Part shown: positions 1-64,000 of the stretch, one piece after another
Layout of the letters: every line of letters begins with the position of its first letter
Position numbering within the stretch: the stretch's first letter is position 1
DNA from: Candidatus Obscuribacteraceae bacterium
GTDB lineage: Bacteria; Cyanobacteriota; Vampirovibrionia; Obscuribacterales; Obscuribacteraceae
Direction of reading: 5' to 3'
NCBI GenBank assembly: GCA_044226015.1
Contig: JBGAHS010000002.1
Coordinates: forward strand, 288,001-352,000
Length of the DNA: 64,000 nt
The notes under the pieces: model-generated
What the model saw: only the letters and a program-made list of their open reading frames with translations
What the model was told of the DNA's origin: nothing
The model's database searches: none
Program-made: the position numbers and the translations under genes

Positions 1-8
1 CGACCAAC

Positions 9-488
9 ATGGTCGTGGCAAAAGACGATACTGCAAAAGCGAGCAAAACAAGCACTGCTACAGCGAAAAGCAGCAAAGGAGCAAAAATGAGCGGACCAAA
101 GGTAGTTAAATCAGACGAAGATTGGAAAAAGCAGCTCACACCAATGCAATACCAGGTCACCCGGGAAAAGGGAACCGAAAGGGCGTTTACAGGTGAGTTC
201 TGGAACAACCATAAAAACGGTAAATACTACTGCATATGCTGTGGCGCCGAGCTATTCACATCGGACAACAAGTTCGATTCTGGTTGCGGCTGGCCAAGTT
301 TCTACAAAACAGCAGAAGGTGCGCCTGTTGCCGAGCATCACGACAGCACCCATGGAATGGAACGAACTGAAGTTGTTTGCGACCACTGCGGCGCGCATCT
401 TGGACACGTCTTCCCTGACGGACCTCATCCTACAGGCATGCGCTATTGCATCAACTCTGCTTCGTTGAAGTTCGAAGAGAAGAAATAG
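9..488 (+). CDS. msrB: Peptide-methionine (R)-S-oxide reductase
   Basis: [27 protein letters not shown] and RYCINS motifs plus two CxxC Zn sites. The frame is open to the window edge, so the true start may be upstream (or at ATG 87). Confidence 0.95.
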
Positions 489-501
489 GCTCGGTGATGC
501 G

Positions 502-1431
502 ATGCCTGCGGAAAATAAGCAAACAGAGGCACCTCCAGATGTGCAAAACCAGAGCAAGGTCAAACAAACCGGAAGACCTTTAACGAAAGCTACTGCTTTG
601 CTGTGCTTGCTTGTGATTGGCTCTTATCTAGTGATATCGCCAATGGTATCACACGACTTCTACTACATGCTTCTTTTCCCGCGCGCCCTTTATCCAAAAG
701 GCGATTACAAAAACGACTCCGTCGATAACATAAAAGCTCAAGACCTCTACTTTGCCGCCGGCGAACAAAAACTACACGCCTGGTACTTTCACAAACCAGC
801 GTCAAAAAAACTGTTTTTGTTCCACCATGGGAATGGGTTCAATCTGACCATTCTCAAATGGTACGCCCGAGTGGCTATGAAGTGCGGCGCTTCCGTCTTG
901 CTCTATGATTATGAAGGCTACGGCAAGAGCACTGGAAGCCCCACTATACAAGGTGTCTGCCGCGATTCAGATGCTGCATATGAATTTGCAAAACACAAAC
1001 TAGGGTGGAAAGAAAATGACATCGTTCAGATGGGACTCTCGTTAGGGTCTGGTCTTGCGACGAGACTCGCGGCAAAGCATCAAAATGCAGCTCTCATATT
1101 GTTTGCGCCATACACTAGCTTGCACAAAACCTGCCGAGGCATTTTGCCCTGGCTAAGCGCCTATCCAGAGGAATTGATGCACGAGCCGGACATCAACTCG
1201 CTCGAGAATATGACTAACGTAAAATGCCCAGTGCTTATTTTTCATGGCAAATACGATCAAATGATGCCTGTCGCAAATGCAGAAGAATTGAAAGTGAAGT
1301 CAAAATTTTTAACGCAAGTCGTAGAACTGAACTGTGGTCATGGCGATTTATACCTTGAAGAAAAGACTATTCAAAACGCAATGAAGAATTTTGTGGAAGA
1401 GAATTTGAGCGAGCACATTCCAACTCAATAG
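502..1431 (+). CDS. Alpha/beta hydrolase with N-terminal membrane anchor (COG1073/ABHD-like)
   Basis: FHHGNG, DYEGYGKS, G-L-S-L-G nucleophile elbow, HGKYD and GH motifs. Confidence 0.85.
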   Translation: MPAENKQTEAPPDVQNQSKVKQTGRPLTKATALLCLLVIGSYLVISPMVSHDFYYMLLFPRALYPKGDYKNDSVDNIKAQDLYFAAGEQKLHAWYFHKPASKKLFLFHHGNGFNLTILKWYARVAMKCGASVLLYDYEGYGKSTGSPTIQGVCRDSDAAYEFAKHKLGWKENDIVQMGLSLGSGLATRLAAKHQNAALILFAPYTSLHKTCRGILPWLSAYPEELMHEPDINSLENMTNVKCPVLIFHGKYDQMMPVANAEELKVKSKFLTQVVELNCGHGDLYLEEKTIQNAMKNFVEENLSEHIPTQ

Positions 1432-1522
1432 AGTTTCAAGAATGGCCAGTTCCAGGGTCCTCTAATGGGTTTCAAGCTGCTCGCTTAAGACTTGCCCCCA
1501 AGATTCCTAGCGGGCAACAAAG

Positions 1523-2923
1523 CTATGCCGCTGCGTTTGGCTCTTCGCTAAGTTCCTCTTTTGGCGTGGAGTTCTCAGCTCCATGCATCCAGTAAACCAA
1601 TTTGCCCGCGAGAAACCACAACACCAGGGCAAACAAGCTCAGCACAATCGCCAGCCCAGCAAAGACTGTTAGCTCTCCTGCTTTTTCCGCATACACGCCA
1701 ATGTAGCCTGCCAGCAAATTAGCAAAGAAGTTAATTAAGAACCATACGCCCATCATCACACTGGCAAGGCGCATCGGAGCTAGCTTCGTAACCATTGAAA
1801 GTCCAACAGGCGAAATGCAAAGCTCACCCATCGTGTGAAGCAAGTAGGCAAGAACCAGCCAGAGCATACTAGCCTTCCCGTGCGCTTGCTGATCGAATAC
1901 AGCGGCGACCATGAATACAAAACCGGCTCCGGTTAGCAACAATCCAAGCATCATCTTATATGGCGTTGGCATTCCACCCTTGCCATTCTGAGACAAGCGC
2001 ACCCAGAGTGAACCAAACATAGGCGCTAACAACACGATGAATAGCGGATTCATCGATTGGAACCATCCTGCTGGAACTTCGAATGAGCCGAGCATACGAT
2101 TAGTCTTCTCCGATGCATACAGGTTCATCAAACCGCCTGCCTGCTCAAACGATGCCCAGAACAGCATCACAAACACAAAGAGCATGAATATAACTTTGAG
2201 GCGGTCGCGCTCTTCACTCGTCAGAGGTGCATGCACACCGCCCGACTGAGCCTTGGAGCGCTGGGCGGAAGGCTGTGTACCGACCTCACCCAGGAAACGT
2301 CCAGCAAAGAGAATCTGAATTAGAGCTGACAGAGTCATACCGCAACCGGCTGCCATATAGCCGAAACGCCAGCCATAATTTGCACTTTCGCCGAGAGTTG
2401 AACAGACCAGCGGAGCCAAAAAGGCACCAATATTGATGCCCATATAGAAAATAGAAAAGGCGCTATCTCGTCGGGCATCGCCCTTGGGGTAGAGGTCGCC
2501 GACCATGGTAGAGATATTTGCTTTGAATAGACCATTACCGAGAATGAGTACAACCAGACCTACATAAAACATCGTGAGATCTTTTGCAACACTCATTGAG
2601 AGCATGAACTGTCCGATGGCCATAACGACAGCGCCCATTACCACGGACTTGCGCTGCCCCAGGAAATTGTCTGCCAGCCATCCACCAACCAGGGGAGTGA
2701 AATAACTGAAGCCCGTATACCAGGCATACAAGGTCAGGGCGCCAGCGCGGTCCCACCCGAAGCCAGGATTGTCGGAATTGGTCGCAGCAACCATGGACAG
2801 AACCAGCAAAGCGCGCATGCCGTAATAACTGAAGCGTTCCCACATTTCAGTAGCAAACAGCAGGAATAGTCCTTTCGGGTGTCCAAGGAATTCGCCCTTT
2901 TGAATGTTCGATGCGTCGCTCAA
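1523..2923 (-). CDS. POT/PTR family proton-dependent oligopeptide transporter
   Basis: GHPKGL, EMWERFSYYGM, GLFKANIST, FYMGINIG and GELCISPVG motifs; multiple TM helices. Confidence 0.95.
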   Translation of the reverse strand: MSDASNIQKGEFLGHPKGLFLLFATEMWERFSYYGMRALLVLSMVAATNSDNPGFGWDRAGALTLYAWYTGFSYFTPLVGGWLADNFLGQRKSVVMGAVVMAIGQFMLSMSVAKDLTMFYVGLVVLILGNGLFKANISTMVGDLYPKGDARRDSAFSIFYMGINIGAFLAPLVCSTLGESANYGWRFGYMAAGCGMTLSALIQILFAGRFLGEVGTQPSAQRSKAQSGGVHAPLTSEERDRLKVIFMLFVFVMLFWASFEQAGGLMNLYASEKTNRMLGSFEVPAGWFQSMNPLFIVLLAPMFGSLWVRLSQNGKGGMPTPYKMMLGLLLTGAGFVFMVAAVFDQQAHGKASMLWLVLAYLLHTMGELCISPVGLSMVTKLAPMRLASVMMGVWFLINFFANLLAGYIGVYAEKAGELTVFAGLAIVLSLFALVLWFLAGKLVYWMHGAENSTPKEELSEEPNAAA

Positions 2924-3211
2924 AGAAACCGTCCTAGTTGAGTGTGTTAACGCGCGAAAAGTCCAGTGCTGCTTCTTTCAGAATAAGCAGCGGCAACTTT
3001 CCGCCGGTGAGTGATTTTACGCCCTTGCGGGTTTGTGCGAAAGTCGAAAGGGTTCAGGTGTACCGAAATTTATTAGAGCAAAAACCTATTTTCACTGCAC
3101 CCGTATGCGTTTACGCCATTTTTGCCTGTTTGCCTTGCCAGGTTAATCCTGAAGCCGCCGCTGCCAAGCGCAAGCCTTCCACGGAAGGAAAAGTACTGGC
3201 GTCATAGAATC

Positions 3212-3284
3212 TTCGAAGCCGCCAGGATGGTATCCCAGATTCGATGCTAGCAGGATGGTATCCCAGATTCGAAGCCAGCAGGAT
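3212..3284. repeat. 28-bp tandem repeat, about 2.6 copies
   Basis: TTCGAAGCCGCCAGGATGGTATCCCAGA / TTCGATGCTAGCAGGATGGTATCCCAGA / TTCGAAGCCAGCAGGAT, directly after the macrodomain gene stop. Confidence 0.85.
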
Positions 3285-3290
3285 TGCTTG

Positions 3291-4337
3291 CTACTTTGCG
3301 AGAGCGGCAGTAAGTTTCGAAAGAATCTCATCGTTGTTGTAAACCACAAACTTGATGTCCTTCAAAGACTTGGGACCAGTCGCCATGAATGATTTAACCC
3401 CAGCCGCCATCTCATCAACGGTTTGCTGAACGGTTTTCTCGACCTTGCCTGCCATTACGCCAGTTCTCAAAGCCGGCAGCGACACCGATTGATACCCGGC
3501 TTTCTCGGCCGCCTGAAGACCGTTGAAAACAACATCTCGCAGGGGTTTTCGGAGATCATCAACAACGAATACTACATTATCAAAAGCACCACGATGCGCC
3601 GCTGTTTTCGCAGCCAGCACAACCTGTCCGTCAGCTAGAGGCATAGCTGCTGCCGCCTGCGCATGAAACTGCATACCGGCATTGCGCTGAATAACACCAT
3701 CCAGCGCGCCCCACCACATTCCTTCAGAATTAATAGGAGTAATAAGGGCATCTGCCTGAACTTTGCCGATGTCTCCCGGAACAGCCCCAGTAGACATGCC
3801 GAGCCGCTTCATCGTAGTGTCAGCGAGACCAGTCATAGCTTTCTCTGCAGCACCCTCTCCTCCGGAAGCCAGTTTCAGTTCTGTAGCCAAGCCAGCTTCG
3901 CCACTAAACTTTGACGCCAAACCAGCTTCGCCGCTGCCACTAAACTTTGACGCCAAACCTCTTGCAGCCAAAGTTTCCATAGACTCAGAACCGGTGAGCG
4001 CCAACCTACCTGAGGCCAGCTCAGCAGCATCAGCTGCAAATCGCGTTGCAAGCTTGGAAGCAGTCGGAGAACTCTGAGCTAACGCCCTTTCAAAGGCAGA
4101 GCTTGTTAGACCACTTCCCAACTGGCTGCCGACATCTTCCGAGCCGCCCTTGAGAAAGTTCCCCAAAAACTTGCTAGCACCAAAAGCCAGGGCTGCAGTT
4201 CCAACAACCACTGCAGCAGTCTCAACCTTGTGATTGTCCACCCAATTCCATGCGTCACTTACTAAATTCGAATTTGCAGCCTCGACCTTATTGCCGACCA
4301 GCTCACTCTGGCTCAATCTATCAAAATTCTCTGGCAT
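3291..4337 (-). CDS. Macrodomain (ADP-ribose binding/hydrolase) protein with long N-terminal extension
   Basis: C-terminal GDIGKVQADALITPIN...GALDGVIQRNAG...SVSLPALRTG...IKFVVY matches the Macro fold order of motifs. The N-terminus has a hydrophobic segment and GLASKFSG repeats. Confidence 0.75.
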   Translation of the reverse strand: MPENFDRLSQSELVGNKVEAANSNLVSDAWNWVDNHKVETAAVVVGTAALAFGASKFLGNFLKGGSEDVGSQLGSGLTSSAFERALAQSSPTASKLATRFAADAAELASGRLALTGSESMETLAARGLASKFSGSGEAGLASKFSGEAGLATELKLASGGEGAAEKAMTGLADTTMKRLGMSTGAVPGDIGKVQADALITPINSEGMWWGALDGVIQRNAGMQFHAQAAAAMPLADGQVVLAAKTAAHRGAFDNVVFVVDDLRKPLRDVVFNGLQAAEKAGYQSVSLPALRTGVMAGKVEKTVQQTVDEMAAGVKSFMATGPKSLKDIKFVVYNNDEILSKLTAALAK

Positions 4338-4468
4338 AAAACGCCCTCAAACAACCTTATGGTCAGGATAGAATGCTGTAGGGGCTAATTCCACGCACAA
4401 ACGGCCCAATCAGAGCTGAAGGTATAGGCAGTCTTTTTGCGCTCTTACGCAAAGATTAAATGAGCACG

Positions 4469-4499
4469 AAAAAAAAGAGACCGCACGAAGGCGGTCTCT
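4469..4499 (-). terminator. Rho-independent terminator of sod
   Basis: Minus strand AGAGACCGC-CTTCGT-GCGGTCTCT followed by a T run. Confidence 0.9.
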
Positions 4500-4521
4500 G
4501 ATTCATTTTGCTTCAGCGCAA

Positions 4522-5133
4522 TTATTTGACGAGGCGCTTTTCTACAGCATCCCAATCAACATTCGCGAAGAACGCTTCAATGTACTTCGGACGATCTACC
4601 GGTTTGTAGTCGAGAAGGAAAGCATGTTCCCAAACGTCCATAACCAGAATTGGAACGAAGCCAGCGACATTGCCTTCTTCATGCAATGTGATCCAGTGAT
4701 TAGACAATGTCTTTGTCATTGGATCTTGGAACAGGACTGCCCAACCCACTCCGCGCATAGCGCCGACTTTGGAGAAATCGTTCTTCCAAACATCAAGTGA
4801 GCTGTAAACTTCGCCCAACTTTTTGCCGATTTCGCTGCTTTCTTTGAGTTCGCTACCACCGGACTTGAGGTTGCCGAAATAGTATTCGTGCAGTCTCATG
4901 CCGTTGTATTCGAAACCATAACGGCGCTTCAATTCAGCGTATTCTGGTTGTCCAGCTTTTCCTTCTTCAGTGAGTTGAATGATCTTCTCATTGAGGATAT
5001 TTGTGTTTTTGACATAACCAGCATAAAGTCCAAGGTGAACTTCAAGTGTTTTGTCGGAGATTCCGGTGAGATTCTTCAGATGGCTGAAGTCATGCTCTTT
5101 ATAAGGGGTGTAAGAAATTTTGGTCTGCAACAT
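4522..5133 (-). CDS. sod: Fe/Mn superoxide dismutase family protein (divergent subtype)
   Basis: Metal ligands in EVHLGLY, LHEYYF and DVWEHAF; GVGWAVL; C-terminal NVDWDAVEKR. Confidence 0.9.
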   Translation of the reverse strand: MLQTKISYTPYKEHDFSHLKNLTGISDKTLEVHLGLYAGYVKNTNILNEKIIQLTEEGKAGQPEYAELKRRYGFEYNGMRLHEYYFGNLKSGGSELKESSEIGKKLGEVYSSLDVWKNDFSKVGAMRGVGWAVLFQDPMTKTLSNHWITLHEEGNVAGFVPILVMDVWEHAFLLDYKPVDRPKYIEAFFANVDWDAVEKRLVK

Positions 5134-5468
5134 ATCTATCTCCTAAAAGGATGCAGTGCAGGGCTATTCGTAAGTGGATCAAAGTACCATAAATTGCGTC
5201 AAACAAGAGAGAATTCTCATGTTTTCTCAACCTAACTACGCCGAAAAGCCTCTGAGAGGCTCGTGACATCACCAAAAGACAGCATTTAATGAGGGTAGTG
5301 CCCCAAGCGAAATTGCATTGTGAACGCTGAGCGCCGGGATGGAATGCTGCCGTAACGCGAGCCGAAGTTAAACAGCCGCGAACGCCCTATCTTGTCAAAA
5401 GGAAAAAGATTCCGCCTAAAAACATCGCATTCCCTGTAGAAGTTCTCACCACCGAGGGAGAGGGAAAA

Positions 5469-5903
5469 ATGAACAATTCGCACACAGCTAGCATGCAACA
5501 AGATGAATTCCAACAAGCGGTTCGCAAACCAAAAACGAAAGTAATGGCGCTTGATTACAAACTAGCTGCGATTCTTTGCTACACACCAGTACTTTTAATC
5601 AGCGTTGTAGCACCGATCATCTGGCTCAAAACGGAGCCTCGCGAAAACAGAGAACTGAGATTCCACGCAATTCAGGGACTGTCAATTTCACTCATCGCAA
5701 TAGCATTCGGAATATTGAACTCGATTGTCACCGGTATTGTTTTTTCAGTAGCTGGCTGGGGAATCGGAAGCCTCGTTAGCCTTGCCACATCGGTGATTTC
5801 ATTAGGCATTTTCGGAGTAATGATTTACGCAATCTTCTGTGTAGTCAAAGAGAAACCTTGCAAATTGCCGTTCGTCGGTGAAATAGCTGAACAAAACGCA
5901 TAA
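5469..5903 (+). CDS. DUF4870-like small membrane protein
   Basis: LAAILCY...RFHAIQG...KLPFVGEIAE pattern with three hydrophobic segments. Confidence 0.75.
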   Translation: MNNSHTASMQQDEFQQAVRKPKTKVMALDYKLAAILCYTPVLLISVVAPIIWLKTEPRENRELRFHAIQGLSISLIAIAFGILNSIVTGIVFSVAGWGIGSLVSLATSVISLGIFGVMIYAIFCVVKEKPCKLPFVGEIAEQNA

Positions 5904-5927
5904 TCACAATTTTCTGCAAACCAAACG

Positions 5928-5961
5928 AAAGAGCCCATCCCAAAAGATGGGCTCTTTTGTT
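5928..5961 (+). terminator. Rho-independent terminator
   Basis: AAAGAGCCCATC-CCAAAA-GATGGGCTCTTT then TGTT. Confidence 0.8.
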
Positions 5962-6111
5962 CGGTTCTTCGGTTCTACAGTTGAAGAGTTGCCGGACTCA
6001 TCGCTGCACATCCATTTTATAGCTCGCAACTGATTTACCAAACAGTGCACGTGAAACAATTTATGAACTGTCCACAAGCAGTCACAAAAGCACAGCAAAG
6101 AAGCCATCATT

Positions 6112-8997
6112 GTGCTATATGCCGCAAAACAGGTGCTGATTATGAATACTCGTGCGCTAAATCCGATAGATCAATTGTGGAATGCAATTTCGAAAATACA
6201 TAACAGACTAGATGATCTCGAAGTGCGAAACAACATCGCAGATTTAGCCGCGTCAAGAATGCTCGGCATAAATTTGAGCAGACGAGTATGCAGCACTTCG
6301 GCTCAGAGTGTTTCACTGGCAATTTCTCATGGCGTCATATTCAATCCTGATGTCCATAAAAAAAGCAGAGGAGAAAGTGTTCATTTCGAGCAGACTGACT
6401 TCAAACTTGAAGTGGACACAGAGCCAGTAGCAGCGCCAGGACAAGACGAAATGCCGGCAATTAGCCAGAGCAAGATAAATGAGCAAGAACAGAAAAGCTC
6501 GGACGACGAATCGCATCAGCTCAGCAACAAAAAAATCCGCGACGAAGAATCAGCTCACGGCACAAAAGAAGACCGCGACTTAGAGATGGACAAAGACGCG
6601 CTCAAGAACGAGCTAACGAATCAGCCCCTTAAATCAAATAAGAGCCCCTTTGACCCAAGCGCAGAGCCAACTCTTCTCACTCTGCAACAAGCTGCAATAG
6701 CCGAAGCGAACAACGCACTTTCCAATCAGCACAAACAGAATAATTTCCTCCTGGCTCCTTCCGAAAGAATTGCAACAGGCGAGGAGGAAATGCCTGAAGA
6801 AACTGAGCACGAATCGATAGAGAATAGAATTGGTTTGTACTGGCTCAGTCGGCTCGGCATCGGCTTCCTCGTAGTAGGTGCAGCTTTACTTGTCGTTTAC
6901 TCCTTTCCCTATTTTGGTGCCTGGGCAAAACTTCTTACCGGGTTCTTGATTGCAGGCAGCTTGCTACTCGCTGGCGAAAAAATTGACACCAAACAAAAGA
7001 TGACTTGGCTGGGCAACGCCTGTGCCGGCGGGGGCTGGTCGCTAGCATTTTTCTGCAGTTATGCAATGCATAATGTCGAATCAGTACGCGTCATAGACGA
7101 CCCAATCATTGGCACCCTGGCAATGCTCGCCGTCGCAGGAGGAAGTACTTTTCACTCGATACGAAAGAACTCAGAGTTGATTGGGTCATTCTCAACAATT
7201 TTGGGATTCATCGCACTATCGTTGAACGGTATTAGTTCAATTACTGCACCTGCATTCTCAATCTTGTGCCTCAACTTTACAGTACTAGCTCAACAAAAGA
7301 AGTGGCTTGGGCTATACAGTTCTGGCCTAGTAAGCGCGGGAATTTTCATGCTCATACTTGTTAATGTTGGCATGCCAGGTCTATTTGGCGCCCTTCAATT
7401 CCTGGCTCCGTTTTTGTTAGCATCCACAGCGATGCCCTTTGCATTCAGAAACGATGAAGGCGCCTCTAGAGGTCCTACTGTTGCCGCCAACATCGCCACG
7501 GCTCTTGTATCATTCATCACAGTAACGAGCGCAGTCTCAGTTGACCAGATTCCCAATCCGGAAATACTCTATTTATTCGCAGCTGCTATTTATGGTGGCA
7601 TTTCCCTACTCTACAAAAAGTTCAAACTTGAAGAGGAATCGCTGTGCAGCGCTCTGATAGCCCTGAGTTCCGCCACCATCTATCTGCCTGCTGCCAAGCT
7701 CGGACCTCACAATGTACTGACCTGGGCAATTCAACTTGCTCTTCTACTTTGGGCAGGGTTTAGATACAACATTCGCAGCTTCCGCTGGTTTGCTTACCCG
7801 CTCTCTGCAGTCACATTCATTGCCTGCCTTGTCGAGTTTTTCGATTCCTCAACTTTCGTTTTCAATGGCGCAAACATTCACTGGAGTACGTTGAACATAG
7901 TTCCAGCCCTCCTTGTATTCGCCAGCGTCACATCATTTTCCAACAAGGCAAATTACAAATTCATCTCCAGCGGGGCTCACGAATTCAACTTTTATTGGTA
8001 CTTGCACATGTTCGGCGTGGTCGCATTCCTATGGGCACCATTCATGAATATGTCCATCAACGATGCGGCGCAGGGCGCAACCATAGCTGGCTGGACAGCA
8101 CTTGCAAGCATGGGTGCCTACCTCGGCTTCAACTGGAAACGAAACTATGTTCTAGTCTTTTCCATACTAACCTACGTGTGCGCGATGCTATTGTCCTTCG
8201 GTGGACAAACAGTACCTGTGATAGTTTTCCCGAGCATAGCGCTGCTTACGTCGCTATTTTCCATGGCAGAACACATCAGAGTGAATAACTACGGTCAGTC
8301 CATTTCGAAGAACTATAAGAATGTATTTTTCATTCTCGGTACCATAGCCCTATTCCAAATACAGTCTATTCACTTGCCCTCATTGAGCCAGGTCTGCTTG
8401 GCGCTTGCAATAGAGATGTTTGCATTCATTGCAATCGGTGTGAGAATCAAAGACAAATGCATACGTGGCTGCGGCATTCTCGCAGCAACTGTTCTGAACC
8501 TCGTTCTACTCACAAACGAGCCAAGCGTCGGACTTCCAATGATATGCATCTCTGTGATGAGCCTATACGCGGCTGCACAAATTTACATGAGAGTAACAGC
8601 GGCTGACATAAGCCTTTCTGCTCGCAACTTCATCAGACACGCACTCACCTGTGGCGCCACCTTCACCATGGTTCACTACAGCGGAACGCAGCTCGACACG
8701 CACTTTGTTTCACTGGCATGGGCAGCAGAAGGCATCTCCCTGATTGCTGCAGGATTCATGCTAAACGATAAACTGCTGCGAATCTCGGGCTTACTTGTGT
8801 TCGGATTACTTGCAACGCATCTCGTTTTTGTAGACCTTGCAAGCGCAGCGACAGTTTACCGAATAATTGCCTTCATGGTGGCAGGTCTCTTTCTGATGGC
8901 TGCAGCTTACACATACAACTTCTTCAACAAGAAGCTTGCCGCTGAAGCAAAGAATGAACTACTATCAGCCGAGCATCTTAAGCTCCAACAAAGCTAG
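6112..8997 (+). CDS. DUF2339-like large integral membrane protein
   Basis: ENRIGLYWLSRLG motif after an acidic disordered linker, many TM helices, C-terminal LVFVDL...YRIIAF. Start could be ATG 6142. Confidence 0.8.
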   Translation: MLYAAKQVLIMNTRALNPIDQLWNAISKIHNRLDDLEVRNNIADLAASRMLGINLSRRVCSTSAQSVSLAISHGVIFNPDVHKKSRGESVHFEQTDFKLEVDTEPVAAPGQDEMPAISQSKINEQEQKSSDDESHQLSNKKIRDEESAHGTKEDRDLEMDKDALKNELTNQPLKSNKSPFDPSAEPTLLTLQQAAIAEANNALSNQHKQNNFLLAPSERIATGEEEMPEETEHESIENRIGLYWLSRLGIGFLVVGAALLVVYSFPYFGAWAKLLTGFLIAGSLLLAGEKIDTKQKMTWLGNACAGGGWSLAFFCSYAMHNVESVRVIDDPIIGTLAMLAVAGGSTFHSIRKNSELIGSFSTILGFIALSLNGISSITAPAFSILCLNFTVLAQQKKWLGLYSSGLVSAGIFMLILVNVGMPGLFGALQFLAPFLLASTAMPFAFRNDEGASRGPTVAANIATALVSFITVTSAVSVDQIPNPEILYLFAAAIYGGISLLYKKFKLEEESLCSALIALSSATIYLPAAKLGPHNVLTWAIQLALLLWAGFRYNIRSFRWFAYPLSAVTFIACLVEFFDSSTFVFNGANIHWSTLNIVPALLVFASVTSFSNKANYKFISSGAHEFNFYWYLHMFGVVAFLWAPFMNMSINDAAQGATIAGWTALASMGAYLGFNWKRNYVLVFSILTYVCAMLLSFGGQTVPVIVFPSIALLTSLFSMAEHIRVNNYGQSISKNYKNVFFILGTIALFQIQSIHLPSLSQVCLALAIEMFAFIAIGVRIKDKCIRGCGILAATVLNLVLLTNEPSVGLPMICISVMSLYAAAQIYMRVTAADISLSARNFIRHALTCGATFTMVHYSGTQLDTHFVSLAWAAEGISLIAAGFMLNDKLLRISGLLVFGLLATHLVFVDLASAATVYRIIAFMVAGLFLMAAAYTYNFFNKKLAAEAKNELLSAEHLKLQQS

Positions 8998-9097
8998 TGC
9001 AGTAACTGAGCACAGCTAAGCTGAGCGATTGGCACGATCAATAATGCAAAATAATCGGGAACAGCAAGTCTTGGAGGCATTCAAGACTTGCGTTTTC

Positions 9098-9895
9098 CTA
9101 AGATGGTAGCAAACGATCTCGTTCTTGCAAAAGTTGTGCCACCATACTAATCGCGATTTCATTGGGGTGATTGCTGCCAATCGGAAGTCCCATGGGGCAG
9201 AAGAAAGACTTGCTTTGCTCTGCGCTGAGACCAGCGTCGATAATGTCCTTACGCAAGCGCACCGCTTTAGCTTCACTACCAATTACACCGAGGTAGGGAA
9301 ACTTTCGAGATTGGAGAATCTTGATTAGAATTGGGCTATCGGTGCTGTGACCCATAGTCATGAGCGCCACAAAAGCACCATCGGGAATTTTCTGAACATA
9401 ATCAACCATATCTGGAACACAGATTGCATTGATAGAGGGACTTTGCGGAAGCTTGTTTAGCCATTCCTCGCGAGAATCAACACAGGTGACTTTGCAATCC
9501 AACTTTAGCAGCAAGTTCAATAGAGCATTAGCAACATGACCAGCTCCAAAAACCATAATATTCCACGAGCTACAATTATGTTTTTCGAAAAAGAGCTTGA
9601 CCATGCCGCCGCAGGTCATACCAACGTCACGTTCAAGGCTCCAATTTACGAAATGCGTCTTGCGTGAAGAGTCATCAGTTTGCAGCAGCTCAACAGCTTC
9701 GTCAATTGCTTTCTTCTCGACCTTGCCACCACCAACGGTTCCGTAAAACAAGCCAGAAGCAGTCACGAGCATTTTAGTACCGACATCATTCGGCACACTA
9801 CCTGTAGTATCAACAACCGTCACCGCAACAAAAGGAGTTTTACGAGACAAGAGCTCGTTCACCTTTTCGTAATAGGCTTGAGTGTCAATGCCCAT
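9098..9895 (-). CDS. xdhC: Xanthine dehydrogenase accessory protein
   Basis: GSVP, GTVGGG, GMTCGG, FGAGHV, YLGVIGS, PMGLPIG and EIAIS motifs; downstream of xdhAB. Confidence 0.92.
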   Translation of the reverse strand: MGIDTQAYYEKVNELLSRKTPFVAVTVVDTTGSVPNDVGTKMLVTASGLFYGTVGGGKVEKKAIDEAVELLQTDDSSRKTHFVNWSLERDVGMTCGGMVKLFFEKHNCSSWNIMVFGAGHVANALLNLLLKLDCKVTCVDSREEWLNKLPQSPSINAICVPDMVDYVQKIPDGAFVALMTMGHSTDSPILIKILQSRKFPYLGVIGSEAKAVRLRKDIIDAGLSAEQSKSFFCPMGLPIGSNHPNEIAISMVAQLLQERDRLLPS

Positions 9896-9916
9896 GGCGA
9901 GCTATCCTCTAACTGC

Positions 9917-12268
9917 TCAGGTTCCAGCCACCGCAGCTTTGGACTTTTTCTCATTTAGTGCAGCCAGGCACATTACGACTTCTTCGTTAGTTGCCGGCAA
10001 TTGAAGCCTGGCCAACTCAGCCCCACTTACTGAACCAAGCGCGTATTTTACTGCGCACCAAACAGACAGTCCCAAACAGAGAGGTGGCTCACCAACCGCC
10101 TTAGTTCCAACTACGTTTACCGGATTCTCATGGTCGATCCAATTCACATTGAAAACACGAGGCGTGTCTTGAACATTTGGAATTTTATAAGTAGTTGGAG
10201 AATGGCTCAAAAGAGTACCGTCTGCAGCATAGGTCAAAGATTCTGTTGTAACCCATCCCATGCCCTGAACGAATGCGCCGGTTAGCTGCCCTCTCGCTAT
10301 ACCAGGATTGACGGGCTTACCTATGTCCATAAGGATATCGACACGATCCACCACGATGTCACCAGTAAACTTGTCTATAGTGACCTCAGCGATGGCTGCG
10401 CCTTGTGTGTAATAAAGGAACGGATGACCGGATGCTGTGCCTTCAGGTCCAGCATCCCAACTCCAATCGATGCCTTTTGTCGCGTAGAAACCGCGCTCGC
10501 CAAGGCTAACTCGATTGAGATACGCAAGTTTCACCAACTCCTTAAAAGTCAGCTTGAATGCGGGTCGCCGACGATCAAAAATGTAGCCGCCTTCCCATCT
10601 CACGCTATCAGGCGCCGGAAGAATGTCGGCAACCTTAGTTGCAATATGATGCGCAGCGAGGTCTGTCAGCCCCTTGCGAATTTTCTGGCAAGCATCAACA
10701 GCAGCAGACCCATTGAGGTCTGTAGCACTTGATGCAGCAGTCGCAGAGGTGTTGTTGTTTTTCTCAGTTGATGTTGGCATCACAATAACTTGATCAGCAT
10801 CGATATCGAACTCGCCTGCCACAATCTGCTTGATGTTTGTGTTGACCCCCTGCCCCATTTCGGTTGCGCCAGTCGAAACTTGCACACTGCCGTCAAGGTA
10901 TACATTTACGAGCGCGTTAGCTTGATTCAAATGTTTTGTATTGAAGGAAATACCAAACTTAACGGCCGAGCACGCAATGCCTTTCAAATGCGTGTTTGAC
11001 TTAGCATTGAACTCATCAACAGCCAGCTTTCTTTGCTTGTATTCAGAAGATGTTTCGAGATCAACAAATATCTTCTCCAGATTATTATCGAAAACAATTT
11101 CCCCATAAGGAGTAGTGTTTCGCTCTTCCTTTCCATAAAGATTGCGCTTACGAACCTCCATGGGGTCGAGCTTTAAGTAAGCCGCGATTTCTTCCATGAT
11201 ATTTTCAATTTGTGCAATTCCCTGGGGTCCACCGAAACCACGGAAAGCAGTATTAGGAGGCAAATGAGTTTTGCAGATGGTTCCCGTTATATCGGCGTTG
11301 TCCAAATAATATGCATTGTCCACATGGCACATTGCTCTTGCCATAACGGCAGTGGATAGGTCGAAAAAGGCGCCGCCATCAGAATAGAAGTCGACCTTCA
11401 GACCAGTAATGACACCATCTGCGGTGAATGCGACTTTATAATCATTCTTGAAAGGGTGCCGCTTTCCGGTAACCTGCATGTCTTGATCTTTGTTATAGAC
11501 TATCTTTGCGGGACGACGAGTCTTCAACGCCACAAGAGCTGCCATTGCAGCTGGATGAGTAGCCTGGCTCTCTTTACCACCGAAGCCACCACCCATTCTT
11601 TTTGTGATGCAAACGACCTCATTTATGTTCAAACTAAGCAGATGCGCAATAACTTCTTGCACTTCTGATGGATGCTGCGTTGAAGAATGCACTTCAAGCT
11701 GATTGTATTCCTTCGGTATGACGTATGCCGCCTGAGACTCAAGGTAGAACTGCTCTTGTCCTTTGTTCTCAAAAACACCTTCAATAGTATGAGCTGCATT
11801 TTTGAAAGCTGTTTCTACATCGCCTCGCTTAATTCTGCGAGTGGGTCCTAAAAAGGATTTTTTCGCCCGAGCCTGGTCGATGGTCAATATCAAATCGAGC
11901 TTTTCGTAATCGATCTTTATTGCCTTTTTCGCAGCTTCGATAGCTTTTCGGGTCTCGGCAGCAATCACAACAATCGGCTGTCCCATGAATTCGATTTCCT
12001 CTTCGACAAGAAGAAGCTCATCCTTGATGATAGGACCAAATCTATTGTCGCTGGGTAGGTCTTTATAAGTAAACAAAGCTACCACGCCATCAACTTTTCT
12101 GGCGTCTTCGATGTTTAGCGACTTCAACTTCGCGTGTGAAACAGGCGCATAATAGAAATCTACAAGAAGCTCACCACGGGCTGTCGGAAAATCATCTATG
12201 TAGATGGATTCACCCGAGACGTGCCCCTTAGCTGAATCATGCGGTATATCCTTCCCTACGGCTGACAT
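9917..12268 (-). CDS. xdhB: Xanthine dehydrogenase molybdopterin-binding subunit
   Basis: HDSAKGHVSG, QFYLE, SSTQHP, GGGFGGKESQ, FRGFGGPQG, TEMGQG and KAVGEPP motifs. Confidence 0.95.
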   Translation of the reverse strand: MSAVGKDIPHDSAKGHVSGESIYIDDFPTARGELLVDFYYAPVSHAKLKSLNIEDARKVDGVVALFTYKDLPSDNRFGPIIKDELLLVEEEIEFMGQPIVVIAAETRKAIEAAKKAIKIDYEKLDLILTIDQARAKKSFLGPTRRIKRGDVETAFKNAAHTIEGVFENKGQEQFYLESQAAYVIPKEYNQLEVHSSTQHPSEVQEVIAHLLSLNINEVVCITKRMGGGFGGKESQATHPAAMAALVALKTRRPAKIVYNKDQDMQVTGKRHPFKNDYKVAFTADGVITGLKVDFYSDGGAFFDLSTAVMARAMCHVDNAYYLDNADITGTICKTHLPPNTAFRGFGGPQGIAQIENIMEEIAAYLKLDPMEVRKRNLYGKEERNTTPYGEIVFDNNLEKIFVDLETSSEYKQRKLAVDEFNAKSNTHLKGIACSAVKFGISFNTKHLNQANALVNVYLDGSVQVSTGATEMGQGVNTNIKQIVAGEFDIDADQVIVMPTSTEKNNNTSATAASSATDLNGSAAVDACQKIRKGLTDLAAHHIATKVADILPAPDSVRWEGGYIFDRRRPAFKLTFKELVKLAYLNRVSLGERGFYATKGIDWSWDAGPEGTASGHPFLYYTQGAAIAEVTIDKFTGDIVVDRVDILMDIGKPVNPGIARGQLTGAFVQGMGWVTTESLTYAADGTLLSHSPTTYKIPNVQDTPRVFNVNWIDHENPVNVVGTKAVGEPPLCLGLSVWCAVKYALGSVSGAELARLQLPATNEEVVMCLAALNEKKSKAAVAGT

Positions 12269-13710
12269 ACTGCTACCCTCCCCTCTTGCAAATCATAGAA
12301 AAACTTCAACATAAGATTTCGCGCAAGCTGCAAGCGAAATGCCTTAGAGCCACGAACATCATCAATCGGTGTAATTTCGCTGGCAGCCAGTTCCCCAGCC
12401 TCCCGCGCATTCTCGAGAGTGAGTTCTTTGCCTTTCCAGAACTCTTCAGTTTTTGGCAAGCGCAGAATTGTAGCCGCAACGCCACCATATGCAATGGCAA
12501 TGTTTTCCACCACATTTCCCTTCAGGCTTAGCTTGAAAGCTGCCGTGTTTGTCGAAATATCCAGGTGTTTGCGCCGGGACACTTTGTAAAGCTTCACGAT
12601 ATCGCCCTTCTTGGGAAGCTCTAAAGCAACGGAACTGATGAACTCGTCTCGTTCCATATCGAAAATTTTGTAGCCCTTATAGAACTCATTTATTCTCACT
12701 TGCCGGCTTCCGCGGGCGCTGCGAAGCTCAATCACCGCATCCATCACAAACAAGAATGGCGGTGTGTCAGCGATGGGTGAAGCGTTTGCGATGTTACCAG
12801 CGAGAGTTCCGGCATTTCTGATTTGAGGAGAACCAAATACCCACAAAATATTATGAAACTCAGGAACCTTTGCCCTGAAATAATCTTCGAGCTGACTTAA
12901 GGTAACCCTCGCACCAATCGTCACCAGCCCGTTTGTTTCAGAAATCTGGTCTAATCCTCGAAGATTTGAAAAGCTCATCACCGCCTGTGGTGCGTAGCCT
13001 CTCTTATTCATCACAACACAGACATCTGTTCCGCCAGATATGATTACAGCTTCAGGGTGCTCAGCCTTAAACTTGCTGGCGTCCTCTATGCTCGAAGGAA
13101 TGAATGCTGTAAAACCATCATCAGAGCGCAACGTCACACTCTCTTTTAAAGCAGACTGAAATGCCTTAATCATCTCTGCTTCAGGATACTGCTCTTCTAA
13201 TGGAAGCAACTCCTCAGGCTTTACTTCCATGCCCGATTTCAAAATAGGCTCGTAACCAGTACATCTGCAAAGGTTTCCCGTAGTGCAATCCTTCAGTCCC
13301 TGCAAATCTGCTTTGCCATTCACTTTTTTGAGGTCGTCAAAATAACCGCACATCGCCATGATGAAGCCAGGCGTACAAAAACCACACTGTGTGCCATGAC
13401 ATTCTGTCATGCACTTTTGAACTTCATTCAGCTGAGCATTTTGCTTCAAACCTTCAACCGTGATGATGTGGGTCAGGTCCATCTGATGCATGTACTTGAT
13501 GCAAGAGTTCAGCGCTTTGTACTCCAACTTTCCATCTTTCAATTTGCCAACGAGAACCGAGCAAGCACCGCAATCGCCTTCCTCGCAAACAATTTTGGTT
13601 CCAGTAACTCCCATGCGATATCGCAAGAACGAGGATAGCGGCTGAAAAGCTTCGTCTCCCTTAACTTTCCACTCTTTGCCGTTGACGTAAAAATGTAAGT
13701 AGTCTCTCAT
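12256..13710 (-). CDS. xdhA: Xanthine dehydrogenase small subunit (2x[2Fe-2S] plus FAD)
   Basis: CEEGDCGAC, QCGFCTPG, NLCRCTGY, GGTD and GNIANASP motifs. Start placed at ATG 13710 (AAGGA RBS). Overlaps xdhB. Confidence 0.93.
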   Translation of the reverse strand: MRDYLHFYVNGKEWKVKGDEAFQPLSSFLRYRMGVTGTKIVCEEGDCGACSVLVGKLKDGKLEYKALNSCIKYMHQMDLTHIITVEGLKQNAQLNEVQKCMTECHGTQCGFCTPGFIMAMCGYFDDLKKVNGKADLQGLKDCTTGNLCRCTGYEPILKSGMEVKPEELLPLEEQYPEAEMIKAFQSALKESVTLRSDDGFTAFIPSSIEDASKFKAEHPEAVIISGGTDVCVVMNKRGYAPQAVMSFSNLRGLDQISETNGLVTIGARVTLSQLEDYFRAKVPEFHNILWVFGSPQIRNAGTLAGNIANASPIADTPPFLFVMDAVIELRSARGSRQVRINEFYKGYKIFDMERDEFISSVALELPKKGDIVKLYKVSRRKHLDISTNTAAFKLSLKGNVVENIAIAYGGVAATILRLPKTEEFWKGKELTLENAREAGELAASEITPIDDVRGSKAFRLQLARNLMLKFFYDLQEGRVAVCQP

Positions 13711-14186
13711 AAACTTCCTTGATTGAGGCGAGTCAAAGTAGTTAGATCGCCTGAAATGACTATCATAGGGCATTCAATGAGATAAAACACCCATGGCAGC
13801 CCAACTTACTATTCCCCCGTGACCGAGACTCCAAGCGTCTACTATCTAATAACTTAATGGGAATTCCGGAGACTCCTCTCCCCGCAACCAAGCTTCTAGA
13901 AGCCTTTTCGGCATTTACCCCCAAGCCGGGGATGCTCAGAGCCGAAACAAAAGAGGAGAAGTGGCGACTTGCAAGCCTAGCCTGGCAAATCCTCTAGAAT
14001 TGAGCACCGGTTTTGTGAACGTAACTTCAAAAACTCTACGCAATCGCCCGGTGAGAGCAAGCAAAATCGGAAAACGAGATTAGTTTTTCTCTAGAATCGC
14101 TTAGCTGAAGCATTTGAGGCGGGTAGATGGCCAACGAAAGTAATAAAATTAGCCTGCTCTGAAATCACCAGCTTGTGAGGGATTGT

Positions 14187-15734
14187 ATGCACTCTTCGAA
14201 AGTTTTATCACTACTTTCTTCACTGCTAATCGCAGGAATTTCACTCACAGGCTCGGCGCATGCGGCGACAAAGAGTATTCTTGAAATTAAGCCAGCACCG
14301 AAGCACGAAGGCATAGTGTTCGACCAATATTACCTAGCCTGCTTATCTCAAGCATCCTACATGATTGGAGATTTGGAGAGCAAAACTGCTGTACTTGTCG
14401 ACCCAGAACGAAATATCGACAAGTATGTCAAAGACGCTGAGGCTCAGGGTCTTACGATAACCCATGTGATACTCACTCACGTTCACGCTGATTTCATAGC
14501 AGGACATATTGAAAGCGAAAAGCGCCTTAAAACAAAGATTTGCATGGGTTACAAGGCTGAAGCGAAATTCAAGTTTGAGCCGCTCAAAGAAGGAGACGTA
14601 ATCAAAGTTGGTCGCCTGAATTTGAAGGTTCTGGAAACGCCAGGACATACGACAGAATCCATTTCATTGCTGGTTTACGACAGCAAACAAGATGCAGCAA
14701 AGCCCTATGCCGTGTTGACAGGTGATTGCCTCTTCATCGGAGACGTTGGCCGTCCAGATTTGATGGCAACTTTCGGCGTCACTGCAAAAGAATTGGCCGG
14801 TATGGAATATGATTCATTGCATGACAAACTCTTGAAACTGCCTGATGAAACTCTGGTTTACCCAGCCCACGGAGCCGGTTCTCTCTGCGGCAAAAATCTC
14901 AGTGCAGAAACTGTTTCTACCATGGGCGAGCAACGCAAGTCTAATTATGCATTGCAGGACATGAGCAAAGAGAAATTCGTCAGCCTGCTAACGAGCAACC
15001 AACCAAAGCCACCAAAATATTGGGGATTTGAACGAAAGATCAATCTCAATGCACACAAGACGCTCGATGAAGCAATTGCCGAAAATTTAAAGCCTGTAAA
15101 GGCTGAAGCTGCTATTGCCTCGCAAGAGAAGAACAAAACGCAAATTCTCGATGTACGTGAAGCCGATGATTTTGCAAAACACTACCTGAAAGGTTCGGTG
15201 AACATTCCACTGAGCGGACACTATGCATTCTGGGCAGGAAACTTCCTGGACATCGATGCTCCGATTGTGGTTATCGCACCTACTGGCAAAGAGAAGGAAG
15301 CAGTAGTTCGGCTGGGACGCATCGGATTCGATAATGTCACTGGCTATGTTGATGGTGGCATCGATGCATTTTCGACTCATCAGGAATTACTCAATACTAC
15401 AAATCGTCGCTCTGCTAGTGAGTTGGCGAAAAGCATGCAGTCCGAAAAACCGCCACTGGTAGTAGACATTAGAAATGAAATGGAAAGAAAAGAGTCATTC
15501 ATTGAAGGCACCACTCCAATTCCATTGATGAACATTCTTGATGAGAGCAGTAAATTGCCTCACGACAGAGAGATAGTTGTGCAATGTGCAACAGGTTTTC
15601 GCTCTTCGATAGCAGCCAGCTTGCTGCGCAAGAAAGGGTTCGACAAAGTTACTGATCTCAGCGGCGGCATCACGTCATGGAAAGAGAGTAAACTTCCGGT
15701 AAAAGGCTCCACTTCTTGCAAAGCAGTTGATTGA
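14187..15734 (+). CDS. CstB-like persulfide dioxygenase / pseudo-rhodanese / rhodanese fusion with predicted Sec signal peptide
   Basis: MBL motifs THVHADF, TPGHT, TGDCLF and PAHGAGSLCGK. The first rhodanese domain has no Cys; the second has CATGFRS. N-terminus MHSSKVLSLLSSLLIAGISLTGSAHA; GAGGGA RBS before ATG 14187. Confidence 0.88.
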   Translation: MHSSKVLSLLSSLLIAGISLTGSAHAATKSILEIKPAPKHEGIVFDQYYLACLSQASYMIGDLESKTAVLVDPERNIDKYVKDAEAQGLTITHVILTHVHADFIAGHIESEKRLKTKICMGYKAEAKFKFEPLKEGDVIKVGRLNLKVLETPGHTTESISLLVYDSKQDAAKPYAVLTGDCLFIGDVGRPDLMATFGVTAKELAGMEYDSLHDKLLKLPDETLVYPAHGAGSLCGKNLSAETVSTMGEQRKSNYALQDMSKEKFVSLLTSNQPKPPKYWGFERKINLNAHKTLDEAIAENLKPVKAEAAIASQEKNKTQILDVREADDFAKHYLKGSVNIPLSGHYAFWAGNFLDIDAPIVVIAPTGKEKEAVVRLGRIGFDNVTGYVDGGIDAFSTHQELLNTTNRRSASELAKSMQSEKPPLVVDIRNEMERKESFIEGTTPIPLMNILDESSKLPHDREIVVQCATGFRSSIAASLLRKKGFDKVTDLSGGITSWKESKLPVKGSTSCKAVD

Positions 15735-17005
15735 TGTCTAGCAAAAAAGAGTTCCAGAAAGAACTAGATCGAGTCAAAAGCGAAATACACAGGCGGAATT
15801 TTCTGAAGGCGCTCTTGCTTGGCACTATAGGTGGTGCTGCAACTGCCTGCTCTAAGCTTGGTGAAAACTCTCAAGAGCCACCAATAAACATTCCAGCAGG
15901 CCAGACGGTAGCTCGTTTTCCAGAAAAATCAGAATTAATAGTGCTCACCGACCGCCCTCCACAGCTGGAGACGCCGCTACTATATTTGCGTGAGGACCTC
16001 ACACCAAACGAAGCATTTTTCGTACGCTGGCATTACTCAGGCATACCAACTCAGGTTGATTTGAGAACCTTCAAGCTCAACGTCACAGGGTCTGTAGAAA
16101 CTCCACTTTCGCTGTCAGTAGATGACTTGAAGAAGAACTTCGAAGCGAAATCGATCGTAGCCGTTTTGCAATGCTCAGGCAATTCGCGTCGTTATGTGGA
16201 ACCAAACGTACCCGGTGGTCAATGGCAGAATGGTGCGATGGGTAACGCAAAGTGGACGGGCGTTCCACTGAAAGCATTGCTGGAAAAAGCAGGGCTAAAG
16301 AAAGAAGCAGCAGAAATTGCCCTGGCGGGACTGGACGAGCCACCACTTTCAAACATGCCAAAGTTCGCAAAGTCACTGGCGCTGGAACATGCTCTGAGCG
16401 AAGATGTGCTGGTCGCTTATGCAATGAACGATGCGCCACTACCCATGGTGAATGGATTTCCGCTGAGACTCGTTGTGCCAGGCTATTACGCGACCTACTG
16501 GGTAAAATCGCTGGCTGAAATTTCAGTGCTGCCAACAAAATTTGATGGCTACTGGATGAAAAAGGCGTATCGAATTCCTGACAATGAATATGCAGAAGAA
16601 AAGCCTGACTGCCTGGCAAAGGACACAGTTCCCATTAACAGAATGAATGTCCGGTCGATATTTGTTCGTCCAGACACAAGCGACCTAGTAAGCGCCGGAA
16701 AGGCTTTCGATATCGAAGGCTTGGCGTTTGATGGAGGAGTGGGCATCAGCAAAGTAGAGCTGAGCATTTACTCCGGTGATAATAACCCTGGAAAGTGGGC
16801 TGAGGCAAAAATTCAGCCAAATAGTTTTGGCAAATACTCGTGGGTACGCTGGAAATTCAACTGGCAGCCACCTGGCAAAGGCGATTACACTCTTGCAGTT
16901 CGAGCAAGCAATGCAAAAGGAGAGACCCAAACAGATCTAATTCATTGGAATAAGAGTGGCTATATGCGCAACTCTATAGAGAAGATGAAAGTGACGGTGG
17001 TCTGA
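15734..17005 (+). CDS. sorA: Sulfite oxidase family molybdoenzyme (SorA-type), Tat-exported, probable lipoprotein
   Basis: RRNFLK twin-Arg followed by ATAC lipobox; LTPNEAFFVRWH, Mo-ligating LQCSGNSR, GFPLRLVVPG, Ig-like dimerisation domain. Confidence 0.85.
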   Translation: MSSKKEFQKELDRVKSEIHRRNFLKALLLGTIGGAATACSKLGENSQEPPINIPAGQTVARFPEKSELIVLTDRPPQLETPLLYLREDLTPNEAFFVRWHYSGIPTQVDLRTFKLNVTGSVETPLSLSVDDLKKNFEAKSIVAVLQCSGNSRRYVEPNVPGGQWQNGAMGNAKWTGVPLKALLEKAGLKKEAAEIALAGLDEPPLSNMPKFAKSLALEHALSEDVLVAYAMNDAPLPMVNGFPLRLVVPGYYATYWVKSLAEISVLPTKFDGYWMKKAYRIPDNEYAEEKPDCLAKDTVPINRMNVRSIFVRPDTSDLVSAGKAFDIEGLAFDGGVGISKVELSIYSGDNNPGKWAEAKIQPNSFGKYSWVRWKFNWQPPGKGDYTLAVRASNAKGETQTDLIHWNKSGYMRNSIEKMKVTVV

Positions 17006-17379
17006 TGAAAAGCTACATTTTGCTTCTACTCTTGTGCGCATCTTCTCTTCTTGTCTCTTGTTCAAGTACAGAACCGAGCGCAGATTCTCCTGCCCCGGCA
17101 CAAATCTCGAAAACGGCAAAAGGCGAAGAATCGCCAGTGCATAGCATTGAGCTCCCAAAACTGGAAGCAGACTTTCCGCCAGGAGAGGGAAGAGACCTGT
17201 TTATTTCACGATGCACCGTTTGCCATTCACTTCGCTACGTGACCATGCAACCCGACTTTCCTGAAGCAACATGGGTAAAGGAAGTTGATAAAATGCGCAA
17301 GACCTGGGGAGCACACATTACCGAGGACGAGGCAAAAACAATAGTATCGTATTTAGTGACAATCAAAGGCAAGAAATAG
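17005..17379 (+). CDS. sorB: Monoheme cytochrome c lipoprotein (SorB-like)
   Basis: LLVSC lipobox; PPGEG...CTVCHS...MQP...WVKEVDKM...GAHI pattern; TGATG overlap with sorA. Confidence 0.8.
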   Translation: MKSYILLLLLCASSLLVSCSSTEPSADSPAPAQISKTAKGEESPVHSIELPKLEADFPPGEGRDLFISRCTVCHSLRYVTMQPDFPEATWVKEVDKMRKTWGAHITEDEAKTIVSYLVTIKGKK

Positions 17380-17392
17380 GGAGATTGCTGAC

Positions 17393-20188
17393 TTGAGCGA
17401 AGAGCACCCACAGCAAGAAAACGAAGCAGCCCTGCCGCGAATAGAATATGGGCTTATCAAGGCACATGGCATCGCAGCTCTTGCGGCGGTGGTTATTTCG
17501 GGACTGTTTGGACTTTTCATTGCCACAAAAATGCATATGCCAGATATGGCCGGAACTCATGCATGGTCAAGCTGGGGACGACTTCGCTTCGACCACACAC
17601 AGGGCATATTTTTTGGATGGCTGGGAAATGCGTTTCTCATGTTTCTCTATCACATCGTGCCCCGCCTGAGCAATCGTGAAGTATTCAGCAAAAAGTTAGG
17701 CTGGTTCATATTTGCAGTTTGGAACTTTGCAATCTTGATTCCCGGATGGATATTATGCTTGATGGGACAAAGTCAGTCTCTGGAATGGGCAGAGTTTCCA
17801 CTTGTCATAGACATATTCGTTGTAGCAGGCATGGCACTCGCCACGCTTCAATTCGTTCAACCTCTTTTGAGCAACGCTTCACTATCAAAACTATACGTTT
17901 CAGGTTGGTACATCATCGGTGGACTCATATTCACCCTGCTCGCTTATCCATTAGGAAATTTCGTACCACAATTGGTTTCTGGGGCAAAAGGTGCAGCCTT
18001 CAGCGGACTATGGATTCACGATGCAGTAGGTCTTTTTGTTACACCGCTTGCGCTAGCGATCTCTTACTGGGTCATTCCGGCAGTCACCCGCCGCCCAATC
18101 TTCAGCCATTTCCTCTCGATGATAGGATTTTGGCTTTTGTTCTTTGTATATCCTCTTAACGGCACGCACCACTACGTATATTCGTCAATTCCAATGGAAA
18201 CACAAGTCGCAGCGGTTACGGCATCTGCGATTTTAGGCATCGACGTAATTCTGGTAGTCACAAACCTTCTGCTTTCAATGAAGGGCGCAGCTAAAGAATC
18301 TATGGATGACACACCGCTGCGCTACGTTTTAACAGGAACATTCTTCTATTTAATTGTAAGCCTGCAGGGCTCTCTACAAGCATTGATGCCTATCAACAAG
18401 CTAGTTCATTTTAGCGATTGGGTAATAGGGCACGCGCACCTCGCGATGGTAGGTTTTGCTAGTTTCACCGTAATTGGTGGCATGGGTCATATCTGGCAGC
18501 GAATTCCAGAGGCAAAGTTCAACGCAGGTTTGTACCGAGCTTCGTACTGGCTGATTTTTATCGGGATGCTAGTGATGGTAGGCGAGCTGACTCTTGCAGG
18601 TCTCGTCGAAGCTAATATCTGGCAAGGAGCACAACCGTGGATTGAGTCGGTGCGAGCAGTTAAGCAATACTGGCTGGTCAGGACGGGCAGCGGCGCAATC
18701 TTGTTAATCGGTTTCCTGCATTTGTGCTTCGCATTCTGCTCTGGCAAGAAAACCGAAAGCAGTGTTTCATCAATTTCAACACAAGAAGAAAATGCAGCAA
18801 GCAAGGATGAACAGCTTGCGCAAAAACCAGCGCCTGTTTTGAACATGGCCTATTTGTCAGCTTCAATTGCAGGCGTGGGCTTCTTTCTTATGTCTTTCAG
18901 CTTGCTTGGAATAGCTCCTGGTTTGGCTATCGAAAGTGACGTGAAGAAAACAAAACCAAAGACGATGATTCCGCTTACGGCTAGCGAAGAACATGGACGT
19001 GAGGTATACGCTCGCGAAGGATGCGCTTATTGCCACACGCAGCAGGTCAGAAAAGTAGAATCTGACGCCGAAAGATTTGGTATGCCAACCCGGTCATGGG
19101 AAACAGTTTATGATTACCCGCAACTCTGGGGCACCCGAAGAATAGGACCAGACCTGGCAAGGGAGTCTTCAGTTCGCACAGATGACTGGCAATTAGCTCA
19201 CCTATATAACCCCCGATTAATTGTAAGCGATTCTGTCATGCCGCCTTATCCCTGGTTGTTCGACGGTTCAATCGACAAACCTAATAAGGATGGCCGGGAC
19301 TTACTTGCATACATCAAATCGCTAGGTCGTGCGCGCGAGCTTTCAGGAATAGAAGGGCAACCGGTTCCCGAGTATTGTCAATGCTCAGATGACGTAAAAA
19401 AACTCGAAACCACACCAATAGGATTTAACGCAAACGCCAGCAAAGCCAGACGAACAGGACCTCCCATTCAATTGTCGATGCCTACAGATGCTGCTGTGCT
19501 CAGCACTACGGTGAAAAGAGGCGAAACTCTGTTCGCACAGAACTGCGCTTCATGCCATGGAGCCGAAGGACGTGGAGACGGCAAAGTTGCAGCAAACCTG
19601 ATGCCCGCACCTGCGAACCTGAGAATCAAGAAGCTTTCAGCGGCACGCATCAGCTTCGTGCTTGAGAATGGTGTTTATGGAACGTCCATGCCGGCCTGGC
19701 GTGATATGGCTCACGATGATTTGGTCAGCCTTGCCAGCTACGTAAGCACTCTTTCTGACAAGGCACCATCGATTTCGATGCCGGTCACCGATATGACGAC
19801 AACACTCTTCAAAAAGAATTGCGCCAGCTGTCACGGCACCGCTGGTGGTGGCGATGGACCAGCAGCGGGAGCAATGGCTCCCGTACCGACAAACTTCCAC
19901 CTGGTGAAGCCTAGCATTGCACGAGCGCTCATGGTAATCAACGACGGCATTCCAGGAACGTCCATGCCACCCTGGAAAGACCAACTTTCTCTGCCCGAAA
20001 GAGCAATGCTCGCTTCTTACGTTTCGTCCATGTATAAAGAAGAAGGAACTTCCAAAGCGAAGGCAGAAGGCACAAGCAAATCAGAAGGCAGCACTAAGCC
20101 AGAAGCAACTACTAAACCAGAAGGCACAACTATCTCAGAAGCCACTATTGATACCGCAACTGGCACAAAACCTGAGGTAAGAAAATGA
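17393..20188 (+). CDS. Fused C-family (cbb3-type) heme-copper oxidase: CcoN-CcoO plus two cytochrome c domains
   Basis: CcoN His ligands in GRLRFDHT, WIHDAVG, YPLNGTHH and DWVIGHAH; CcoO EGCAYCHTQ, GTRRIGPDL and SVMPPY; two CASCH domains each with GTSMP. Confidence 0.9.
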   Translation: MSEEHPQQENEAALPRIEYGLIKAHGIAALAAVVISGLFGLFIATKMHMPDMAGTHAWSSWGRLRFDHTQGIFFGWLGNAFLMFLYHIVPRLSNREVFSKKLGWFIFAVWNFAILIPGWILCLMGQSQSLEWAEFPLVIDIFVVAGMALATLQFVQPLLSNASLSKLYVSGWYIIGGLIFTLLAYPLGNFVPQLVSGAKGAAFSGLWIHDAVGLFVTPLALAISYWVIPAVTRRPIFSHFLSMIGFWLLFFVYPLNGTHHYVYSSIPMETQVAAVTASAILGIDVILVVTNLLLSMKGAAKESMDDTPLRYVLTGTFFYLIVSLQGSLQALMPINKLVHFSDWVIGHAHLAMVGFASFTVIGGMGHIWQRIPEAKFNAGLYRASYWLIFIGMLVMVGELTLAGLVEANIWQGAQPWIESVRAVKQYWLVRTGSGAILLIGFLHLCFAFCSGKKTESSVSSISTQEENAASKDEQLAQKPAPVLNMAYLSASIAGVGFFLMSFSLLGIAPGLAIESDVKKTKPKTMIPLTASEEHGREVYAREGCAYCHTQQVRKVESDAERFGMPTRSWETVYDYPQLWGTRRIGPDLARESSVRTDDWQLAHLYNPRLIVSDSVMPPYPWLFDGSIDKPNKDGRDLLAYIKSLGRARELSGIEGQPVPEYCQCSDDVKKLETTPIGFNANASKARRTGPPIQLSMPTDAAVLSTTVKRGETLFAQNCASCHGAEGRGDGKVAANLMPAPANLRIKKLSAARISFVLENGVYGTSMPAWRDMAHDDLVSLASYVSTLSDKAPSISMPVTDMTTTLFKKNCASCHGTAGGGDGPAAGAMAPVPTNFHLVKPSIARALMVINDGIPGTSMPPWKDQLSLPERAMLASYVSSMYKEEGTSKAKAEGTSKSEGSTKPEATTKPEGTTISEATIDTATGTKPEVRK

Positions 20189-20337
20189 GCATGCTATTCA
20201 TTCTTGCAGCAGTTTTAGCATTTGTATGTGTCTTTTGCTTACTATTCACACGAAAGAATTTCCGAATTCAGTTCGAAGAACCTAAGTACCAGATGCTAAA
20301 GACTGAGCAGCGCTACGACTCCCAAGTCAAAAGGTAG
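20185..20337 (+). CDS. 50-aa single-TM peptide, candidate CcoS/CcoQ-like oxidase accessory subunit (not in ORF track)
   Basis: ATGA overlap with the oxidase stop; MSMLFILAAVLAFVCVFCLLFTRKNFRIQFEEPKYQMLKTEQRYDSQVKR. Confidence 0.7.
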   Translation: MSMLFILAAVLAFVCVFCLLFTRKNFRIQFEEPKYQMLKTEQRYDSQVKR

Positions 20338-20454
20338 TCGAATAAATCTATAGCTGGCGTTACTCGCCAAGCAACCAGACTATCGTCATTGAGAATTTAT
20401 CTCATGGCTCGCGCTGGTGGGTACAAAGGTATGTGTAAAAGAGGATCCACGAGA

Positions 20455-21111
20455 ATGAACACAATAGTCAAAGTCAGGCTTCTCTCAGTCCTGGCAATTT
20501 TTTCGCTGAACACTGCAGTGCTAGCGCAAGAAGAAGGCAAAATACCAAGCGCTCCAGGCGATATGCCTCCAGACGTACAGGAATTTTCCAGCACGACAAG
20601 AACAGAAAGCTCGAGTTCTTCAAACAGCGTAAGTTCAAGCTCGAGTTCAACATCTAGTTCAAGTTCTTCAAACACAAATTCAAGCAACTCAAACACAACA
20701 AGCGAAACTATAAACCCTGATATTCGCCCTCAAAGCAAGAGTTCTTCAAGCACCAGCTTCAGTGTCACCAGAAAATTCGTTCCGAAATTCAAAGAACGCC
20801 TAAATGACCTGGCAGAACAGGTAAAGATGGCACTAAGCAAAGGCTGGATAAATGCCGATGAGTCCGCAAAGTTTATGGAACGTCAGACAAAATTACTCGC
20901 AGAAGAAGCGGAAGCCAACAAGCAGGGATACCCTAAAGCTGCAGTCGACAACCTCGAAAAGGAAGTGACCTTACTCAATGGCGACCTTTTTAAGGCGATG
21001 CATAAAACAGACCCGGTCAAGCCTGGTCCTGCGGACAAGGAAGTAAACGATCCCAACCTGATACCTGCATATCCTGACCCTGAGCTACAACCAAATAGTG
21101 GCACAAAGTGA
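20455..21111 (+). CDS. Exported hypothetical protein with Ser-rich linker and helical domain
   Basis: Signal peptide ending AVLA-Q; poly-Ser tract; GAGGA upstream of ATG 20455. Confidence 0.75.
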   Translation: MNTIVKVRLLSVLAIFSLNTAVLAQEEGKIPSAPGDMPPDVQEFSSTTRTESSSSSNSVSSSSSSTSSSSSSNTNSSNSNTTSETINPDIRPQSKSSSSTSFSVTRKFVPKFKERLNDLAEQVKMALSKGWINADESAKFMERQTKLLAEEAEANKQGYPKAAVDNLEKEVTLLNGDLFKAMHKTDPVKPGPADKEVNDPNLIPAYPDPELQPNSGTK

Positions 21112-21174
21112 GTTGGCTGTTTATCTAAGAAAAGACTTTGAACAGTAGATGCACAACAGTAAATGCACAAAGTA

Positions 21175-22164
21175 CTATTCGGCTATTGCAATTCCTGCGC
21201 TGGCTAGCTTACGCTTTATTTCGGGAAGAGCTGCTTTCGCTGCTGCGACACCAGCCTCGATACCATGCTTACCATCGCCTTTTTTAAAAGAAACGAGGCT
21301 GATTCCCGTAGTATCTGGATGAATCACAATATCTGCTTTAGCAGAGCTCGGCTCATCGAATGCCGCAAGTTGAATTCTCAGGGCTTGTTTTCCCATAGAA
21401 CCAAGTGCGCGGAAATCGCTTATCGGGCGGTCCTTTAATTGCTCATCTATATTTACGGCAATTACAAAGTCTGCTCCCATTTCTCGAGCATGATTTACTG
21501 GTACGTTGTTGATTACGCCACCATCGCAATAAAGTTTTTCGCCGATTTGTACAGGTTTTCGCAGCTCGGGAACAGCGGTGCTGGCGCTCATTGCCTCCCC
21601 AAGATCACCTTCCGTCAACCGGCAACTCTTTCCAGTTACCACATCAGTAACGACCGCCGCATAAGGAATGTTCAACTGCTCGATTCGTTTTTTGCCAATC
21701 GTTTTGTGCACATAATCTCGGAATTTACCTTCAAAATAAAGTCCATCATAAGGCTTGTAGCCGAGCATTCTCATAGCCATTCTGGGCGGCAACATTGTCA
21801 TCTGCAAAATGGGGCGGGATGCAAATTCTTTTGTGAAGGTATTTTTCTCAAAGACACTAGCAAGATCTTCAATAGACATGCCAGATGCATAGAAGCCGCC
21901 AACGACAGAGCCAATGCTGGTGCCCGCAATGATGTCGATAGGAATATGTTCTTCTTTTAAGACTTTCAAAACTCCGACGTGCGACGAGCCACGAGAGCCG
22001 CCACCGCCAAGAGCAAGGCCCACTCTGGGTCTGCCTGAAGCTGTGCTGGCAGCCTTAGCAGGGTTCTCAGAAGCGCCAATTCCTTGTGCATCAGCTGGCA
22101 ACGCCATCGTGCCAATACTTGCCAGAATAGCAAATGACAAAATTAGTAGAGCAGTTTTGCGCAT
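21175..22164 (-). CDS. Exported patatin-like phospholipase
   Basis: GGGGSRG, GTSIG and DGG motifs; signal peptide from MRKTALL; GAGGTG RBS. Confidence 0.9.
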   Translation of the reverse strand: MRKTALLILSFAILASIGTMALPADAQGIGASENPAKAASTASGRPRVGLALGGGGSRGSSHVGVLKVLKEEHIPIDIIAGTSIGSVVGGFYASGMSIEDLASVFEKNTFTKEFASRPILQMTMLPPRMAMRMLGYKPYDGLYFEGKFRDYVHKTIGKKRIEQLNIPYAAVVTDVVTGKSCRLTEGDLGEAMSASTAVPELRKPVQIGEKLYCDGGVINNVPVNHAREMGADFVIAVNIDEQLKDRPISDFRALGSMGKQALRIQLAAFDEPSSAKADIVIHPDTTGISLVSFKKGDGKHGIEAGVAAAKAALPEIKRKLASAGIAIAE

Positions 22165-22373
22165 GAAACACCTCTTGGTTCCATTGAAGAATAGCGTATG
22201 AAAGCTTAGCTTGGATCTGCCATCTCCGATGTAAAGCGCCCCAAGTCGTTCACGTTTTCCCGATTTGCCGCATACGATGAGCATCAACGGAAGATCGCCT
22301 AACTGGTAAATCCTGTTAAAGGAAATGTGACTGTAGCAAGTAAATGACTCATGATTTGCTGTTTAATTGGTAA

Positions 22374-23729
22374 GTGTTTTGCGGGAAAAGGCACACAAGC
22401 AAGTATGCGAGAATTGACTTGCGTCTTTGGGTAAAGTTAAAAGACACCGTAAATGAAAGGAAGTTTGTTTTGCTGAGTCAATTTCGAAATGCACATCTCC
22501 CCTTCGTTTTATTTTTCCTTTCAAGCGCCTTAGCTCTCAGTTGCTCCAGCAGTTTTGCTGATGATGGAAATCCAGATGCGGCAAGTTCTGACAGCGCGAA
22601 TGCGGCAAATGCAGAAGACAACAGCTACAGCACAGATGACTCAAAGAGTCCTGACAATAAAAAAGGGTCTGCCGGTACAGACAAGAACGAACGTCGTTTT
22701 TCGAAGGATCTGTCTCAGTTCGAAATGAGATTTTTCGAAAAAAAATATCAAGACGAGAACGACAGCCAAAGGCTAGATCGCATTGAGCGATTAGTTTACG
22801 GTAAAAGACAACAAGGCGACAGTTTGTCTCGAATAGAGAGGCTTCTTCAAGATGTTCCACATCTTGGCGATGGGCTGCCTAAATCTGACCCGGCGGTCGC
22901 TGCGGTTGACAAAAGCGCAGCGGACAAGACTCAGGAAGCAGCAAAAAAGAAAACGGATGAAAGTCCCAGTACCTCTACCAATGGCAGCCAAACAACAGCC
23001 GTTTCTCCGCAATCCGACACTACTATTCCTGTAGCAGAAGAACCACCTGTCACGACGTTTTCCAATCCGTATCAATCTCGCTCATTGGTCAGCGAAGTCG
23101 CAAATCTCGAGCAGCAGGTCTACGGAAAGCAATATGCAGGAGACACGTTAATCGATAGAGTTCGTCGACTGGAAAAGACGATTTACCCCGGACAGACACC
23201 ACAATCGTTCATGCCTATCACTACCAGAATTAACCGACTCATGATGGCGTTACAACCGAAATTCTCCGCGCCGACTTCCGTTTACACAACGCCATCATCT
23301 AACGAAACCGTCAATTCGGGATACCCAGCAACCGCACCAAACTATTACTCAACATGCCAACTGCCAGCAAAGACAAACTACTACCCCGACCAATCTTATA
23401 GTGCAAACTCTAATTACGATTATTCAGGCGGAAAAAATCCATACGGCAACTCAACTTATGATGCAGGACAGTTCAGCAATGCCACCGCCACTAATACCAG
23501 CAAAGAAGAACAAAAGCCCAAAACAAAAGGGCATCCATTTTTGCACAAGCTTGGACATTTCCTGGGAGAGGTAGGTGAGGCAGCAGCGGTGACTGCAGGG
23601 TCGATCGCGGCAGGTAGTATGATGGGCTATGGCTATGGTGGCTACGGCTATGGCTACCCGGGCTTCGGCTACGGCTATGGAATGCCTTACGGCGGTTTTG
23701 GCGGGCGCCCTTTTATGGGCTACTGGTAA
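22374..23729 (+). CDS. Exported hypothetical protein with duplicated helical module and Gly/Tyr-rich tail
   Basis: Signal-like segment ending SSFA; repeated RLDRIERLVYG / RVRRLEKTIY modules; GYGY tail. Start uncertain, probably near 22470. Confidence 0.7.
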   Translation: MFCGKRHTSKYARIDLRLWVKLKDTVNERKFVLLSQFRNAHLPFVLFFLSSALALSCSSSFADDGNPDAASSDSANAANAEDNSYSTDDSKSPDNKKGSAGTDKNERRFSKDLSQFEMRFFEKKYQDENDSQRLDRIERLVYGKRQQGDSLSRIERLLQDVPHLGDGLPKSDPAVAAVDKSAADKTQEAAKKKTDESPSTSTNGSQTTAVSPQSDTTIPVAEEPPVTTFSNPYQSRSLVSEVANLEQQVYGKQYAGDTLIDRVRRLEKTIYPGQTPQSFMPITTRINRLMMALQPKFSAPTSVYTTPSSNETVNSGYPATAPNYYSTCQLPAKTNYYPDQSYSANSNYDYSGGKNPYGNSTYDAGQFSNATATNTSKEEQKPKTKGHPFLHKLGHFLGEVGEAAAVTAGSIAAGSMMGYGYGGYGYGYPGFGYGYGMPYGGFGGRPFMGYW

Positions 23730-23836
23730 TAGTGAATTTTTGTCAGATTATGCAGCCCCAGTTCAGTTGTTGATTCCCCTTGACCCATTTACAGGGTACA
23801 TGCTAGGTATGGATCACACCGACCAGGAATCCCACA

Positions 23837-26800
23837 CTGCGTTCATCTTCATACTACTCTCTGGCCGCGCTCTCAGCCTTAGTTTTGCTGATCTTACCGA
23901 CAGCAAAAGCCAGGGCGCAAAGCGCTGCAAATTACAATCTCGGCTCAGCGGCACGAACCAGAGCAGCAGGGCTCAGCCAGGGACAGAGCGTCAACATCAC
24001 GCGCGCTGGACAGTCGGTAACTATTAGGGCTGGAAGCCTATTGACACCAGCAGAGAAGGTGGCTTTAACTCAGGTTTTGTCGTCTGGACAACAATCTCTT
24101 ATATTGAATGCACGAGGTATGGCGATTGGTGGACAGTTCAGTTCTACCGACCTTTCTTCGAATATAGGCAACCTCGGTGTGCCGCAGGGAGTGACAGGCT
24201 ATCTCAACTTCAGCCAGCAAAATTCATTGAGTTTGAGCGGAAATTTGCTCAACAATGGCAGCCTGTATGCGTTTTCCAGTAACCCAGGCAATGCGACTGG
24301 AAGCATCAGCGCTAATAACATAGTCAATTATGCCAACGCTTTGATTTCATCAAATTTGAACAGCGCATTTGCAAGCAGCACAGGTGCCTTGCCAAATTTC
24401 AATTTGATTTTACACGCGGTCAACAACATTACCAATCACGGCGTGATTTCCAGCTCAGGCTCTTTAACTTTGTCGGCTGGCAGTTCGTTAATCAACACCC
24501 CGCAAACACTCACTCAAACAACCCAAACTCTAATTCAAGCTCAAAACAACCTGAACATAATCACAAGCTCAATAATCAATTCGGGAAATTTGACCTCGCT
24601 TGCGTCAAACATTAACGTAAGCTCGTCTCTCCAAAAACTCGACTTCAATAATAATTCCGGAGTAGTGAGTGCGATTCTCGGAGACATTAACGTAAGCAAT
24701 CTTTCCAGCTCTGCCTTAGCATCGTTGAATCTTCAGGGTGGGAATTTTTACTCTCAATCACTCAATCTCTCAGCTGCTAGCGGTGCGGTAGAGGCAAATC
24801 TGGGTGAAGTGAGCGGTTGGATCAACGTAAACGCATGCAAGGCGAACGTTGGCGCCGCGACAGACAATCTGAAACTGGGAAACCTGAACATAACCGGTGA
24901 CCCTACGTTTTTTAATTCAGCAGGAACCCTTACCTTATCAAACCTCAGTAATACCTCAGGAAACGCTCTGGCATTGATAGCAAGCCATGACGTCATCGTC
25001 AGTGCCGGTACAATCGACACAACAAATCCACTCGGCGGAAATGGTGGCAACCTCACCATCATTGCTGGTGCCAACATCACTGGCGGAAGCAGTGGTTCAA
25101 ATGACACGACAACAACCCTTACTATCACTGGTCCCTCAGCAACGGGTGGGGCCATTGACACATCAGGTGTGAGTTCCATTAATACCAGCGGAACTTTGAC
25201 AACAACCAACCACGGCGGAAACGGTGGCAATGTTTTTATTGCTGCTTTCAGTGGTACTAAATCAGGAACCCTTGAACCTGGCACAGTCAACCTGGGAAGC
25301 AGCGGCTACATCAATACCGCTGGTGGTGGCAGTGATTTCACAAGCAGCGGACGAGTCACCATCATGGCTGGAGCAACAGCCGACCCCGCATCTGGAGCAG
25401 CAATTGTCCTTCCAGCCATTTATACAGCGACAGACCCTGTTTACTCTCAATCAAGTTCATCAGGCGGCAACGTCACGATATCGACAGCAACGCCTGTTGT
25501 TTCAGGTACTGTCACCATATTAAATGGAGCCATGGGCGGTACAGGAAGTATCACAGCAGGAACAACACAAAACACAAGCGTTTCCATTGCATCAAGAGGT
25601 GGCGGCGCAAGCATCGAGGTTCAGCCGACTCTGGCACAATGGCAGATAGACATAATCACGCAGGCGCTCAACATTGTTAACGCCCAAAGATTAGCGGAAG
25701 ACCCGTCACTGCCAGCACTTCAATATAGCGCTGGGCTCAGCGCCGTGGCCAGCCAGCAGGCTTCCTATTTAGCACAAACTGGACACCTTGGTCATTTCAG
25801 CACACTAGGGGAAACGCCAACAAACAGAGCTACAGTTATAGGCTTATCCACTTCCGGATGCTGCGCGGAGAATGCAGGGTTCGCTTCTGGTTACACAATT
25901 TTGGACGGATTCAATGTCGTCAACGACATGATGTTCGCAGAACCCAATACCAGTGGCACCCACCACTTCAACTTAGTGGGAACAAGCGCCAGCCACAATA
26001 ATTACGCTGGTTTCGGATTTGCAACTAATGGCTCGTCGATGTACTTCGTAACTGATTTTTCCAGAAACGACCCAGGAGCTGGCAAGACCAACATCAACAG
26101 CACTCCAATCTTGGGTGGGCTCGGTGGTGCACCAGGCAACACACCAGTACCACCCGTAGTATCAGGCAGCAACAACACTGTTCGTGCAATAGGTGCTAAT
26201 AATTATTTGCCCACCAGCATCATAAGCAACGGAAACGTTTCAATTACAGCCGGAAAAGATCTTACTGCAACAGGCTCTATAATAACGAACGGGCAAAACG
26301 GTATTCAATCTAGCTCAGGTAGCCCAAGAAATGCTACGAACGCGGGAAACATCAGCATAACAGCTGGAAATAATGTAAGCCTGTTCAATCTACAAGCAGG
26401 CGGGGGAATTGGAGCGACTTCTAACTCAGCAAATAAAGGCGCAGGTGGTGCTGGTGGCAGCATCAACGTTAGCTCTAGCAACGGAAGCATAAGCATTCTG
26501 CCTCTCAATACCGCATGTTCACCTTGCATAGCCGTCGCCGCACAAGGTGGTGCTGGCGGAGCCGCGATGGCTAGTGGACTCAGCGGAGGCAAGGGCGGCG
26601 ATGGCGGCACAGTCACGCTGACAGCTAACAATGGAAATATAAATCTAACAGCAATCGAAGTTGGCGGTGGCGGTGGCGCAGGCGGAGCAGGTGGTAGCAC
26701 AGGTGGTGCCGGTGGTGCTGGTGGCAAGGGTGGCAACATCACACTTTCTGCAAGCACAATCACAATACAAGACTACATTTCAGCCTCTGGCGGTGGTGGC

Positions 26801-29800
26801 GGCGGCGCAGGAGCCAGCGGCTCAGTGGCAGGCGGTGGTGGCGGCGGTGGAGCTTACGGCATGCCGGGCTTCGGTGGCACGTCAAATTCCACATCAGCCG
26901 GAGGCGGTGGCGCAGGCGGAGGACTGGTAGGTGCTTTCGGTGGACCGCGCACATCATCGATGATAGCCGAATTACGAAATGGCAATGGTGCTTCAGGCGG
27001 TGTTTCGGCACCTGGTGGCAGTGTCGGCATCATCGGAGGAGGTGGTGGCGGCGGCACCGGGTCATCAGGCACTGGCGGCAATGGTGGCGACATGGGCGCA
27101 GCGGGCTCTGGTTCTGGCGCGATAGCCGGAGGCGCTGCTGGAGCAGGTGGCAGCATCTCGATCACCGCAAAAACAGCAGTTGTTCAGTCGACAGTTTCAG
27201 GATTTTTTGGCAGCCTTTCTGCCACCAATGGAACGTCCTCAGTTCTATCAGCTGGAACGAACGGGACAGTGACAATAAGCACCAATGAAGGTTCAGTGAG
27301 CGCGGCGTCAACCTACAGCTCGCTCGCGGATTACAGCAGCGGCACTCGCACTGAAAGCCTTCTCGTTTCTGCTGGCTTCGAAGTGGGCTCGACAAAGGGC
27401 GGCAATGGTTCTTCTGGGGGCATATTAGCTGGTTCACAAGCTAATTCAATCACTATAAATGGAACTGGAAATTCAGGCTCTCTCAGCTCGGGAATTTTCT
27501 TCTCCAACGGAACAGCCTCGGTCACCATCATTGAGAACTCCCTCCCCGTAGTCTTTTCTGGTACTGCAAAGGTAACACCAGCTGAACTCATAGCCATCAA
27601 TCAAGTTTTACTCGGTGGCGGTCAAACCATAGTTTTAGATGCAAATGGAGCCGCTGTCGGCGGCAGTTTATCCATAAACTCCGGCAACATACCTGCGGGT
27701 GGGTTCACTAAACTTGTTTTACCACCAAGCGTCACGCTTACAGACAACGTTGCTGAACTCAGCTTTTCGGATAGTGTCACCATCAATGGAAGCTTCCTTT
27801 ACGCAGGCAGCAATGGCACCGCTACGATCACAACCCCGTTGTTCATTAACAATGGCAGCGTCTCACCTACAGGCGGCGCAACAAACCTGCTCATACAGAG
27901 CACTGCCGGAAGCAATCTAGAAATCGGTGGCAACGGCACCACTAGCGCACCGGGATCTCTGTCATTCACTGCCAGTGGTGGCGCACTGAACATCACAGGA
28001 AATGTCCACGTAAACAGCCCCAGCGTGACGATAAATGCAGGAGATGCAGTTGGCATCGCTCCTTCAGCCTCCTTTACGCTTAACACTGGAAACGTACTAA
28101 GCGTAAACACAGGCCTTATATTCAACTCTGCTGGATTTCTTGGAGGAACGCAGAACTTCAACCTGGCGCCAGCCGGCTCAGCAATTGGAACGATTGCAAA
28201 CTCAAATGGCGATGTTATTCTTGCTGCCAACCAGTTCATAAATAGCGCTGGAAAGAGCGTACTGATCATCGCTTCTGGAAACATCATTGGAAGCAAGCTC
28301 AGCTCAATAAATCTCTCGAATACCAAGGGAAAAGGCGGTAGTCTAATCGCCCTGGCAGGTTTTTCTTTCACTCCAGCGACGATCGGTCAAATCACAGATT
28401 TGAACCAACTATTTACTGTGTCTTCTGTTTCAGCAACTGGTGGTAGCATCAATCTTGCCAAAACCAGCATCAATACATCCAGTACTTTCAAATCAGCAAC
28501 GAACAGCGATGCCGGAAGTATCACCTTGCTAGGCAACGCAGTGGCGGGAGGCAACTCTGGTGTAGTCGTAACTGGTGCAATTAATGCTAGCTCAGTGTCA
28601 GGCAAAGGTGGAACGTTCAGGGTATTCGCCCCTGGTGGAGCGACCATAAACGGCGCTATTAACACAAAAGGAGCCAGCGGTGGCGGTGCGGTTTTATTGT
28701 CCGCCGCGCCATATACAAATGGATCTATTCAGGTACTTGGCGGATTCCTTTCGCCATCTGCTAACTTGCAGGCAGCCAGTCCAGCAGATGGAGCCGCTGC
28801 ATCTATCCTCATAAACGGCACTGTTAGCAGTTCTTCAAGCAACGGCGCCGGCGGCGCAGTAACACTCTCGGCTGACTCATTCATTCAGGTCAACGGAGCT
28901 ATCGACAGCAGCGCTCGCACCAGCGGCGGTGCGATAACAATCAACTCATTAAATGGCACAGTCAGCTTAGCTAATCTGAACTCGAGTGGACTGGCTGGCA
29001 GCAGCACCCTAACGACTGGTTCTGCAGGCAACATAAGTGTCAGTGCCTCATCGTTCATTTCAATCAAAGGCAATCTAAGCGCGAGCGGTGGCAGTACAAG
29101 TATTGCAAGACAGAATGCAGGTTCTGGCGCAAACATTAGTCTACAGACTTCCAACCGAGACTCATTGAGTGGATTCTACGTCGGCAACATTTCGGTAAGC
29201 GGCTATCTAAGCAGTGCCGGAGGAAACGCACTAGCTAAAACTTCGGGAGGAAAAGGCGGCAACGCAGGCGCCATAGACCTGAAGGCTGGCTATCTACAAG
29301 TCAAAGGAAAGAGCGGCGCTAACAGCATCATTGCGAGTGCAGGTAGCGGCTTTGCAGGAAAAGGAAGCTCCGGTTCCGTCAGTTTGAGCACCTATGCAAC
29401 TCAAGCGATTCCCACAAACTTTGACCTCTTGAGCAAAGTCGCCAGCGAATATGCGTTGCCTGGAGGAGTCTTTAATGTGGGCGCCGGAAGCGCTGTCGTC
29501 AACGGAACAGCAGGTTCAATTGTCAGCGGTACTGATACATTCAGCATAAGCAATGCAGCAGCGTTAAGCAAAAGCAGCAACGTACAGGGCAGACTTTCGG
29601 TCACCATTGGCGGTGGCGCACAACAATTAGACTATGAAGGACAACAGGTCAGCACCGCTTCGCTCACAGGCAACATAAGAACCAAGGTCACACCAGCTGC
29701 GGCGCTTGCGCTCTATCAGCTAGCTCTGGGACAGACGCAAACAATCGGACTCAACAGTGATGGCTCACTGTCTCCACAGAACCCGCAATCCAAGATTTCG

Positions 29801-32044
29801 TCGATCACAATTCCAGGCTACGACCTGCCTCGCACATTTAGCAAATTTGTATTACAAGCCGCAGGTTCACCTTCAGAAGCAGGCGACATACAGCTCACAA
29901 TCAGTGGACAGTCGAGCCAGCTGAACATTCCATCAAGCACAATAGCAGGTTCTCTGACATTCACCGGAACGCTAAACAGTCTAAATGTAGGCACTGGTAA
30001 TTTGACCTTGCTATCAACAGCATCGATTAACTCTAGCGGAAATCTCATTTTCTCGGGAACTACGCTAAACAACGCCGGGCAAATCACCGCAAGCCAGATG
30101 GAACTGATTCGACCAGCAGCCGCAAGCAACATCATTAACAACGGCGGACATTTTAACGTTACTCAGCTGGCGCTGCCGACCTTCCATACACCATCTACAT
30201 TGAACATTTCAGAAAGCAATGGTGGCGCATTTTCTGCTCTCGTTCAGTTTGTCAGCTCCGAACTCCCAAGTGCCGCAGCAAGCAATGCTAATGTGCCAGA
30301 AGCAAGCAACAGCAAACCGGCAACAATCAACTTTAATTTGCCCGGCTCTAGTTCAACAGTTTCAGGTACCTATGTTAGCAGCGGCAAGTTAAGCCTAAAT
30401 GGTCAATCAGTTTTGATAAACGGGGTATCAACGCCGACGGGCATAGCGCTGTCAGCTCTGACCGCCAACAAACTCTCATCTGGCTTTTCCCTCTCCACCG
30501 CTGGTGCCGTACCAGTCACCAACACAACAATCAACACAGGGGCAGGGTCCATCAGCTTCAAAGCCTCAAATCTGACTATTGCCTCGACGAGCAATCTAAG
30601 CGGCTCTACCTTCACATCCACATCGGCAGCGATTACAGTTGACGGAAAAATCACAGGACAAAAGGGACTATCGATAAGCACCGGATTTGACACAACTTTA
30701 GGAGCTGGCTCCAGCTTGAGCGTTCCAAACGGAGCTATCAAAATTACAGCAAAAGGAAATGTTTCGCTAGGTGGTTCTTTGAGTGCTGGTGTCCTCAATG
30801 GCAGCCCCGGCTTCATTCGACTAAGCACAACTGATGTGCTCAGCAAAGGCTCAATCTCAGTAACAGGAGGTTCTCTCACGCTGGGAACAGCCCAGACAAT
30901 CACCGCAAATGGTGGCAATATCAACTTAAGTACAACTGCTGGGAATGCTGACCTGGGACAGAACAATTCACTTCAAGCCAACGGCGGAAATATAGTAATT
31001 CTATCCATCAGCAAGATTCAAGGCGCTACGGGAAATCAATTCTGGGCAAGTTCACTTGGCGGCACTGCACAGGCTGGCGGTGGCACAGGCGGTGGCATTG
31101 AGTTGGGCGCAGGCGTCAAGGTGAGCGCTCTGGCAAGCTCAAGCAAGCTCGCCTCTGGCACCGTTTCCGGCAACTTCGCCAGCAACTTCAACGTCGCGAA
31201 TCAATCAAACAAAAGCGGAGTCGTCAATACAAATATAAGCAACTCCGGCTCAGTAAATTTGTCGAGCAGCGGAAACAATCAAGCCAGCATGAATTTGCAA
31301 GGCGGCACAATTCTTTTCGATTCCAATGGCAGTGGAAATACAGTTTCGCTTGATGGAGCGACCTTCAATGTAACAGCCTTTAAGCCGATTGGATACAGCG
31401 AAAACAGATTCACGAATAGCCTAGAGTTAACCCGATCGGGTGAAAAAAGATTGGATAATGAAAACGACAACTTTGTTTTTGCACGAGTTTTCCTTCCAGG
31501 ATTTAAGAACTCGCAAACACTAGAAACAAAAACATTCTCCAACAAGGCATACCGTGCCTGCCTTGAGTTCAAGCGTGGGGATTTATTTGTCTGTCCTGAG
31601 CTTGAAATGAGAATTGAAACGGAACTCGCAAGCATCATGTTAAAGAAAGGTGCATTGAGCGCAATCTCTTTACACAACGGGATTCTCCGAGTTACAAACT
31701 GCTCAAACAATGGCGATGTACGCCTGAATCTTGGAGGTCAAAACATCGAGGTTTGTCCTGGTGAAGAGTTCCTCATTTCAGCATCTGGCATCAGCGATAA
31801 ATCCGCTCAAGCGCAAGATGGCATCGGGCGCAGAGAGCTCAAACATCACGGAAAAATTGCCGGGTTGCATTTGGCTTCAAGCGAGGTTTCATTGCTGACA
31901 TTAATAACTCAAACGGAACATCTGCAAGCATTGCGCAATCCTGTTCAGCCGTTCGAACAGAAGACACAATCGAGACTCTTAAAAACAGCATCAGCAATCA
32001 ATGTGCTGCGAGCCAATCACGGCGCATACAGAGCCTCAAATTAA
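23837..32044 (+). CDS. Giant (~2.7k aa) exported Gly/Ser/Asn-rich hemagglutinin-like surface protein with embedded CAP domain
   Basis: Single open frame (ORF track start 23885; frame open back to 23807). Beta-helix-like GGN(V/I)TI repeats, a poly-Gly block, a CAP domain at about 25630-26060 and a distinct globular C-terminal domain. Confidence 0.85.
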   Translation: MRSSSYYSLAALSALVLLILPTAKARAQSAANYNLGSAARTRAAGLSQGQSVNITRAGQSVTIRAGSLLTPAEKVALTQVLSSGQQSLILNARGMAIGGQFSSTDLSSNIGNLGVPQGVTGYLNFSQQNSLSLSGNLLNNGSLYAFSSNPGNATGSISANNIVNYANALISSNLNSAFASSTGALPNFNLILHAVNNITNHGVISSSGSLTLSAGSSLINTPQTLTQTTQTLIQAQNNLNIITSSIINSGNLTSLASNINVSSSLQKLDFNNNSGVVSAILGDINVSNLSSSALASLNLQGGNFYSQSLNLSAASGAVEANLGEVSGWINVNACKANVGAATDNLKLGNLNITGDPTFFNSAGTLTLSNLSNTSGNALALIASHDVIVSAGTIDTTNPLGGNGGNLTIIAGANITGGSSGSNDTTTTLTITGPSATGGAIDTSGVSSINTSGTLTTTNHGGNGGNVFIAAFSGTKSGTLEPGTVNLGSSGYINTAGGGSDFTSSGRVTIMAGATADPASGAAIVLPAIYTATDPVYSQSSSSGGNVTISTATPVVSGTVTILNGAMGGTGSITAGTTQNTSVSIASRGGGASIEVQPTLAQWQIDIITQALNIVNAQRLAEDPSLPALQYSAGLSAVASQQASYLAQTGHLGHFSTLGETPTNRATVIGLSTSGCCAENAGFASGYTILDGFNVVNDMMFAEPNTSGTHHFNLVGTSASHNNYAGFGFATNGSSMYFVTDFSRNDPGAGKTNINSTPILGGLGGAPGNTPVPPVVSGSNNTVRAIGANNYLPTSIISNGNVSITAGKDLTATGSIITNGQNGIQSSSGSPRNATNAGNISITAGNNVSLFNLQAGGGIGATSNSANKGAGGAGGSINVSSSNGSISILPLNTACSPCIAVAAQGGAGGAAMASGLSGGKGGDGGTVTLTANNGNINLTAIEVGGGGGAGGAGGSTGGAGGAGGKGGNITLSASTITIQDYISASGGGGGGAGASGSVAGGGGGGGAYGMPGFGGTSNSTSAGGGGAGGGLVGAFGGPRTSSMIAELRNGNGASGGVSAPGGSVGIIGGGGGGGTGSSGTGGNGGDMGAAGSGSGAIAGGAAGAGGSISITAKTAVVQSTVSGFFGSLSATNGTSSVLSAGTNGTVTISTNEGSVSAASTYSSLADYSSGTRTESLLVSAGFEVGSTKGGNGSSGGILAGSQANSITINGTGNSGSLSSGIFFSNGTASVTIIENSLPVVFSGTAKVTPAELIAINQVLLGGGQTIVLDANGAAVGGSLSINSGNIPAGGFTKLVLPPSVTLTDNVAELSFSDSVTINGSFLYAGSNGTATITTPLFINNGSVSPTGGATNLLIQSTAGSNLEIGGNGTTSAPGSLSFTASGGALNITGNVHVNSPSVTINAGDAVGIAPSASFTLNTGNVLSVNTGLIFNSAGFLGGTQNFNLAPAGSAIGTIANSNGDVILAANQFINSAGKSVLIIASGNIIGSKLSSINLSNTKGKGGSLIALAGFSFTPATIGQITDLNQLFTVSSVSATGGSINLAKTSINTSSTFKSATNSDAGSITLLGNAVAGGNSGVVVTGAINASSVSGKGGTFRVFAPGGATINGAINTKGASGGGAVLLSAAPYTNGSIQVLGGFLSPSANLQAASPADGAAASILINGTVSSSSSNGAGGAVTLSADSFIQVNGAIDSSARTSGGAITINSLNGTVSLANLNSSGLAGSSTLTTGSAGNISVSASSFISIKGNLSASGGSTSIARQNAGSGANISLQTSNRDSLSGFYVGNISVSGYLSSAGGNALAKTSGGKGGNAGAIDLKAGYLQVKGKSGANSIIASAGSGFAGKGSSGSVSLSTYATQAIPTNFDLLSKVASEYALPGGVFNVGAGSAVVNGTAGSIVSGTDTFSISNAAALSKSSNVQGRLSVTIGGGAQQLDYEGQQVSTASLTGNIRTKVTPAAALALYQLALGQTQTIGLNSDGSLSPQNPQSKISSITIPGYDLPRTFSKFVLQAAGSPSEAGDIQLTISGQSSQLNIPSSTIAGSLTFTGTLNSLNVGTGNLTLLSTASINSSGNLIFSGTTLNNAGQITASQMELIRPAAASNIINNGGHFNVTQLALPTFHTPSTLNISESNGGAFSALVQFVSSELPSAAASNANVPEASNSKPATINFNLPGSSSTVSGTYVSSGKLSLNGQSVLINGVSTPTGIALSALTANKLSSGFSLSTAGAVPVTNTTINTGAGSISFKASNLTIASTSNLSGSTFTSTSAAITVDGKITGQKGLSISTGFDTTLGAGSSLSVPNGAIKITAKGNVSLGGSLSAGVLNGSPGFIRLSTTDVLSKGSISVTGGSLTLGTAQTITANGGNINLSTTAGNADLGQNNSLQANGGNIVILSISKIQGATGNQFWASSLGGTAQAGGGTGGGIELGAGVKVSALASSSKLASGTVSGNFASNFNVANQSNKSGVVNTNISNSGSVNLSSSGNNQASMNLQGGTILFDSNGSGNTVSLDGATFNVTAFKPIGYSENRFTNSLELTRSGEKRLDNENDNFVFARVFLPGFKNSQTLETKTFSNKAYRACLEFKRGDLFVCPELEMRIETELASIMLKKGALSAISLHNGILRVTNCSNNGDVRLNLGGQNIEVCPGEEFLISASGISDKSAQAQDGIGRRELKHHGKIAGLHLASSEVSLLTLITQTEHLQALRNPVQPFEQKTQSRLLKTASAINVLRANHGAYRASN

Positions 32045-32055
32045 GCAAATAAACA

Positions 32056-33417
32056 ATGCCAGCAACGAAACCCATCACCTTGTATCTGATGTTTCAACTG
32101 TTTACAGCAGACGCACCGAGCGAAGTCTTTCCACGATGTCCAGACCTCAACAAAAGTGTTGCAGATATAGTCAACAGAATTGGCAGCACAGGAAAACAAA
32201 ACCATAAGCTGGGATTTGTCGTTGGCCCCCTTACCTTCAACCAGTCCGATGCGCAAGTCAAATTGCTAATTCATGACTCCTTCACTTGCGCAAAGAAATT
32301 AAACGTTGCCGTCGCATTCCATATCGACGATCACATGTTTTGGGACAAGAACAAAGAATTGGCTCAAGACAAAGAAAACACCGAATGGATCAATTCCCAG
32401 GGAACGTTGTGCAGCGGACGACGGCTCGATTGGGGACCCAAGCCAGCGAAAGCGCCACCACAACTTTGCTTTAACAGCCCAGCCGTAAAAGCAGCGGTGC
32501 ACAAACGCGCGACCTTGATTGGCAATGAAATAAAATATGAAATTGATCAACTCAAGAAAGAAGGACGAGAAGACTTGTTTGCCGGACTCATTACTGGCTG
32601 GGAGACTCAAATTGGAAGGGATTTTTCAACCGGTGCCAGCACGGGCTTCCACGCTCTCCATAACATCGGAATCAAGCAAGCAAGCTTTACTTCACAGAGC
32701 GATGCAAAACTGGAAGCTATTGTTAGAGATTTTATTCAAATGTGGGCATACGAGCTTGCAAAAACAGGATTGCCTCAAGAAAAACTCTACTCACATATTG
32801 CATTTACTTCGCAAGGATTCAGGGACACAGCATTCAGGAGTTTCCCTGAACAGGTGGGCTTTGCCACACCTTCTGTTGTTTTTGCTAATTCATCAATTCC
32901 AGGATTCAGCACATATCCGATGGCAGACACCATCGAACAAATAAGGGCAGAAACAATCAAGAGGGGACAGAACACTTGGATTTCTGCCGAAGGAACAAAT
33001 GTCGTTCCAAATGGAATGCGTGGTGAACCAAACATGGAAACCTACCTGGCAAAGATGTTCAATCATGGTGCCAGGCTAGTCAATATTTTTTCCTGGGGAA
33101 TGGGCGGAGAAGCTGAAAAAAACAACTTCTTTCGCAGGGCAACAGAGGGTGATGAGGCAATAACAGCATATCGAAAGTTCTTAAATGCTTATCCACTCGC
33201 AGAGAAAGCGCATTCACCTGCTGAGTTTTCAGTCAAAAAGCTACAGGGCAAAGTTCGCGCTATTCAAAGCGAGGTGCCGCCATGGGTACACAAAACAGGA
33301 CGCGTAAACGACGTTAAAGTTTTGATGGACCAACTCGACGCAGCTCTCAAAGCAGGACAGCCAGAAGCTGCTGACAAGAAAGCTGATGAAGTATTGAACT
33401 TAATTCACTCCAACTGA
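32056..33417 (+). CDS. Hypothetical protein, possibly a TIM-barrel glycoside hydrolase-like enzyme
   Basis: 453-aa globular ORF 11 nt after the giant gene; GWET and WISAEG acidic motifs are weakly hydrolase-like. Confidence 0.55.
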   Translation: MPATKPITLYLMFQLFTADAPSEVFPRCPDLNKSVADIVNRIGSTGKQNHKLGFVVGPLTFNQSDAQVKLLIHDSFTCAKKLNVAVAFHIDDHMFWDKNKELAQDKENTEWINSQGTLCSGRRLDWGPKPAKAPPQLCFNSPAVKAAVHKRATLIGNEIKYEIDQLKKEGREDLFAGLITGWETQIGRDFSTGASTGFHALHNIGIKQASFTSQSDAKLEAIVRDFIQMWAYELAKTGLPQEKLYSHIAFTSQGFRDTAFRSFPEQVGFATPSVVFANSSIPGFSTYPMADTIEQIRAETIKRGQNTWISAEGTNVVPNGMRGEPNMETYLAKMFNHGARLVNIFSWGMGGEAEKNNFFRRATEGDEAITAYRKFLNAYPLAEKAHSPAEFSVKKLQGKVRAIQSEVPPWVHKTGRVNDVKVLMDQLDAALKAGQPEAADKKADEVLNLIHSN

Positions 33418-33432
33418 TTCATCATGGCAAAC

Positions 33433-34251
33433 CTATGTGGCAGCAGCCGACAACGAAGCAAGTGTTTTCTTAGCCTTATCGACCACGTATAAATTATCGT
33501 CTTCGGCAAGCATGCTCAAAATGTTTGGTGGCAAATCTTTGTTTGCTGCCATTTCGAGTCTAACATCATCGTTAGGGTCTCTAGCCAACTCCTCTAATAG
33601 ATTCAATGGCGAGCTAGGATTTTCCGAAACTGCAAGGCGAACATCTTGCTCGTAATCGCGAGCAAGCGACCACAATGCAGAAATCGGTGTATGAGGATTT
33701 TCGGCAACACGCTGCCTGATTTGCGGTCGAGTTTCAGAAGCAAGACGCACCAGAATTTCAGGCGCAGTATGAGGATTTCCAGCCATCACATATCTTACGT
33801 GTGAGTCTTCTCCAGTCAGCCCCGTTTCCTTTTTGATTTTGTCAGGTTCTTGCCATAACTGTTGTATAGCGTGAATCAAGACCGCGAGCTTCTCAGAGCA
33901 AACCGGCTTACTTACGTAATAGTTCATTTTGAGATGTAGCGCTTTCAAGATATCTTGCTCATCTTGAGAAACTGTCAAAAGAATCACAGGAATTTTTTCA
34001 AGCTGCGGAACTTTTTTCATATCAGCAAGAACTTCATGACCATTCTTCTTCGGCATGTTGAGATCTAACAGAATCAAGTCGGGCCGTAGCGATGCATCCG
34101 AAACGCACTTGTTCAAATGCTCCATTGCGGCCTCACCATCGTTGACTATCGTCAACTCATGCTTGATCTCGGTGTCTTTGAGAGCTTCTTGCGCTAATCT
34201 GACATCAGATGGTGTGTCTTCCACCAAGAGGATCTTCATCGGTCTGTCCAT
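33433..34251 (-). CDS. Rcp1-like response regulator fused to leucine-rich-variant (LRV/HEAT-like) repeats
   Basis: ILLVED...PDLILLDLNMPKKNG...YVSKP receiver; four ~24-aa VR..(V/M)A.NP.TP repeats. Confidence 0.88.
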   Translation of the reverse strand: MDRPMKILLVEDTPSDVRLAQEALKDTEIKHELTIVNDGEAAMEHLNKCVSDASLRPDLILLDLNMPKKNGHEVLADMKKVPQLEKIPVILLTVSQDEQDILKALHLKMNYYVSKPVCSEKLAVLIHAIQQLWQEPDKIKKETGLTGEDSHVRYVMAGNPHTAPEILVRLASETRPQIRQRVAENPHTPISALWSLARDYEQDVRLAVSENPSSPLNLLEELARDPNDDVRLEMAANKDLPPNILSMLAEDDNLYVVDKAKKTLASLSAAAT

Positions 34252-34263
34252 TTGAGCTCTCCT

Positions 34264-35778
34264 TCAATTAGTAACTGGGTCGCGATCTAGCGAAAAGAAA
34301 AAAATGGACCCGGCTCCGGGCTCGCTTTGCACCCAAATTCTTCCACCATGAGTCTCCACTATCTTCTTGCAAATAGCCAAACCAATTCCGGTGCCGGAAT
34401 ATGAAGTTTTGCCATGCAATCTTGCAAACATATCGAATATCTTTTCAGTATATCTGGGATCGATACCAATTCCATTATCTTGAATAGAAAAAACCCACTC
34501 ATGGACATTTTGTTCTGCACGAACTGTGATTTCAGGCGGCCTGTCACCTTTATATTTCAAAGCGTTGCTGAGCAAATTCTGAAATAACTGCAGCATTTCA
34601 CTTCGGTTGGCCATTACAACTGGCATTTTTTCAATTACAACTTTCGCGCTACTCTCTTCGATGGTCGCTTTCAAATTGCTCAGCACTTCTGAAATCACAA
34701 TTTTGCAATCGACTTGCTGAACGTTTTTAACGTCGTTCGGACCGATGGATGCATGTGCAAGCACGGCTTGAATTAGCTTACCCATGCGGTCAACACCATC
34801 CATGATGAAATCAATAAATTCGTCAGCATCCTGATCGAGCTTGCCTTTATACCGTTTAGTTAGCAAGCGAACATAACCTTCCACGGCACGCAAAGGCTCT
34901 TGCAGATCATGCGATGCAACTTTTGCAAATTGCTGCAATTCTGCGTTCGAACGTGCCAGCTCTGCTGTTCTTTCAGCAACACGCTGCTCTAACTCTTCAT
35001 TTAGTTGCTTATTGCGCATTTCAATTGCTTTTCGAGCCGTGATGTCATGGACGAAAGCACAAAGCTCGTCATGATCATCTCCGATGAGAATCGGAAATAG
35101 TCCAAGCTCAACTGGAAGTTCAGCTCCGTTGCGATGCTTCAGGCGCAATTCAGCACGCCGCCTGAACAAACTGCCACGATCTGAACTGGCGAGAGTAGCG
35201 AGGTCATGCTTATGTGTTTCTTGCAAATAATCAGGAATGATTGTTTCAGAAAGTGTCTTACCTACCACTTCATCTTTTTTCCAACCAAACATGTTTTCTG
35301 CTTGAGGATTCCACCCTCTAATAACGCCATTTCGATCACAAGCAATGAAAGCATCAGTGCAATTTTCGAGCACCATACGGGTGCGCCTTTCACTTTCTCG
35401 CAACTGCTTCTCGACACGACTGCGCTCAACTGCATGCACAAGACAACGTTTAATTTCTCTGTCGTGAGCCTGACCTTTGATCAAATAGTCTTGCGCTCCA
35501 CCTTGCAGAGCTTCCATTGCTATAGCCTCATCAGCGATGGATGAAACCAGAACAATTGGAACACCTCGCGCAGCTTGATGCACATGAAAAAAAGTGTCTA
35601 ACCCTTTTGAGTCAGGCAAATTCAAATCAAGCAAAACAACATCGATTTCATTATCGGCCAGGCAATCTTCTGCCTCCGACACAGTACTTGCCTTGCTGAC
35701 AGCAAAATCATAACGACTCAAATTTAATTCGTGAACTCGGGCTTGTGTAATGCTGTCTTCGACAATCAAAACGTGCAT
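34264..35778 (-). CDS. Hybrid sensor histidine kinase (REC-PAS-HisKA-HATPase)
   Basis: N-terminal receiver, PAS (WNPQAENMFG), ASHDLQEPLR H-box, NLLSNALKY, DNGIG, GTGIGL. Confidence 0.93.
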   Translation of the reverse strand: MHVLIVEDSITQARVHELNLSRYDFAVSKASTVSEAEDCLADNEIDVVLLDLNLPDSKGLDTFFHVHQAARGVPIVLVSSIADEAIAMEALQGGAQDYLIKGQAHDREIKRCLVHAVERSRVEKQLRESERRTRMVLENCTDAFIACDRNGVIRGWNPQAENMFGWKKDEVVGKTLSETIIPDYLQETHKHDLATLASSDRGSLFRRRAELRLKHRNGAELPVELGLFPILIGDDHDELCAFVHDITARKAIEMRNKQLNEELEQRVAERTAELARSNAELQQFAKVASHDLQEPLRAVEGYVRLLTKRYKGKLDQDADEFIDFIMDGVDRMGKLIQAVLAHASIGPNDVKNVQQVDCKIVISEVLSNLKATIEESSAKVVIEKMPVVMANRSEMLQLFQNLLSNALKYKGDRPPEITVRAEQNVHEWVFSIQDNGIGIDPRYTEKIFDMFARLHGKTSYSGTGIGLAICKKIVETHGGRIWVQSEPGAGSIFFFSLDRDPVTN

Positions 35779-35790
35779 TCAAACCACCTT

Positions 35791-36987
35791 TCAAATCGGT
35801 AATTTGGGTCTCCCCGGTATTACCTGTTGCTGCGCCAGAGCAGCTATTTCAGTAAGTTCGTACCCCAGTTCCTTCAAAACCGCCACCGTGCTATCTGCAA
35901 TATCATGTTTAGCCATTAGCTCGGTATCTGTATTTTTCCCAAATGGAACCGGAGTTCTCACCTGCGGAATTCTTCCTAGTTTCGGATGCAATAAATACTG
36001 GACGAGCCCTCGTTCCTTGCTGGGCAGAAATTCCAGGGCATCGAGCACTGAATTTACAGGAGAAACGCAGCAATCAATCTCCTTAAAAATTTCGAGCCAC
36101 TCATCCATTGTTTTTTCTAGAAACACCTGATCTAACGACTGACGCAATTTCAAATTAGCGCCAAATGGAATGACGTGCAAAAGGTCTTTTCGCCCGATCA
36201 ACTGGCAGAACGCTTCCCAAAACTTTGGCTCTAGCGGAGCTGCTGCGATGTAACGCCCATCTTTGCATTGGAATACGTTGTAATTGGCAAGTTCGCTGCG
36301 ATATTGAGGGTTAGCCTCTTGCGGCTCTTCGTTCATAAACAAACTTGCAGTAGCAGCAAGCGATTGCGTCCACATGACGCTATCAAACATACTCATGTCG
36401 AGATGCCTGCCCTTGCCTGTGTTCTCTCGCTCGATAACTGAGCCGAGAATAGACACCGCAGATAGAAGAGCGGTCATATAATCGGAAAGCAAAGTTCCCG
36501 GCATCTGAGGTTTACCGTTTTGAGCGCGGCAAACATGTAATACACCGGCTTCTGCTTGCAGGTTAACATCGTGACCAGGCCGCTGGCTGAAACTGCCAGA
36601 CTGCCCATAAGCTGAGATAGAGCAATAAATCAACGCAGGGTTTAGCTTGTGAACCTTGCCATAACCAATTCCAAGCCGTCCCATCACACCAGGTCGGAAA
36701 TTCTCAATGAGCACGTCGGCATCTTTCAGCATCTTGCTAACGATTTCGATTGCTGAGTCCTGTTTCAAATCAAGAGCGATGCGTTTTTCCTCTCCGTGCA
36801 CACCCCAATAATAGAGGCTCTCCCCCTTGACTATGGGCGGTAGATGCTGCGCTAGTCCTGGTTTCAGGCGTTCAACACGAATCAATTCCGCGCCCATATC
36901 TCGCAAGATAGTCCCAGTAAGCTCGCCCGGCAATAAGTGCGTGAAATCAATAACTTTAATATTTCGAAGAGGTTGGCTGCTCATCAT
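35791..36987 (-). CDS. CaiB/BaiF family class III CoA-transferase
   Basis: PLRNIKVIDF, DVLIENFRPG, YCSISAYGQSG, GHDVN. Confidence 0.92.
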   Translation of the reverse strand: MMSSQPLRNIKVIDFTHLLPGELTGTILRDMGAELIRVERLKPGLAQHLPPIVKGESLYYWGVHGEEKRIALDLKQDSAIEIVSKMLKDADVLIENFRPGVMGRLGIGYGKVHKLNPALIYCSISAYGQSGSFSQRPGHDVNLQAEAGVLHVCRAQNGKPQMPGTLLSDYMTALLSAVSILGSVIERENTGKGRHLDMSMFDSVMWTQSLAATASLFMNEEPQEANPQYRSELANYNVFQCKDGRYIAAAPLEPKFWEAFCQLIGRKDLLHVIPFGANLKLRQSLDQVFLEKTMDEWLEIFKEIDCCVSPVNSVLDALEFLPSKERGLVQYLLHPKLGRIPQVRTPVPFGKNTDTELMAKHDIADSTVAVLKELGYELTEIAALAQQQVIPGRPKLPI

Positions 36988-37045
36988 TGCGTTCTGTTTT
37001 CGGAAGAACTGATGTTACCATGAGCTGGCACACGGAGAATCGAAC

Positions 37046-38008
37046 ATGTTACTTTTAGTGCTGCTATTTTGCTGGATGATGAGTTGCAATATGCCCATTT
37101 TTGCACTGCCAAGTGATGGTTCCGAAACATTGAAGTTAGAAGTGCGAACACTAGATCTTGATTCGATCGAGCGCCAGTACAACCTGTATATTCCATCTAC
37201 CTATAACAAAGACAAAGCTACGCCCTTACTTTTTCTTTTACATGGCGGTGGTGGAAGCGGCAAGCGGATGGTTAATTTTACCGGCTTCGATAAGCTCGCA
37301 AAAGAGAAAGGCATAATTGTAATTTGCCCAGAAGGCTATGATAAGCACTGGAATGATGGTCGTGAAAACGCTCACACAGCTCATCAAAAAAACGTAAATG
37401 ATGTTGCCTTTATACGGAAGCTCATCGAAATTGCAGAGTCAGAATTCAACATCGACCACACCCGCATATACTCCAGTGGTGTCTCCAATGGTGCCATGAT
37501 GTCATATCGCCTGGCGAAGGATCTCTCAGACAAGATTGCCGCCATTGGCACCGTGGTTGGTGCGATTCCTGAACCTCTGAGCAAGGCTGCATGGAATGGT
37601 CGTCCGGTCCCTGCAATCATTTTCAACGGCACCCGAGACCCGCTGGTGCCTTACGAAGGAGGCGAGGTTCACTTTTACCGAAAGAAGCTGGGCACAGTGA
37701 TTTCCGTCCCCGAAACAGTAAGTTTTCTTGCTAAGCACAATAAATGTGAAGACAAGCCCCTAATCGAAGACCTCGTGATAAACAACCCCAAAAGCAATTT
37801 GCCAATCAAACATTTTGCATATAGATCTTGCTGCAATAATGCCAGTGTTGAATTCTATTCAATAGAAGGAGGGGGTCATTCATGGCCAAGAGACAGCAAA
37901 TTTGCGCAGTATCTTCCTGCCGCAGTAATAGGCAAAGCATGTAAAGACATTGATGCAAGCAGCCTGATCTGGAACTTCTTTGAGAAACATCCGCTGGAGA
38001 GCAAGTGA
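37046..38008 (+). CDS. Exported PHB depolymerase/LpqC-like esterase
   Basis: LHGGGG, WNDGR, GVSNG nucleophile, GTRDPLVP, GGGHSWP; signal peptide. Confidence 0.88.
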   Translation: MLLLVLLFCWMMSCNMPIFALPSDGSETLKLEVRTLDLDSIERQYNLYIPSTYNKDKATPLLFLLHGGGGSGKRMVNFTGFDKLAKEKGIIVICPEGYDKHWNDGRENAHTAHQKNVNDVAFIRKLIEIAESEFNIDHTRIYSSGVSNGAMMSYRLAKDLSDKIAAIGTVVGAIPEPLSKAAWNGRPVPAIIFNGTRDPLVPYEGGEVHFYRKKLGTVISVPETVSFLAKHNKCEDKPLIEDLVINNPKSNLPIKHFAYRSCCNNASVEFYSIEGGGHSWPRDSKFAQYLPAAVIGKACKDIDASSLIWNFFEKHPLESK

Positions 38009-39342
38009 GCGAATCAAATTCAAGTGAAGCCGAAATTTTCGAAGCACATCAAACCGCCCCGAAGAAAGAAATTCTTGCCTGGGCTATGTATGACTTCGCT
38101 AACTCGGCTTATGCAACAATAGTCAGCACCACAATATTCAATGCCTTTTTTGTAAGTGTTGTTGCCGGTCCAGAAACGGGACTAGCTGCGGGACAAGGCA
38201 CATTTTTGCTAACTCTCTGTATCACAATTGCAAGCCTCACGATCGTCATCAGTGCACCTGCCATTGGCACCATCGCTGATGCCACAGCAAATAAAAAGAA
38301 AGTACTCGCGATTGCCACGATATGCTGCGTCACTTGCACCGCGCTGCTCTCACTTGTTGGTAAAGGCGCATATGCTCTGGGCATGGTGCTTCTCGTGCTA
38401 GCAAATTTCTGTTATGGAACGGGAGAAGACATGGCAGCGTCTTTCTTACCTGAACTTGCAACGAAAAAAGACATGGGAAGAATCTCCGCGATTGGTTGGA
38501 CGATTGGCTACACAGGTGGGCTTGTGGCACTAGCAATTTGTTTTCTTTATGTCATGTTCGCAAAAAAGCAGGGACACTCAGCAGAAATGTATGTTCCCGT
38601 CACTATGCTTATTACTGCTGCCATCTATGGACTTGGTTCGCTGCCGACTTTTCTTATTATGAAGGAGCGCGCGAAGCCTGACCCAAACGCAATCACGAAG
38701 AACCTACTTGCAGTCGGATTCGAGCGACTAAAACTTACTATGAGTCACGCGGTTCATTATCAAGACCTATTTCGTTTTTTGATTTGCCTGCTTGTATTCA
38801 CTTGTGGCACCACAACAGTCATGTCGCTAGCTGCCGTTTATGCGCAAGAGGTAATGGGCTTTAACTCTCAAGATTTGATGCTAATGATTTTTGCGGTGAA
38901 TGTGACAGCGGCTATTGGTGCGTTTTGCATCGGCTTCCTTCAAGACAAAATTGGTTCGATAAAAACGTTAGCAATCTCTTTGCTGCTGTGGATCGTCGCA
39001 ACAGGTGGAGCATTCCTCTGCGACAATAAGAATTTATTCTGGGGACTCGCAATGCTGATTGGTGTGGCAATGGGTGCTAGCGGTTCGTCCGGACGGGCGT
39101 TAGTTGGGCTCTTCTCACCTCCCGGTCGCTCAGGCGAATTCTTCGGATTGTGGGGGTTAGCAGGAAAACTTGCAGCAGCAATCGGACCTCTCACGTTCGG
39201 GCTTATCACAATGCTAACCGGAAACAATCAGAGATTAGCGATTCTCTCTTCAACATCATTTTTCCTGGTCGGACTCATATTGCTCTTCTTCGTTAATGAA
39301 GAACGAGGCAAAGAAGCTGCACACAAAAACATCCAACAATAG
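38005..39342 (+). CDS. MFS transporter (UMF1/ATG22-like)
   Basis: WAMYDFANS, GRISAIGW..GY.GG and GEFFGLW motifs; about 12 TM helices. Confidence 0.88.
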   Translation: MSESNSSEAEIFEAHQTAPKKEILAWAMYDFANSAYATIVSTTIFNAFFVSVVAGPETGLAAGQGTFLLTLCITIASLTIVISAPAIGTIADATANKKKVLAIATICCVTCTALLSLVGKGAYALGMVLLVLANFCYGTGEDMAASFLPELATKKDMGRISAIGWTIGYTGGLVALAICFLYVMFAKKQGHSAEMYVPVTMLITAAIYGLGSLPTFLIMKERAKPDPNAITKNLLAVGFERLKLTMSHAVHYQDLFRFLICLLVFTCGTTTVMSLAAVYAQEVMGFNSQDLMLMIFAVNVTAAIGAFCIGFLQDKIGSIKTLAISLLLWIVATGGAFLCDNKNLFWGLAMLIGVAMGASGSSGRALVGLFSPPGRSGEFFGLWGLAGKLAAAIGPLTFGLITMLTGNNQRLAILSSTSFFLVGLILLFFVNEERGKEAAHKNIQQ

Positions 39343-39353
39343 AAAGGTAAGGA

Positions 39354-39782
39354 ATGACAAGCACAAAATGTGGTATCTGCGAGAAGCAGCATCCAGCTGA
39401 ATATTTAGTCCTTTCAGCAGAACACTGGCGCATCCGTCACAGCCAGGAAACGAACATTCTGGGATATTGCATCATCGAACCGCATCGACATTTTCTAGAC
39501 CTTTCCGAAGCAACCCTCGAGGAACTCCAGCAATATTCTATTCTTCTTTCGTCTCTCATGAAAGCATTGAGAAAAATTCCGGAGTGCGAACGCATATATA
39601 CTTTTTCACTTGCAGAGGCAGTTCCTCACTATCATCTGCATGTCATTCCGCGCAGAAAAAACTTTCCTCGAAGCTATGCCGGACGCGGAATCATGAGCTA
39701 TCCAACGACGCCTGGCACAGAGAAATCACTGGTCGAATCTATGGTTGAAACCATCCAGAAACAACTCAAGATTCTATCTTGA
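39354..39782 (+). CDS. HIT family protein
   Basis: N-terminal CxxC and HYHLHVIP histidine triad. Confidence 0.88.
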   Translation: MTSTKCGICEKQHPAEYLVLSAEHWRIRHSQETNILGYCIIEPHRHFLDLSEATLEELQQYSILLSSLMKALRKIPECERIYTFSLAEAVPHYHLHVIPRRKNFPRSYAGRGIMSYPTTPGTEKSLVESMVETIQKQLKILS

Positions 39783-40076
39783 AGATTCAACCAGCAGTAT
39801 TCTATTAGAAAGCCAGCCAGAGGCACCACGAATTTCGCTAAAACTAAGCCCTTAGTTATCTCGATTCGCTCTATGCTAACCGCTCAGCCAAACGCCACCG
39901 CAGGCGGTGCAAAGGCACCCGGCGTGATTCATGCAATCAGCTTTGCAGATTATTTGGCATCCCAGCAAATCAATAGTCTCCGCATACGATATCGGACACC
40001 AAGTTCCAGCCAAACCGCTAAGCTCCAATTCAAACCAAGCACTTGCCAAATGTACCGGCGGTAGCTAATACTAGTA

Positions 40077-41900
40077 TTGGGGGATTTCGCGGTTGGCATG
40101 CAGAGTTATTCAGATTCGGGTCCGTACGTAAAAAAGCTAGGCGAGCTGCTACAGGAGGCTGGTTTCATTAGTGAACCAGACCTGCAAAAGGCCGTCGACC
40201 TTTCACGGAAAAATTTCCAGTCCCTGGGGAAGGTACTGTCAGGCTGGAAATTCTGTCGGCAGGAAGACATCAACGCGGCTCTCGATGTTCAAAGAATTTG
40301 CAAACTGGAAGGCATGAGCGGCAAAATTGCAGTTCGCACTCTTTTGCAAGTTCGCAATCACGTGCTTTCGGTAAATAACGCACTTATTCAGGTTGGATGG
40401 ACCAGGCCTGACTACAATCCGTTTCAAGAACCCGACTCAATTACCGAAGCAAAACTGGAATTGCGTGATTTAGGAACCATGCAAGGGGTTCCGCGAGGTC
40501 TGGCTTTACTGAAAATTGGCGAAGCTTACGCACAACACCAGCTGCCCGCAAGGGCTGAGGTCTGGTATGACCAAGCAGTGGAAATCTTGGAAGCAGCGAT
40601 GCCAGACTCCACTCCGGAATTAAGTTCAGCATTGAGCAAGTTGGGAGAGCTTGCGCTGGAATACGGAAGACTTGATGAAGCCAAAGACCTTGTCGAACGA
40701 GCGGCTTCTCTATTGAAGTCGAACGAACCCAAGCACTCCAAAGAATATGCCAAAGCAATGCATGTTTCAGCTGAATATCAGGTTAGCCGCCGCAAATACA
40801 ATGATGCTGAAAAAAACTACGTAGATTGTGTAAACATGCTTCTACCTACCTGCGGTCTATTGGATGAACAGGTCCTTGACACTATTCGGCGCTACGTTCA
40901 AACAATTGAGAAGTGCAAGAAGGAAGTTGAAAAAGCCACCATGGGTGAGCTGGTAAAAGGGGCTGGCATTCTCAGCGAAGAGCAGCTCACTGCTGGCTGG
41001 CAGCTAAGCAAAAAAACGCGTGTGCAACTCGGTGAAGCCCTCGTAAGTCTCGGCTATCTCAAAGAGAGACAAATTCAACTCATTTTACAAACACAGACTC
41101 TCGCTCGTGGCGCAGAGATTACTACACAGTTAGCAATCTGGATCGTGATGTACGGCATAAAGCTAAACAAGTCGCTCGACTCAGTACTGTCCTTATTCAG
41201 ATGTGAACCTAAGAGCCGCACAAAACTGATTCAAGAATTAAAAGCTGCGGTAGAAAACCTGCAAGACCTTGAGACAAGATTGCCGCCTACGCACACTGAA
41301 CTTGCATTTGCTCATGCCAAAGTCGCTCGGCTATATTTCGAAAGACAGCAATGGGAAGAGGCAGAGACTCATTACAAGAAAGCTCTCGATATTTTCTGGA
41401 TGAACCCTAATCTGAACGCAGACAAAGCGATCGAAGTTCTCGACAATTATTTCGAAATGAAAGAGATTCAAGAAGAACACGATGAAGCTATCAGGTTGGC
41501 TAAGCTCGCGATACAAATGCGCTCACGGCACTACGGTCAGTTTTCTGTTCCGTACGCAAAAGGGCTCATAAGATTGGCTCGTGCTTTCTGCAAAAAAGGC
41601 GACCATGTCACCGCGATTAGCTGTCTTGATAGAGCCCTGGAAATCGAAGAGAAACTCTACGGCAACGACGACAGAGAAATACTTTCTTGCCTTGAAGCTA
41701 AAGGTGATTGTCACTGCCATGCAGAAGACTTCAATGCAGCGGAAGAAACCTTTGATAAAGCAGTGGCAATAGCAGAAGACAATTTCGGGAAAACACACGA
41801 AGCCGCAACCAACTTGCTAAAAAAACTAGTCGTCGCTTGCAAAGGCACAGGTAATTCGCAAAAAATAAACCAGATAGCGCCAGGGTTGAAAGACGACTAA
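40077..41900 (+). CDS. TPR protein with two MshEN/GspE-N-like modules
   Basis: KLGELLQEAGFIS and MGELVKGAGILS...QLGEALVSLGYL modules, each followed by TPR-like helices. Start may be ATG 40098. Confidence 0.75.
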   Translation: MGDFAVGMQSYSDSGPYVKKLGELLQEAGFISEPDLQKAVDLSRKNFQSLGKVLSGWKFCRQEDINAALDVQRICKLEGMSGKIAVRTLLQVRNHVLSVNNALIQVGWTRPDYNPFQEPDSITEAKLELRDLGTMQGVPRGLALLKIGEAYAQHQLPARAEVWYDQAVEILEAAMPDSTPELSSALSKLGELALEYGRLDEAKDLVERAASLLKSNEPKHSKEYAKAMHVSAEYQVSRRKYNDAEKNYVDCVNMLLPTCGLLDEQVLDTIRRYVQTIEKCKKEVEKATMGELVKGAGILSEEQLTAGWQLSKKTRVQLGEALVSLGYLKERQIQLILQTQTLARGAEITTQLAIWIVMYGIKLNKSLDSVLSLFRCEPKSRTKLIQELKAAVENLQDLETRLPPTHTELAFAHAKVARLYFERQQWEEAETHYKKALDIFWMNPNLNADKAIEVLDNYFEMKEIQEEHDEAIRLAKLAIQMRSRHYGQFSVPYAKGLIRLARAFCKKGDHVTAISCLDRALEIEEKLYGNDDREILSCLEAKGDCHCHAEDFNAAEETFDKAVAIAEDNFGKTHEAATNLLKKLVVACKGTGNSQKINQIAPGLKDD

Positions 41901-41926
41901 ATGCGTGTATTACAAGTTGAACTCGG

Positions 41927-42526
41927 TTAGCGAATAACAGTTTTGTCGCCGCGCTCAAGCTGCTCAGCATAAGCACTAATTGCATCGAGTCTGCGTTTAA
42001 CCATACGATTTGCCGCCATCTTGGTTATGTCTTGCCAGAACGGGACGCGAATACCTGGGTCAATGGTGTTTGAAAGTTCAACCACAGTTTGATTGGCGGT
42101 TTTTCCTGGAATGAGCCTCCAGGTACCTTCAAACACATGAAAGCGATCTGACTTCACCATGGTGTAATCGATGCGCTCAAGAGGCTGGCTCTCGCGTTCA
42201 ACGTAGTCGCACGATGCCTCGCCTACTATTGGAAGTGCAGCAAAAGTCTCATGCAAAGTCGCAGCCGTTCCATCGTAGGAAAGAAGCTTGCGGTGATCAT
42301 CTGACTTACGATTCTGCTGAATGGCTTCCCAAACGTTAGCAGCTTTCGCATTAACTACGATTGATTGTTTGACCTCTGGAGCATGCTTGTGTTCGACATG
42401 CTTGCCTTTATGCTTGTGATGCTCATCTGCTTGCTGATTGACACAAAAATGATCTTCTGCGAAAGCCGGAGCCGCCAGAGAAATAACTGAAATAGCAACT
42501 GGTAAAAATCGACGATATCTAGACAC
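41927..42526 (-). CDS. Exported SRPBCC/START (polyketide cyclase-like) protein with His-rich linker
   Basis: Signal peptide from GTG 42526 ending APAFA; IVVNAKAANVWEAI, FEGTWRL and a C-terminal helix. Confidence 0.7.
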   Translation of the reverse strand: MSRYRRFLPVAISVISLAAPAFAEDHFCVNQQADEHHKHKGKHVEHKHAPEVKQSIVVNAKAANVWEAIQQNRKSDDHRKLLSYDGTAATLHETFAALPIVGEASCDYVERESQPLERIDYTMVKSDRFHVFEGTWRLIPGKTANQTVVELSNTIDPGIRVPFWQDITKMAANRMVKRRLDAISAYAEQLERGDKTVIR

Positions 42527-42997
42527 GAACAAACGCCCCCGGCGAAACAACAGAATGGCTTCCAGAAACAACATTCCACGTTTGATGCATTTGAAACTAT
42601 ACATCTGCACAGAATTTGAAAAAGTGCTGGACTCACTTTTCCGCGCCATCCCACTAAAGCTCCAACGACTGCTCGTTGAAACTTAGGGGGATATATCTTT
42701 GATTCTAACCAGACCCTGTCAAGCGCGCAGAATAGTTCTGTAAAATTCCTGATCATGCTTAACCAACAGGGTATTACAGTCTTCAGGGTCCGTCAGGAGA
42801 GGGACCCTGCGAAGACAAAAATTATCGGACACGTTTTCAAGACGAGACTACTGCCACCTCGTTAAAGCTACTTAACCATACTGGTAAAAACCGCACTGAA
42901 GGCGGCTTGATTAGCGACAGACCAATAGACCCAAGCAGTTTTATCGATTAGATTCGAGGCAGAATAAGGATTCAGCTCGTTCTCACTCAGTAAAAAC

Positions 42998-45331
42998 ATG
43001 TTTCCGGAGCGCATCGAAAACAGGGAATCTTCTCCCTCTGCAAAAGAGGCAGAACCGGCTGCGCTGATAACGAGAATTGCAAACGAAGACTCTTTGAGCA
43101 GGTCAACACTGCTGGTCACTCAGGCTCCTGAGGCTGCCTTGAGCAGATATGGCATTGCAACACTGAAAGGAATGCAACATCTTCCAGAAGGAGTCTGGCA
43201 CGCCGTTCAACACAATGTAGAAAATCCCACTGAGGCACTTAAAACTGCTGGAATGGGAGCTGGTATGGCAGTGGTACTAAAAACGGTGCTACCTGAAGGT
43301 GGAGCTGCAGGCAAAATAGCAAGTGCGGCTATCGGCATGTACTTCACTTACAAAGCTGCTGAGCCCGTGTTTGCGGCGTACTCGCAGGCGGGCAGAGCTG
43401 GCACGATGAAGGAGTTAGATAACGCTGGGCGCCAGCTGGGTGATGCCGGTGGAACATTTATCATTGACTCAGCAATCGCAGGGGCTGGTTATCACTTAGG
43501 AGCACGGCTCTCTGACCGAGTTCTCTCGGCACGAGCCATGGATGGTTTTGCCGACTTCAAAGCTTCGACTTACGAAAAGCTAGGGCAAAGCGCAAATAGA
43601 CTGACAGATTCACTGGGCATAACAGCAAGCCGTAGCTCTGAAATGCGCCTGAATAGCAATTTAGTAGCTGGAAAAAATCTACCTGCAGGAACTCTCAAAG
43701 AGGCTCTAAATCCTGCTGCACCAATGGAAGTTTCAATCATGTTGAAACCAGAAGCCAGCGAGTTGCGCATTGAGCGAACGCTTGCCCGCATCTCCAGTGG
43801 CAGACAGGCGCCACTTACAGACGCGGAAATGGCAAAGAGTTTTGCCCCCAGCCAGAAAACGTTAAACAGCCTGAATTCATTTGCTGCCGAAAACGGTTTA
43901 GAGATCAAAGACAGCAGCCTTAGCTCAGGTAAGGTTACATTGAGCGGAACAGCTCAACAGTTTGAGTCGGCTTTTCATACAAAGCTAAGCATGTACACAA
44001 CCCCTGAGGGTTTGCGCTTTCGTGCTCCTGAGACAACAGTTTTATTGCCTCCTGAGCTGAACAAAAATGTTGTCGCGGTTCTCGGATTAGACAATCGATT
44101 TCAGGCGCATTCGAATATCAGCCGAAAACCGGTCTTCGAAGCTAACCCGCCCAAGATTGAACGTGACCCGAAATACAAAGTGAGTGCGCTGCGTCCTGAG
44201 CGAAAAGGATATTTGCCAAATCAGGTTGCCGACGCATACAACTTTCCGAAAGACTCGATGGGTGAAGGGCAGTCGGTTGCAATCATTCAGTTGGGCGGTG
44301 GCATGGACCGTGCCGACAATGCGATTTACTATCAAAAGCACGGATTGAAAGAACCGAAAATCAACATCATCGAAGTCGGCGAAGCCAAAAATACACCAGG
44401 TCACGCATTCGACAGCGAAGTTATGCTTGATTCACAAGTAATTGGTGCTATCGCACCTGAGGCAACACAGAACATCGTTTTCGGCACCAATAGCGAACAA
44501 GGTTTCGTTGATGCGATAAGCCGCGCGACATTTCCTGAAAAGGGCGAGAAGGCGAATTCTGTTATCAGTATCAGCTGGGGCCAATATGAGGACGGCTGGA
44601 CGAAAGAAGGTATTGCCAGCATGCACGAAGCTTTCAAGAAAGCCGCATTAAAAGGCATTTCTATATTTGCTTCAGCTGGTGACGACGGCGCAAGAGACAG
44701 AGTGAGCAACGGCAAATTCAATGCTCATTACCCGGCAAGTGACCCTTATGTAACCGCTGTTGGCGGCACGCGACTTAGCCTTGATGAAAACGGAAAGCGC
44801 TTGAATGAAGTGGTTTGGAACAACCAAACTCGCAACGAAATAGGTGGTGGCGGCGTTAGTGAAATCTTCCCATCGCAAGATTTCCAGAAAAATGTGCAGG
44901 TGCCAACAAATGCAAACACAGGCAGAAGCGGTAGAGGTTTCCCTGATATTGCAGGCAATTCTGACCCTCGCACAGGATACATCATTCGCACGCACGGGGT
45001 CGAAGAGCTGACCGGCGGAACAAGCGCAGCAGCACCACTCTACGCAGCCTTGATGTTGCGGATAAACGGCGCAATGGAGAAGCCGTTTACAGGTTCACTC
45101 AATTATTGGCTTTACGAGAATAAAGATCGCGGTTTCTTCAATGACATCACGATTGGCGACATTGGTCCTTACAAAGCTGGACCGGGCTGGGATGCAACGA
45201 CAGGGCTCGGCTCTATTGACGGCAGCAAAATGCTGGAAGTAATGAAAGCTTCCCCAACGGTGAAGAGCACTCCCATCATCTCGGGTCCTGCTTACTTCCA
45301 CGGAGAGCCTTTCGATTACTCCTCTAAATAA
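42998..45331 (+). CDS. S53 (kumamolisin/sedolisin) peptidase with prodomain and extra N-terminal region
   Basis: EVMLD (Glu/Asp), SISWG, AGDDG, GGTSAAAP, GWDATTGLGS; prodomain ending VLGLDN. Confidence 0.92.
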   Translation: MFPERIENRESSPSAKEAEPAALITRIANEDSLSRSTLLVTQAPEAALSRYGIATLKGMQHLPEGVWHAVQHNVENPTEALKTAGMGAGMAVVLKTVLPEGGAAGKIASAAIGMYFTYKAAEPVFAAYSQAGRAGTMKELDNAGRQLGDAGGTFIIDSAIAGAGYHLGARLSDRVLSARAMDGFADFKASTYEKLGQSANRLTDSLGITASRSSEMRLNSNLVAGKNLPAGTLKEALNPAAPMEVSIMLKPEASELRIERTLARISSGRQAPLTDAEMAKSFAPSQKTLNSLNSFAAENGLEIKDSSLSSGKVTLSGTAQQFESAFHTKLSMYTTPEGLRFRAPETTVLLPPELNKNVVAVLGLDNRFQAHSNISRKPVFEANPPKIERDPKYKVSALRPERKGYLPNQVADAYNFPKDSMGEGQSVAIIQLGGGMDRADNAIYYQKHGLKEPKINIIEVGEAKNTPGHAFDSEVMLDSQVIGAIAPEATQNIVFGTNSEQGFVDAISRATFPEKGEKANSVISISWGQYEDGWTKEGIASMHEAFKKAALKGISIFASAGDDGARDRVSNGKFNAHYPASDPYVTAVGGTRLSLDENGKRLNEVVWNNQTRNEIGGGGVSEIFPSQDFQKNVQVPTNANTGRSGRGFPDIAGNSDPRTGYIIRTHGVEELTGGTSAAAPLYAALMLRINGAMEKPFTGSLNYWLYENKDRGFFNDITIGDIGPYKAGPGWDATTGLGSIDGSKMLEVMKASPTVKSTPIISGPAYFHGEPFDYSSK

Positions 45332-46785
45332 CCGGGAAGATCAGCTTCCGTAGCCTGTTTCAATGCGAACCAGAATTTCGAGCCTTCACCTAGAGTACTT
45401 TGAACTCCGATGCTACCGCCCTGAAGTTCAATCAATTTCTTCGAAATATAAAGCCCCAGTCCGTGGCTGCTGCCTGATTGATGAGTGAGCGTCTTGAAGC
45501 GCTCGAATATCAATTCGCAGTTTTCAGGCGCGATACCTGCCCCGTGGTCAACAACTTCGAATTTAACAAAGCCGGAATCCTCACGGACATTTATTTGAAT
45601 CTTTGAACCGCCAGGAGAGAATTTAATCGCATTTGAAAGCAAGTTATTCAAGACCTGGACAATGCGATCAAAATCAGCAAAGACGAGTTCCGATTCGCCA
45701 AACTGATCGCCCGATTGCACACTCGATAGCTCGCCCAATTGCGCGCCAGCTCGCTCGCCGGATTGAACATCAATGCTCACACCTTTCTGCTCAGCAAGTG
45801 CTTGAAGCAGGCTCAAACTTGACTCCAAAATGGCGGAAGCAGGAACTACTTTCACCTCAACAGTCAAGGTGCCAGACTCCAGATTTTCAGCATCGAGCAA
45901 TTGGTTTATCAAACGCAAGACCTGCTGAAGATTCTCGCGCAGCTTTAGCACTTGCTTGCGCCCGGTTTCATTCAGTGAACCAAACTCTCCTCCAATAAGA
46001 CCATCCACAAAATAAGAAAGAGAGCTAATGGGAGCTCGCAAATCATGACTAACCATCGATGTGATTTCAGCTCTAAGTCTCTCGATTTCCTTTTCCGCTG
46101 TGATGTCGGTAACAACACAGTAGTACGCAGAACGCGTGGCAGACCACTCAACGGACCAGGAGAAATCGAGCATCTTGCCGTTAACATCGATGACTCGGTT
46201 TACCAGAGGGGGCAAGGCGTCCTTTTTCAATGCCTCAAAATATGCGCTGCTTCTCTCCTTATCAGAGGCAATAAGCAGGTCAAGAATGCTTGCACCGATC
46301 ACTGACGAATTAGGATAAAGCCACATCTTTTCAGCATTAGCGTTGATATCAATAATTCGCAGGTTTGAATCTAAAACGCAAATCAGCTCCTTCGAGAAAT
46401 CAACAATTGCACGCTGACCCTGTTTTAGATTTCCCACAAGTTCAACAAGCAGATCTGCAACTTCAATGAGCGATAGCTGGACCTTCTCATTTTGCCTGCT
46501 GCTTTGATTGTCCAGCACAGAAAGCAGCTTGGACAAAGCAAGTTCCCTCTCGCTCAGGGCTCGTTGCTCAAGGTCTTTAATTCCAAGGTATATAGAAATC
46601 GAAGCAACAAGATATGAGATGAGACAGACAACAAAAATTCGCCCTTTTACAAAGCTAGTCAGATCCAGGTCATGAATAAAAAAACAAACGAGAGCAAAGC
46701 CACAGGCGGTGGCAGTCAAATTCAGTATTGCAAAAGTGGCGGCTCTGTTTTTCACGACACCATTGATTTTACATGCTTGCTGCAA
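45316..46785 (-). CDS. Membrane PAS sensor histidine kinase
   Basis: Two TM helices, PAS, SHDLRAP, NLLSNAIKFS, DHGAG, GLGL. Confidence 0.92.
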   Translation of the reverse strand: MQQACKINGVVKNRAATFAILNLTATACGFALVCFFIHDLDLTSFVKGRIFVVCLISYLVASISIYLGIKDLEQRALSERELALSKLLSVLDNQSSRQNEKVQLSLIEVADLLVELVGNLKQGQRAIVDFSKELICVLDSNLRIIDINANAEKMWLYPNSSVIGASILDLLIASDKERSSAYFEALKKDALPPLVNRVIDVNGKMLDFSWSVEWSATRSAYYCVVTDITAEKEIERLRAEITSMVSHDLRAPISSLSYFVDGLIGGEFGSLNETGRKQVLKLRENLQQVLRLINQLLDAENLESGTLTVEVKVVPASAILESSLSLLQALAEQKGVSIDVQSGERAGAQLGELSSVQSGDQFGESELVFADFDRIVQVLNNLLSNAIKFSPGGSKIQINVREDSGFVKFEVVDHGAGIAPENCELIFERFKTLTHQSGSSHGLGLYISKKLIELQGGSIGVQSTLGEGSKFWFALKQATEADLPGYLEE

Positions 46786-46859
46786 TTTTTTTTTCGGAAT
46801 GAGATATGCTAGCGGAGACAGCTAAGCTAAATATCAAGTGTTAGGTTGGATGACTTTCG

Positions 46860-47537
46860 ATGGCCAAAATCTTAATCGTTGAAGACGATTTGAACATATC
46901 AAAAACCATTCAAGGCTGGCTTGAAAAAGAGAAGTACGTGGTTGAGGCAACTGCAAGCGGCAAAGAAGGTCTCGACCTACTCTTGCACTACAACTACGAT
47001 CTTGCAATTCTAGACTGGCAACTTCCAGATGCAGCGGGACCCGAAATAGCCAGGGAAGTTATCTCACGGAAGCGTTCCATCCCACTATTGATGCTCACAT
47101 CAAAGGGTGACATAAAGGATAAAGTGGAGGGGCTCGACGCTGGCGTGTGCGATTATCTGGTCAAGCCCTGCCCATTAGAAGAACTATCGGCAAGAGTGCG
47201 AGCGCTGCTCAGAAGATCGGCGGATTCGATTGAAACTGCAAAGACAATGATATTCGGCAACACAACAGTCAACTTTCCATCAAGAACTGTGTCAGTGGAC
47301 GATACTGCAGTAAAGTTGTCACCCAGTGAGTTTGAGATATTGAAACTCATGTGCAAGACGCCGGGGTCATCACTTTCAGTGGAGGCAATCTTCACACGTC
47401 TCTGGTCAGACAAACCAAACGTTTCAAAACAGCTAGTGAAGGTTCACATGTCAAATCTGCGCAAAAAACTTCAAGCAGCAGGCTCAAGCGTGCAAATAGA
47501 AACGAATGATCTCAACGAATATGAGCTCAGTACCTAA
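46860..47537 (+). CDS. OmpR-family response regulator
   Basis: ILIVEDD, LDWQLPD, DYLVKP, wHTH VKVHMSNLRKKL; divergent from the kinase gene. Confidence 0.93.
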   Translation: MAKILIVEDDLNISKTIQGWLEKEKYVVEATASGKEGLDLLLHYNYDLAILDWQLPDAAGPEIAREVISRKRSIPLLMLTSKGDIKDKVEGLDAGVCDYLVKPCPLEELSARVRALLRRSADSIETAKTMIFGNTTVNFPSRTVSVDDTAVKLSPSEFEILKLMCKTPGSSLSVEAIFTRLWSDKPNVSKQLVKVHMSNLRKKLQAAGSSVQIETNDLNEYELST

Positions 47538-47809
47538 TATTGCCAGAACTGCGAAGCCAACAAGATCACTACGAGTCCGACAGCAAGGGAAAACAAAATC
47601 ACTCCAGAGTAACGGGGATTGCTTTGTGAAATGGCTTTGAATAAGGCACGTTGACGTTCTTCTTGTGAATCAGCAGATTCTGCCACCAACTTTTGCAAAA
47701 GAGCTTTGTCAGTCTTAAGCATGGTCATTGGTGTGGCGCGAGAACCATGCGCGTCCCAAGCTAACTTACGTAGGCGGGCGAGATACCAACTGGAAAGAGA
47801 GTCGTCCAA
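47534..47809 (-). CDS. Small hypothetical protein with C-terminal TM helix
   Basis: 91-aa ORF with GAGG upstream and a hydrophobic C-terminus. Confidence 0.5.
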   Translation of the reverse strand: MDDSLSSWYLARLRKLAWDAHGSRATPMTMLKTDKALLQKLVAESADSQEERQRALFKAISQSNPRYSGVILFSLAVGLVVILLASQFWQY

Positions 47810-47882
47810 CTTAGGTGATTCCTCAAGCGATCTAGCGTCAGTAAGAGCAGCGGGGCTAAAACAATTTGATTATACTCCAAAC

Positions 47883-47917
47883 AAAAAGGCAGCAGCCCTG
47901 GGAAAGCTACTGCCTTT
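47883..47917 (-). terminator. Rho-independent terminator
   Basis: Minus strand AAAGGCAGTAGC-loop-GCTGCTGCCTTTTT after the 49013-47946 gene. Confidence 0.75.
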
Positions 47918-47945
47918 GTTGTTGTTGGGGTCGGACGGGAAAAAC

Positions 47946-49013
47946 TTAGTATTTACCCATGCCCTGGAGCAATTTTTGTACTCTCAGTGCTTCTTTGGAT
48001 TCCTCATATGGGTTTGAAAAAACTAGACTTGTTTTGTCTGATTCTGCATCGGGAAGTTTTTTGATGAAATCATCCTTCACCATAGAGGATTTCTTTTTCT
48101 CGCTGATAGCTTCGGCTTCCTTCTTTTTCTCGACGATTGCCTCTGCGTCTTTCATTTTCTCGGCAATGCCGGCTGCGTCCTTCTTCTCTACAGCAGCATC
48201 AGCATCCTTCTTCTTTTCGATGACGGCTTCTGCAGCATTCTTTTTCTCTAACACAGCTGCTGCATCTTTCTTTTCACCACCATCTGCAGCTTTCTCTTTC
48301 TTGATTCGCGCAGTTTCGTCCTTTTCAAACCATGGTTTGACACCGCCATCTTCTTTCACAACTTTTCCAGAATCTTGCTGGGTGCCTTGAGAGTCGCCCA
48401 GTGGTTTCTTTATCATGCTTTCTGGCTTGCCCAGTTCTGGTTTAGTGCCGGCAGCTTCTGGTTTTCCATCAAGCAAGGCTGCCTTTTTCTCTTTCATAAG
48501 TTGCAACTTGTCTTTGGCAGAACCCTCGTCATTCAAATTGTCTTTGCCTTTTCCACCATTGCTTTCCGAGAACTTGTCTTTTAGAACACTGGACCCCATC
48601 TCACTAGCTTGTCCATCATAGCTATCTAACCCAACCTTATCTTTTGGTCCGCCGTCGCGTGGAATCTTTGTACCAGCCTCATCTTTTGGTCCACCGTCGC
48701 GTGGAATCTTTGTACCAGCCTCATCTTTTGGTCCACCATCGCGTGGGATCTTTGGCTTAGGCTCGCCTGCATGCGCCTCGTGTGATCCGGATTCAGGAAG
48801 GTTTGCTTCATGCTCAGCGGCTCGCGCTCCTCCGCACTTTCCTTCACCGATAGTAAGCTGTGGCAACATAGCAGCAGAATTTGCACCATCACTGAGTCCC
48901 AACTCATGAGAAGAGACGCCACACTTAGTAATTGAGTTCAAGTTCAGGTTTTCGTTCAATGCACCAGATGCGGTGGCTTGTTCAACGTTGCGTTCCATTC
49001 TTTCGTTATCCAT
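47946..49013 (-). CDS. Low-complexity Lys/Glu/Asp-rich hypothetical protein
   Basis: Strong RBS (GGGAGAG); LPQLTIG leader motif; KIPRDGGPKDEAGT repeats and EKK(D/N)A repeats. Confidence 0.8.
   Translation of the reverse strand: MDNERMERNVEQATASGALNENLNLNSITKCGVSSHELGLSDGANSAAMLPQLTIGEGKCGGARAAEHEANLPESGSHEAHAGEPKPKIPRDGGPKDEAGTKIPRDGGPKDEAGTKIPRDGGPKDKVGLDSYDGQASEMGSSVLKDKFSESNGGKGKDNLNDEGSAKDKLQLMKEKKAALLDGKPEAAGTKPELGKPESMIKKPLGDSQGTQQDSGKVVKEDGGVKPWFEKDETARIKKEKAADGGEKKDAAAVLEKKNAAEAVIEKKKDADAAVEKKDAAGIAEKMKDAEAIVEKKKEAEAISEKKKSSMVKDDFIKKLPDAESDKTSLVFSNPYEESKEALRVQKLLQGMGKY
48639..48752 (-). repeat. 42-bp coding tandem repeat, about 2.7 copies
   Basis: Encodes KIPRDGGPKDEAGT twice plus KIPRDGGPKD. 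Confidence 0.9.
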
Positions 49014-49098
49014 GATTTTGCTCTCCCTTCCTTAATGACCCGGACAAGTGAAGAGTATTTTTTGCTGGTTAAGAAATCGTGGCAATCAAAAAAAACGT

Positions 49099-51030
49099 TC
49101 AATTTTTCTTTTTGGCGACCTCTGTTAGCCGCGCAATTTCCATGTTGTAGTATTCCAACTCAGGACCAAAGGAGGCTCCACCGGTGTGCTCAAGTGCCAT
49201 ACGGCGCAGGTGCCCAAAGGTCTCGATGGCAGCCTCATATTTTCCCTGCTTTTCCTGAACCTCAGCAAGTCCCTTTAATCCAGTGGCATAAGAAGGCACA
49301 GCTGGATTGAAGCCTCTATTCGCCTCTATATAATAATACTCTGCATCCTGGTAAAGCCCACGCTCCTGGCAAATAGAGGCAAGCGTGGCAATCAGTTGCG
49401 CATACTCCACCAGCAGTGTTTTCTGGAAAGACTGAATCCTGGTATACAATTTCTTACACGCAGCTTTAAGCTCAGAATCAGACAGTGTGGAAGACTTTAT
49501 GGCTAGCTCAATCGTTTGAACATACAAGAGCTGAAAACTTTCAGACTTCTGATCTCCAAAACTATTTCGAGCAAGCTGCAAAACTTCATCGCTGCGCTCT
49601 TTGTCTGCTGATTTTGAAAACATCCAGGCAGATTTGCAAAGAGTTGATGTAGTTGAGCGCTTAAATGCCGGTTGAATCATAGCCTCCAGCAATAAGAGCT
49701 CGCCCTGATTGTAGTAGTTTTTCTTCAAGTGTTCTTGTTCGGTTGCTCTGTTTATCAGTTTTATGGACTGAACTGGAGTGACAGGGTCAATTTTAAAATA
49801 GACCTCCGCGAGCCCAGCGAGCTTCTTCATCGCGAGAAACTCACGAGAGAAGTAGGCAGCATGGTCTCGTGGTGACTGTATCTCTCTGACAAGCAGATCT
49901 TGCGCAAGCTCATATTGATTGCGAACATACACGGCATTTTTTTCCATGCCTTTGCTTAATACACATTTTCGATCAAAATCACGCAACAATCTGTCAGCGG
50001 GGCTCGAAAGAGCGCCAAGTTTTGCCGACACATCTTGCTTGTTTCTATATTGCAAGAAAGCAAAAACACCTATGCTTGTGAGGGCTAAGAAGACAATCAA
50101 CACCAGATGGTGCCTGCTTTTCTCTTTGGGAACACTCAACGCTGTCACTTCGCGCGCATCAAACTCTTGTGTTGCCCCCTGCAGGCATTTCTCTAACGCT
50201 TCAGAAAACTGCGACATTGAACGATAACGCTTCTCGGGTTCTTTCTCCAGCGCTTTCAACACCACGGCGTCTATACTTTTCGGGAGATCTGCAGCCTGCG
50301 CCTTTTTCGAAATCAGCTCAGGTTGCTCTTTTTCATGCTTACGGATTAGACTGACAAACTCTGTAGAATTAAAAGGTGGACTGCCTGTGAGCATTTCATA
50401 AATAATACAACCCAGCGCATAAATATCAGCGGCTTCGTCACAAGCCACCCCCTTGCATTGCTCTGGGCTCATATATTGTGGCGTTCCGATCAGAGCACCA
50501 GTTGAAGTAATGGTTGAGCCAATACTCAAGCTCAAAGCTTTAGCTAAACCAAAGTCCAAGACTTTGACGAAATCGTCGCCGTCTTTTGATAACATCAAAT
50601 TGCGAGGTTTAAGATCACGATGAACCACACCTTTCTCATGCACATATTGCATTGAGCTTGCAATCTGGACAGCAATGTTCAAGGCTCGCTTCCAGGGCAT
50701 GCCACCAGTTTTCTTTATCTCGTCATTGAGAGAAACCCCATCGACAAATTCAAAAACGAGATAGGGAACATCGTCGACAAGCAATCCTGAAGAAAACAGC
50801 TTAGGCAGGTGGCGGTTGGAAAGCTGAGAAAGAATCTGTGCTTCTCTCTCGAACCGCACGCGAGAATCTTCATCGCTAAGCATAAAAAGGTGTAGGACCT
50901 TAATGGCAACCTTTCTGTTCAATTCCTGGTCGTTAGCCAAATAAACAACAGCCATGCCACCCGAGCCGAGCTCTTGCAAAATCTCAAATCTTTTTTTTAG
51001 CACCGTACCCGGCTGAAGTGCTTTCATCAA
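49099..51030 (-). CDS. Membrane Ser/Thr protein kinase (Hanks type) with C-terminal TPR-like region
   Basis: GSGGMAVVY, VAIK, HRDLKPRN, DFG, GTPQYMSPEQ, DIYALG; one TM helix; TPR-like tail. Confidence 0.95.
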   Translation of the reverse strand: MMKALQPGTVLKKRFEILQELGSGGMAVVYLANDQELNRKVAIKVLHLFMLSDEDSRVRFEREAQILSQLSNRHLPKLFSSGLLVDDVPYLVFEFVDGVSLNDEIKKTGGMPWKRALNIAVQIASSMQYVHEKGVVHRDLKPRNLMLSKDGDDFVKVLDFGLAKALSLSIGSTITSTGALIGTPQYMSPEQCKGVACDEAADIYALGCIIYEMLTGSPPFNSTEFVSLIRKHEKEQPELISKKAQAADLPKSIDAVVLKALEKEPEKRYRSMSQFSEALEKCLQGATQEFDAREVTALSVPKEKSRHHLVLIVFLALTSIGVFAFLQYRNKQDVSAKLGALSSPADRLLRDFDRKCVLSKGMEKNAVYVRNQYELAQDLLVREIQSPRDHAAYFSREFLAMKKLAGLAEVYFKIDPVTPVQSIKLINRATEQEHLKKNYYNQGELLLLEAMIQPAFKRSTTSTLCKSAWMFSKSADKERSDEVLQLARNSFGDQKSESFQLLYVQTIELAIKSSTLSDSELKAACKKLYTRIQSFQKTLLVEYAQLIATLASICQERGLYQDAEYYYIEANRGFNPAVPSYATGLKGLAEVQEKQGKYEAAIETFGHLRRMALEHTGGASFGPELEYYNMEIARLTEVAKKKN

Positions 51031-51230
51031 AAGAAACTTTCTAGCAGCCCACCTTCGCCTAGTCTAGCAGAAGTGGCAGATCAGTTTGATCTGTTCTACT
51101 TCGGACAGCTATTGAATTCAGCACTGCAAAAACGGAATTCAGCGCGGCAGAGCGCGGAGACTCCACCCGACAGAGCCTGAATTCAGTGCGACTGAAACGG
51201 AATTCGACTTTCACGTGGAACTATTGCTTA

Positions 51231-53123
51231 CTAGCGGCGATGTCGCTGATGAACTCGAACAGTGTGAGTTCTTATATAATTTCGCAACTGCTCCAGATCT
51301 CGCTGCTGCTCCTCATCGAATTTGGCACCTTGCTGCAGCTGATGCTCCCGTTCCTTTCCAATATCTCGAATCAATTCCCGCGCATCGCGAGGAGAGACTT
51401 CGCCTTTTTTCAACGCCTTCTCTACATCACGCACTCTTTCCATTGCCATCCTATCTCGAGTAGCGGCAAAGAGATCCGCGACACTCACTTCTTTTCCCTT
51501 GCCGCGATCGTGTTCATTACCAAGCTGATTATCAAATGTCACTTTACCTGGCTGACCATCTTTGCCCGGAGTATAACCAGTAACTGTGACCACGTGACCA
51601 TCAGACTCTGGTCCTCCAGGTTGATTGTCTTCTCCAGGAGGACCCATCATTTGATCAGGTCTTACACCATGCTTCAGAGCTTCCTTTTTCAACAACTCAT
51701 CTTCCCCAGGCAGACGCATTGCGTGCACAGAGAGAATTGCTGGAAGCTGATTCGTACGGGCCAATTCTGCTATTTTATTTTCGAAATCTTTTACATCCGA
51801 AAAAGCATTGCCTGATTTCGAATCGTGCTCACTCTGATGTGCGAGAAAAACCTGAGGCTCTTGTCGCCCAGTGAGCATTTTGTTGATAGCTACTAGATTT
51901 TCCAGGCTTGCAGCATGAATCGGATGGTCAGATCCAAGCTCAGCTTTTTCTTCTTGATTTAGCTTGCTTTTATCGCCGTGATAGAGGAGACGAGCACCAT
52001 TTTCACCTTGACGAAACTCAAATTTCGCCTCTGGCTTGCCCTCAGCGGCTGCCTTAGCATAGGGAAGATTCGCAGCAGTAACTTGGAAAATTTGCCCAGC
52101 GAATGAACGAACAGCATTTCCTCGCTGATTATTCTGCTGAGCTTCTCTGTCAGGACGCAAGCTCTCAGGATGCAGTTTTATGTTGGTACCGTCCGCAGTG
52201 GTATGTTGACCTGTGAGGGCCATATCAGCGACCAATTTAGCCGCCACTGCAGGCTCTCGAGTATATAATCGATTTTCAATTGTTGTTACGTTGCAGGTAT
52301 TGTTTTTTCCCTGGTCAGAGGAAGTTGGCTCGGCTGCCTTAGCAAGGACTTGCTCAGCAAGGCGAATTCGGTTTCTCTCACCTTGTACGCCAGATTGCTG
52401 CGTTCCCTTTGATTCAAGCAATCGAGTAATCTGGGCGTAGGTCTCTTTAATTTGCTCAGGTGCCACGTTCTGCTCTTTGGCGCGTCTTTCGAACTGCGAA
52501 ATATCATTTTCGAATTGCTTCATTTCGCGAGCTGTGTTTGGCCGACCAGCATCGGGTATTCTAGTTCTGGCCAAATCAAGGAGTTTTTGACCTTCCGGAC
52601 TGATGTCCTTCGCAGGGTCGGCACTATCACGGGGCTGAGCGGCTTTATCGCTTTCTGATTTAGCTGGCTCTACTTTTGCTTCAGCATCATCTTTCCTGCC
52701 CGGCTCTACTTTTGCTCCAGCATCATCCTTTTTGCCCGGCTCCACTTTTGCTTCAGCATCATCTTTCCTGCCCGGCTCCACTTTTGCTTCAGCATCATCT
52801 TTCTTGCCTGGCTCTACTTTTGCTCCAGCATCATCCTTTTTGCCAGGCTCCACTTTTGCTTCAGCATCATCCTTTTTGCCTGGCTCTACTTTTGCTCCGG
52901 CATCATCCTTTTTGCCTGGCTCTACTTTTGGACTGGTATCACCAACGAGTTTCAGGTCTGGTAGGGCCCCCTCTGATACAAGCGAACGAGTATCACGCTC
53001 TCGTACCTGCGTTTCTTTAGACTGGTCATTGCTTTTTAGTAAATCAATCGCGTCAACTGAACGGTCGGACGCACGACCTTCCTCGGAAGTCTGTTCGACT
53101 TCCTTATTAGTTTTTTCAACCAT
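51231..53123 (-). CDS. Orphan protein with 12-aa tandem repeats and putative papain-like cysteine protease domain
   Basis: Start ATG 53123 (AGGGA RBS); DQGKNNTC, GHVVTVTGY and DNQLG motifs. Confidence 0.7.
   Translation of the reverse strand: MVEKTNKEVEQTSEEGRASDRSVDAIDLLKSNDQSKETQVRERDTRSLVSEGALPDLKLVGDTSPKVEPGKKDDAGAKVEPGKKDDAEAKVEPGKKDDAGAKVEPGKKDDAEAKVEPGRKDDAEAKVEPGKKDDAGAKVEPGRKDDAEAKVEPAKSESDKAAQPRDSADPAKDISPEGQKLLDLARTRIPDAGRPNTAREMKQFENDISQFERRAKEQNVAPEQIKETYAQITRLLESKGTQQSGVQGERNRIRLAEQVLAKAAEPTSSDQGKNNTCNVTTIENRLYTREPAVAAKLVADMALTGQHTTADGTNIKLHPESLRPDREAQQNNQRGNAVRSFAGQIFQVTAANLPYAKAAAEGKPEAKFEFRQGENGARLLYHGDKSKLNQEEKAELGSDHPIHAASLENLVAINKMLTGRQEPQVFLAHQSEHDSKSGNAFSDVKDFENKIAELARTNQLPAILSVHAMRLPGEDELLKKEALKHGVRPDQMMGPPGEDNQPGGPESDGHVVTVTGYTPGKDGQPGKVTFDNQLGNEHDRGKGKEVSVADLFAATRDRMAMERVRDVEKALKKGEVSPRDARELIRDIGKEREHQLQQGAKFDEEQQRDLEQLRNYIRTHTVRVHQRHRR
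52665..52928 (-). repeat. 36-bp coding tandem repeat, 7 full copies plus a partial copy
   Basis: Encodes KVEPG(K/R)KDDA(G/E)A. Confidence 0.95.
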
Positions 53124-53297
53124 ACCAATATCCCTGCAACCTTCTTTAGATAAAACTAAGAAATCAAGGTAAAAAATACGTGGAATTACACAGTGAAAAT
53201 TTAAGTCAGCCACACTGCTTTCAGTTAGTAATGGAACTTTGCTGGTTTTAGAGTCCCATTTATATTCAGGAAAATCCAAAGAAATTTAGTAAGTACA

Positions 53298-56200
53298 CTA
53301 CTCAGGGTTCCCAAATCCCCCGCCCCCGGGAGTCTTGATCACCAGAACATCCCCCTGGTCGAGTTCAATCGTCTCCCTGAACGGAAGCACTTGAACTCGA
53401 TTGCCTTGACGGATAACTAAGTTTTCACCGGCTTGCCCTTCAGTTCCACCCGCGAGACCGTGAGGACAATGCAGCCGCCGATTTGAGAGTATGGACGCAG
53501 TCATTTTCTCTCGAAAAAGCAGCTGCCGTTCTGCACCGGCGCCGCCAACAAACCGGCCGCGCCCACCGCTCTCTGGACGAATCGAAAACGACTTAAGCAA
53601 TACAGGAAATTCAGATTCAAGAACTTCGGGGTCAGTTAGGCGCGAATTCGTCATGTTGGAATGTACAGGTCCCGAACCATCGAAACCATTCCCCGCGCCG
53701 GTTCCACCACAAATTGTCTCGTAGTATTGATATTTTGTGTTTCCGAAGGATAGGTTGTTCATTGTTCCTTGCGACGCCGCCATGATCCCGAGTGCGCCAT
53801 AAAGCACATCAACTATGACCTGAGAGGTTTCAACATTTCCCGCTACAACGGGGGCGGGATAAGATGGATTGAGCAAAGAAGATTCAGGGACTTTAAGAGT
53901 CAACGGACGAAAGCAACCAGCATTTAATGGAATATCGTCATCAACCAGAGTTCGAAACACATACAGCACCGCAGCCTTACAAACCGCAAGAGGCGCATTG
54001 AAATTGGTTTTTGCCTGAGAAGATGTTCCGGCAAAATCAATCAAAGCTTCTCGCTTTTTGCTGTCGATTTCAATTGCAACTTTTATTACACTGCCATCAT
54101 CCATGGTGCAAGCAAAAGATCCAGATTTCAACTTTGAGATAGCTCGTCGAACACTCTCCTCGGCGTTGTCCTGGACAAACTGCATATACGCTATAACGTG
54201 CTTTTCGCCCCAGCGCTCAATCAGCTCTTTTAGCTGATTGATTCCACGAACATTTGCCGCCACTTGAGCCTTTAGATCCGCAAGATTCTGCGAAACATTT
54301 CGGGCGGGGAAAGGTCCTGAGCTAAGGTGTTCTTTGATTTGCTCCTCTAATATTTGAGAATTGCGCATAACCAGCATATGTTGAAACAGAATGCCCTCTT
54401 CTTCAATTGAGGTACTATTCGCAGGCATCGAGCCGGGGCTAATTCCGCCGATATCAGCATGGTGACCACGAGAAGCAACAAAAAACAGAATGCGTTGACC
54501 GCTCTCATCGAACGCCGGACTGACAATGGTCAAATCAGGAAGGTGGGTGCCACCATTATATGGATCATTAATCGCATATGCATCACCCGCTTGCAGACTG
54601 CCAGCTTTTGCAGCAATCAAACTTTTTACAGACTCACCCATTGACCCCAGATGGACAGGAATGTGCGGGGCATTCGCTACTAAATTTCCTTCGGCATCAA
54701 AAATAGCGCACGAAAAATCCAAGCGCTCTTTGATATTCACTGATTGGCTGGTGTTCTGCAAAGTCAAACCCATTTGTTCTGCGACGAAACTAAACAGGTT
54801 GTTGAACAGTTCTAATGTAATGGGATCAGCCTTCAGATCAGCCAGAGCGGCAGTCGCATCAACAGCAACGGAGTTGTTGTGCACCTTTTCCAAAAGCAGC
54901 GAGCCGTCTTCCAGCTTGCGAACAGACCATGATCTTTCGACCACAGTAGCAGTATTCGACTCCACGACTAGCAAAGGTCCATAAATTGGGTCGCTGCCAA
55001 TTTTGTGCCTATGAAGCACAGCTGTCTTGTGCCAGCCGGCGTGGCGCTCATTCCCTCCGTTGCCATCACTCTCTGCGCTGCCAGCACTCCCTGCGCTATC
55101 ACTTTCTGTGCTGCCAACAAATAAATCGACACTGGTGCTCCCGCTCTGCAATTGTTCACCAGCATCCTCAACACAGGAAAGCTGATTGGTCTCAATCTCC
55201 TCCCCTTCAACAAAGACACTGAGGCTACTTAGCACCAGGTGGCGGTTGCTATCATCAAAGCCATATCGAGCTAGATGTCGACGTGAGAAATCCGCGGCAA
55301 GTTCTGCAAAGTTTTCATTAAATGGAACCGAAAGAGTGAAATCGCTTCCCTGGCGTTTCAGTTGAGCCACAACTCTGCGGCGTTGCTTGGAAGGGGAAAC
55401 CCCTTTGGAGGCAAGCAGTTCTTTTAGTTCATTGCTGGCAGATTTAAGACGCTCTTGCAATTCAGGGGGATGAATTTTTGCAATGGACTCATTAAAATCA
55501 AGTTCGCGCACAAGCCTGATTTCTGCCAAACCTATGCCGAAAGCTGAGAGAACTGCCGCCAGTGGATGGATCAAGACGCGTTCCACCCCGAGTTCATCAG
55601 CGATCAGACATGCGTGTTGAGCACCTGCCCCACCGAAGCAAACCAGGGCGCAATCCTTGATATTATGACCTCGTTGCACCGATACATGTTTTATCGCGTT
55701 TGCCATTTTAGATACAGCAATCTTGATGAATCCGTAGGCAATGTCTTCTGGTTTGTGGTCAGTTCCCAGCGTATCATTTACGCGGGAGCACAATTCCGCA
55801 AAAGCAGTTTCGACAGCTTTTAGATTCAGGCTTTCGTTTTGCTGGGGACCAAAGCAGCTCGGAAAATACTCCGGTTGAATGCGTCCCAACAAGAGATTTG
55901 CGTCAGTGAGCGCGAGCGGTCCACTTCTTCCATAGCTCAAGGGACCAGGAACAGCGCCAGCAGAATCGGGTCCGACCCTAAATCGAGAGCCGTCAAAGTG
56001 AAGGATACTGCCACCACCCGCGGCGACAGTATGAATATCCATCATAGGCGCACGAATTCGCATTCCAGCAAGCTCGACATCATACACATGTTCAATTTCA
56101 CCGGCGAAGTAAGCTACATCAGTGGAAGTGCCGCCCATGTCGAAGCTAATGATGCGCTCGAATCCGCAGTTCTTCGCAGCTTTGATAGCGCCTACCATGC

Positions 56201-56993
56201 CGCCTGCTGGACCAGACAAGATGGAGTCTTTTCCTTTGAACAAAGAAGATTCGACCAGACCGCCGTTTGATTGCATATAATGCAATCTGTTGTCCTGATT
56301 TGACGCACTGCTGAATTCTTTAAGACGCGCTTCGAGTTCTTTCGTGTAGGCATTCAAAAGAGGTGTGAGATAGGCATCGACCATAGTAGTGTCGCTTCGA
56401 CTAACATACTTCATCAAAGCCGCGCATTCATGCGACACTGAAATTTGCTTGAATTCTAGCTGCTGGGCAATCTCTTTTGCAAGAATCTCGTGTTGAGGAA
56501 ACTTGTAGCCATGCATCAGAGCAATCGCGCAAGAATCAATGCCCTTGTCACGCGCATTCTTTAGCTTATGGCGCAGTCCTTCGAGATCAGGCTTCCTCAG
56601 AATCTCACCACTTGCATCAATTCTTTCGTCGAATTCGAGGACTGATTCGTAGAGCATTTGAGGCAACTTAACATCTAGCGCAAAAATGTCGGGTCTATTT
56701 TGATAGCCAATTCGTACTGCATCAGCAAAACCGCCGGTGCACACGAATACAATTCGTGCCCCCTTTCTCTCCAGAAGGGCATTGGTTCCAATTGTAGTAC
56801 CCATGCGAAGTGCTGCTAACCGTGAGGAATCAGACCCATACTTTTGCAGCAACTCCCGCATTCCATCAATGGCGGCATTTGCTGATTCCGAGAGTTTTTT
56901 CGTAGCATACAGACGTCCGTCAGGCGAGTGACCGATTATGTCAGTGAATGTGCCGCCTCTATCAATCCAAAAGTTCCAACCTGCTCTGTCCAC
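53298..56993 (-). CDS. oplA: ATP-dependent 5-oxoprolinase (fused hydantoinase A/B)
   Basis: IDRGGTFTD, GTTIGTNALLERKG, SGPAGG, DMGGTSTD, NIKERLDFSCA, HIPVHLGSM, GGTHLPD, TPGGGG. Confidence 0.93.
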   Translation of the reverse strand: MDRAGWNFWIDRGGTFTDIIGHSPDGRLYATKKLSESANAAIDGMRELLQKYGSDSSRLAALRMGTTIGTNALLERKGARIVFVCTGGFADAVRIGYQNRPDIFALDVKLPQMLYESVLEFDERIDASGEILRKPDLEGLRHKLKNARDKGIDSCAIALMHGYKFPQHEILAKEIAQQLEFKQISVSHECAALMKYVSRSDTTMVDAYLTPLLNAYTKELEARLKEFSSASNQDNRLHYMQSNGGLVESSLFKGKDSILSGPAGGMVGAIKAAKNCGFERIISFDMGGTSTDVAYFAGEIEHVYDVELAGMRIRAPMMDIHTVAAGGGSILHFDGSRFRVGPDSAGAVPGPLSYGRSGPLALTDANLLLGRIQPEYFPSCFGPQQNESLNLKAVETAFAELCSRVNDTLGTDHKPEDIAYGFIKIAVSKMANAIKHVSVQRGHNIKDCALVCFGGAGAQHACLIADELGVERVLIHPLAAVLSAFGIGLAEIRLVRELDFNESIAKIHPPELQERLKSASNELKELLASKGVSPSKQRRRVVAQLKRQGSDFTLSVPFNENFAELAADFSRRHLARYGFDDSNRHLVLSSLSVFVEGEEIETNQLSCVEDAGEQLQSGSTSVDLFVGSTESDSAGSAGSAESDGNGGNERHAGWHKTAVLHRHKIGSDPIYGPLLVVESNTATVVERSWSVRKLEDGSLLLEKVHNNSVAVDATAALADLKADPITLELFNNLFSFVAEQMGLTLQNTSQSVNIKERLDFSCAIFDAEGNLVANAPHIPVHLGSMGESVKSLIAAKAGSLQAGDAYAINDPYNGGTHLPDLTIVSPAFDESGQRILFFVASRGHHADIGGISPGSMPANSTSIEEEGILFQHMLVMRNSQILEEQIKEHLSSGPFPARNVSQNLADLKAQVAANVRGINQLKELIERWGEKHVIAYMQFVQDNAEESVRRAISKLKSGSFACTMDDGSVIKVAIEIDSKKREALIDFAGTSSQAKTNFNAPLAVCKAAVLYVFRTLVDDDIPLNAGCFRPLTLKVPESSLLNPSYPAPVVAGNVETSQVIVDVLYGALGIMAASQGTMNNLSFGNTKYQYYETICGGTGAGNGFDGSGPVHSNMTNSRLTDPEVLESEFPVLLKSFSIRPESGGRGRFVGGAGAERQLLFREKMTASILSNRRLHCPHGLAGGTEGQAGENLVIRQGNRVQVLPFRETIELDQGDVLVIKTPGGGGFGNPE

Positions 56994-57179
56994 AAGGCGC
57001 CTCGTTCAAATTCATTTTCAGTGGGCATAATATCGCATATCAGAGCATAGGTCGAAATACCGAGAAAGCGAATAGCATCGATGATAATGGAAATTGCCGG
57101 GAACACTATAATTACCAATTCGTCAAATTTCTACATAAGTACAAAATCGTATGTACGAAATGCAGAGAGGTTGCTTCCC

Positions 57180-57743
57180 ATGTCTCTAGCAAAATTTGTT
57201 TTGCCTGTTTTACTAACCAATCTATGTGGAGCAGGAATGTTTACAGCTGCTCTAGCCGACGATCTTTCAACGCCTCAAGCTGGCGGTGTAAGACAAGATA
57301 TATTTAGAATTAGACGCGGGGCGCCTGCTGCTCCGAGTTCCACGTTTTCAGCTCCGGTGGCACCTGCTGGCTCTTCTTCTTCACCGAAGCTTTTTGGAAC
57401 AATTCAAAAATCGAAGCTGCTACCAGCAAACAATCTTCAACCGATGGACGCATCGCCGGATCTGGTGCGCTCGAATGACTATGCCACGCCGGCGCCGCAA
57501 TTCACGATGGCTCCGATACCAGCGGCTGCAAGCACAACACAGAAGCAAAATTCCAAGTACGTTTGGGGACAGAGTGCTGCCGGAGGATATTTTGATGCTA
57601 GCGGGCAGACCAAAGAACTTGTAATGGGTGACCAGTTGTACAAATATGGCGGAACTTTCATGGATGGAACCGCTGTTCCAACAACCCCTGTTGTGTGCAA
57701 TTTCAAAGGTCATGTTTATAAACCTTACGTTGTGAAACGATAG
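57180..57743 (+). CDS. Exported hypothetical protein
   Basis: GAGAGG RBS, signal peptide ending AALA, Pro/Ala linker and a short aromatic-rich C-terminal domain. Confidence 0.65.
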   Translation: MSLAKFVLPVLLTNLCGAGMFTAALADDLSTPQAGGVRQDIFRIRRGAPAAPSSTFSAPVAPAGSSSSPKLFGTIQKSKLLPANNLQPMDASPDLVRSNDYATPAPQFTMAPIPAAASTTQKQNSKYVWGQSAAGGYFDASGQTKELVMGDQLYKYGGTFMDGTAVPTTPVVCNFKGHVYKPYVVKR

Positions 57744-57844
57744 AGTGTGCGACCGACGGCACCGAGTGCACCACATACGGTGCAGCAGGCGCATGTGAAA
57801 CAATACGCGTCCAGGCTGAGATTTATCTTCGTATTGAAGTCACC

Positions 57845-58317
57845 GGTTTTTCTGCGTGCCAAGTGGGTCAAGTTTATTTTGAAAACTCGAACGGTACCGG
57901 TGGAGTTCTAAGGTTTTTCTGCTCGCCAAGTGCTGCGAAGATTTTCCTGAAAACTCCACCGGTACCGTTCGAGTTCTAAGGTTTTTCTGCTCGCCAAGTG
58001 CTGCGAAGATTTTCCCTAAAACTCCACCGGTACCGTTCCAGTTCCAAAGTTTTTCTGCTCGCCAAGTGCTGCGAAGATTTTCCTGAAACTTCACCGGTAC
58101 CGTTCCAGTTCTAAGGTTTTTCTGCTCGCCAAGTGCTGCGAAGATTTTCCCGAAAACTCCACCGGTACCGTTTGAGTCCCAAGGTTTTTCTGCTCGCCAA
58201 GTGCTGCGAAGATTTTCCTGAAACTTCACTGGTACCGTTCGAGTTCTAAGGTTTTTCTGCTCGCCAAGTGCTGCGAAGATTTTCCCGAAAACTCCACCGG
58301 TACCGTTCCAGTTCCAA
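57845..58317. repeat. Intergenic tandem array of seven 67/68-bp units, each with a palindromic CGGTACCG-type core
   Basis: Units start at 57845, 57912, 57980, 58048, 58115, 58183 and 58250; no unique spacers. Confidence 0.95.
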
Positions 58318-58499
58318 ACTGCGTTGAGCGTACGAAGCATTAAGCCCCAATCCCCTTGCCTGACAAGCCTATAGAGGATTAGTGCAGCCGTCTCGCATCA
58401 CACAGGTTCCCAAACTTAAGCAAAACGCAATCATCTCTTTACATCTCCTTAGTAACCCGATCTGAGAATGGAATAGTCCCCATTTCTCAGGAATACCAA

Positions 58500-59462
58500 A
58501 TGACAAATCAACTCAGCATCCATTCAGGACATTCTGCTGTTTTCGATTACCTGGTCGATTTCAAGAATTTTGCAATCCAGTCACTCATTGTTTCACTGAT
58601 GTTTCTGTTGTCGCCGACTCCTGTTAGTGCTGCAGAAGCCGGCGACGTAATCAATCTATTTCGTTCGACGATAATTCTGAGTAATAACTCGAAGCTCTTT
58701 GTGCGAGAAACAATCGAAGTAGATTTTGGCAATAACCGCCACCACGGCATCGTGAGGACAATTCCTTGCACTGCAATGATTAAAGGGGACAAGAAGCGTA
58801 TTCACATCGCACCCATAGATAGCACCTGCGACGGAGTAAAAGTCGAGAATTCCTTGTCGCTGGATAGCGAGCGCTTCCAGATAAAAATTGGCGACCCCAA
58901 TCGCACGCTCACCGGAATGCACCGCTACACAATTGAATATTATGTCCACGGAGCCGTCCGCCTGTCCAAGAACTATCCAGAACTTTACTGGAACATCACC
59001 GGCAACGACTGGAAAATGCCTATTCGAAAAGCTGTTGGAACCCTTGTTCTGCCGACAGGGCTTCCAAGCTCGCTGGTGAATGCATGCTCGTTTGAAGGTT
59101 ATAAAAACAGCACTGCATACGCTAGCACCAAACGCACTAACACTACCAATATAGAGTTCAACGCATCAAATCTTGCACCAGGACAAGGTTTAACTCTAGC
59201 CGCAAACTTCCCACCCGATTCAATTCAAATACCTGGACTTATCAGCGAATGGGCATTTTATCTCGGTGAAACAGGATTGATTATTGCATCTCTGATCGCA
59301 TTCGCTTGCGGACTCTGGCCAGTCGGGGTCTTTCTACTTTTGATTGCATGGTTTTGGGGCAGCAGCATTGAGAACGCCAATTGGGATAGAAGCGGCAGCA
59401 GCAGCCTCGACTTCGGATCGAGCGGAGGTGGCTTTGGAGGAGGTGGCGGAGACACCTGGTAG
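58500..59462 (+). CDS. DUF2207-like membrane protein (short form)
   Basis: VRETIEVDF...HGIVRTIP, KIGDPNRTLTG, ELYWNITGNDW, C-terminal TM and GGGFGGGGGDTW. Confidence 0.85.
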   Translation: MTNQLSIHSGHSAVFDYLVDFKNFAIQSLIVSLMFLLSPTPVSAAEAGDVINLFRSTIILSNNSKLFVRETIEVDFGNNRHHGIVRTIPCTAMIKGDKKRIHIAPIDSTCDGVKVENSLSLDSERFQIKIGDPNRTLTGMHRYTIEYYVHGAVRLSKNYPELYWNITGNDWKMPIRKAVGTLVLPTGLPSSLVNACSFEGYKNSTAYASTKRTNTTNIEFNASNLAPGQGLTLAANFPPDSIQIPGLISEWAFYLGETGLIIASLIAFACGLWPVGVFLLLIAWFWGSSIENANWDRSGSSSLDFGSSGGGFGGGGGDTW

Positions 59463-59509
59463 ATGACACATAGTCATCGAATCTCCTGACTCAAGAGTGA
59501 CAAATGACT

Positions 59510-59545
59510 GAAGCGAAAGCCTGGCAAGCTTTCGCTTCTTTCTCT
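59510..59545 (+). terminator. Rho-independent terminator
   Basis: GAAGCGAAAGC-CTGGCAA-GCTTTCGCTTC then TTTCTCT. Confidence 0.75.
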
Positions 59546-59606
59546 AATCAATCGCAAGAGCAAGTCATGAGTTTTTGTAAATCGCTAAAAAGCGGACTGA
59601 ATCAAT

Positions 59607-59646
59607 ATCAAGAAAAGATCAAGATGGCATAAAGAATACATAAGGA
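59607..59646 (+). promoter_or_regulatory. Four 11-bp-phased direct repeats, probable OmpR-family (KdpE-like) operator
   Basis: ATCAAGA (59607), ATCAAGA (59618), ATAAAGA (59629), ATAAGGA (59640). Confidence 0.6.
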
Positions 59647-59776
59647 AAAGTCTGCAAACTCCTACCTAGTCAGGAAACTGCGCAATTATGCATTATTACC
59701 CTCTCGTAAAAATCGTGGAAATAAAGCAACCTTACCGTATAGACTTGTCAAAGTGACTGATTAACGCCAATCGAGC

Positions 59777-61690
59777 ATGACCACTTCAGCTAAGCGATTC
59801 AGAAAGAAATTTACGCTGTGGTTTTTCGAGGGAATGCGCGAGAAGCGCCAGGAATCCGAAAAACACGACCATAGCAAATCCCCCTGGTGGCAAGTAATGT
59901 GCCTCACCGGAGTAGACTACTTTTCGACATTAGGCTATCAACCGGGTATCGCGTTTCTGGCATCTGGACTGCTATCGCCTATAGCTACGATGATTCTCGT
60001 GCTCTTAACGTTATTCGGGGCCCTTCCAATGTATGCATGCGTGGCAAAAGAAAGCCCGCACGGACAAGGCTCGATATCCATGCTGGAAGAGCTTCTGGCT
60101 GGCTGGCGGGGAAAGGCTCTAATTCTTTGCTTGTTGGGTTTCGCCGCCACATCATGGATCATCACGATTACACTTTCCGCTGCAGACGCTGCTGTTCACT
60201 TTGTTGAAAATCCGCTGGTCCCGTATTTTTTGCATGACAGGATGATGGTCACTTTTGGCATGCTTGCTTTGTTGGGCGCAATATTTCTCATAGGGTTCAA
60301 AGAAGCAATTGGGGTATCAGTTTTGCTGGTTGCAGCATACCTGAGCTTGAACGCCGCAATCTTGTATGTATGCGGCAATCACATTGCAAACAACCCCGTT
60401 TCGGTAGAACATTGGTGGCACAAACTTTTGATGCAACACCATTCAGTGTGGAACATGATAGGACTCTCAGCATACCTGTTTCCGAAATTAGCGCTGGGCT
60501 TATCAGGATTTGAAACAGGCGTTGCCGTAATGCCGCTAGTAAAAGGGGACAAGGGCGACACGGAAGAAGTGCCTGCCGGTAGAATCAGGAATACGAAATG
60601 GTTACTCTGTTCATCAGCTTTGATAATGAGCGTTTTTTTGATAGGCAGCTCGCTAGTCACCACCATTCTCATTCCCGAAAAAGAATTTGAGCACGGCGGT
60701 GACGCAGATGGTCGCGCGATGTCGTATCTCGCGCACCAATATCTCGGTGACGCATTCGGAACTGTCTATGACATAAGCTCGATCTCCATTTTGTGGTTTG
60801 CCGGAGCATCAGCCATGGCAGGGCTTTTGCAGCTCGTTCCAAGATATCTCCCTCGATATGGAATGGCGCCTGATTGGGCAAAAGCAGTTCGACCACTAGT
60901 GTGCTTTTTCACGGCAGTAGCTTTTGCTATCACTGCAATTTTCAAAGCAGATGTTGATGCTCAAGGTGGGGCATATGCTACCGGGGTTCTCGTATTGATG
61001 ACGTCTGCAGCCTTTGCGGTAATGCTTTCGACCTGGAAAAAGAGCTTCTTTTCGAAGGTCATTTTCACATCGATATTCGCTGTGTTCGCATATACCGCTG
61101 TAGTAAATATGATGGAACGCCCGGACGGCTTGAAGATCGCTTCGTTCTTTATTATGACAATTTTGTCTACTTCATTGTTCTCACGCTGCATTCGTTCAAC
61201 TGAGCTGCGCGTCATGAAAGTGGAGTTGGATGAAACAGCAAAACAGTTTCTTGAGGAAGTAACAGCACAAGAAATTCGCATTGTAGCGCACCGTCCTGGT
61301 GGCACCGAATACAATTTGAAGGAATTAGAGGCGAGACGCACACACAACGTTTTCGAATCTTTGATATTTTTGGAAGTGCACAGAGGCGATGCCTCGGAAT
61401 TTGCAGAAGAAGTTCTGCGAGTTAACGGTGTGCGCAGAAACGGCGGTTTCCGCGTTTTGCAATGCGAAAGCCCAGCAGTTCCCAACGCCATCGCAGCCTT
61501 ACTTTTGCACATCAGAGAAACAACAGGGAAACTGCCACACGTCTATTTCGGATGGACAGAAGGACACCCTGTTAGCTACGTTCTCAAATACATTTTCTTC
61601 GGCGAAGGCGAAACGGCACCGCTCGCTCGCGAAGTCCTTCGCGCGGCCGAGCCTGACCCAATGCGCCGCCCACACGTCCACGTAGGCTAA
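59777..61690 (+). CDS. APC-superfamily transporter with cytoplasmic C-terminal domain (possible K+ transporter)
   Basis: [26 protein letters not shown] and GAYATGVL motifs; about 12 TM helices plus a soluble tail. Confidence 0.8.
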
Positions 61691-62134
61691 GTGTCACACG
61701 CGCACTTTGTCGATTGCATTTCATGGACAGAGAGCTCATTCAGTCGCCGCTCGCTTTTGCAAAGCTAATCGATTGAAGTTATTCAGCTAGCGTGCGGAGT
61801 CATTGCGGTGCTGCAGAATCATCGCGTTGCTGCAGCAATAGTTTCGTGTTTTCAGCGGCACCTTCAAGCAGGTTCGACATACTCCCAACAGCTCCTGAGC
61901 CTTGAAAATCTCATAAGCATTTCGATAGTTCGCTATTGCCGGCTCGTAATCGCCGAACATTTCGGACTGCATAGAAAAGAGAACAGAAGACGCGATAGAA
62001 AAAAAGAACAGAAGACGCGCAATAACCTGCGCGCCTTTGTTCTATGTGATGCCTATTCATTTCGTTGATTCAATAACTGTAAAAGAACTAGAGCTTTAGT
62101 CGACCCTCCAATTTTGCGAACCTGAATTTGTAGA

Positions 62135-63346
62135 TTACATGAATCGGTTGAGAGCACGGTTTGCTTTTACAACGTTCAGTTTTGCAACAGACAATTCAAC
62201 TGGTGAAGGTGGCAATGGTTGCGGGTTCAATGCGATTTCGAGTCCGCGTTGTACGTTCATCATCTCATCTTCTTCCATCACGCGACCGAGTCTTTCATCT
62301 GGTGAAGGTGGCAATGGTTGCGGGTTCAATGCAATCTCGCGTCCGCGTTGTACGTTCATCATTTCATCTTCTTCCATTACTCGACCAAGTCTTTCATCTG
62401 GTGAAGGAGGCAATGGCTGTGGGTTCAATGCAATTTCGCGTCCGCGTTGTACGTTCATCATCTCATCTTCTTCCATTACTCGACCAAGTCTTTCATCTGG
62501 TGAAGGAGGCAATGGCTGCGGGTTCAATGCTACTTCGCGACCATGTGCACCAAGCATCGCGGATCGGATTGCATCATCTGGCGAAGGGGGCAATGGTTGC
62601 GGATTCAATTCGCTTTCGTTAAAGCGCACGCGAGCATTTTGAATCTGCGAGCGCATACCTTGCTCAGGTGCTGGAGGCAATGGTTGTGGATTCAGTTCCA
62701 GCTCAACCGAACGGTGCCCCTGGATGTCCTTAATCATCGAAGTCATAGCTTCATCTGGATGTGGTGGCAATGGTTGCGGGTTCAATTCGTTCGGACCTTC
62801 AGCAACCTGCGATTGTCTGAACTTGCCGAATCTGGTGTTCATCATTTCATCTGGATGTGGCGGCAATGGCTGTGGATTCAATTCATCAGTTGTCCAGCCA
62901 GTAGACTTGTGCATTTGTGCGATATCGTCGCGACGAGTTTGATTCGCAAGATAATCTTTCAAGTGACTGCTGCTCAATTCATCTGGATGCGGGGGCAATG
63001 GCTGCGGATTCAGTTCCTCTGCGGCATGCTTGAACAAATTGCCACCACTACGAGCACCACCACCGAGAATTCCTTTAGCAAGTCCCAGTTCAGCGGTCAA
63101 AAGTGGAGCAGCCATTCCCAATCCAACACCGGCTACTGCCTTAGCGCCATCGAGAGCGGAGTCAAACAGATCTACGTTACCAAAAATTCCTGATACTGTT
63201 GAAGCGGCACCACCTAGCCCTTTCATCGCGATGCTCTCAGCTGGCGAAAGAACAGAAGAATAAGCTTCCTTTGCTACAGCACCTACTCCATCAGCAACCT
63301 TCGAAGCTGTATCTTTCACTGCATCTGCGATATCGTCTAAAAACAT
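62135..63346 (-). CDS. Orphan protein with nine LNPQPLPP motifs
   Basis: GGAGG RBS; invariant octapeptide separated by variable spacers; the last units form 99-bp tandem duplications. Confidence 0.88.
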   Translation of the reverse strand: MFLDDIADAVKDTASKVADGVGAVAKEAYSSVLSPAESIAMKGLGGAASTVSGIFGNVDLFDSALDGAKAVAGVGLGMAAPLLTAELGLAKGILGGGARSGGNLFKHAAEELNPQPLPPHPDELSSSHLKDYLANQTRRDDIAQMHKSTGWTTDELNPQPLPPHPDEMMNTRFGKFRQSQVAEGPNELNPQPLPPHPDEAMTSMIKDIQGHRSVELELNPQPLPPAPEQGMRSQIQNARVRFNESELNPQPLPPSPDDAIRSAMLGAHGREVALNPQPLPPSPDERLGRVMEEDEMMNVQRGREIALNPQPLPPSPDERLGRVMEEDEMMNVQRGREIALNPQPLPPSPDERLGRVMEEDEMMNVQRGLEIALNPQPLPPSPVELSVAKLNVVKANRALNRFM

Positions 63347-63655
63347 GGTTCAAAACCTCCAAAACTGTTGATGCTTTTAGAATAGTTTTCAACCATCCCC
63401 GTCTTGTCCTGGTTATGTCTCTAAAATGTCCCCGGGGTCAGCACCGACTTTCAAGATTATTTAGGAAGGACACAGGCAAAAATCCGGAAATATCTGAAAC
63501 AGCAAGCATGGAGAGACAATGGATACCAATCTAGAAGTCATCAGGACAGGATATTCTTTCCAAGCTGCTTGCGTCCAGCCGGAGATTATGACCCAAAATG
63601 CGCAAAATAAGGCACCGACCTCTTGAATGAAGAACCTCGGTCACCTTTTGTCCTG

Positions 63656-63895
63656 CTAAACAGTATTAATAGGAATGACAAATCCATCTTCTTTTATGTA
63701 AGCCCTTTCAAGCTGTACATCATGAGTGTCGCGACTTTCGGCTTCTATACATTGTTCTGTTTTTTCAAGACTTAGATAAACAAATCTGAACCGCCATTGC
63801 CCAAGAGCAGAGATCAATTCAAAGTTCTCCCCTGCCAATATTGTGGGTATCGCGCTCGGTACATTAGCGTATTTAGTTGTCATTGTAAGCGTCAT
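63656..63895 (-). CDS. Small hypothetical protein
   Basis: 79-aa ORF in otherwise empty space; no recognisable motif. Confidence 0.4.
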   Translation of the reverse strand: MTLTMTTKYANVPSAIPTILAGENFELISALGQWRFRFVYLSLEKTEQCIEAESRDTHDVQLERAYIKEDGFVIPINTV

Positions 63896-64000
63896 ATTTC
63901 ATTAACCGCCAACAGCCCTGCAGTCCTTTGACCTGCCGAGCAGTCAGTTCACCAATCATAATGACCAACCGCCTTCAACCCGCCGAGCCGCCCCAAAGCC

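Follow-up and report, generated by a model that had tools for sequence, protein, structure and literature searches.

Judged by its sequence, a five-gene operon of a Candidatus Obscuribacteraceae bacterium probably encodes a private, periplasm-facing electron transfer chain, in which a SorAB-type sulfite dehydrogenase would pass electrons to a fused C-family oxidase and a persulfide dioxygenase likely feeds the chain from sulfane sulfur or thiosulfate. The SorAB-oxidase pairing recurs across several bacterial phyla. Close gene packing on its own is ordinary; the above-chance feature is the gene order that recurs across phyla. Both sulfite respiration and fused cbb3 oxidases were known before; the SorAB-oxidase module is apparently undescribed, and our literature search found no paper describing it. 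Annotation pipelines score genes singly, returning a cbb3 oxidase below its cut-off and a generic molybdopterin enzyme, and so miss the module.

The window, that is, the whole stretch of 64,000 nucleotides analysed here, contains the operon as five open reading frames (ORFs) on the + strand, from 14175/14187 to 20337:

14175/14187-15734, + strand: gene 1, CstB-type persulfide dioxygenase-rhodanese, 519 aa counted from GTG
15731/15734-17005, + strand: SorA (predicted), 424 aa
17005-17379, + strand: SorB (predicted), 124 aa
17393-20188, + strand: one-chain CcoN-CcoO-dihaem oxidase, 931 aa
20185-20337, + strand: CcoQ/FixQ-like single-TM peptide, 50 aa

The ORF of gene 1 opens at GTG 14175, and GAGGG precedes the ATG at 14187. 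The first two junctions, at 15734 and 17005, read TGATG, the third is a 13-nt gap (17380-17392) and the fourth, at 20185, is ATGA; reading the ORFs thus confirms the co-oriented, overlapping or near-abutting genes of the initial annotation. Its view that all five products are exported or membrane-bound agrees with the predicted signals, called by eye and pattern, and with hydropathy: gene 1 has a Sec-type N-terminus ending AHA/A, SorA has RRNFLK followed by ATAC, SorB has LVSC, and by hydropathy the oxidase has 12 segments and the peptide one. Four CxxCH motifs (SorB 70; oxidase 544, 718 and 810) account for the proposed maximum of four c haems. The promoter and terminator scan of the operon gave 5 and 11 sites, respectively, against 7.9 and 9.1 expected, and Rfam gave zero matches in the window at the gathering score and nothing of note upstream at E<=5.

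SorA scores 482 bits against NCBIfam NF052245 (cut-off 600), with SorT at 187, SoxC at 164 and MsrP at 48 bits as rivals, and its top PDB match is 2BLF_A (E 1.2e-115). The MsrP/YedY identity is rejected on these scores, and the earlier assignment to SorA stands. SorB scores 75.5 bits against NF052246 (cut-off 93) and has 2BLF_B as its sole PDB match (E 7.5e-8), so that both subunits fall below the curated cut-offs. R99, H101, C148 and Y280 of SorA correspond to R55, H57, C104 and Y236 of the Starkeya novella enzyme and are conserved in 55-56 of the 56 SorA proteins from operons; we take C148 to be the Mo-ligand Cys and H101 and Y280 to be active-site residues, and R55 has the role of active-site Arg in the available text of PMC3561395. 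A twin-Arg pattern occurs in 55 of 55 operon SorA proteins, followed by a lipobox in 39, and the CxxCH and distal Met of SorB are conserved. With the Mo-ligand Cys, the active-site Arg, His and Tyr and an adjoining monohaem SorB all present, genes 2 and 3 are a SorAB-type sulfite dehydrogenase by sequence, and sulfite oxidation is their predicted activity. S. novella SorAB (PDB 2BLF) is the best structural match for both subunits and likewise combines a Tat-exported Mo subunit with a monohaem SorB. It differs in that here both subunits carry a lipobox and share one operon with a terminal oxidase, whereas a separate cytochrome c550 is tentatively thought to serve S. novella, according to the available part of PMC3561395.

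The oxidase comprises CcoN (~17-455), CcoO (~485-645) and two cytochrome c domains (~705-885), with Pfam matches to COX1, FixO and two cytochrome c families and best PDB matches to cbb3 CcoN/CcoO. By its sequence it is assigned to one divergent clade. Trees were computed with FastTree, and ten CcoN-like rows without the active-site residues were removed before the CcoN tree. The six His ligands, the helix-VII Tyr (Y253), R65, E131 and E134 are present in 82/82 clade rows, as is a clade signature, G205-x-W207-x-H209-D210. The combination that defines a C-family O2 reductase (six His, helix-VII Tyr, no FeB glutamate, cytochrome c second subunit) likewise occurs in 82/82 rows; an O2-reductase active site is thus kept throughout the clade, which supports the O2-reducing role named in the initial annotation. 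The canonical ccoNOQP models are not reached (TIGR00780/00781/00782 at 191/583, 113/201 and 63/180 bits).

Compared with Pseudomonas stutzeri CcoNOQP (PDB 3MK7), the haem and CuB ligands, the helix-VII Tyr, the Ca-site Glu pair, T215, Y223 and S240 are the same, and the operon encodes a CcoQ-like peptide. The differences are W203G, N208D, H243G and E323Q, absence of the CcoP membrane anchor, an N-O-P-Q order in one or two ORFs, and ccoGHIS genes that do not adjoin. The fused cbb3 oxidase of Nitrospina gracilis (954 aa; available text of PMC3578206) also joins CcoN, CcoO and two further c haems in one chain and shows the Trp203-to-Gly change. It has His202/Gly203/Tyr208, as does a Sinorhizobium-type sister branch (L164, P0259, P0263; ~33% identity), whereas the operon clade has G-L-W-I-H-D; the same text does not link sorAB to the fused oxidase.

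Of the 72 loci whose flanks are long enough, 60 have the downstream peptide (61 pattern matches, one of which was in the wrong frame). E31, P33 and K34 of its E-x-P-K motif are invariant in 47 aligned members. FixQ (PF05545) is the commonest Pfam match, in 8 of these 47 at E<=10 (best 6.5e-4), with no match for the window copy, and the neighbours of the peptide in the Atlas carry no protein names. The FixS profile does not match the peptide; since its matches are confined to the housekeeping operon and a single weak site elsewhere, identity as CcoS/FixS was rejected. The single TM segment noted initially is retained, and the formerly unassigned peptide is now described as a CcoQ/FixQ-like single-TM protein, on its sequence features.

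Gene 1 matches Pfam Lactamase_B and two rhodanese domains, in an MBL, pseudorhodanese and rhodanese layout, and PDB entries 3TP9 (E 1e-75) and 3R2U (E 1e-60). Its metallo motif, THxHAD, is without the final His of glyoxalase II, whose motif has a further, last His. When residues are numbered from GTG 14175 and CstB residues are taken from PMC12934615, H102/H158/D184, C238-G239 and C471 align with CstB H56/H119/D145, C201-G202 and C408, and Q59, G235, R433 and R476 align with Q13, G198, R370 and R413; every CstB residue checked is kept. The three domains, the His-His-Asp (Fe) triad, the loop Cys-Gly and the rhodanese Cys, which define the CstB type, are shared with Staphylococcus aureus CstB (PDB 3R2U; PMC12934615), as are the flanking Arg residues. 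The S. aureus enzyme belongs to a cytoplasmic sqr/cstA/tauE pathway, whereas gene 1 has an N-terminal extension with a predicted signal peptide and adjoins sorAB. Homologues with a signal make up one side of a branch, with 44 of 122 rows (43 with a hydrophobic N-terminal extension by threshold and one shorter one by eye), and the host also has a signal-less paralogue (C7:165974-167389, 50% identity).

The identification of gene 1 as a persulfide dioxygenase-rhodanese therefore holds, but its proposed conversion of sulfane sulfur to sulfite has to be amended: the product of CstB in S. aureus is thiosulfate rather than sulfite (PMC12934615), and an extra rhodanese step would be needed to reach sulfite. 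Since the CstB residues are kept and TsdA and SoxY were not found in the genome, gene 1 does not connect directly to SorA. In fact, the 92% complete host genome has zero matches to soxY or a SoxA/TsdA domain, and neither SQR nor another sulfide entry enzyme was found in it, which extends the initial remark on missing sox and sqr genes from the window to the genome.

For the survey of the clade, 80 loci were examined of 145 matched members. SorA/sorB lie directly upstream of the oxidase in 64 (63 with both genes, one with sorB at a contig edge), the thiosulfate dehydrogenase TsdA takes the place of SorAB in 12, and four are cut by contig ends. A cytochrome-c-reducing sulfur dehydrogenase thus adjoins the oxidase in 76/80 loci, and in 76/76 where the partner is visible; an extra cytochrome c gene lies between the two in 32/80. 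Gene 1 accompanies the module in melainabacterial loci only (17/80), and is absent next to sorA in three of 20 assessable melainabacterial loci and in every non-melainabacterial one. The conserved core is therefore sorA-sorB-(cytochrome c)-oxidase-peptide, with the dioxygenase as an addition confined to melainabacterial loci; of the five-gene order first proposed, the last four genes are kept across phyla. The dehydrogenase front end switches twice on the CcoN tree, with TsdA(B) replacing SorAB in two branches. Plasmid copies of the oxidase in Komagataeibacter and Paraburkholderia stand behind tsdBA-like cytochrome genes, the latter with DsrE, YeeE/YedE and sulfur-transferase genes nearby.

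Among 104 genomes of the host family, the oxidase occurs in 26, SorA (at least 57% identity) in 26 and both in 25, within ~4 kb on one contig in 22. In the only oxidase-only genome, the contig ends where sorAB would lie; seven genomes have a distant SorA alone. SorA and CcoN distances are correlated (Mantel r 0.84, 53 loci, 0/2000 permutations as high), although kin are not independent. Control C-family loci L036, L037, L162 and L164, and L163 (2.5 kb flanks), lack adjoining sorAB. SorA relatives often occur without the oxidase: SorA matches were found in 60 plasmid records, the clade oxidase occurs in seven of 25 among the oxidase matches listed, and two of these seven records, when inspected, had no sorAB. 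The available supplement of Hausmann et al. (PMC6018796) gives acidobacterial sorAB-like pairs and ccoNO different locus tags. Proteomics of Methylovirgula HY1 (SorA and cbb3 up on thiosulfate; available part of PMC9371685) was set aside as support, because its ccoN (p00030) is TIGR00780-annotated and far from sorAB (p00095-96).

The GC contents of the four large genes (0.46-0.49) match that of the genome (0.46-0.50), giving no sign of recent transfer. The initial annotation called the operon self-contained: the sulfur and oxidase genes do lie together, but those for Moco, Tat and cytochrome c maturation are elsewhere in the genome. In five genomes, xdhABC or allantoin genes adjoin the operon; a link to purine catabolism was rejected because these genes are absent from the remaining loci, and the adjacency is taken to mark an insertion site. 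By eye, a separate, long COX1-family gene of the host genome reads as qNOR. The host also has a complex III-linked housekeeping C-family oxidase (C5:64-73 kb) and a bd oxidase, so that a further oxidase suggests a special donor. Soo et al. are said to have described in 2017 a complex III-IV operon with a C-family oxidase in Melainabacteria. That oxidase, present in this genome too, shares host lineage and oxidase family with the operon enzyme (PMC6349859, as far as its text was available). It is ~31% identical to the operon CcoN, on a distant branch, and is fed by Rieske/cytochrome b rather than SorAB.

The gene neighbourhood could also reflect co-regulation rather than wiring, the oxidase being a sulfide- or sulfite-tolerant spare that draws on the general cytochrome c pool and is induced by the same stress as sulfur-detoxification genes. 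Haem-copper oxidases are inhibited by sulfide, which induces resistant ones (PMC12934615), the clade has its own active-site signature, LysR regulators flank 9/80 loci, and in Sideroxydans a distal cbb3 oxidase is up on thiosulfate while tsdAB is not (available part of PMC8788666). Against this, the near-abutting partner is always a cytochrome-c-reducing dehydrogenase (76/76), never SQR or another detoxification gene, a cytochrome c gene often lies between (32/80), and a fixed partner fits the fused donor haems; we regard this explanation as unlikely. Still less probable is altered chemistry, either a haem-copper enzyme that performs, for example, NO reduction or a SorA with another substrate. 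It would accommodate the Gly at the conserved-Trp position four before the first CuB His and the Asp next to that His (82/82 rows), and the doubt of Hausmann et al. about the function of low-homology acidobacterial sorAB-like genes (available text of PMC6018796). The cross-linking Tyr, which O2 reductases have and NORs lack (10.1101/2021.10.15.464467, in its available part), is intact together with the three CuB His; a NOR-type Glu four after the His is absent (G213); the Nitrospina terminal oxidase shows the identical Trp-to-Gly change (PMC3578206, available text); the genome has the putative qNOR gene mentioned above; and the SorA catalytic residues are intact. We thus consider it very improbable.

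Alternatively, the chain may be wired but uncoupled, only removing sulfite and scavenging O2 with periplasmic protons and conserving no energy. The P. stutzeri H243 position is G/A in 82/82 clade rows, E323 is replaced, Y223 is F in 12/82 and the CcoP anchor is absent, which makes energy conservation uncertain; moreover, the dioxygenase step gives no respiratory electrons, and RuBisCO was not found in the host genome. However, the housekeeping melainabacterial oxidase also shows H243-to-G and E323-to-Q, with a His at the Y237 position (23/23 rows). These changes were therefore rejected as a mark of degeneracy and are typical of non-canonical cbb3 enzymes. T215, S240 and Y251 are present in every row, so the channel residues are partly kept, and loss of coupling seems decidedly unlikely.

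In the private chain that we favour, SorA would oxidise sulfite in the periplasm (sulfite + H2O -> sulfate + 2H+ outside + 2e-). Electrons would run from Mo to the SorB haem, through the extra cytochrome c in the 32/80 loci that have it, to the dihaem domain, the CcoO haem, haem b and b3-CuB, crossing four c haems (one of SorB, three of the oxidase) to O2 and bypassing quinone and complex III. Even without pumping, charge would be conserved provided that the cytoplasm supplies the chemical protons. The step held with least certainty is the feed: persulfides would be converted to thiosulfate by the CstB-type protein, whose rhodanese domain would split thiosulfate into sulfite and persulfide, with SorA as the sulfite sink; the net result would be sulfane sulfur to sulfate without Sox. 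In Thermus thermophilus, for which respiration from sulfite through cytochrome c to an oxidase is established (available text of PMC3561395), sulfite electrons likewise reach O2 via c-type cytochromes below complex III (SOR, c550, c552, ba3/caa3), but by soluble shuttles and general A-/B-family oxidases rather than a dedicated, co-encoded C-family oxidase with fused haems. The initial annotation offered lithotrophic energy or reactive-sulfur detoxification; since RuBisCO was not found, any energy gain would be lithoheterotrophic, and the likely role is detoxification that gives some energy to a heterotroph under low O2.

A broader reading, which we hold only tentatively and consider doubtful, is that the whole divergent cbb3 clade serves as a dedicated terminal oxidase of sulfur oxidation in a membrane-anchored supercomplex with exchangeable SorAB or TsdA, and that, with the periplasmic CstB-type extension in Obscuribacterales, sulfane sulfur or thiosulfate is turned into sulfate along an energy-conserving, Sox- and quinone-free route. 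If so, such sulfur oxidation would exist in the lineage that is sister to photosynthetic cyanobacteria and in Acidobacteriota and Planctomycetota that abound in soil.

If the private chain exists, respiration of sulfite or thiosulfate under low O2 could extend to many heterotrophs of soil and fresh water that are not regarded as sulfur oxidisers, with Acidobacteriota, Planctomycetota and roughly one in four sampled species of the melainabacterial host family as candidates. One non-canonical cbb3 clade would gain a specific role, and CstB chemistry would have a new location if the CstB-type enzyme is periplasmic. The module can be tested, as cultured carriers exist; the sorAB form occurs in Edaphobacter aggregans DSM 19364 and Kolteria novifilia Pan216. 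A separately acquired oxidase would then join the story of aerobic respiration in the non-photosynthetic Cyanobacteria.

The operon is real and conserved. The initial annotation had described five ORFs with their junctions and four CxxCH motifs, all of which agree with our ORF reading of the window. The operon and its flanks are as follows:

9098-13773 (-), xdhABC cluster on one flank, divergent from the operon
14187-15734 (+), gene 1, CstB-type persulfide dioxygenase-rhodanese
15731-17005 (+), sorA
17005-17379 (+), sorB
17393-20188 (+), fused oxidase (gene 4)
20185-20337 (+), peptide
20389-21111, unrelated exported protein with no family match, on the other flank

The GC content of the operon is in line with that of the host genome (G000; 8.19 Mb, 92% complete), in which the window spans C1:288001-352000. 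The named homologues closest to its proteins are labeled Candidatus Obscuribacterales or Melainabacteria, which places the host among the non-photosynthetic relatives of cyanobacteria. In four of the five carriers of the genus (G000, G004, G006 and G007; not G002), xdhABC is divergent from the operon. Sites with xdhABC or purine-gene neighbors are the window (9098-13773, minus strand), L032, L033, L034 and L035:8254-11938, and such neighbors are absent from the other loci; genome G019 has genes for ureidoglycolate lyase, malate synthase and an allantoinase-like amidohydrolase upstream in place of xdhABC. Directly 5' of xdhA, three genomes share a similar sequence of ~60 nt (L032:14090-14240, L033:9110-9350, L034:9200-9460), which the window's own spacer does not resemble. 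It is possibly a purine-responsive regulatory site; one copy scanned against Rfam gave no meaningful match. In G007, the spacer 5' of xdhA contains 19-nt tandem repeats (L034:9236-9330). Elsewhere in the window, a Gly/Ser/Asn-rich ORF of 2719 aa (23885-32044, plus strand) resembles a large exoprotein.

A GTDB scan with the oxidase matched 145 relatives, and the counts of loci below refer to the best 80 of the 145, which include a few near-duplicates. The order of sorA, sorB and the oxidase is conserved: sorA and sorB lie directly upstream of the oxidase in 63 of the 80. In 12, all acidobacterial, a TsdA-type dihaem cytochrome lies 3' of the oxidase instead, often with a DsrE-like gene and sometimes with an exported rhodanese upstream; one further locus has sorB at a contig edge and four are broken by contig ends. 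Sorted by NCBI label, the loci with sorAB belong to Acidobacteriota (21), Melainabacteria (17), Planctomycetota (15), Cyanobacteriota (4), Myxococcota (2), unlabeled genomes (2), and Bacteroidota, Pseudomonadota and Saccharimonadota (1 each). An additional monohaem cytochrome, which the window lacks, separates sorB from the oxidase in 32/80. On proteobacterial plasmids, the same oxidase clade stands behind tsdBA-like genes.

The Cyanobacteriota-labeled loci (L075, L085, L086, L087; e.g. Drouetiella, Oculatellaceae) nest in the melainabacterial branch of both the CcoN and SorA trees, and it is doubtful that these labels indicate photosynthetic hosts. Many acidobacterial copies are flanked by an exported LVIVD-repeat protein (13/80) and a LysR regulator (9/80), and the upstream side has a bicupin in 7 loci and an alginate-export-family porin in 5, as observed in L057-L078, L088 and L101. 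The irregular breaks in sorA or the oxidase of L058, L059, L064, L073, L074, L100, L125 and L130 point to misassembly or gene decay. In Sinorhizobium fredii, the sister-clade oxidase has an FccB-type sulfide dehydrogenase flavoprotein ~3.5 kb away (L164:13496-14767, minus strand); the sister branch may also be sulfur-linked.

Gene 4 is a fusion in which CcoN and CcoO are joined to two cytochrome c domains. Of 7997 protein clusters scored, at least 1099 match it at E<=1e-50, and 53 of the 80 loci encode it as a single ORF of >840 aa with three CxxCH motifs. All metal and haem ligands and the catalytic Tyr are retained, and G-L-W-I-H-D around the first CuB His is the clade signature. The changes H243 to G and E323 to Q (Pseudomonas stutzeri cbb3 numbering) also occur in all 23 rows of the housekeeping, complex III-linked enzyme and are therefore not special to the clade; Y223 is replaced by F in 12 of 82 clade rows. 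In a FastTree CcoN tree of 142 rows, all 82 clade rows fall in a single branch (SH 100), well apart from the 23 rows of the housekeeping melainabacterial enzyme. Within it, the 23 clade rows from Melainabacteria cluster together (SH 96), a topology that would fit a single acquisition in this lineage followed by patchy retention. The peptide gene follows the oxidase in 60/72 loci, and its product weakly resembles CcoQ/FixQ. At its C-terminus (~20048-20188), the window oxidase has a tail of ~45 low-complexity residues with S/T-K-P-E-G/A-T repeats, missing in five aligned orthologues.

Profile and PDB matches identify the molybdenum enzyme as SorA and its cytochrome partner as SorB, with profile scores under the NCBIfam cut-offs. 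Across 56 operon copies, the catalytic residues of SorA hardly vary; 55/55 show a twin-arginine pattern, followed by a lipobox in 39/55, and a lipobox-like motif occurs in 30/60 SorB proteins. In the host family (104 genomes sampled), the oxidase and matching SorA occur together in 25 of 26 genomes in either direction; in a first sample of 40 relatives, both were present in five, all of the host family. Judged from these distributions, the oxidase appears to need a sulfur partner and SorAB does not depend on the clade oxidase, because SorA relatives without it are common.

Gene 1 encodes one metallo-beta-lactamase and two rhodanese domains, and its top PDB matches are 3TP9 and 3R2U, with ETHE1-type enzymes far behind. 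3R2U follows the numbering used for S. aureus CstB in PMC12934615 residue by residue. Gene 1 agrees with CstB in the Fe triad, loop C238-G239, rhodanese C471, Q59, G235, R433 and R476 (gene 1 counted from the GTG at 14175). According to that paper, CstB converts two persulfides to thiosulfate without releasing sulfite, and its own loop Cys stands in for glutathione. The direct step from sulfane sulfur to sulfite that had been proposed for gene 1 is thus not borne out; the loop-Cys chemistry would fit a compartment poor in small thiols.

Among the best 120 homologues, the window protein and the host paralogue, a hydrophobic N-terminal extension was detected in 43 by threshold and in one by eye. 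With the extension cut off before tree construction, a single branch splits these 44 from the rest (SH 100; one change vs. 36 when shuffled). Gene 1 is found at >=54% identity in 23/104 family genomes, all 23 with operon-type SorA, and adjoins sorA in 20; in G089 and G090, the signal-bearing gene 1 sits on another contig. Across the 80 loci it adjoins sorA in 17, all melainabacterial. The host also carries a signal-less CstB-type paralogue (G000:C7:165974-167389) and a persulfide reductase-like CoA-disulfide reductase-rhodanese fusion (G000:C11:72.9-74.6 kb), which suggests a separate cytoplasmic sulfane-sulfur system.

G000 encodes MoeA, TatC, two cytochrome c assembly genes and four TauE-family genes, in addition to a complex III-linked C-family oxidase, a bd oxidase and a qNOR-like gene. 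SoxY, SoxA/TsdA and RuBisCO were not found in this 92% complete genome, and none of its 22 Pyr_redox_2 matches, inspected as ORFs, resembles SQR; nine were scanned against NCBIfam, the CoA-disulfide reductase-rhodanese being among the results. The housekeeping locus (L037, G000:C5 64-73 kb) comprises ccoN, ccoO-dihaem, ccoS (FixS), a dihaem cytochrome, Rieske, two cytochrome b genes, the second with a terminal HdrA-like stretch, and an MvhD/FlpD-family gene; it is the known melainabacterial complex III-IV operon. G005, G003 and G006 carry an orphan pair, in which a dihaem cytochrome accompanies CcoO-plus-cytochrome c and ccoN is missing from the vicinity (L039:6203-8172, L040:7542-9496, L041:6276-8074).

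Our best reading is a private chain in which electrons would pass from sulfite through SorA (Mo), SorB, the two C-terminal haems, CcoO, haem b and b3-CuB to O2, joining below complex III. In Thermus, entry at this point has been shown (PMC3561395); for SorT/SorU of S. meliloti, it has been proposed (PMC4760952). We consider it likely that SorAB is wired to the clade oxidase and, given the wiring, that charge is conserved. Rival readings are that the oxidase and sulfur genes are co-regulated without being wired, that the module is uncoupled and serves detoxification, and that its chemistry has changed. That gene 1 supplies SorA through a thiosulfate/rhodanese cycle is a tentative proposal, given somewhat less than an even chance; other possible sources of sulfite are the cytoplasm, via TauE-type exporters, and the surroundings.

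The enzyme kind of each part and sulfite respiration are already known, and the haem-copper family tables of 10.1101/2021.10.15.464467 may class the clade already. The literature searched, with subscription papers mostly outside its scope, held no account of the clade oxidase sharing an operon with sorAB or tsdA, or of a signal-bearing CstB. Two things appear to be new: a separate oxidase clade whose members are tied to an interchangeable sulfur dehydrogenase and, in Obscuribacterales, a CstB-type enzyme with predicted export.

Follow-up and report, generated by a model that had tools for sequence, protein, structure and literature searches.

The window, a stretch of 64,000 nucleotides from a Candidatus Obscuribacteraceae genome, carries a gene for a CstB-type persulfide dioxygenase (PDO) that is predicted to be exported and that heads an operon for a sulfite dehydrogenase and a cbb3-type oxidase. 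As judged from sequence, this arrangement is real, conserved and new, and the location and chemistry of the enzyme are predictions. The export signal of this gene, and its place ahead of genes for a sulfite dehydrogenase and a terminal oxidase, suggest that this uncultured, non-photosynthetic lineage likely takes thiosulfate or polysulfide to sulfate in its periplasm, along a route not described before.

The four genes lie on the forward strand. The pdo ORF (14187..15734, ATG start, 515 aa) has a GAGGG ribosome-binding-site-like motif (14177..14181) 5 nt 5' of its ATG and is followed by genes for a SorA-type molybdopterin sulfite dehydrogenase (15734..17005), a SorB-type monohaem cytochrome c (17005..17379) and a fused cbb3-type CcoN-CcoO protein (17393..20188). 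TGATG overlaps join the pdo stop to the sorA ATG and the sorA stop to the sorB ATG, and the ccoNO fusion, 931 aa long, begins 13 nt 3' of sorB. The neighbours of pdo at this locus are sorAB-ccoNO and xdhABC. A promoter and terminator scan stayed at chance level (5 versus 7.0 and 10 versus 7.5).

Pfam finds a Lactamase_B domain and two rhodanese stretches on the ORF. In the PDB, Alicyclobacillus 3tp9 (E 1e-75) and S. aureus 3r2u (E 9e-61) match it best, with alignments that begin at query residues 47 and 42, respectively. An AF2 model of residues 27-515 has a pLDDT of 89.7 and a TM score of 0.86 against 3tp9. Pfam, the PDB matches and residue mapping place the CstB-type dioxygenase domain at 14313..15056; by Pfam and alignment it is followed by a pseudo-rhodanese domain without Cys (15057..15386) and a catalytic rhodanese domain (15387..15701). 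The C-terminal tail (15702..15734), with C511, is of low confidence (pLDDT <50 at the end) and probably flexible. The only cysteines are 52, 119, 181, 234, 467 and 511, and the middle rhodanese is Cys-free. The order proposed in the initial annotation, a PDO followed by a Cys-less and an active rhodanese, is thereby borne out by Pfam, by 3tp9/3r2u and by the Cys positions. Its HxHADF metal motif is also found, as HVHADF from H98, and the rhodanese motif is CATGFR with C467. The GSLCGK loop with its Cys, C234, is present as described, but the staphylococcal loop to which it had been equated reads GSPCGK (P200 of CstB is Leu in the window protein).

Catalytic residues were mapped through the 3r2u alignment to the CstB numbering of PMC12934615. 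The CstB Fe(II) triad H56/H119/D145 and H58 correspond to H98/H154/D180, the predicted Fe ligands, and second-sphere H100, metal identity being itself a prediction; the loop residues G198/C201/G202/K203/L205 with R154 and F148 correspond to G231/C234/G235/K236/L238 with R189 and F183; and rhodanese C408 with steering R370 and R413 corresponds to C467 with R429 and R472. H98, H100, H154, D180, F183, R189, G231, C234, G235, R429, C467 and R472 are the same in each of the 102 proteins aligned, of which 43 bear a signal and 59 do not. We assign the ORF at 14187-15734 to the CstB-type (type III) persulfide dioxygenase-rhodanese proteins, with all mapped catalytic residues. The signal-bearing clade to which it belongs has clade-specific changes near the core (S54, V99, C119, C181, H290) and, at a position that is His in the staphylococcal protein, an invariant C52. 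It also has more Cys per mature chain (6.7, against 3.8 in 59 signal-less neighbours), with a Cys on linker or tail in 40 of 41 members. The extra cysteines do not co-vary as fixed pairs, and a strict C119-C181 or linker-tail disulfide found no support. An ESM Atlas search with one homologue (P0010) returned only generic MBL-rhodanese clusters of 459-473 aa.

The extension ahead of the MBL core, initially annotated as a Sec signal peptide of about 40 aa, has 42 residues and keeps its signal features throughout the 41 clade members compared. It consists of a predicted 26-residue Sec/SPI signal (residues 1-26, 14187..14264), with K5, a hydrophobic core and A-H-A at positions -3 to -1 of the cut, and a 16-residue mature linker (residues 27-42, 14265..14312) in which E33 and K35 are near-invariant and which bears a Cys in part of the clade. 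Signal-like extensions occur in 42 of the 120 listed homologues, including all of the top 40 (one is cut mid-signal), which is more than chance; one of the remaining 78 has a non-hydrophobic 36-residue extension and the others begin at or near the core. We judged the signal by our own heuristics (charge, uncharged run and the -3/-1 rule) on 41 clade members, with the window protein in and the truncated one and a near-duplicate out, and with the cut set six residues ahead of the linker's conserved Glu. The stretch that precedes the uncharged run has a net positive charge in 39 members and no net charge in 2; position -1 is A, S or G in all 41; and none of the 41 is positively charged over the first seven residues of the mature chain. 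The -3/-1 rule holds in 39 of 41 at the predicted register; when the register is shifted it holds in 1-9 at seven positions and in 26 at shift +4. Neither a twin-Arg motif nor a lipobox was flagged in these 41 signals, and the linker Cys was rejected as a lipoprotein Cys because no lipobox was flagged. Mean identity across the 41 members is 24% for residues 2-26, 45% for the linker and 69% for the dioxygenase domain, so what is conserved in the signal is its architecture and not its sequence. These are the features of a Sec/SPI substrate, and we predict that Sec takes the window protein to the periplasm.

The initial annotation had also raised translation from a start downstream of the hydrophobic stretch. 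All 19 genomic loci have a start codon 46-50 codons ahead of the core Gln. A possible internal start, 2-4 codons before the core Gln, exists in 8 of the 19 (the window and 7 of the other 18) and is absent from 11; in the window it is an in-frame GTG (V44, 14316..14318) with GAAGG 4 nt upstream, which might give a signal-less protein but is not conserved. Ahead of the start that corresponds to the window ATG, many of the 19 loci have purine-rich motifs.

Named close homologues of the window PDO belong to Ca. Obscuribacterales, a diderm, respiring, non-photosynthetic cyanobacterial lineage; the string "sulf" is absent from the main text of PMC4040986. Our family set consists of 104 genomes, likely of Ca. 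Obscuribacterales. It holds 111 PDO matches in 76 genomes, 24 of them signal-bearing as judged from their N-termini, and SorA matches in 33 genomes, 26 of which are orthologues at 57% identity or more. Twenty-one of the 24 signal-bearing PDOs lie directly 5' of sorA, 20 on one contig and one (G110) across a contig break at which the PDO C-terminus precedes sorA. PDO and sorA are apart in two of the other three (G049, G050), and in the third (G103) the contig ends inside the gene. By coordinates, none of the 87 other PDO matches is on a contig with a sorA match (ORF starts were read for about 10 of the 87). Signal and sorAB linkage, whose co-occurrence the initial annotation had proposed to test, therefore do co-occur, in 21/24 versus 0/87 cases, within one clade: in the tree the linked cases form a single clade nested among signal-less proteins, and they therefore reflect one acquisition or event and not independent support. 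G007 and G108 have the sorA-sorB-ccoNO module without a signal-bearing PDO, and G107 is cut off by the end of its contig. Elsewhere in the window genome, at C7:165971-167392 and in a housekeeping context, lies a signal-less paralogue (50% identity) that could serve in the cytoplasm. A contig scan with the single window PDO found only 3 distant Bacteroidota loci.

Further signal-bearing CstB-type proteins were found among the best 150 matches, which were inspected, of a profile search of 1.84 billion representatives. A search with one such protein gave at least 120 relatives; among those listed, 114 are signal-like and 100 end in AGC. Desulfobacterota and Planctomycetota are both represented among the named members, the names being Desulfosoma, Syntrophobacterales, Desulfoferrobacter, Planctomycetota, Ca. 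Omnitrophica and Ca. Rifleibacterium. In the tree they form a second signal-bearing clade, separate from that of the window, and a single origin of the two was rejected (AU p 0.0037, LG+G4, quick tree, 24 rows). Judging from these trees, CstB-type enzymes came to be exported on at least two occasions. No second-clade member was found in 301 genomes of the window organism's phylum (E 1e-130), two genomes giving ordinary copies only, nor in 401 genomes of another phylum (E 1e-170, in a search that had no positive control).

The genes downstream of pdo encode a candidate sulfite-oxidising respiratory chain. SorA carries a twin-Arg motif and a lipobox-like Cys and aligns with 2blf over residues 59-420 (E 1e-115); SorB also has a lipobox-like Cys. 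Both score best on their own NCBIfam models but under the cut-offs (SorA 482 bits, cut-off 600, with 187 on SorT; SorB 75.5 bits, cut-off 93) and are therefore filed here as SorAB-like. R98, H100, C147 and Y255 of SorA match positions that we take to be those of the SorA active site. The fusion protein has, by Pfam, NCBIfam and alignment, CcoN and CcoO parts and two further cytochrome c domains, with three CxxCH motifs. Its CcoN part, which is below the NCBIfam ccoN cut-off, aligns with the solved 9g6b and 3mk7 across the haem/Cu His motifs, presumably the haem and CuB ligands, and the family-C helix-VII Tyr. The fusion thus has the features of cbb3 (family C) CcoN plus CcoO and is a predicted oxygen reductase. 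The main respiratory cbb3-cytochrome bc operon is separate, on C5, so the fused oxidase is an accessory one. Neither the oxidase at the end of the operon nor the signal-less paralogue figures in the initial annotation.

Elsewhere, the Sor-oxidase module stands alone. Among 80 metagenome sorA loci found with a SorA alignment, many of them short, none has a PDO match, 68 have sorB, 26 have some match to the fusion protein and about 18 have the same CcoNO fusion behind sorB. The exported PDO therefore looks like an addition to the module in this family. Among plasmids, the only PDO and SorA relatives found were distant ones. An MBL protein that follows sorAB on a Bradyrhizobium plasmid was rejected as not of this PDO type, having neither the CstB loop nor a rhodanese. 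A Caballeronia plasmid carries a SorA-like gene and, about 3 kb away, an sqr-pdo-yeeE-tauE cluster.

We also searched for possible sources of substrate. With one type II query, SQR matches were found in 28 of the 104 family genomes and in none of the 21 linked genomes, which include that of the window; both genomes with an unlinked exported PDO have a match, and in 5 of the 28 SQR genomes the SQR gene adjoins a PDO match of the non-signal type. The sorA linkage and the absence of SQR may be a single inherited event. In the window genome, which is 92% complete, none of the 22 Pyr_redox_2 matches is SQR-like (15 judged by NCBIfam, 7 by N-termini), SoxB and the glutathione synthetase GshB have no match over cut-off, and SoxA/TsdA and YeeE were not found; four TauE genes are present. 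With these searches we detected no supply of persulfide from sulfide and no other route for thiosulfate.

We propose that the Sec-exported CstB-type enzyme turns the sulfur of thiosulfate or polysulfide into sulfite on its own cysteines and that SorAB and the cbb3 oxidase finish the oxidation, a reading to which we give close to an even chance. In the first step C467 would take the sulfane of thiosulfate, with release of sulfite, and in the second the sulfane would pass to loop C234, possibly through the tail Cys. The Fe/O2 centre would then convert the C234 persulfide to an S-sulfonate, and a second C467 persulfide would release thiosulfate, as in CstB. Two enzyme-bound sulfanes would thus be oxidised and recombined into one thiosulfate, for a net reaction of S2O3(2-) + O2 + H2O -> 2 SO3(2-) + 2 H+ in which a small thiol is not required. 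Finally, SorAB would remove the sulfite by oxidising it to sulfate, which would draw the unfavourable rhodanese step forward and lift the inhibition that sulfite is known to exert on CstB; four of the eight electrons would go from SorAB to the co-encoded cbb3 oxidase. Such a rhodanese/dioxygenase cycle would be the simplest way to link pdo with sorAB-ccoNO. All its chemical steps are what we infer; the signal architecture, the catalytic residue set and the overlapping gene layout with its conservation are read directly from the sequences. That the four genes form a Sox-independent, thiol-free periplasmic pathway, taking thiosulfate fully to sulfate with conservation of energy, is a broader proposal that we make somewhat more tentatively. 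Several points speak against the proposed cycle: CstB and three type III PDOs, as reported, run opposite to its first step; sorA-sorB-ccoNO occurs without a PDO and the exported PDO is found elsewhere in G049 and G050; and the cycle needs Fe(II) loading and reduced Cys in the periplasm, for which it has no explanation. The restriction of the linkage to one clade, the single query behind the SQR result, the SorA and SorB scores under cut-off and the possible internal starts weigh against it too.

The strongest rival is a periplasmic detoxification, in which the exported enzyme would turn polysulfide or persulfide into thiosulfate as the end product and SorAB-cbb3 would separately clear sulfite, shielding the dioxygenase. 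The known chemistry of CstB favours it, and the residues for that chemistry are unchanged here. According to PMC12934615, the loop Cys-Gly of CstB acts as a glutathione mimic, Fe/O2 S-sulfonates the loop Cys and the group is passed to the rhodanese persulfide; thiosulfate is the sole product, no sulfite is released, tetrasulfide is accepted and sulfite inhibits. Three type III PDOs likewise produced thiosulfate in E. coli (PMC5702731), and SorAB-CcoNO exists without a PDO. This rival poorly explains the translational coupling of pdo to sorA, kept in 21/24, or why neither SQR nor a downstream thiosulfate pathway was detected, and we regard it as unlikely, though well ahead of the others.

The initial annotation had instead suggested that product might be delivered directly to SorA. 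This is unsupported, because characterised CstB is reported to make thiosulfate and not sulfite, as are the three type III PDOs to give thiosulfate; sulfite for SorA would more likely come from the rhodanese step on thiosulfate. Its suggestion that the enzyme acts through its own cysteines fares better: the Cys-loop machinery, which bypasses bound glutathione persulfide, is kept, and no GshB was found. The nearest form of the direct-delivery idea would be a switch of product, whereby an altered site hydrolyses the C234 S-sulfonate and gives sulfite straight from polysulfide sulfur to SorA. The clade-specific residues, the invariant C52 and the sorA linkage are compatible with it. The rhodanese Cys and both steering Arg are invariant, however, and the CstB Q13T variant, aimed at sulfite output, is reported as inactive (PMC12934615), and we consider the switch improbable.

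Two further readings have very little probability. The hydrophobic N-terminus might be skipped or serve as a tether on the cytoplasmic face, with sulfite reaching SorAB through a TauE exporter; the GTG at V44 with its GAAGG, the four TauE genes and the cytoplasmic location stated for PDOs in primary-data papers would fit this, and it is opposed by the 11/19 loci that have no start near the core, by the charge pattern around the hydrophobic run (positive before it in 39/41, zero or negative after the cut in 41/41) with its single -3/-1 register, by the conserved linker and by the signal-less paralogue already present. Equally remote is an O2-independent sulfur carrier or transferase that moves sulfane among cysteines and partners, the Fe site being secondary, for which the terminal Cys of 40/41 clade members and a second exported clade with AGC ends (100 of 120 listed) and Desulfosoma, Syntrophobacterales and Desulfoferrobacter names, groups that we take to be anaerobes, could be cited, against which stand the invariant full His2Asp Fe triad and CstB loop, an operon that ends in an O2 reductase, and the rejection of the two exported clades as one.

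Characterised PDOs had been described to us as cytoplasmic or mitochondrial, and this agrees with the locations stated in primary-data papers. In the literature searched, which leaves most subscription papers outside, we found no experimentally shown or signal-bearing periplasmic PDO, and the phrase "periplasmic persulfide dioxygenase" is absent from it. One review draws periplasmic PDOs in sulfur oxidisers, in the parts available with no signal-bearing example, its sources being an SQR paper, a metabolic model and a cytoplasmic-localisation paper (PMC9774590). The Methylophaga PDOs are reported to be without signal peptides (PMC6548844). No description of an exported-PDO/Sor-cbb3 operon was found in literature on PDO export, on Obscuribacterales/Melainabacteria or on sorAB with sulfite and cbb3, nor in the available parts of PMC13047784 and PMC6018796. 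What the window offers is a signal-bearing gene of the only PDO type that can do without bound glutathione persulfide, linked in one operon to genes for a sulfite dehydrogenase and an oxidase. With this operon, CstB chemistry can be tested beyond the cytoplasm and in a direction that consumes thiosulfate. The operon also hints that Ca. Obscuribacterales oxidise sulfur in a way to which marker searches for sox, tsdA, sqr or rdsr would be blind. The proposed four-gene pathway, if true, would mean a lithoheterotrophic sulfur metabolism for non-photosynthetic cyanobacteria.

Among known systems, S. aureus CstB (near relative 3r2u) and Alicyclobacillus 3tp9 share the PDO, pseudo-rhodanese and rhodanese layout, the His2Asp triad, the Cys-Gly loop and the rhodanese Cys with two Arg, to which the window PDO adds the signal peptide, the linker and extra Cys 52, 119, 181 and 511. 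The S. aureus cst operon has cstR, cstA, tauE and sqr, whereas the window operon has sorAB and a cbb3 oxidase and no SQR was detected; it is therefore not a cst or sqr-pdo detoxification operon, with a cytoplasmic PDO, SQR, TauE and a CstR-type repressor. Nor was a Sox or TsdA route of thiosulfate oxidation found, SoxB and SoxA/TsdA having no match over cut-off in this 92%-complete genome. Compared with Starkeya novella-type SorAB (2blf), SorA is similar and a monohaem SorB is likewise adjacent, but both window subunits are lipoprotein-like and are tied to a fused cbb3 oxidase and an upstream exported PDO.

Burkholderia phytofirmans BpPRF (5ve3) is, like the window PDO, a PDO-rhodanese fusion, and it is reported to run from thiosulfate to sulfite, with thiosulfate sulfur in and sulfite out (PMC9163753). 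It differs in being glutathione-dependent with an ETHE1-type site, and is distant from the window PDO (E 2e-26, TM 0.44). To our knowledge, BpPRF has no linkage to sorAB. The periplasmic PspE of E. coli is also an exported rhodanese, which takes sulfane from thiosulfate in an unfavourable direction that is sped up by PDO coupling (PMC10215317); unlike the window PDO it is described as a single domain that transfers to glutathione, with no dioxygenase or respiratory partner. A precedent in idea is the Rohwerder-Sand model for Acidithiobacillus, in which periplasmic persulfide sulfur goes to sulfite; it was given up since the Acidithiobacillus genes encode no signal peptides (PMC6335251). The window gene, by contrast, carries a signal and its enzyme is CstB-type; if our proposal is true, this enzyme would be an actual example of the type of periplasmic sulfur dioxygenase that had been envisaged for Acidithiobacillus.

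The exported PDO-Sor-cbb3 operon (pdo-sorA-sorB-ccoNO), headed by the CstB-type persulfide dioxygenase-rhodanese gene pdo, and type II sulfide:quinone oxidoreductase are close to mutually exclusive across the 104 family genomes compared, which as kin are not independent observations. The window's own genome also encodes a CoA-disulfide reductase-rhodanese fusion, resembling CoA persulfide reductase (L098, G000:C11:72897-74651), and GshB was not detected in this genome. This fusion is a possible cytoplasmic sink for persulfide.

Upstream of pdo, ATTAGTTTT occurs about 95-115 nt 5' of the start in four genomes of the same genus (window, at about 14075-14090, and L031-L033), and a promoter-like TTGTCA...TATAA is present in four other genomes (L034, L084, L088, L089). 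The operon is also preceded by divergently oriented purine-catabolism genes, which are of two kinds. Four genomes (window 9098-13773, L032, L033, L095) have the xanthine dehydrogenase genes xdhABC there, and three others (L034, L086, L089) have a malate synthase/allantoinase/allantoicase/uricase-like cluster, assigned by eye. Elsewhere in the window, a 2719-aa ORF (23885-32044) is rich in Gly, Ser and Asn; its sequence looks like that of a large adhesin-type secreted protein.

A large separate clade of CstB-type proteins also bears signal peptides (P0339, P0324, P0361, P0371, P0476, P0412-P0530), with Desulfobacterota and Planctomycetota among its named members. Most of these protein sequences display a third rhodanese domain, an acidic, H-rich linker, a CNSAYR loop and a Pro-rich tail, ending in AGC in 100 of the 120 relatives listed; at the protein level, the Cys of this tail may be a swinging-arm Cys, or a selenocysteine may follow the tail.

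Between sorB and ccoNO, an additional ORF of 160-180 aa with a hydrophobic N-terminal stretch is found at L077-L083, L085, L087, L090 and L091; several genera and the metagenome loci have it, but the window does not. We found no literature description of a sulfite dehydrogenase with a dedicated cbb3 oxidase. Metagenome loci L117-L137, L157 and L189 (GC ~55%) harbour a module without PDO, sorA-sorB-(small ORF)-ccoNO-cytochrome c fusion, whose predicted products are just that: a sulfite dehydrogenase together with its own dedicated cbb3 oxidase.
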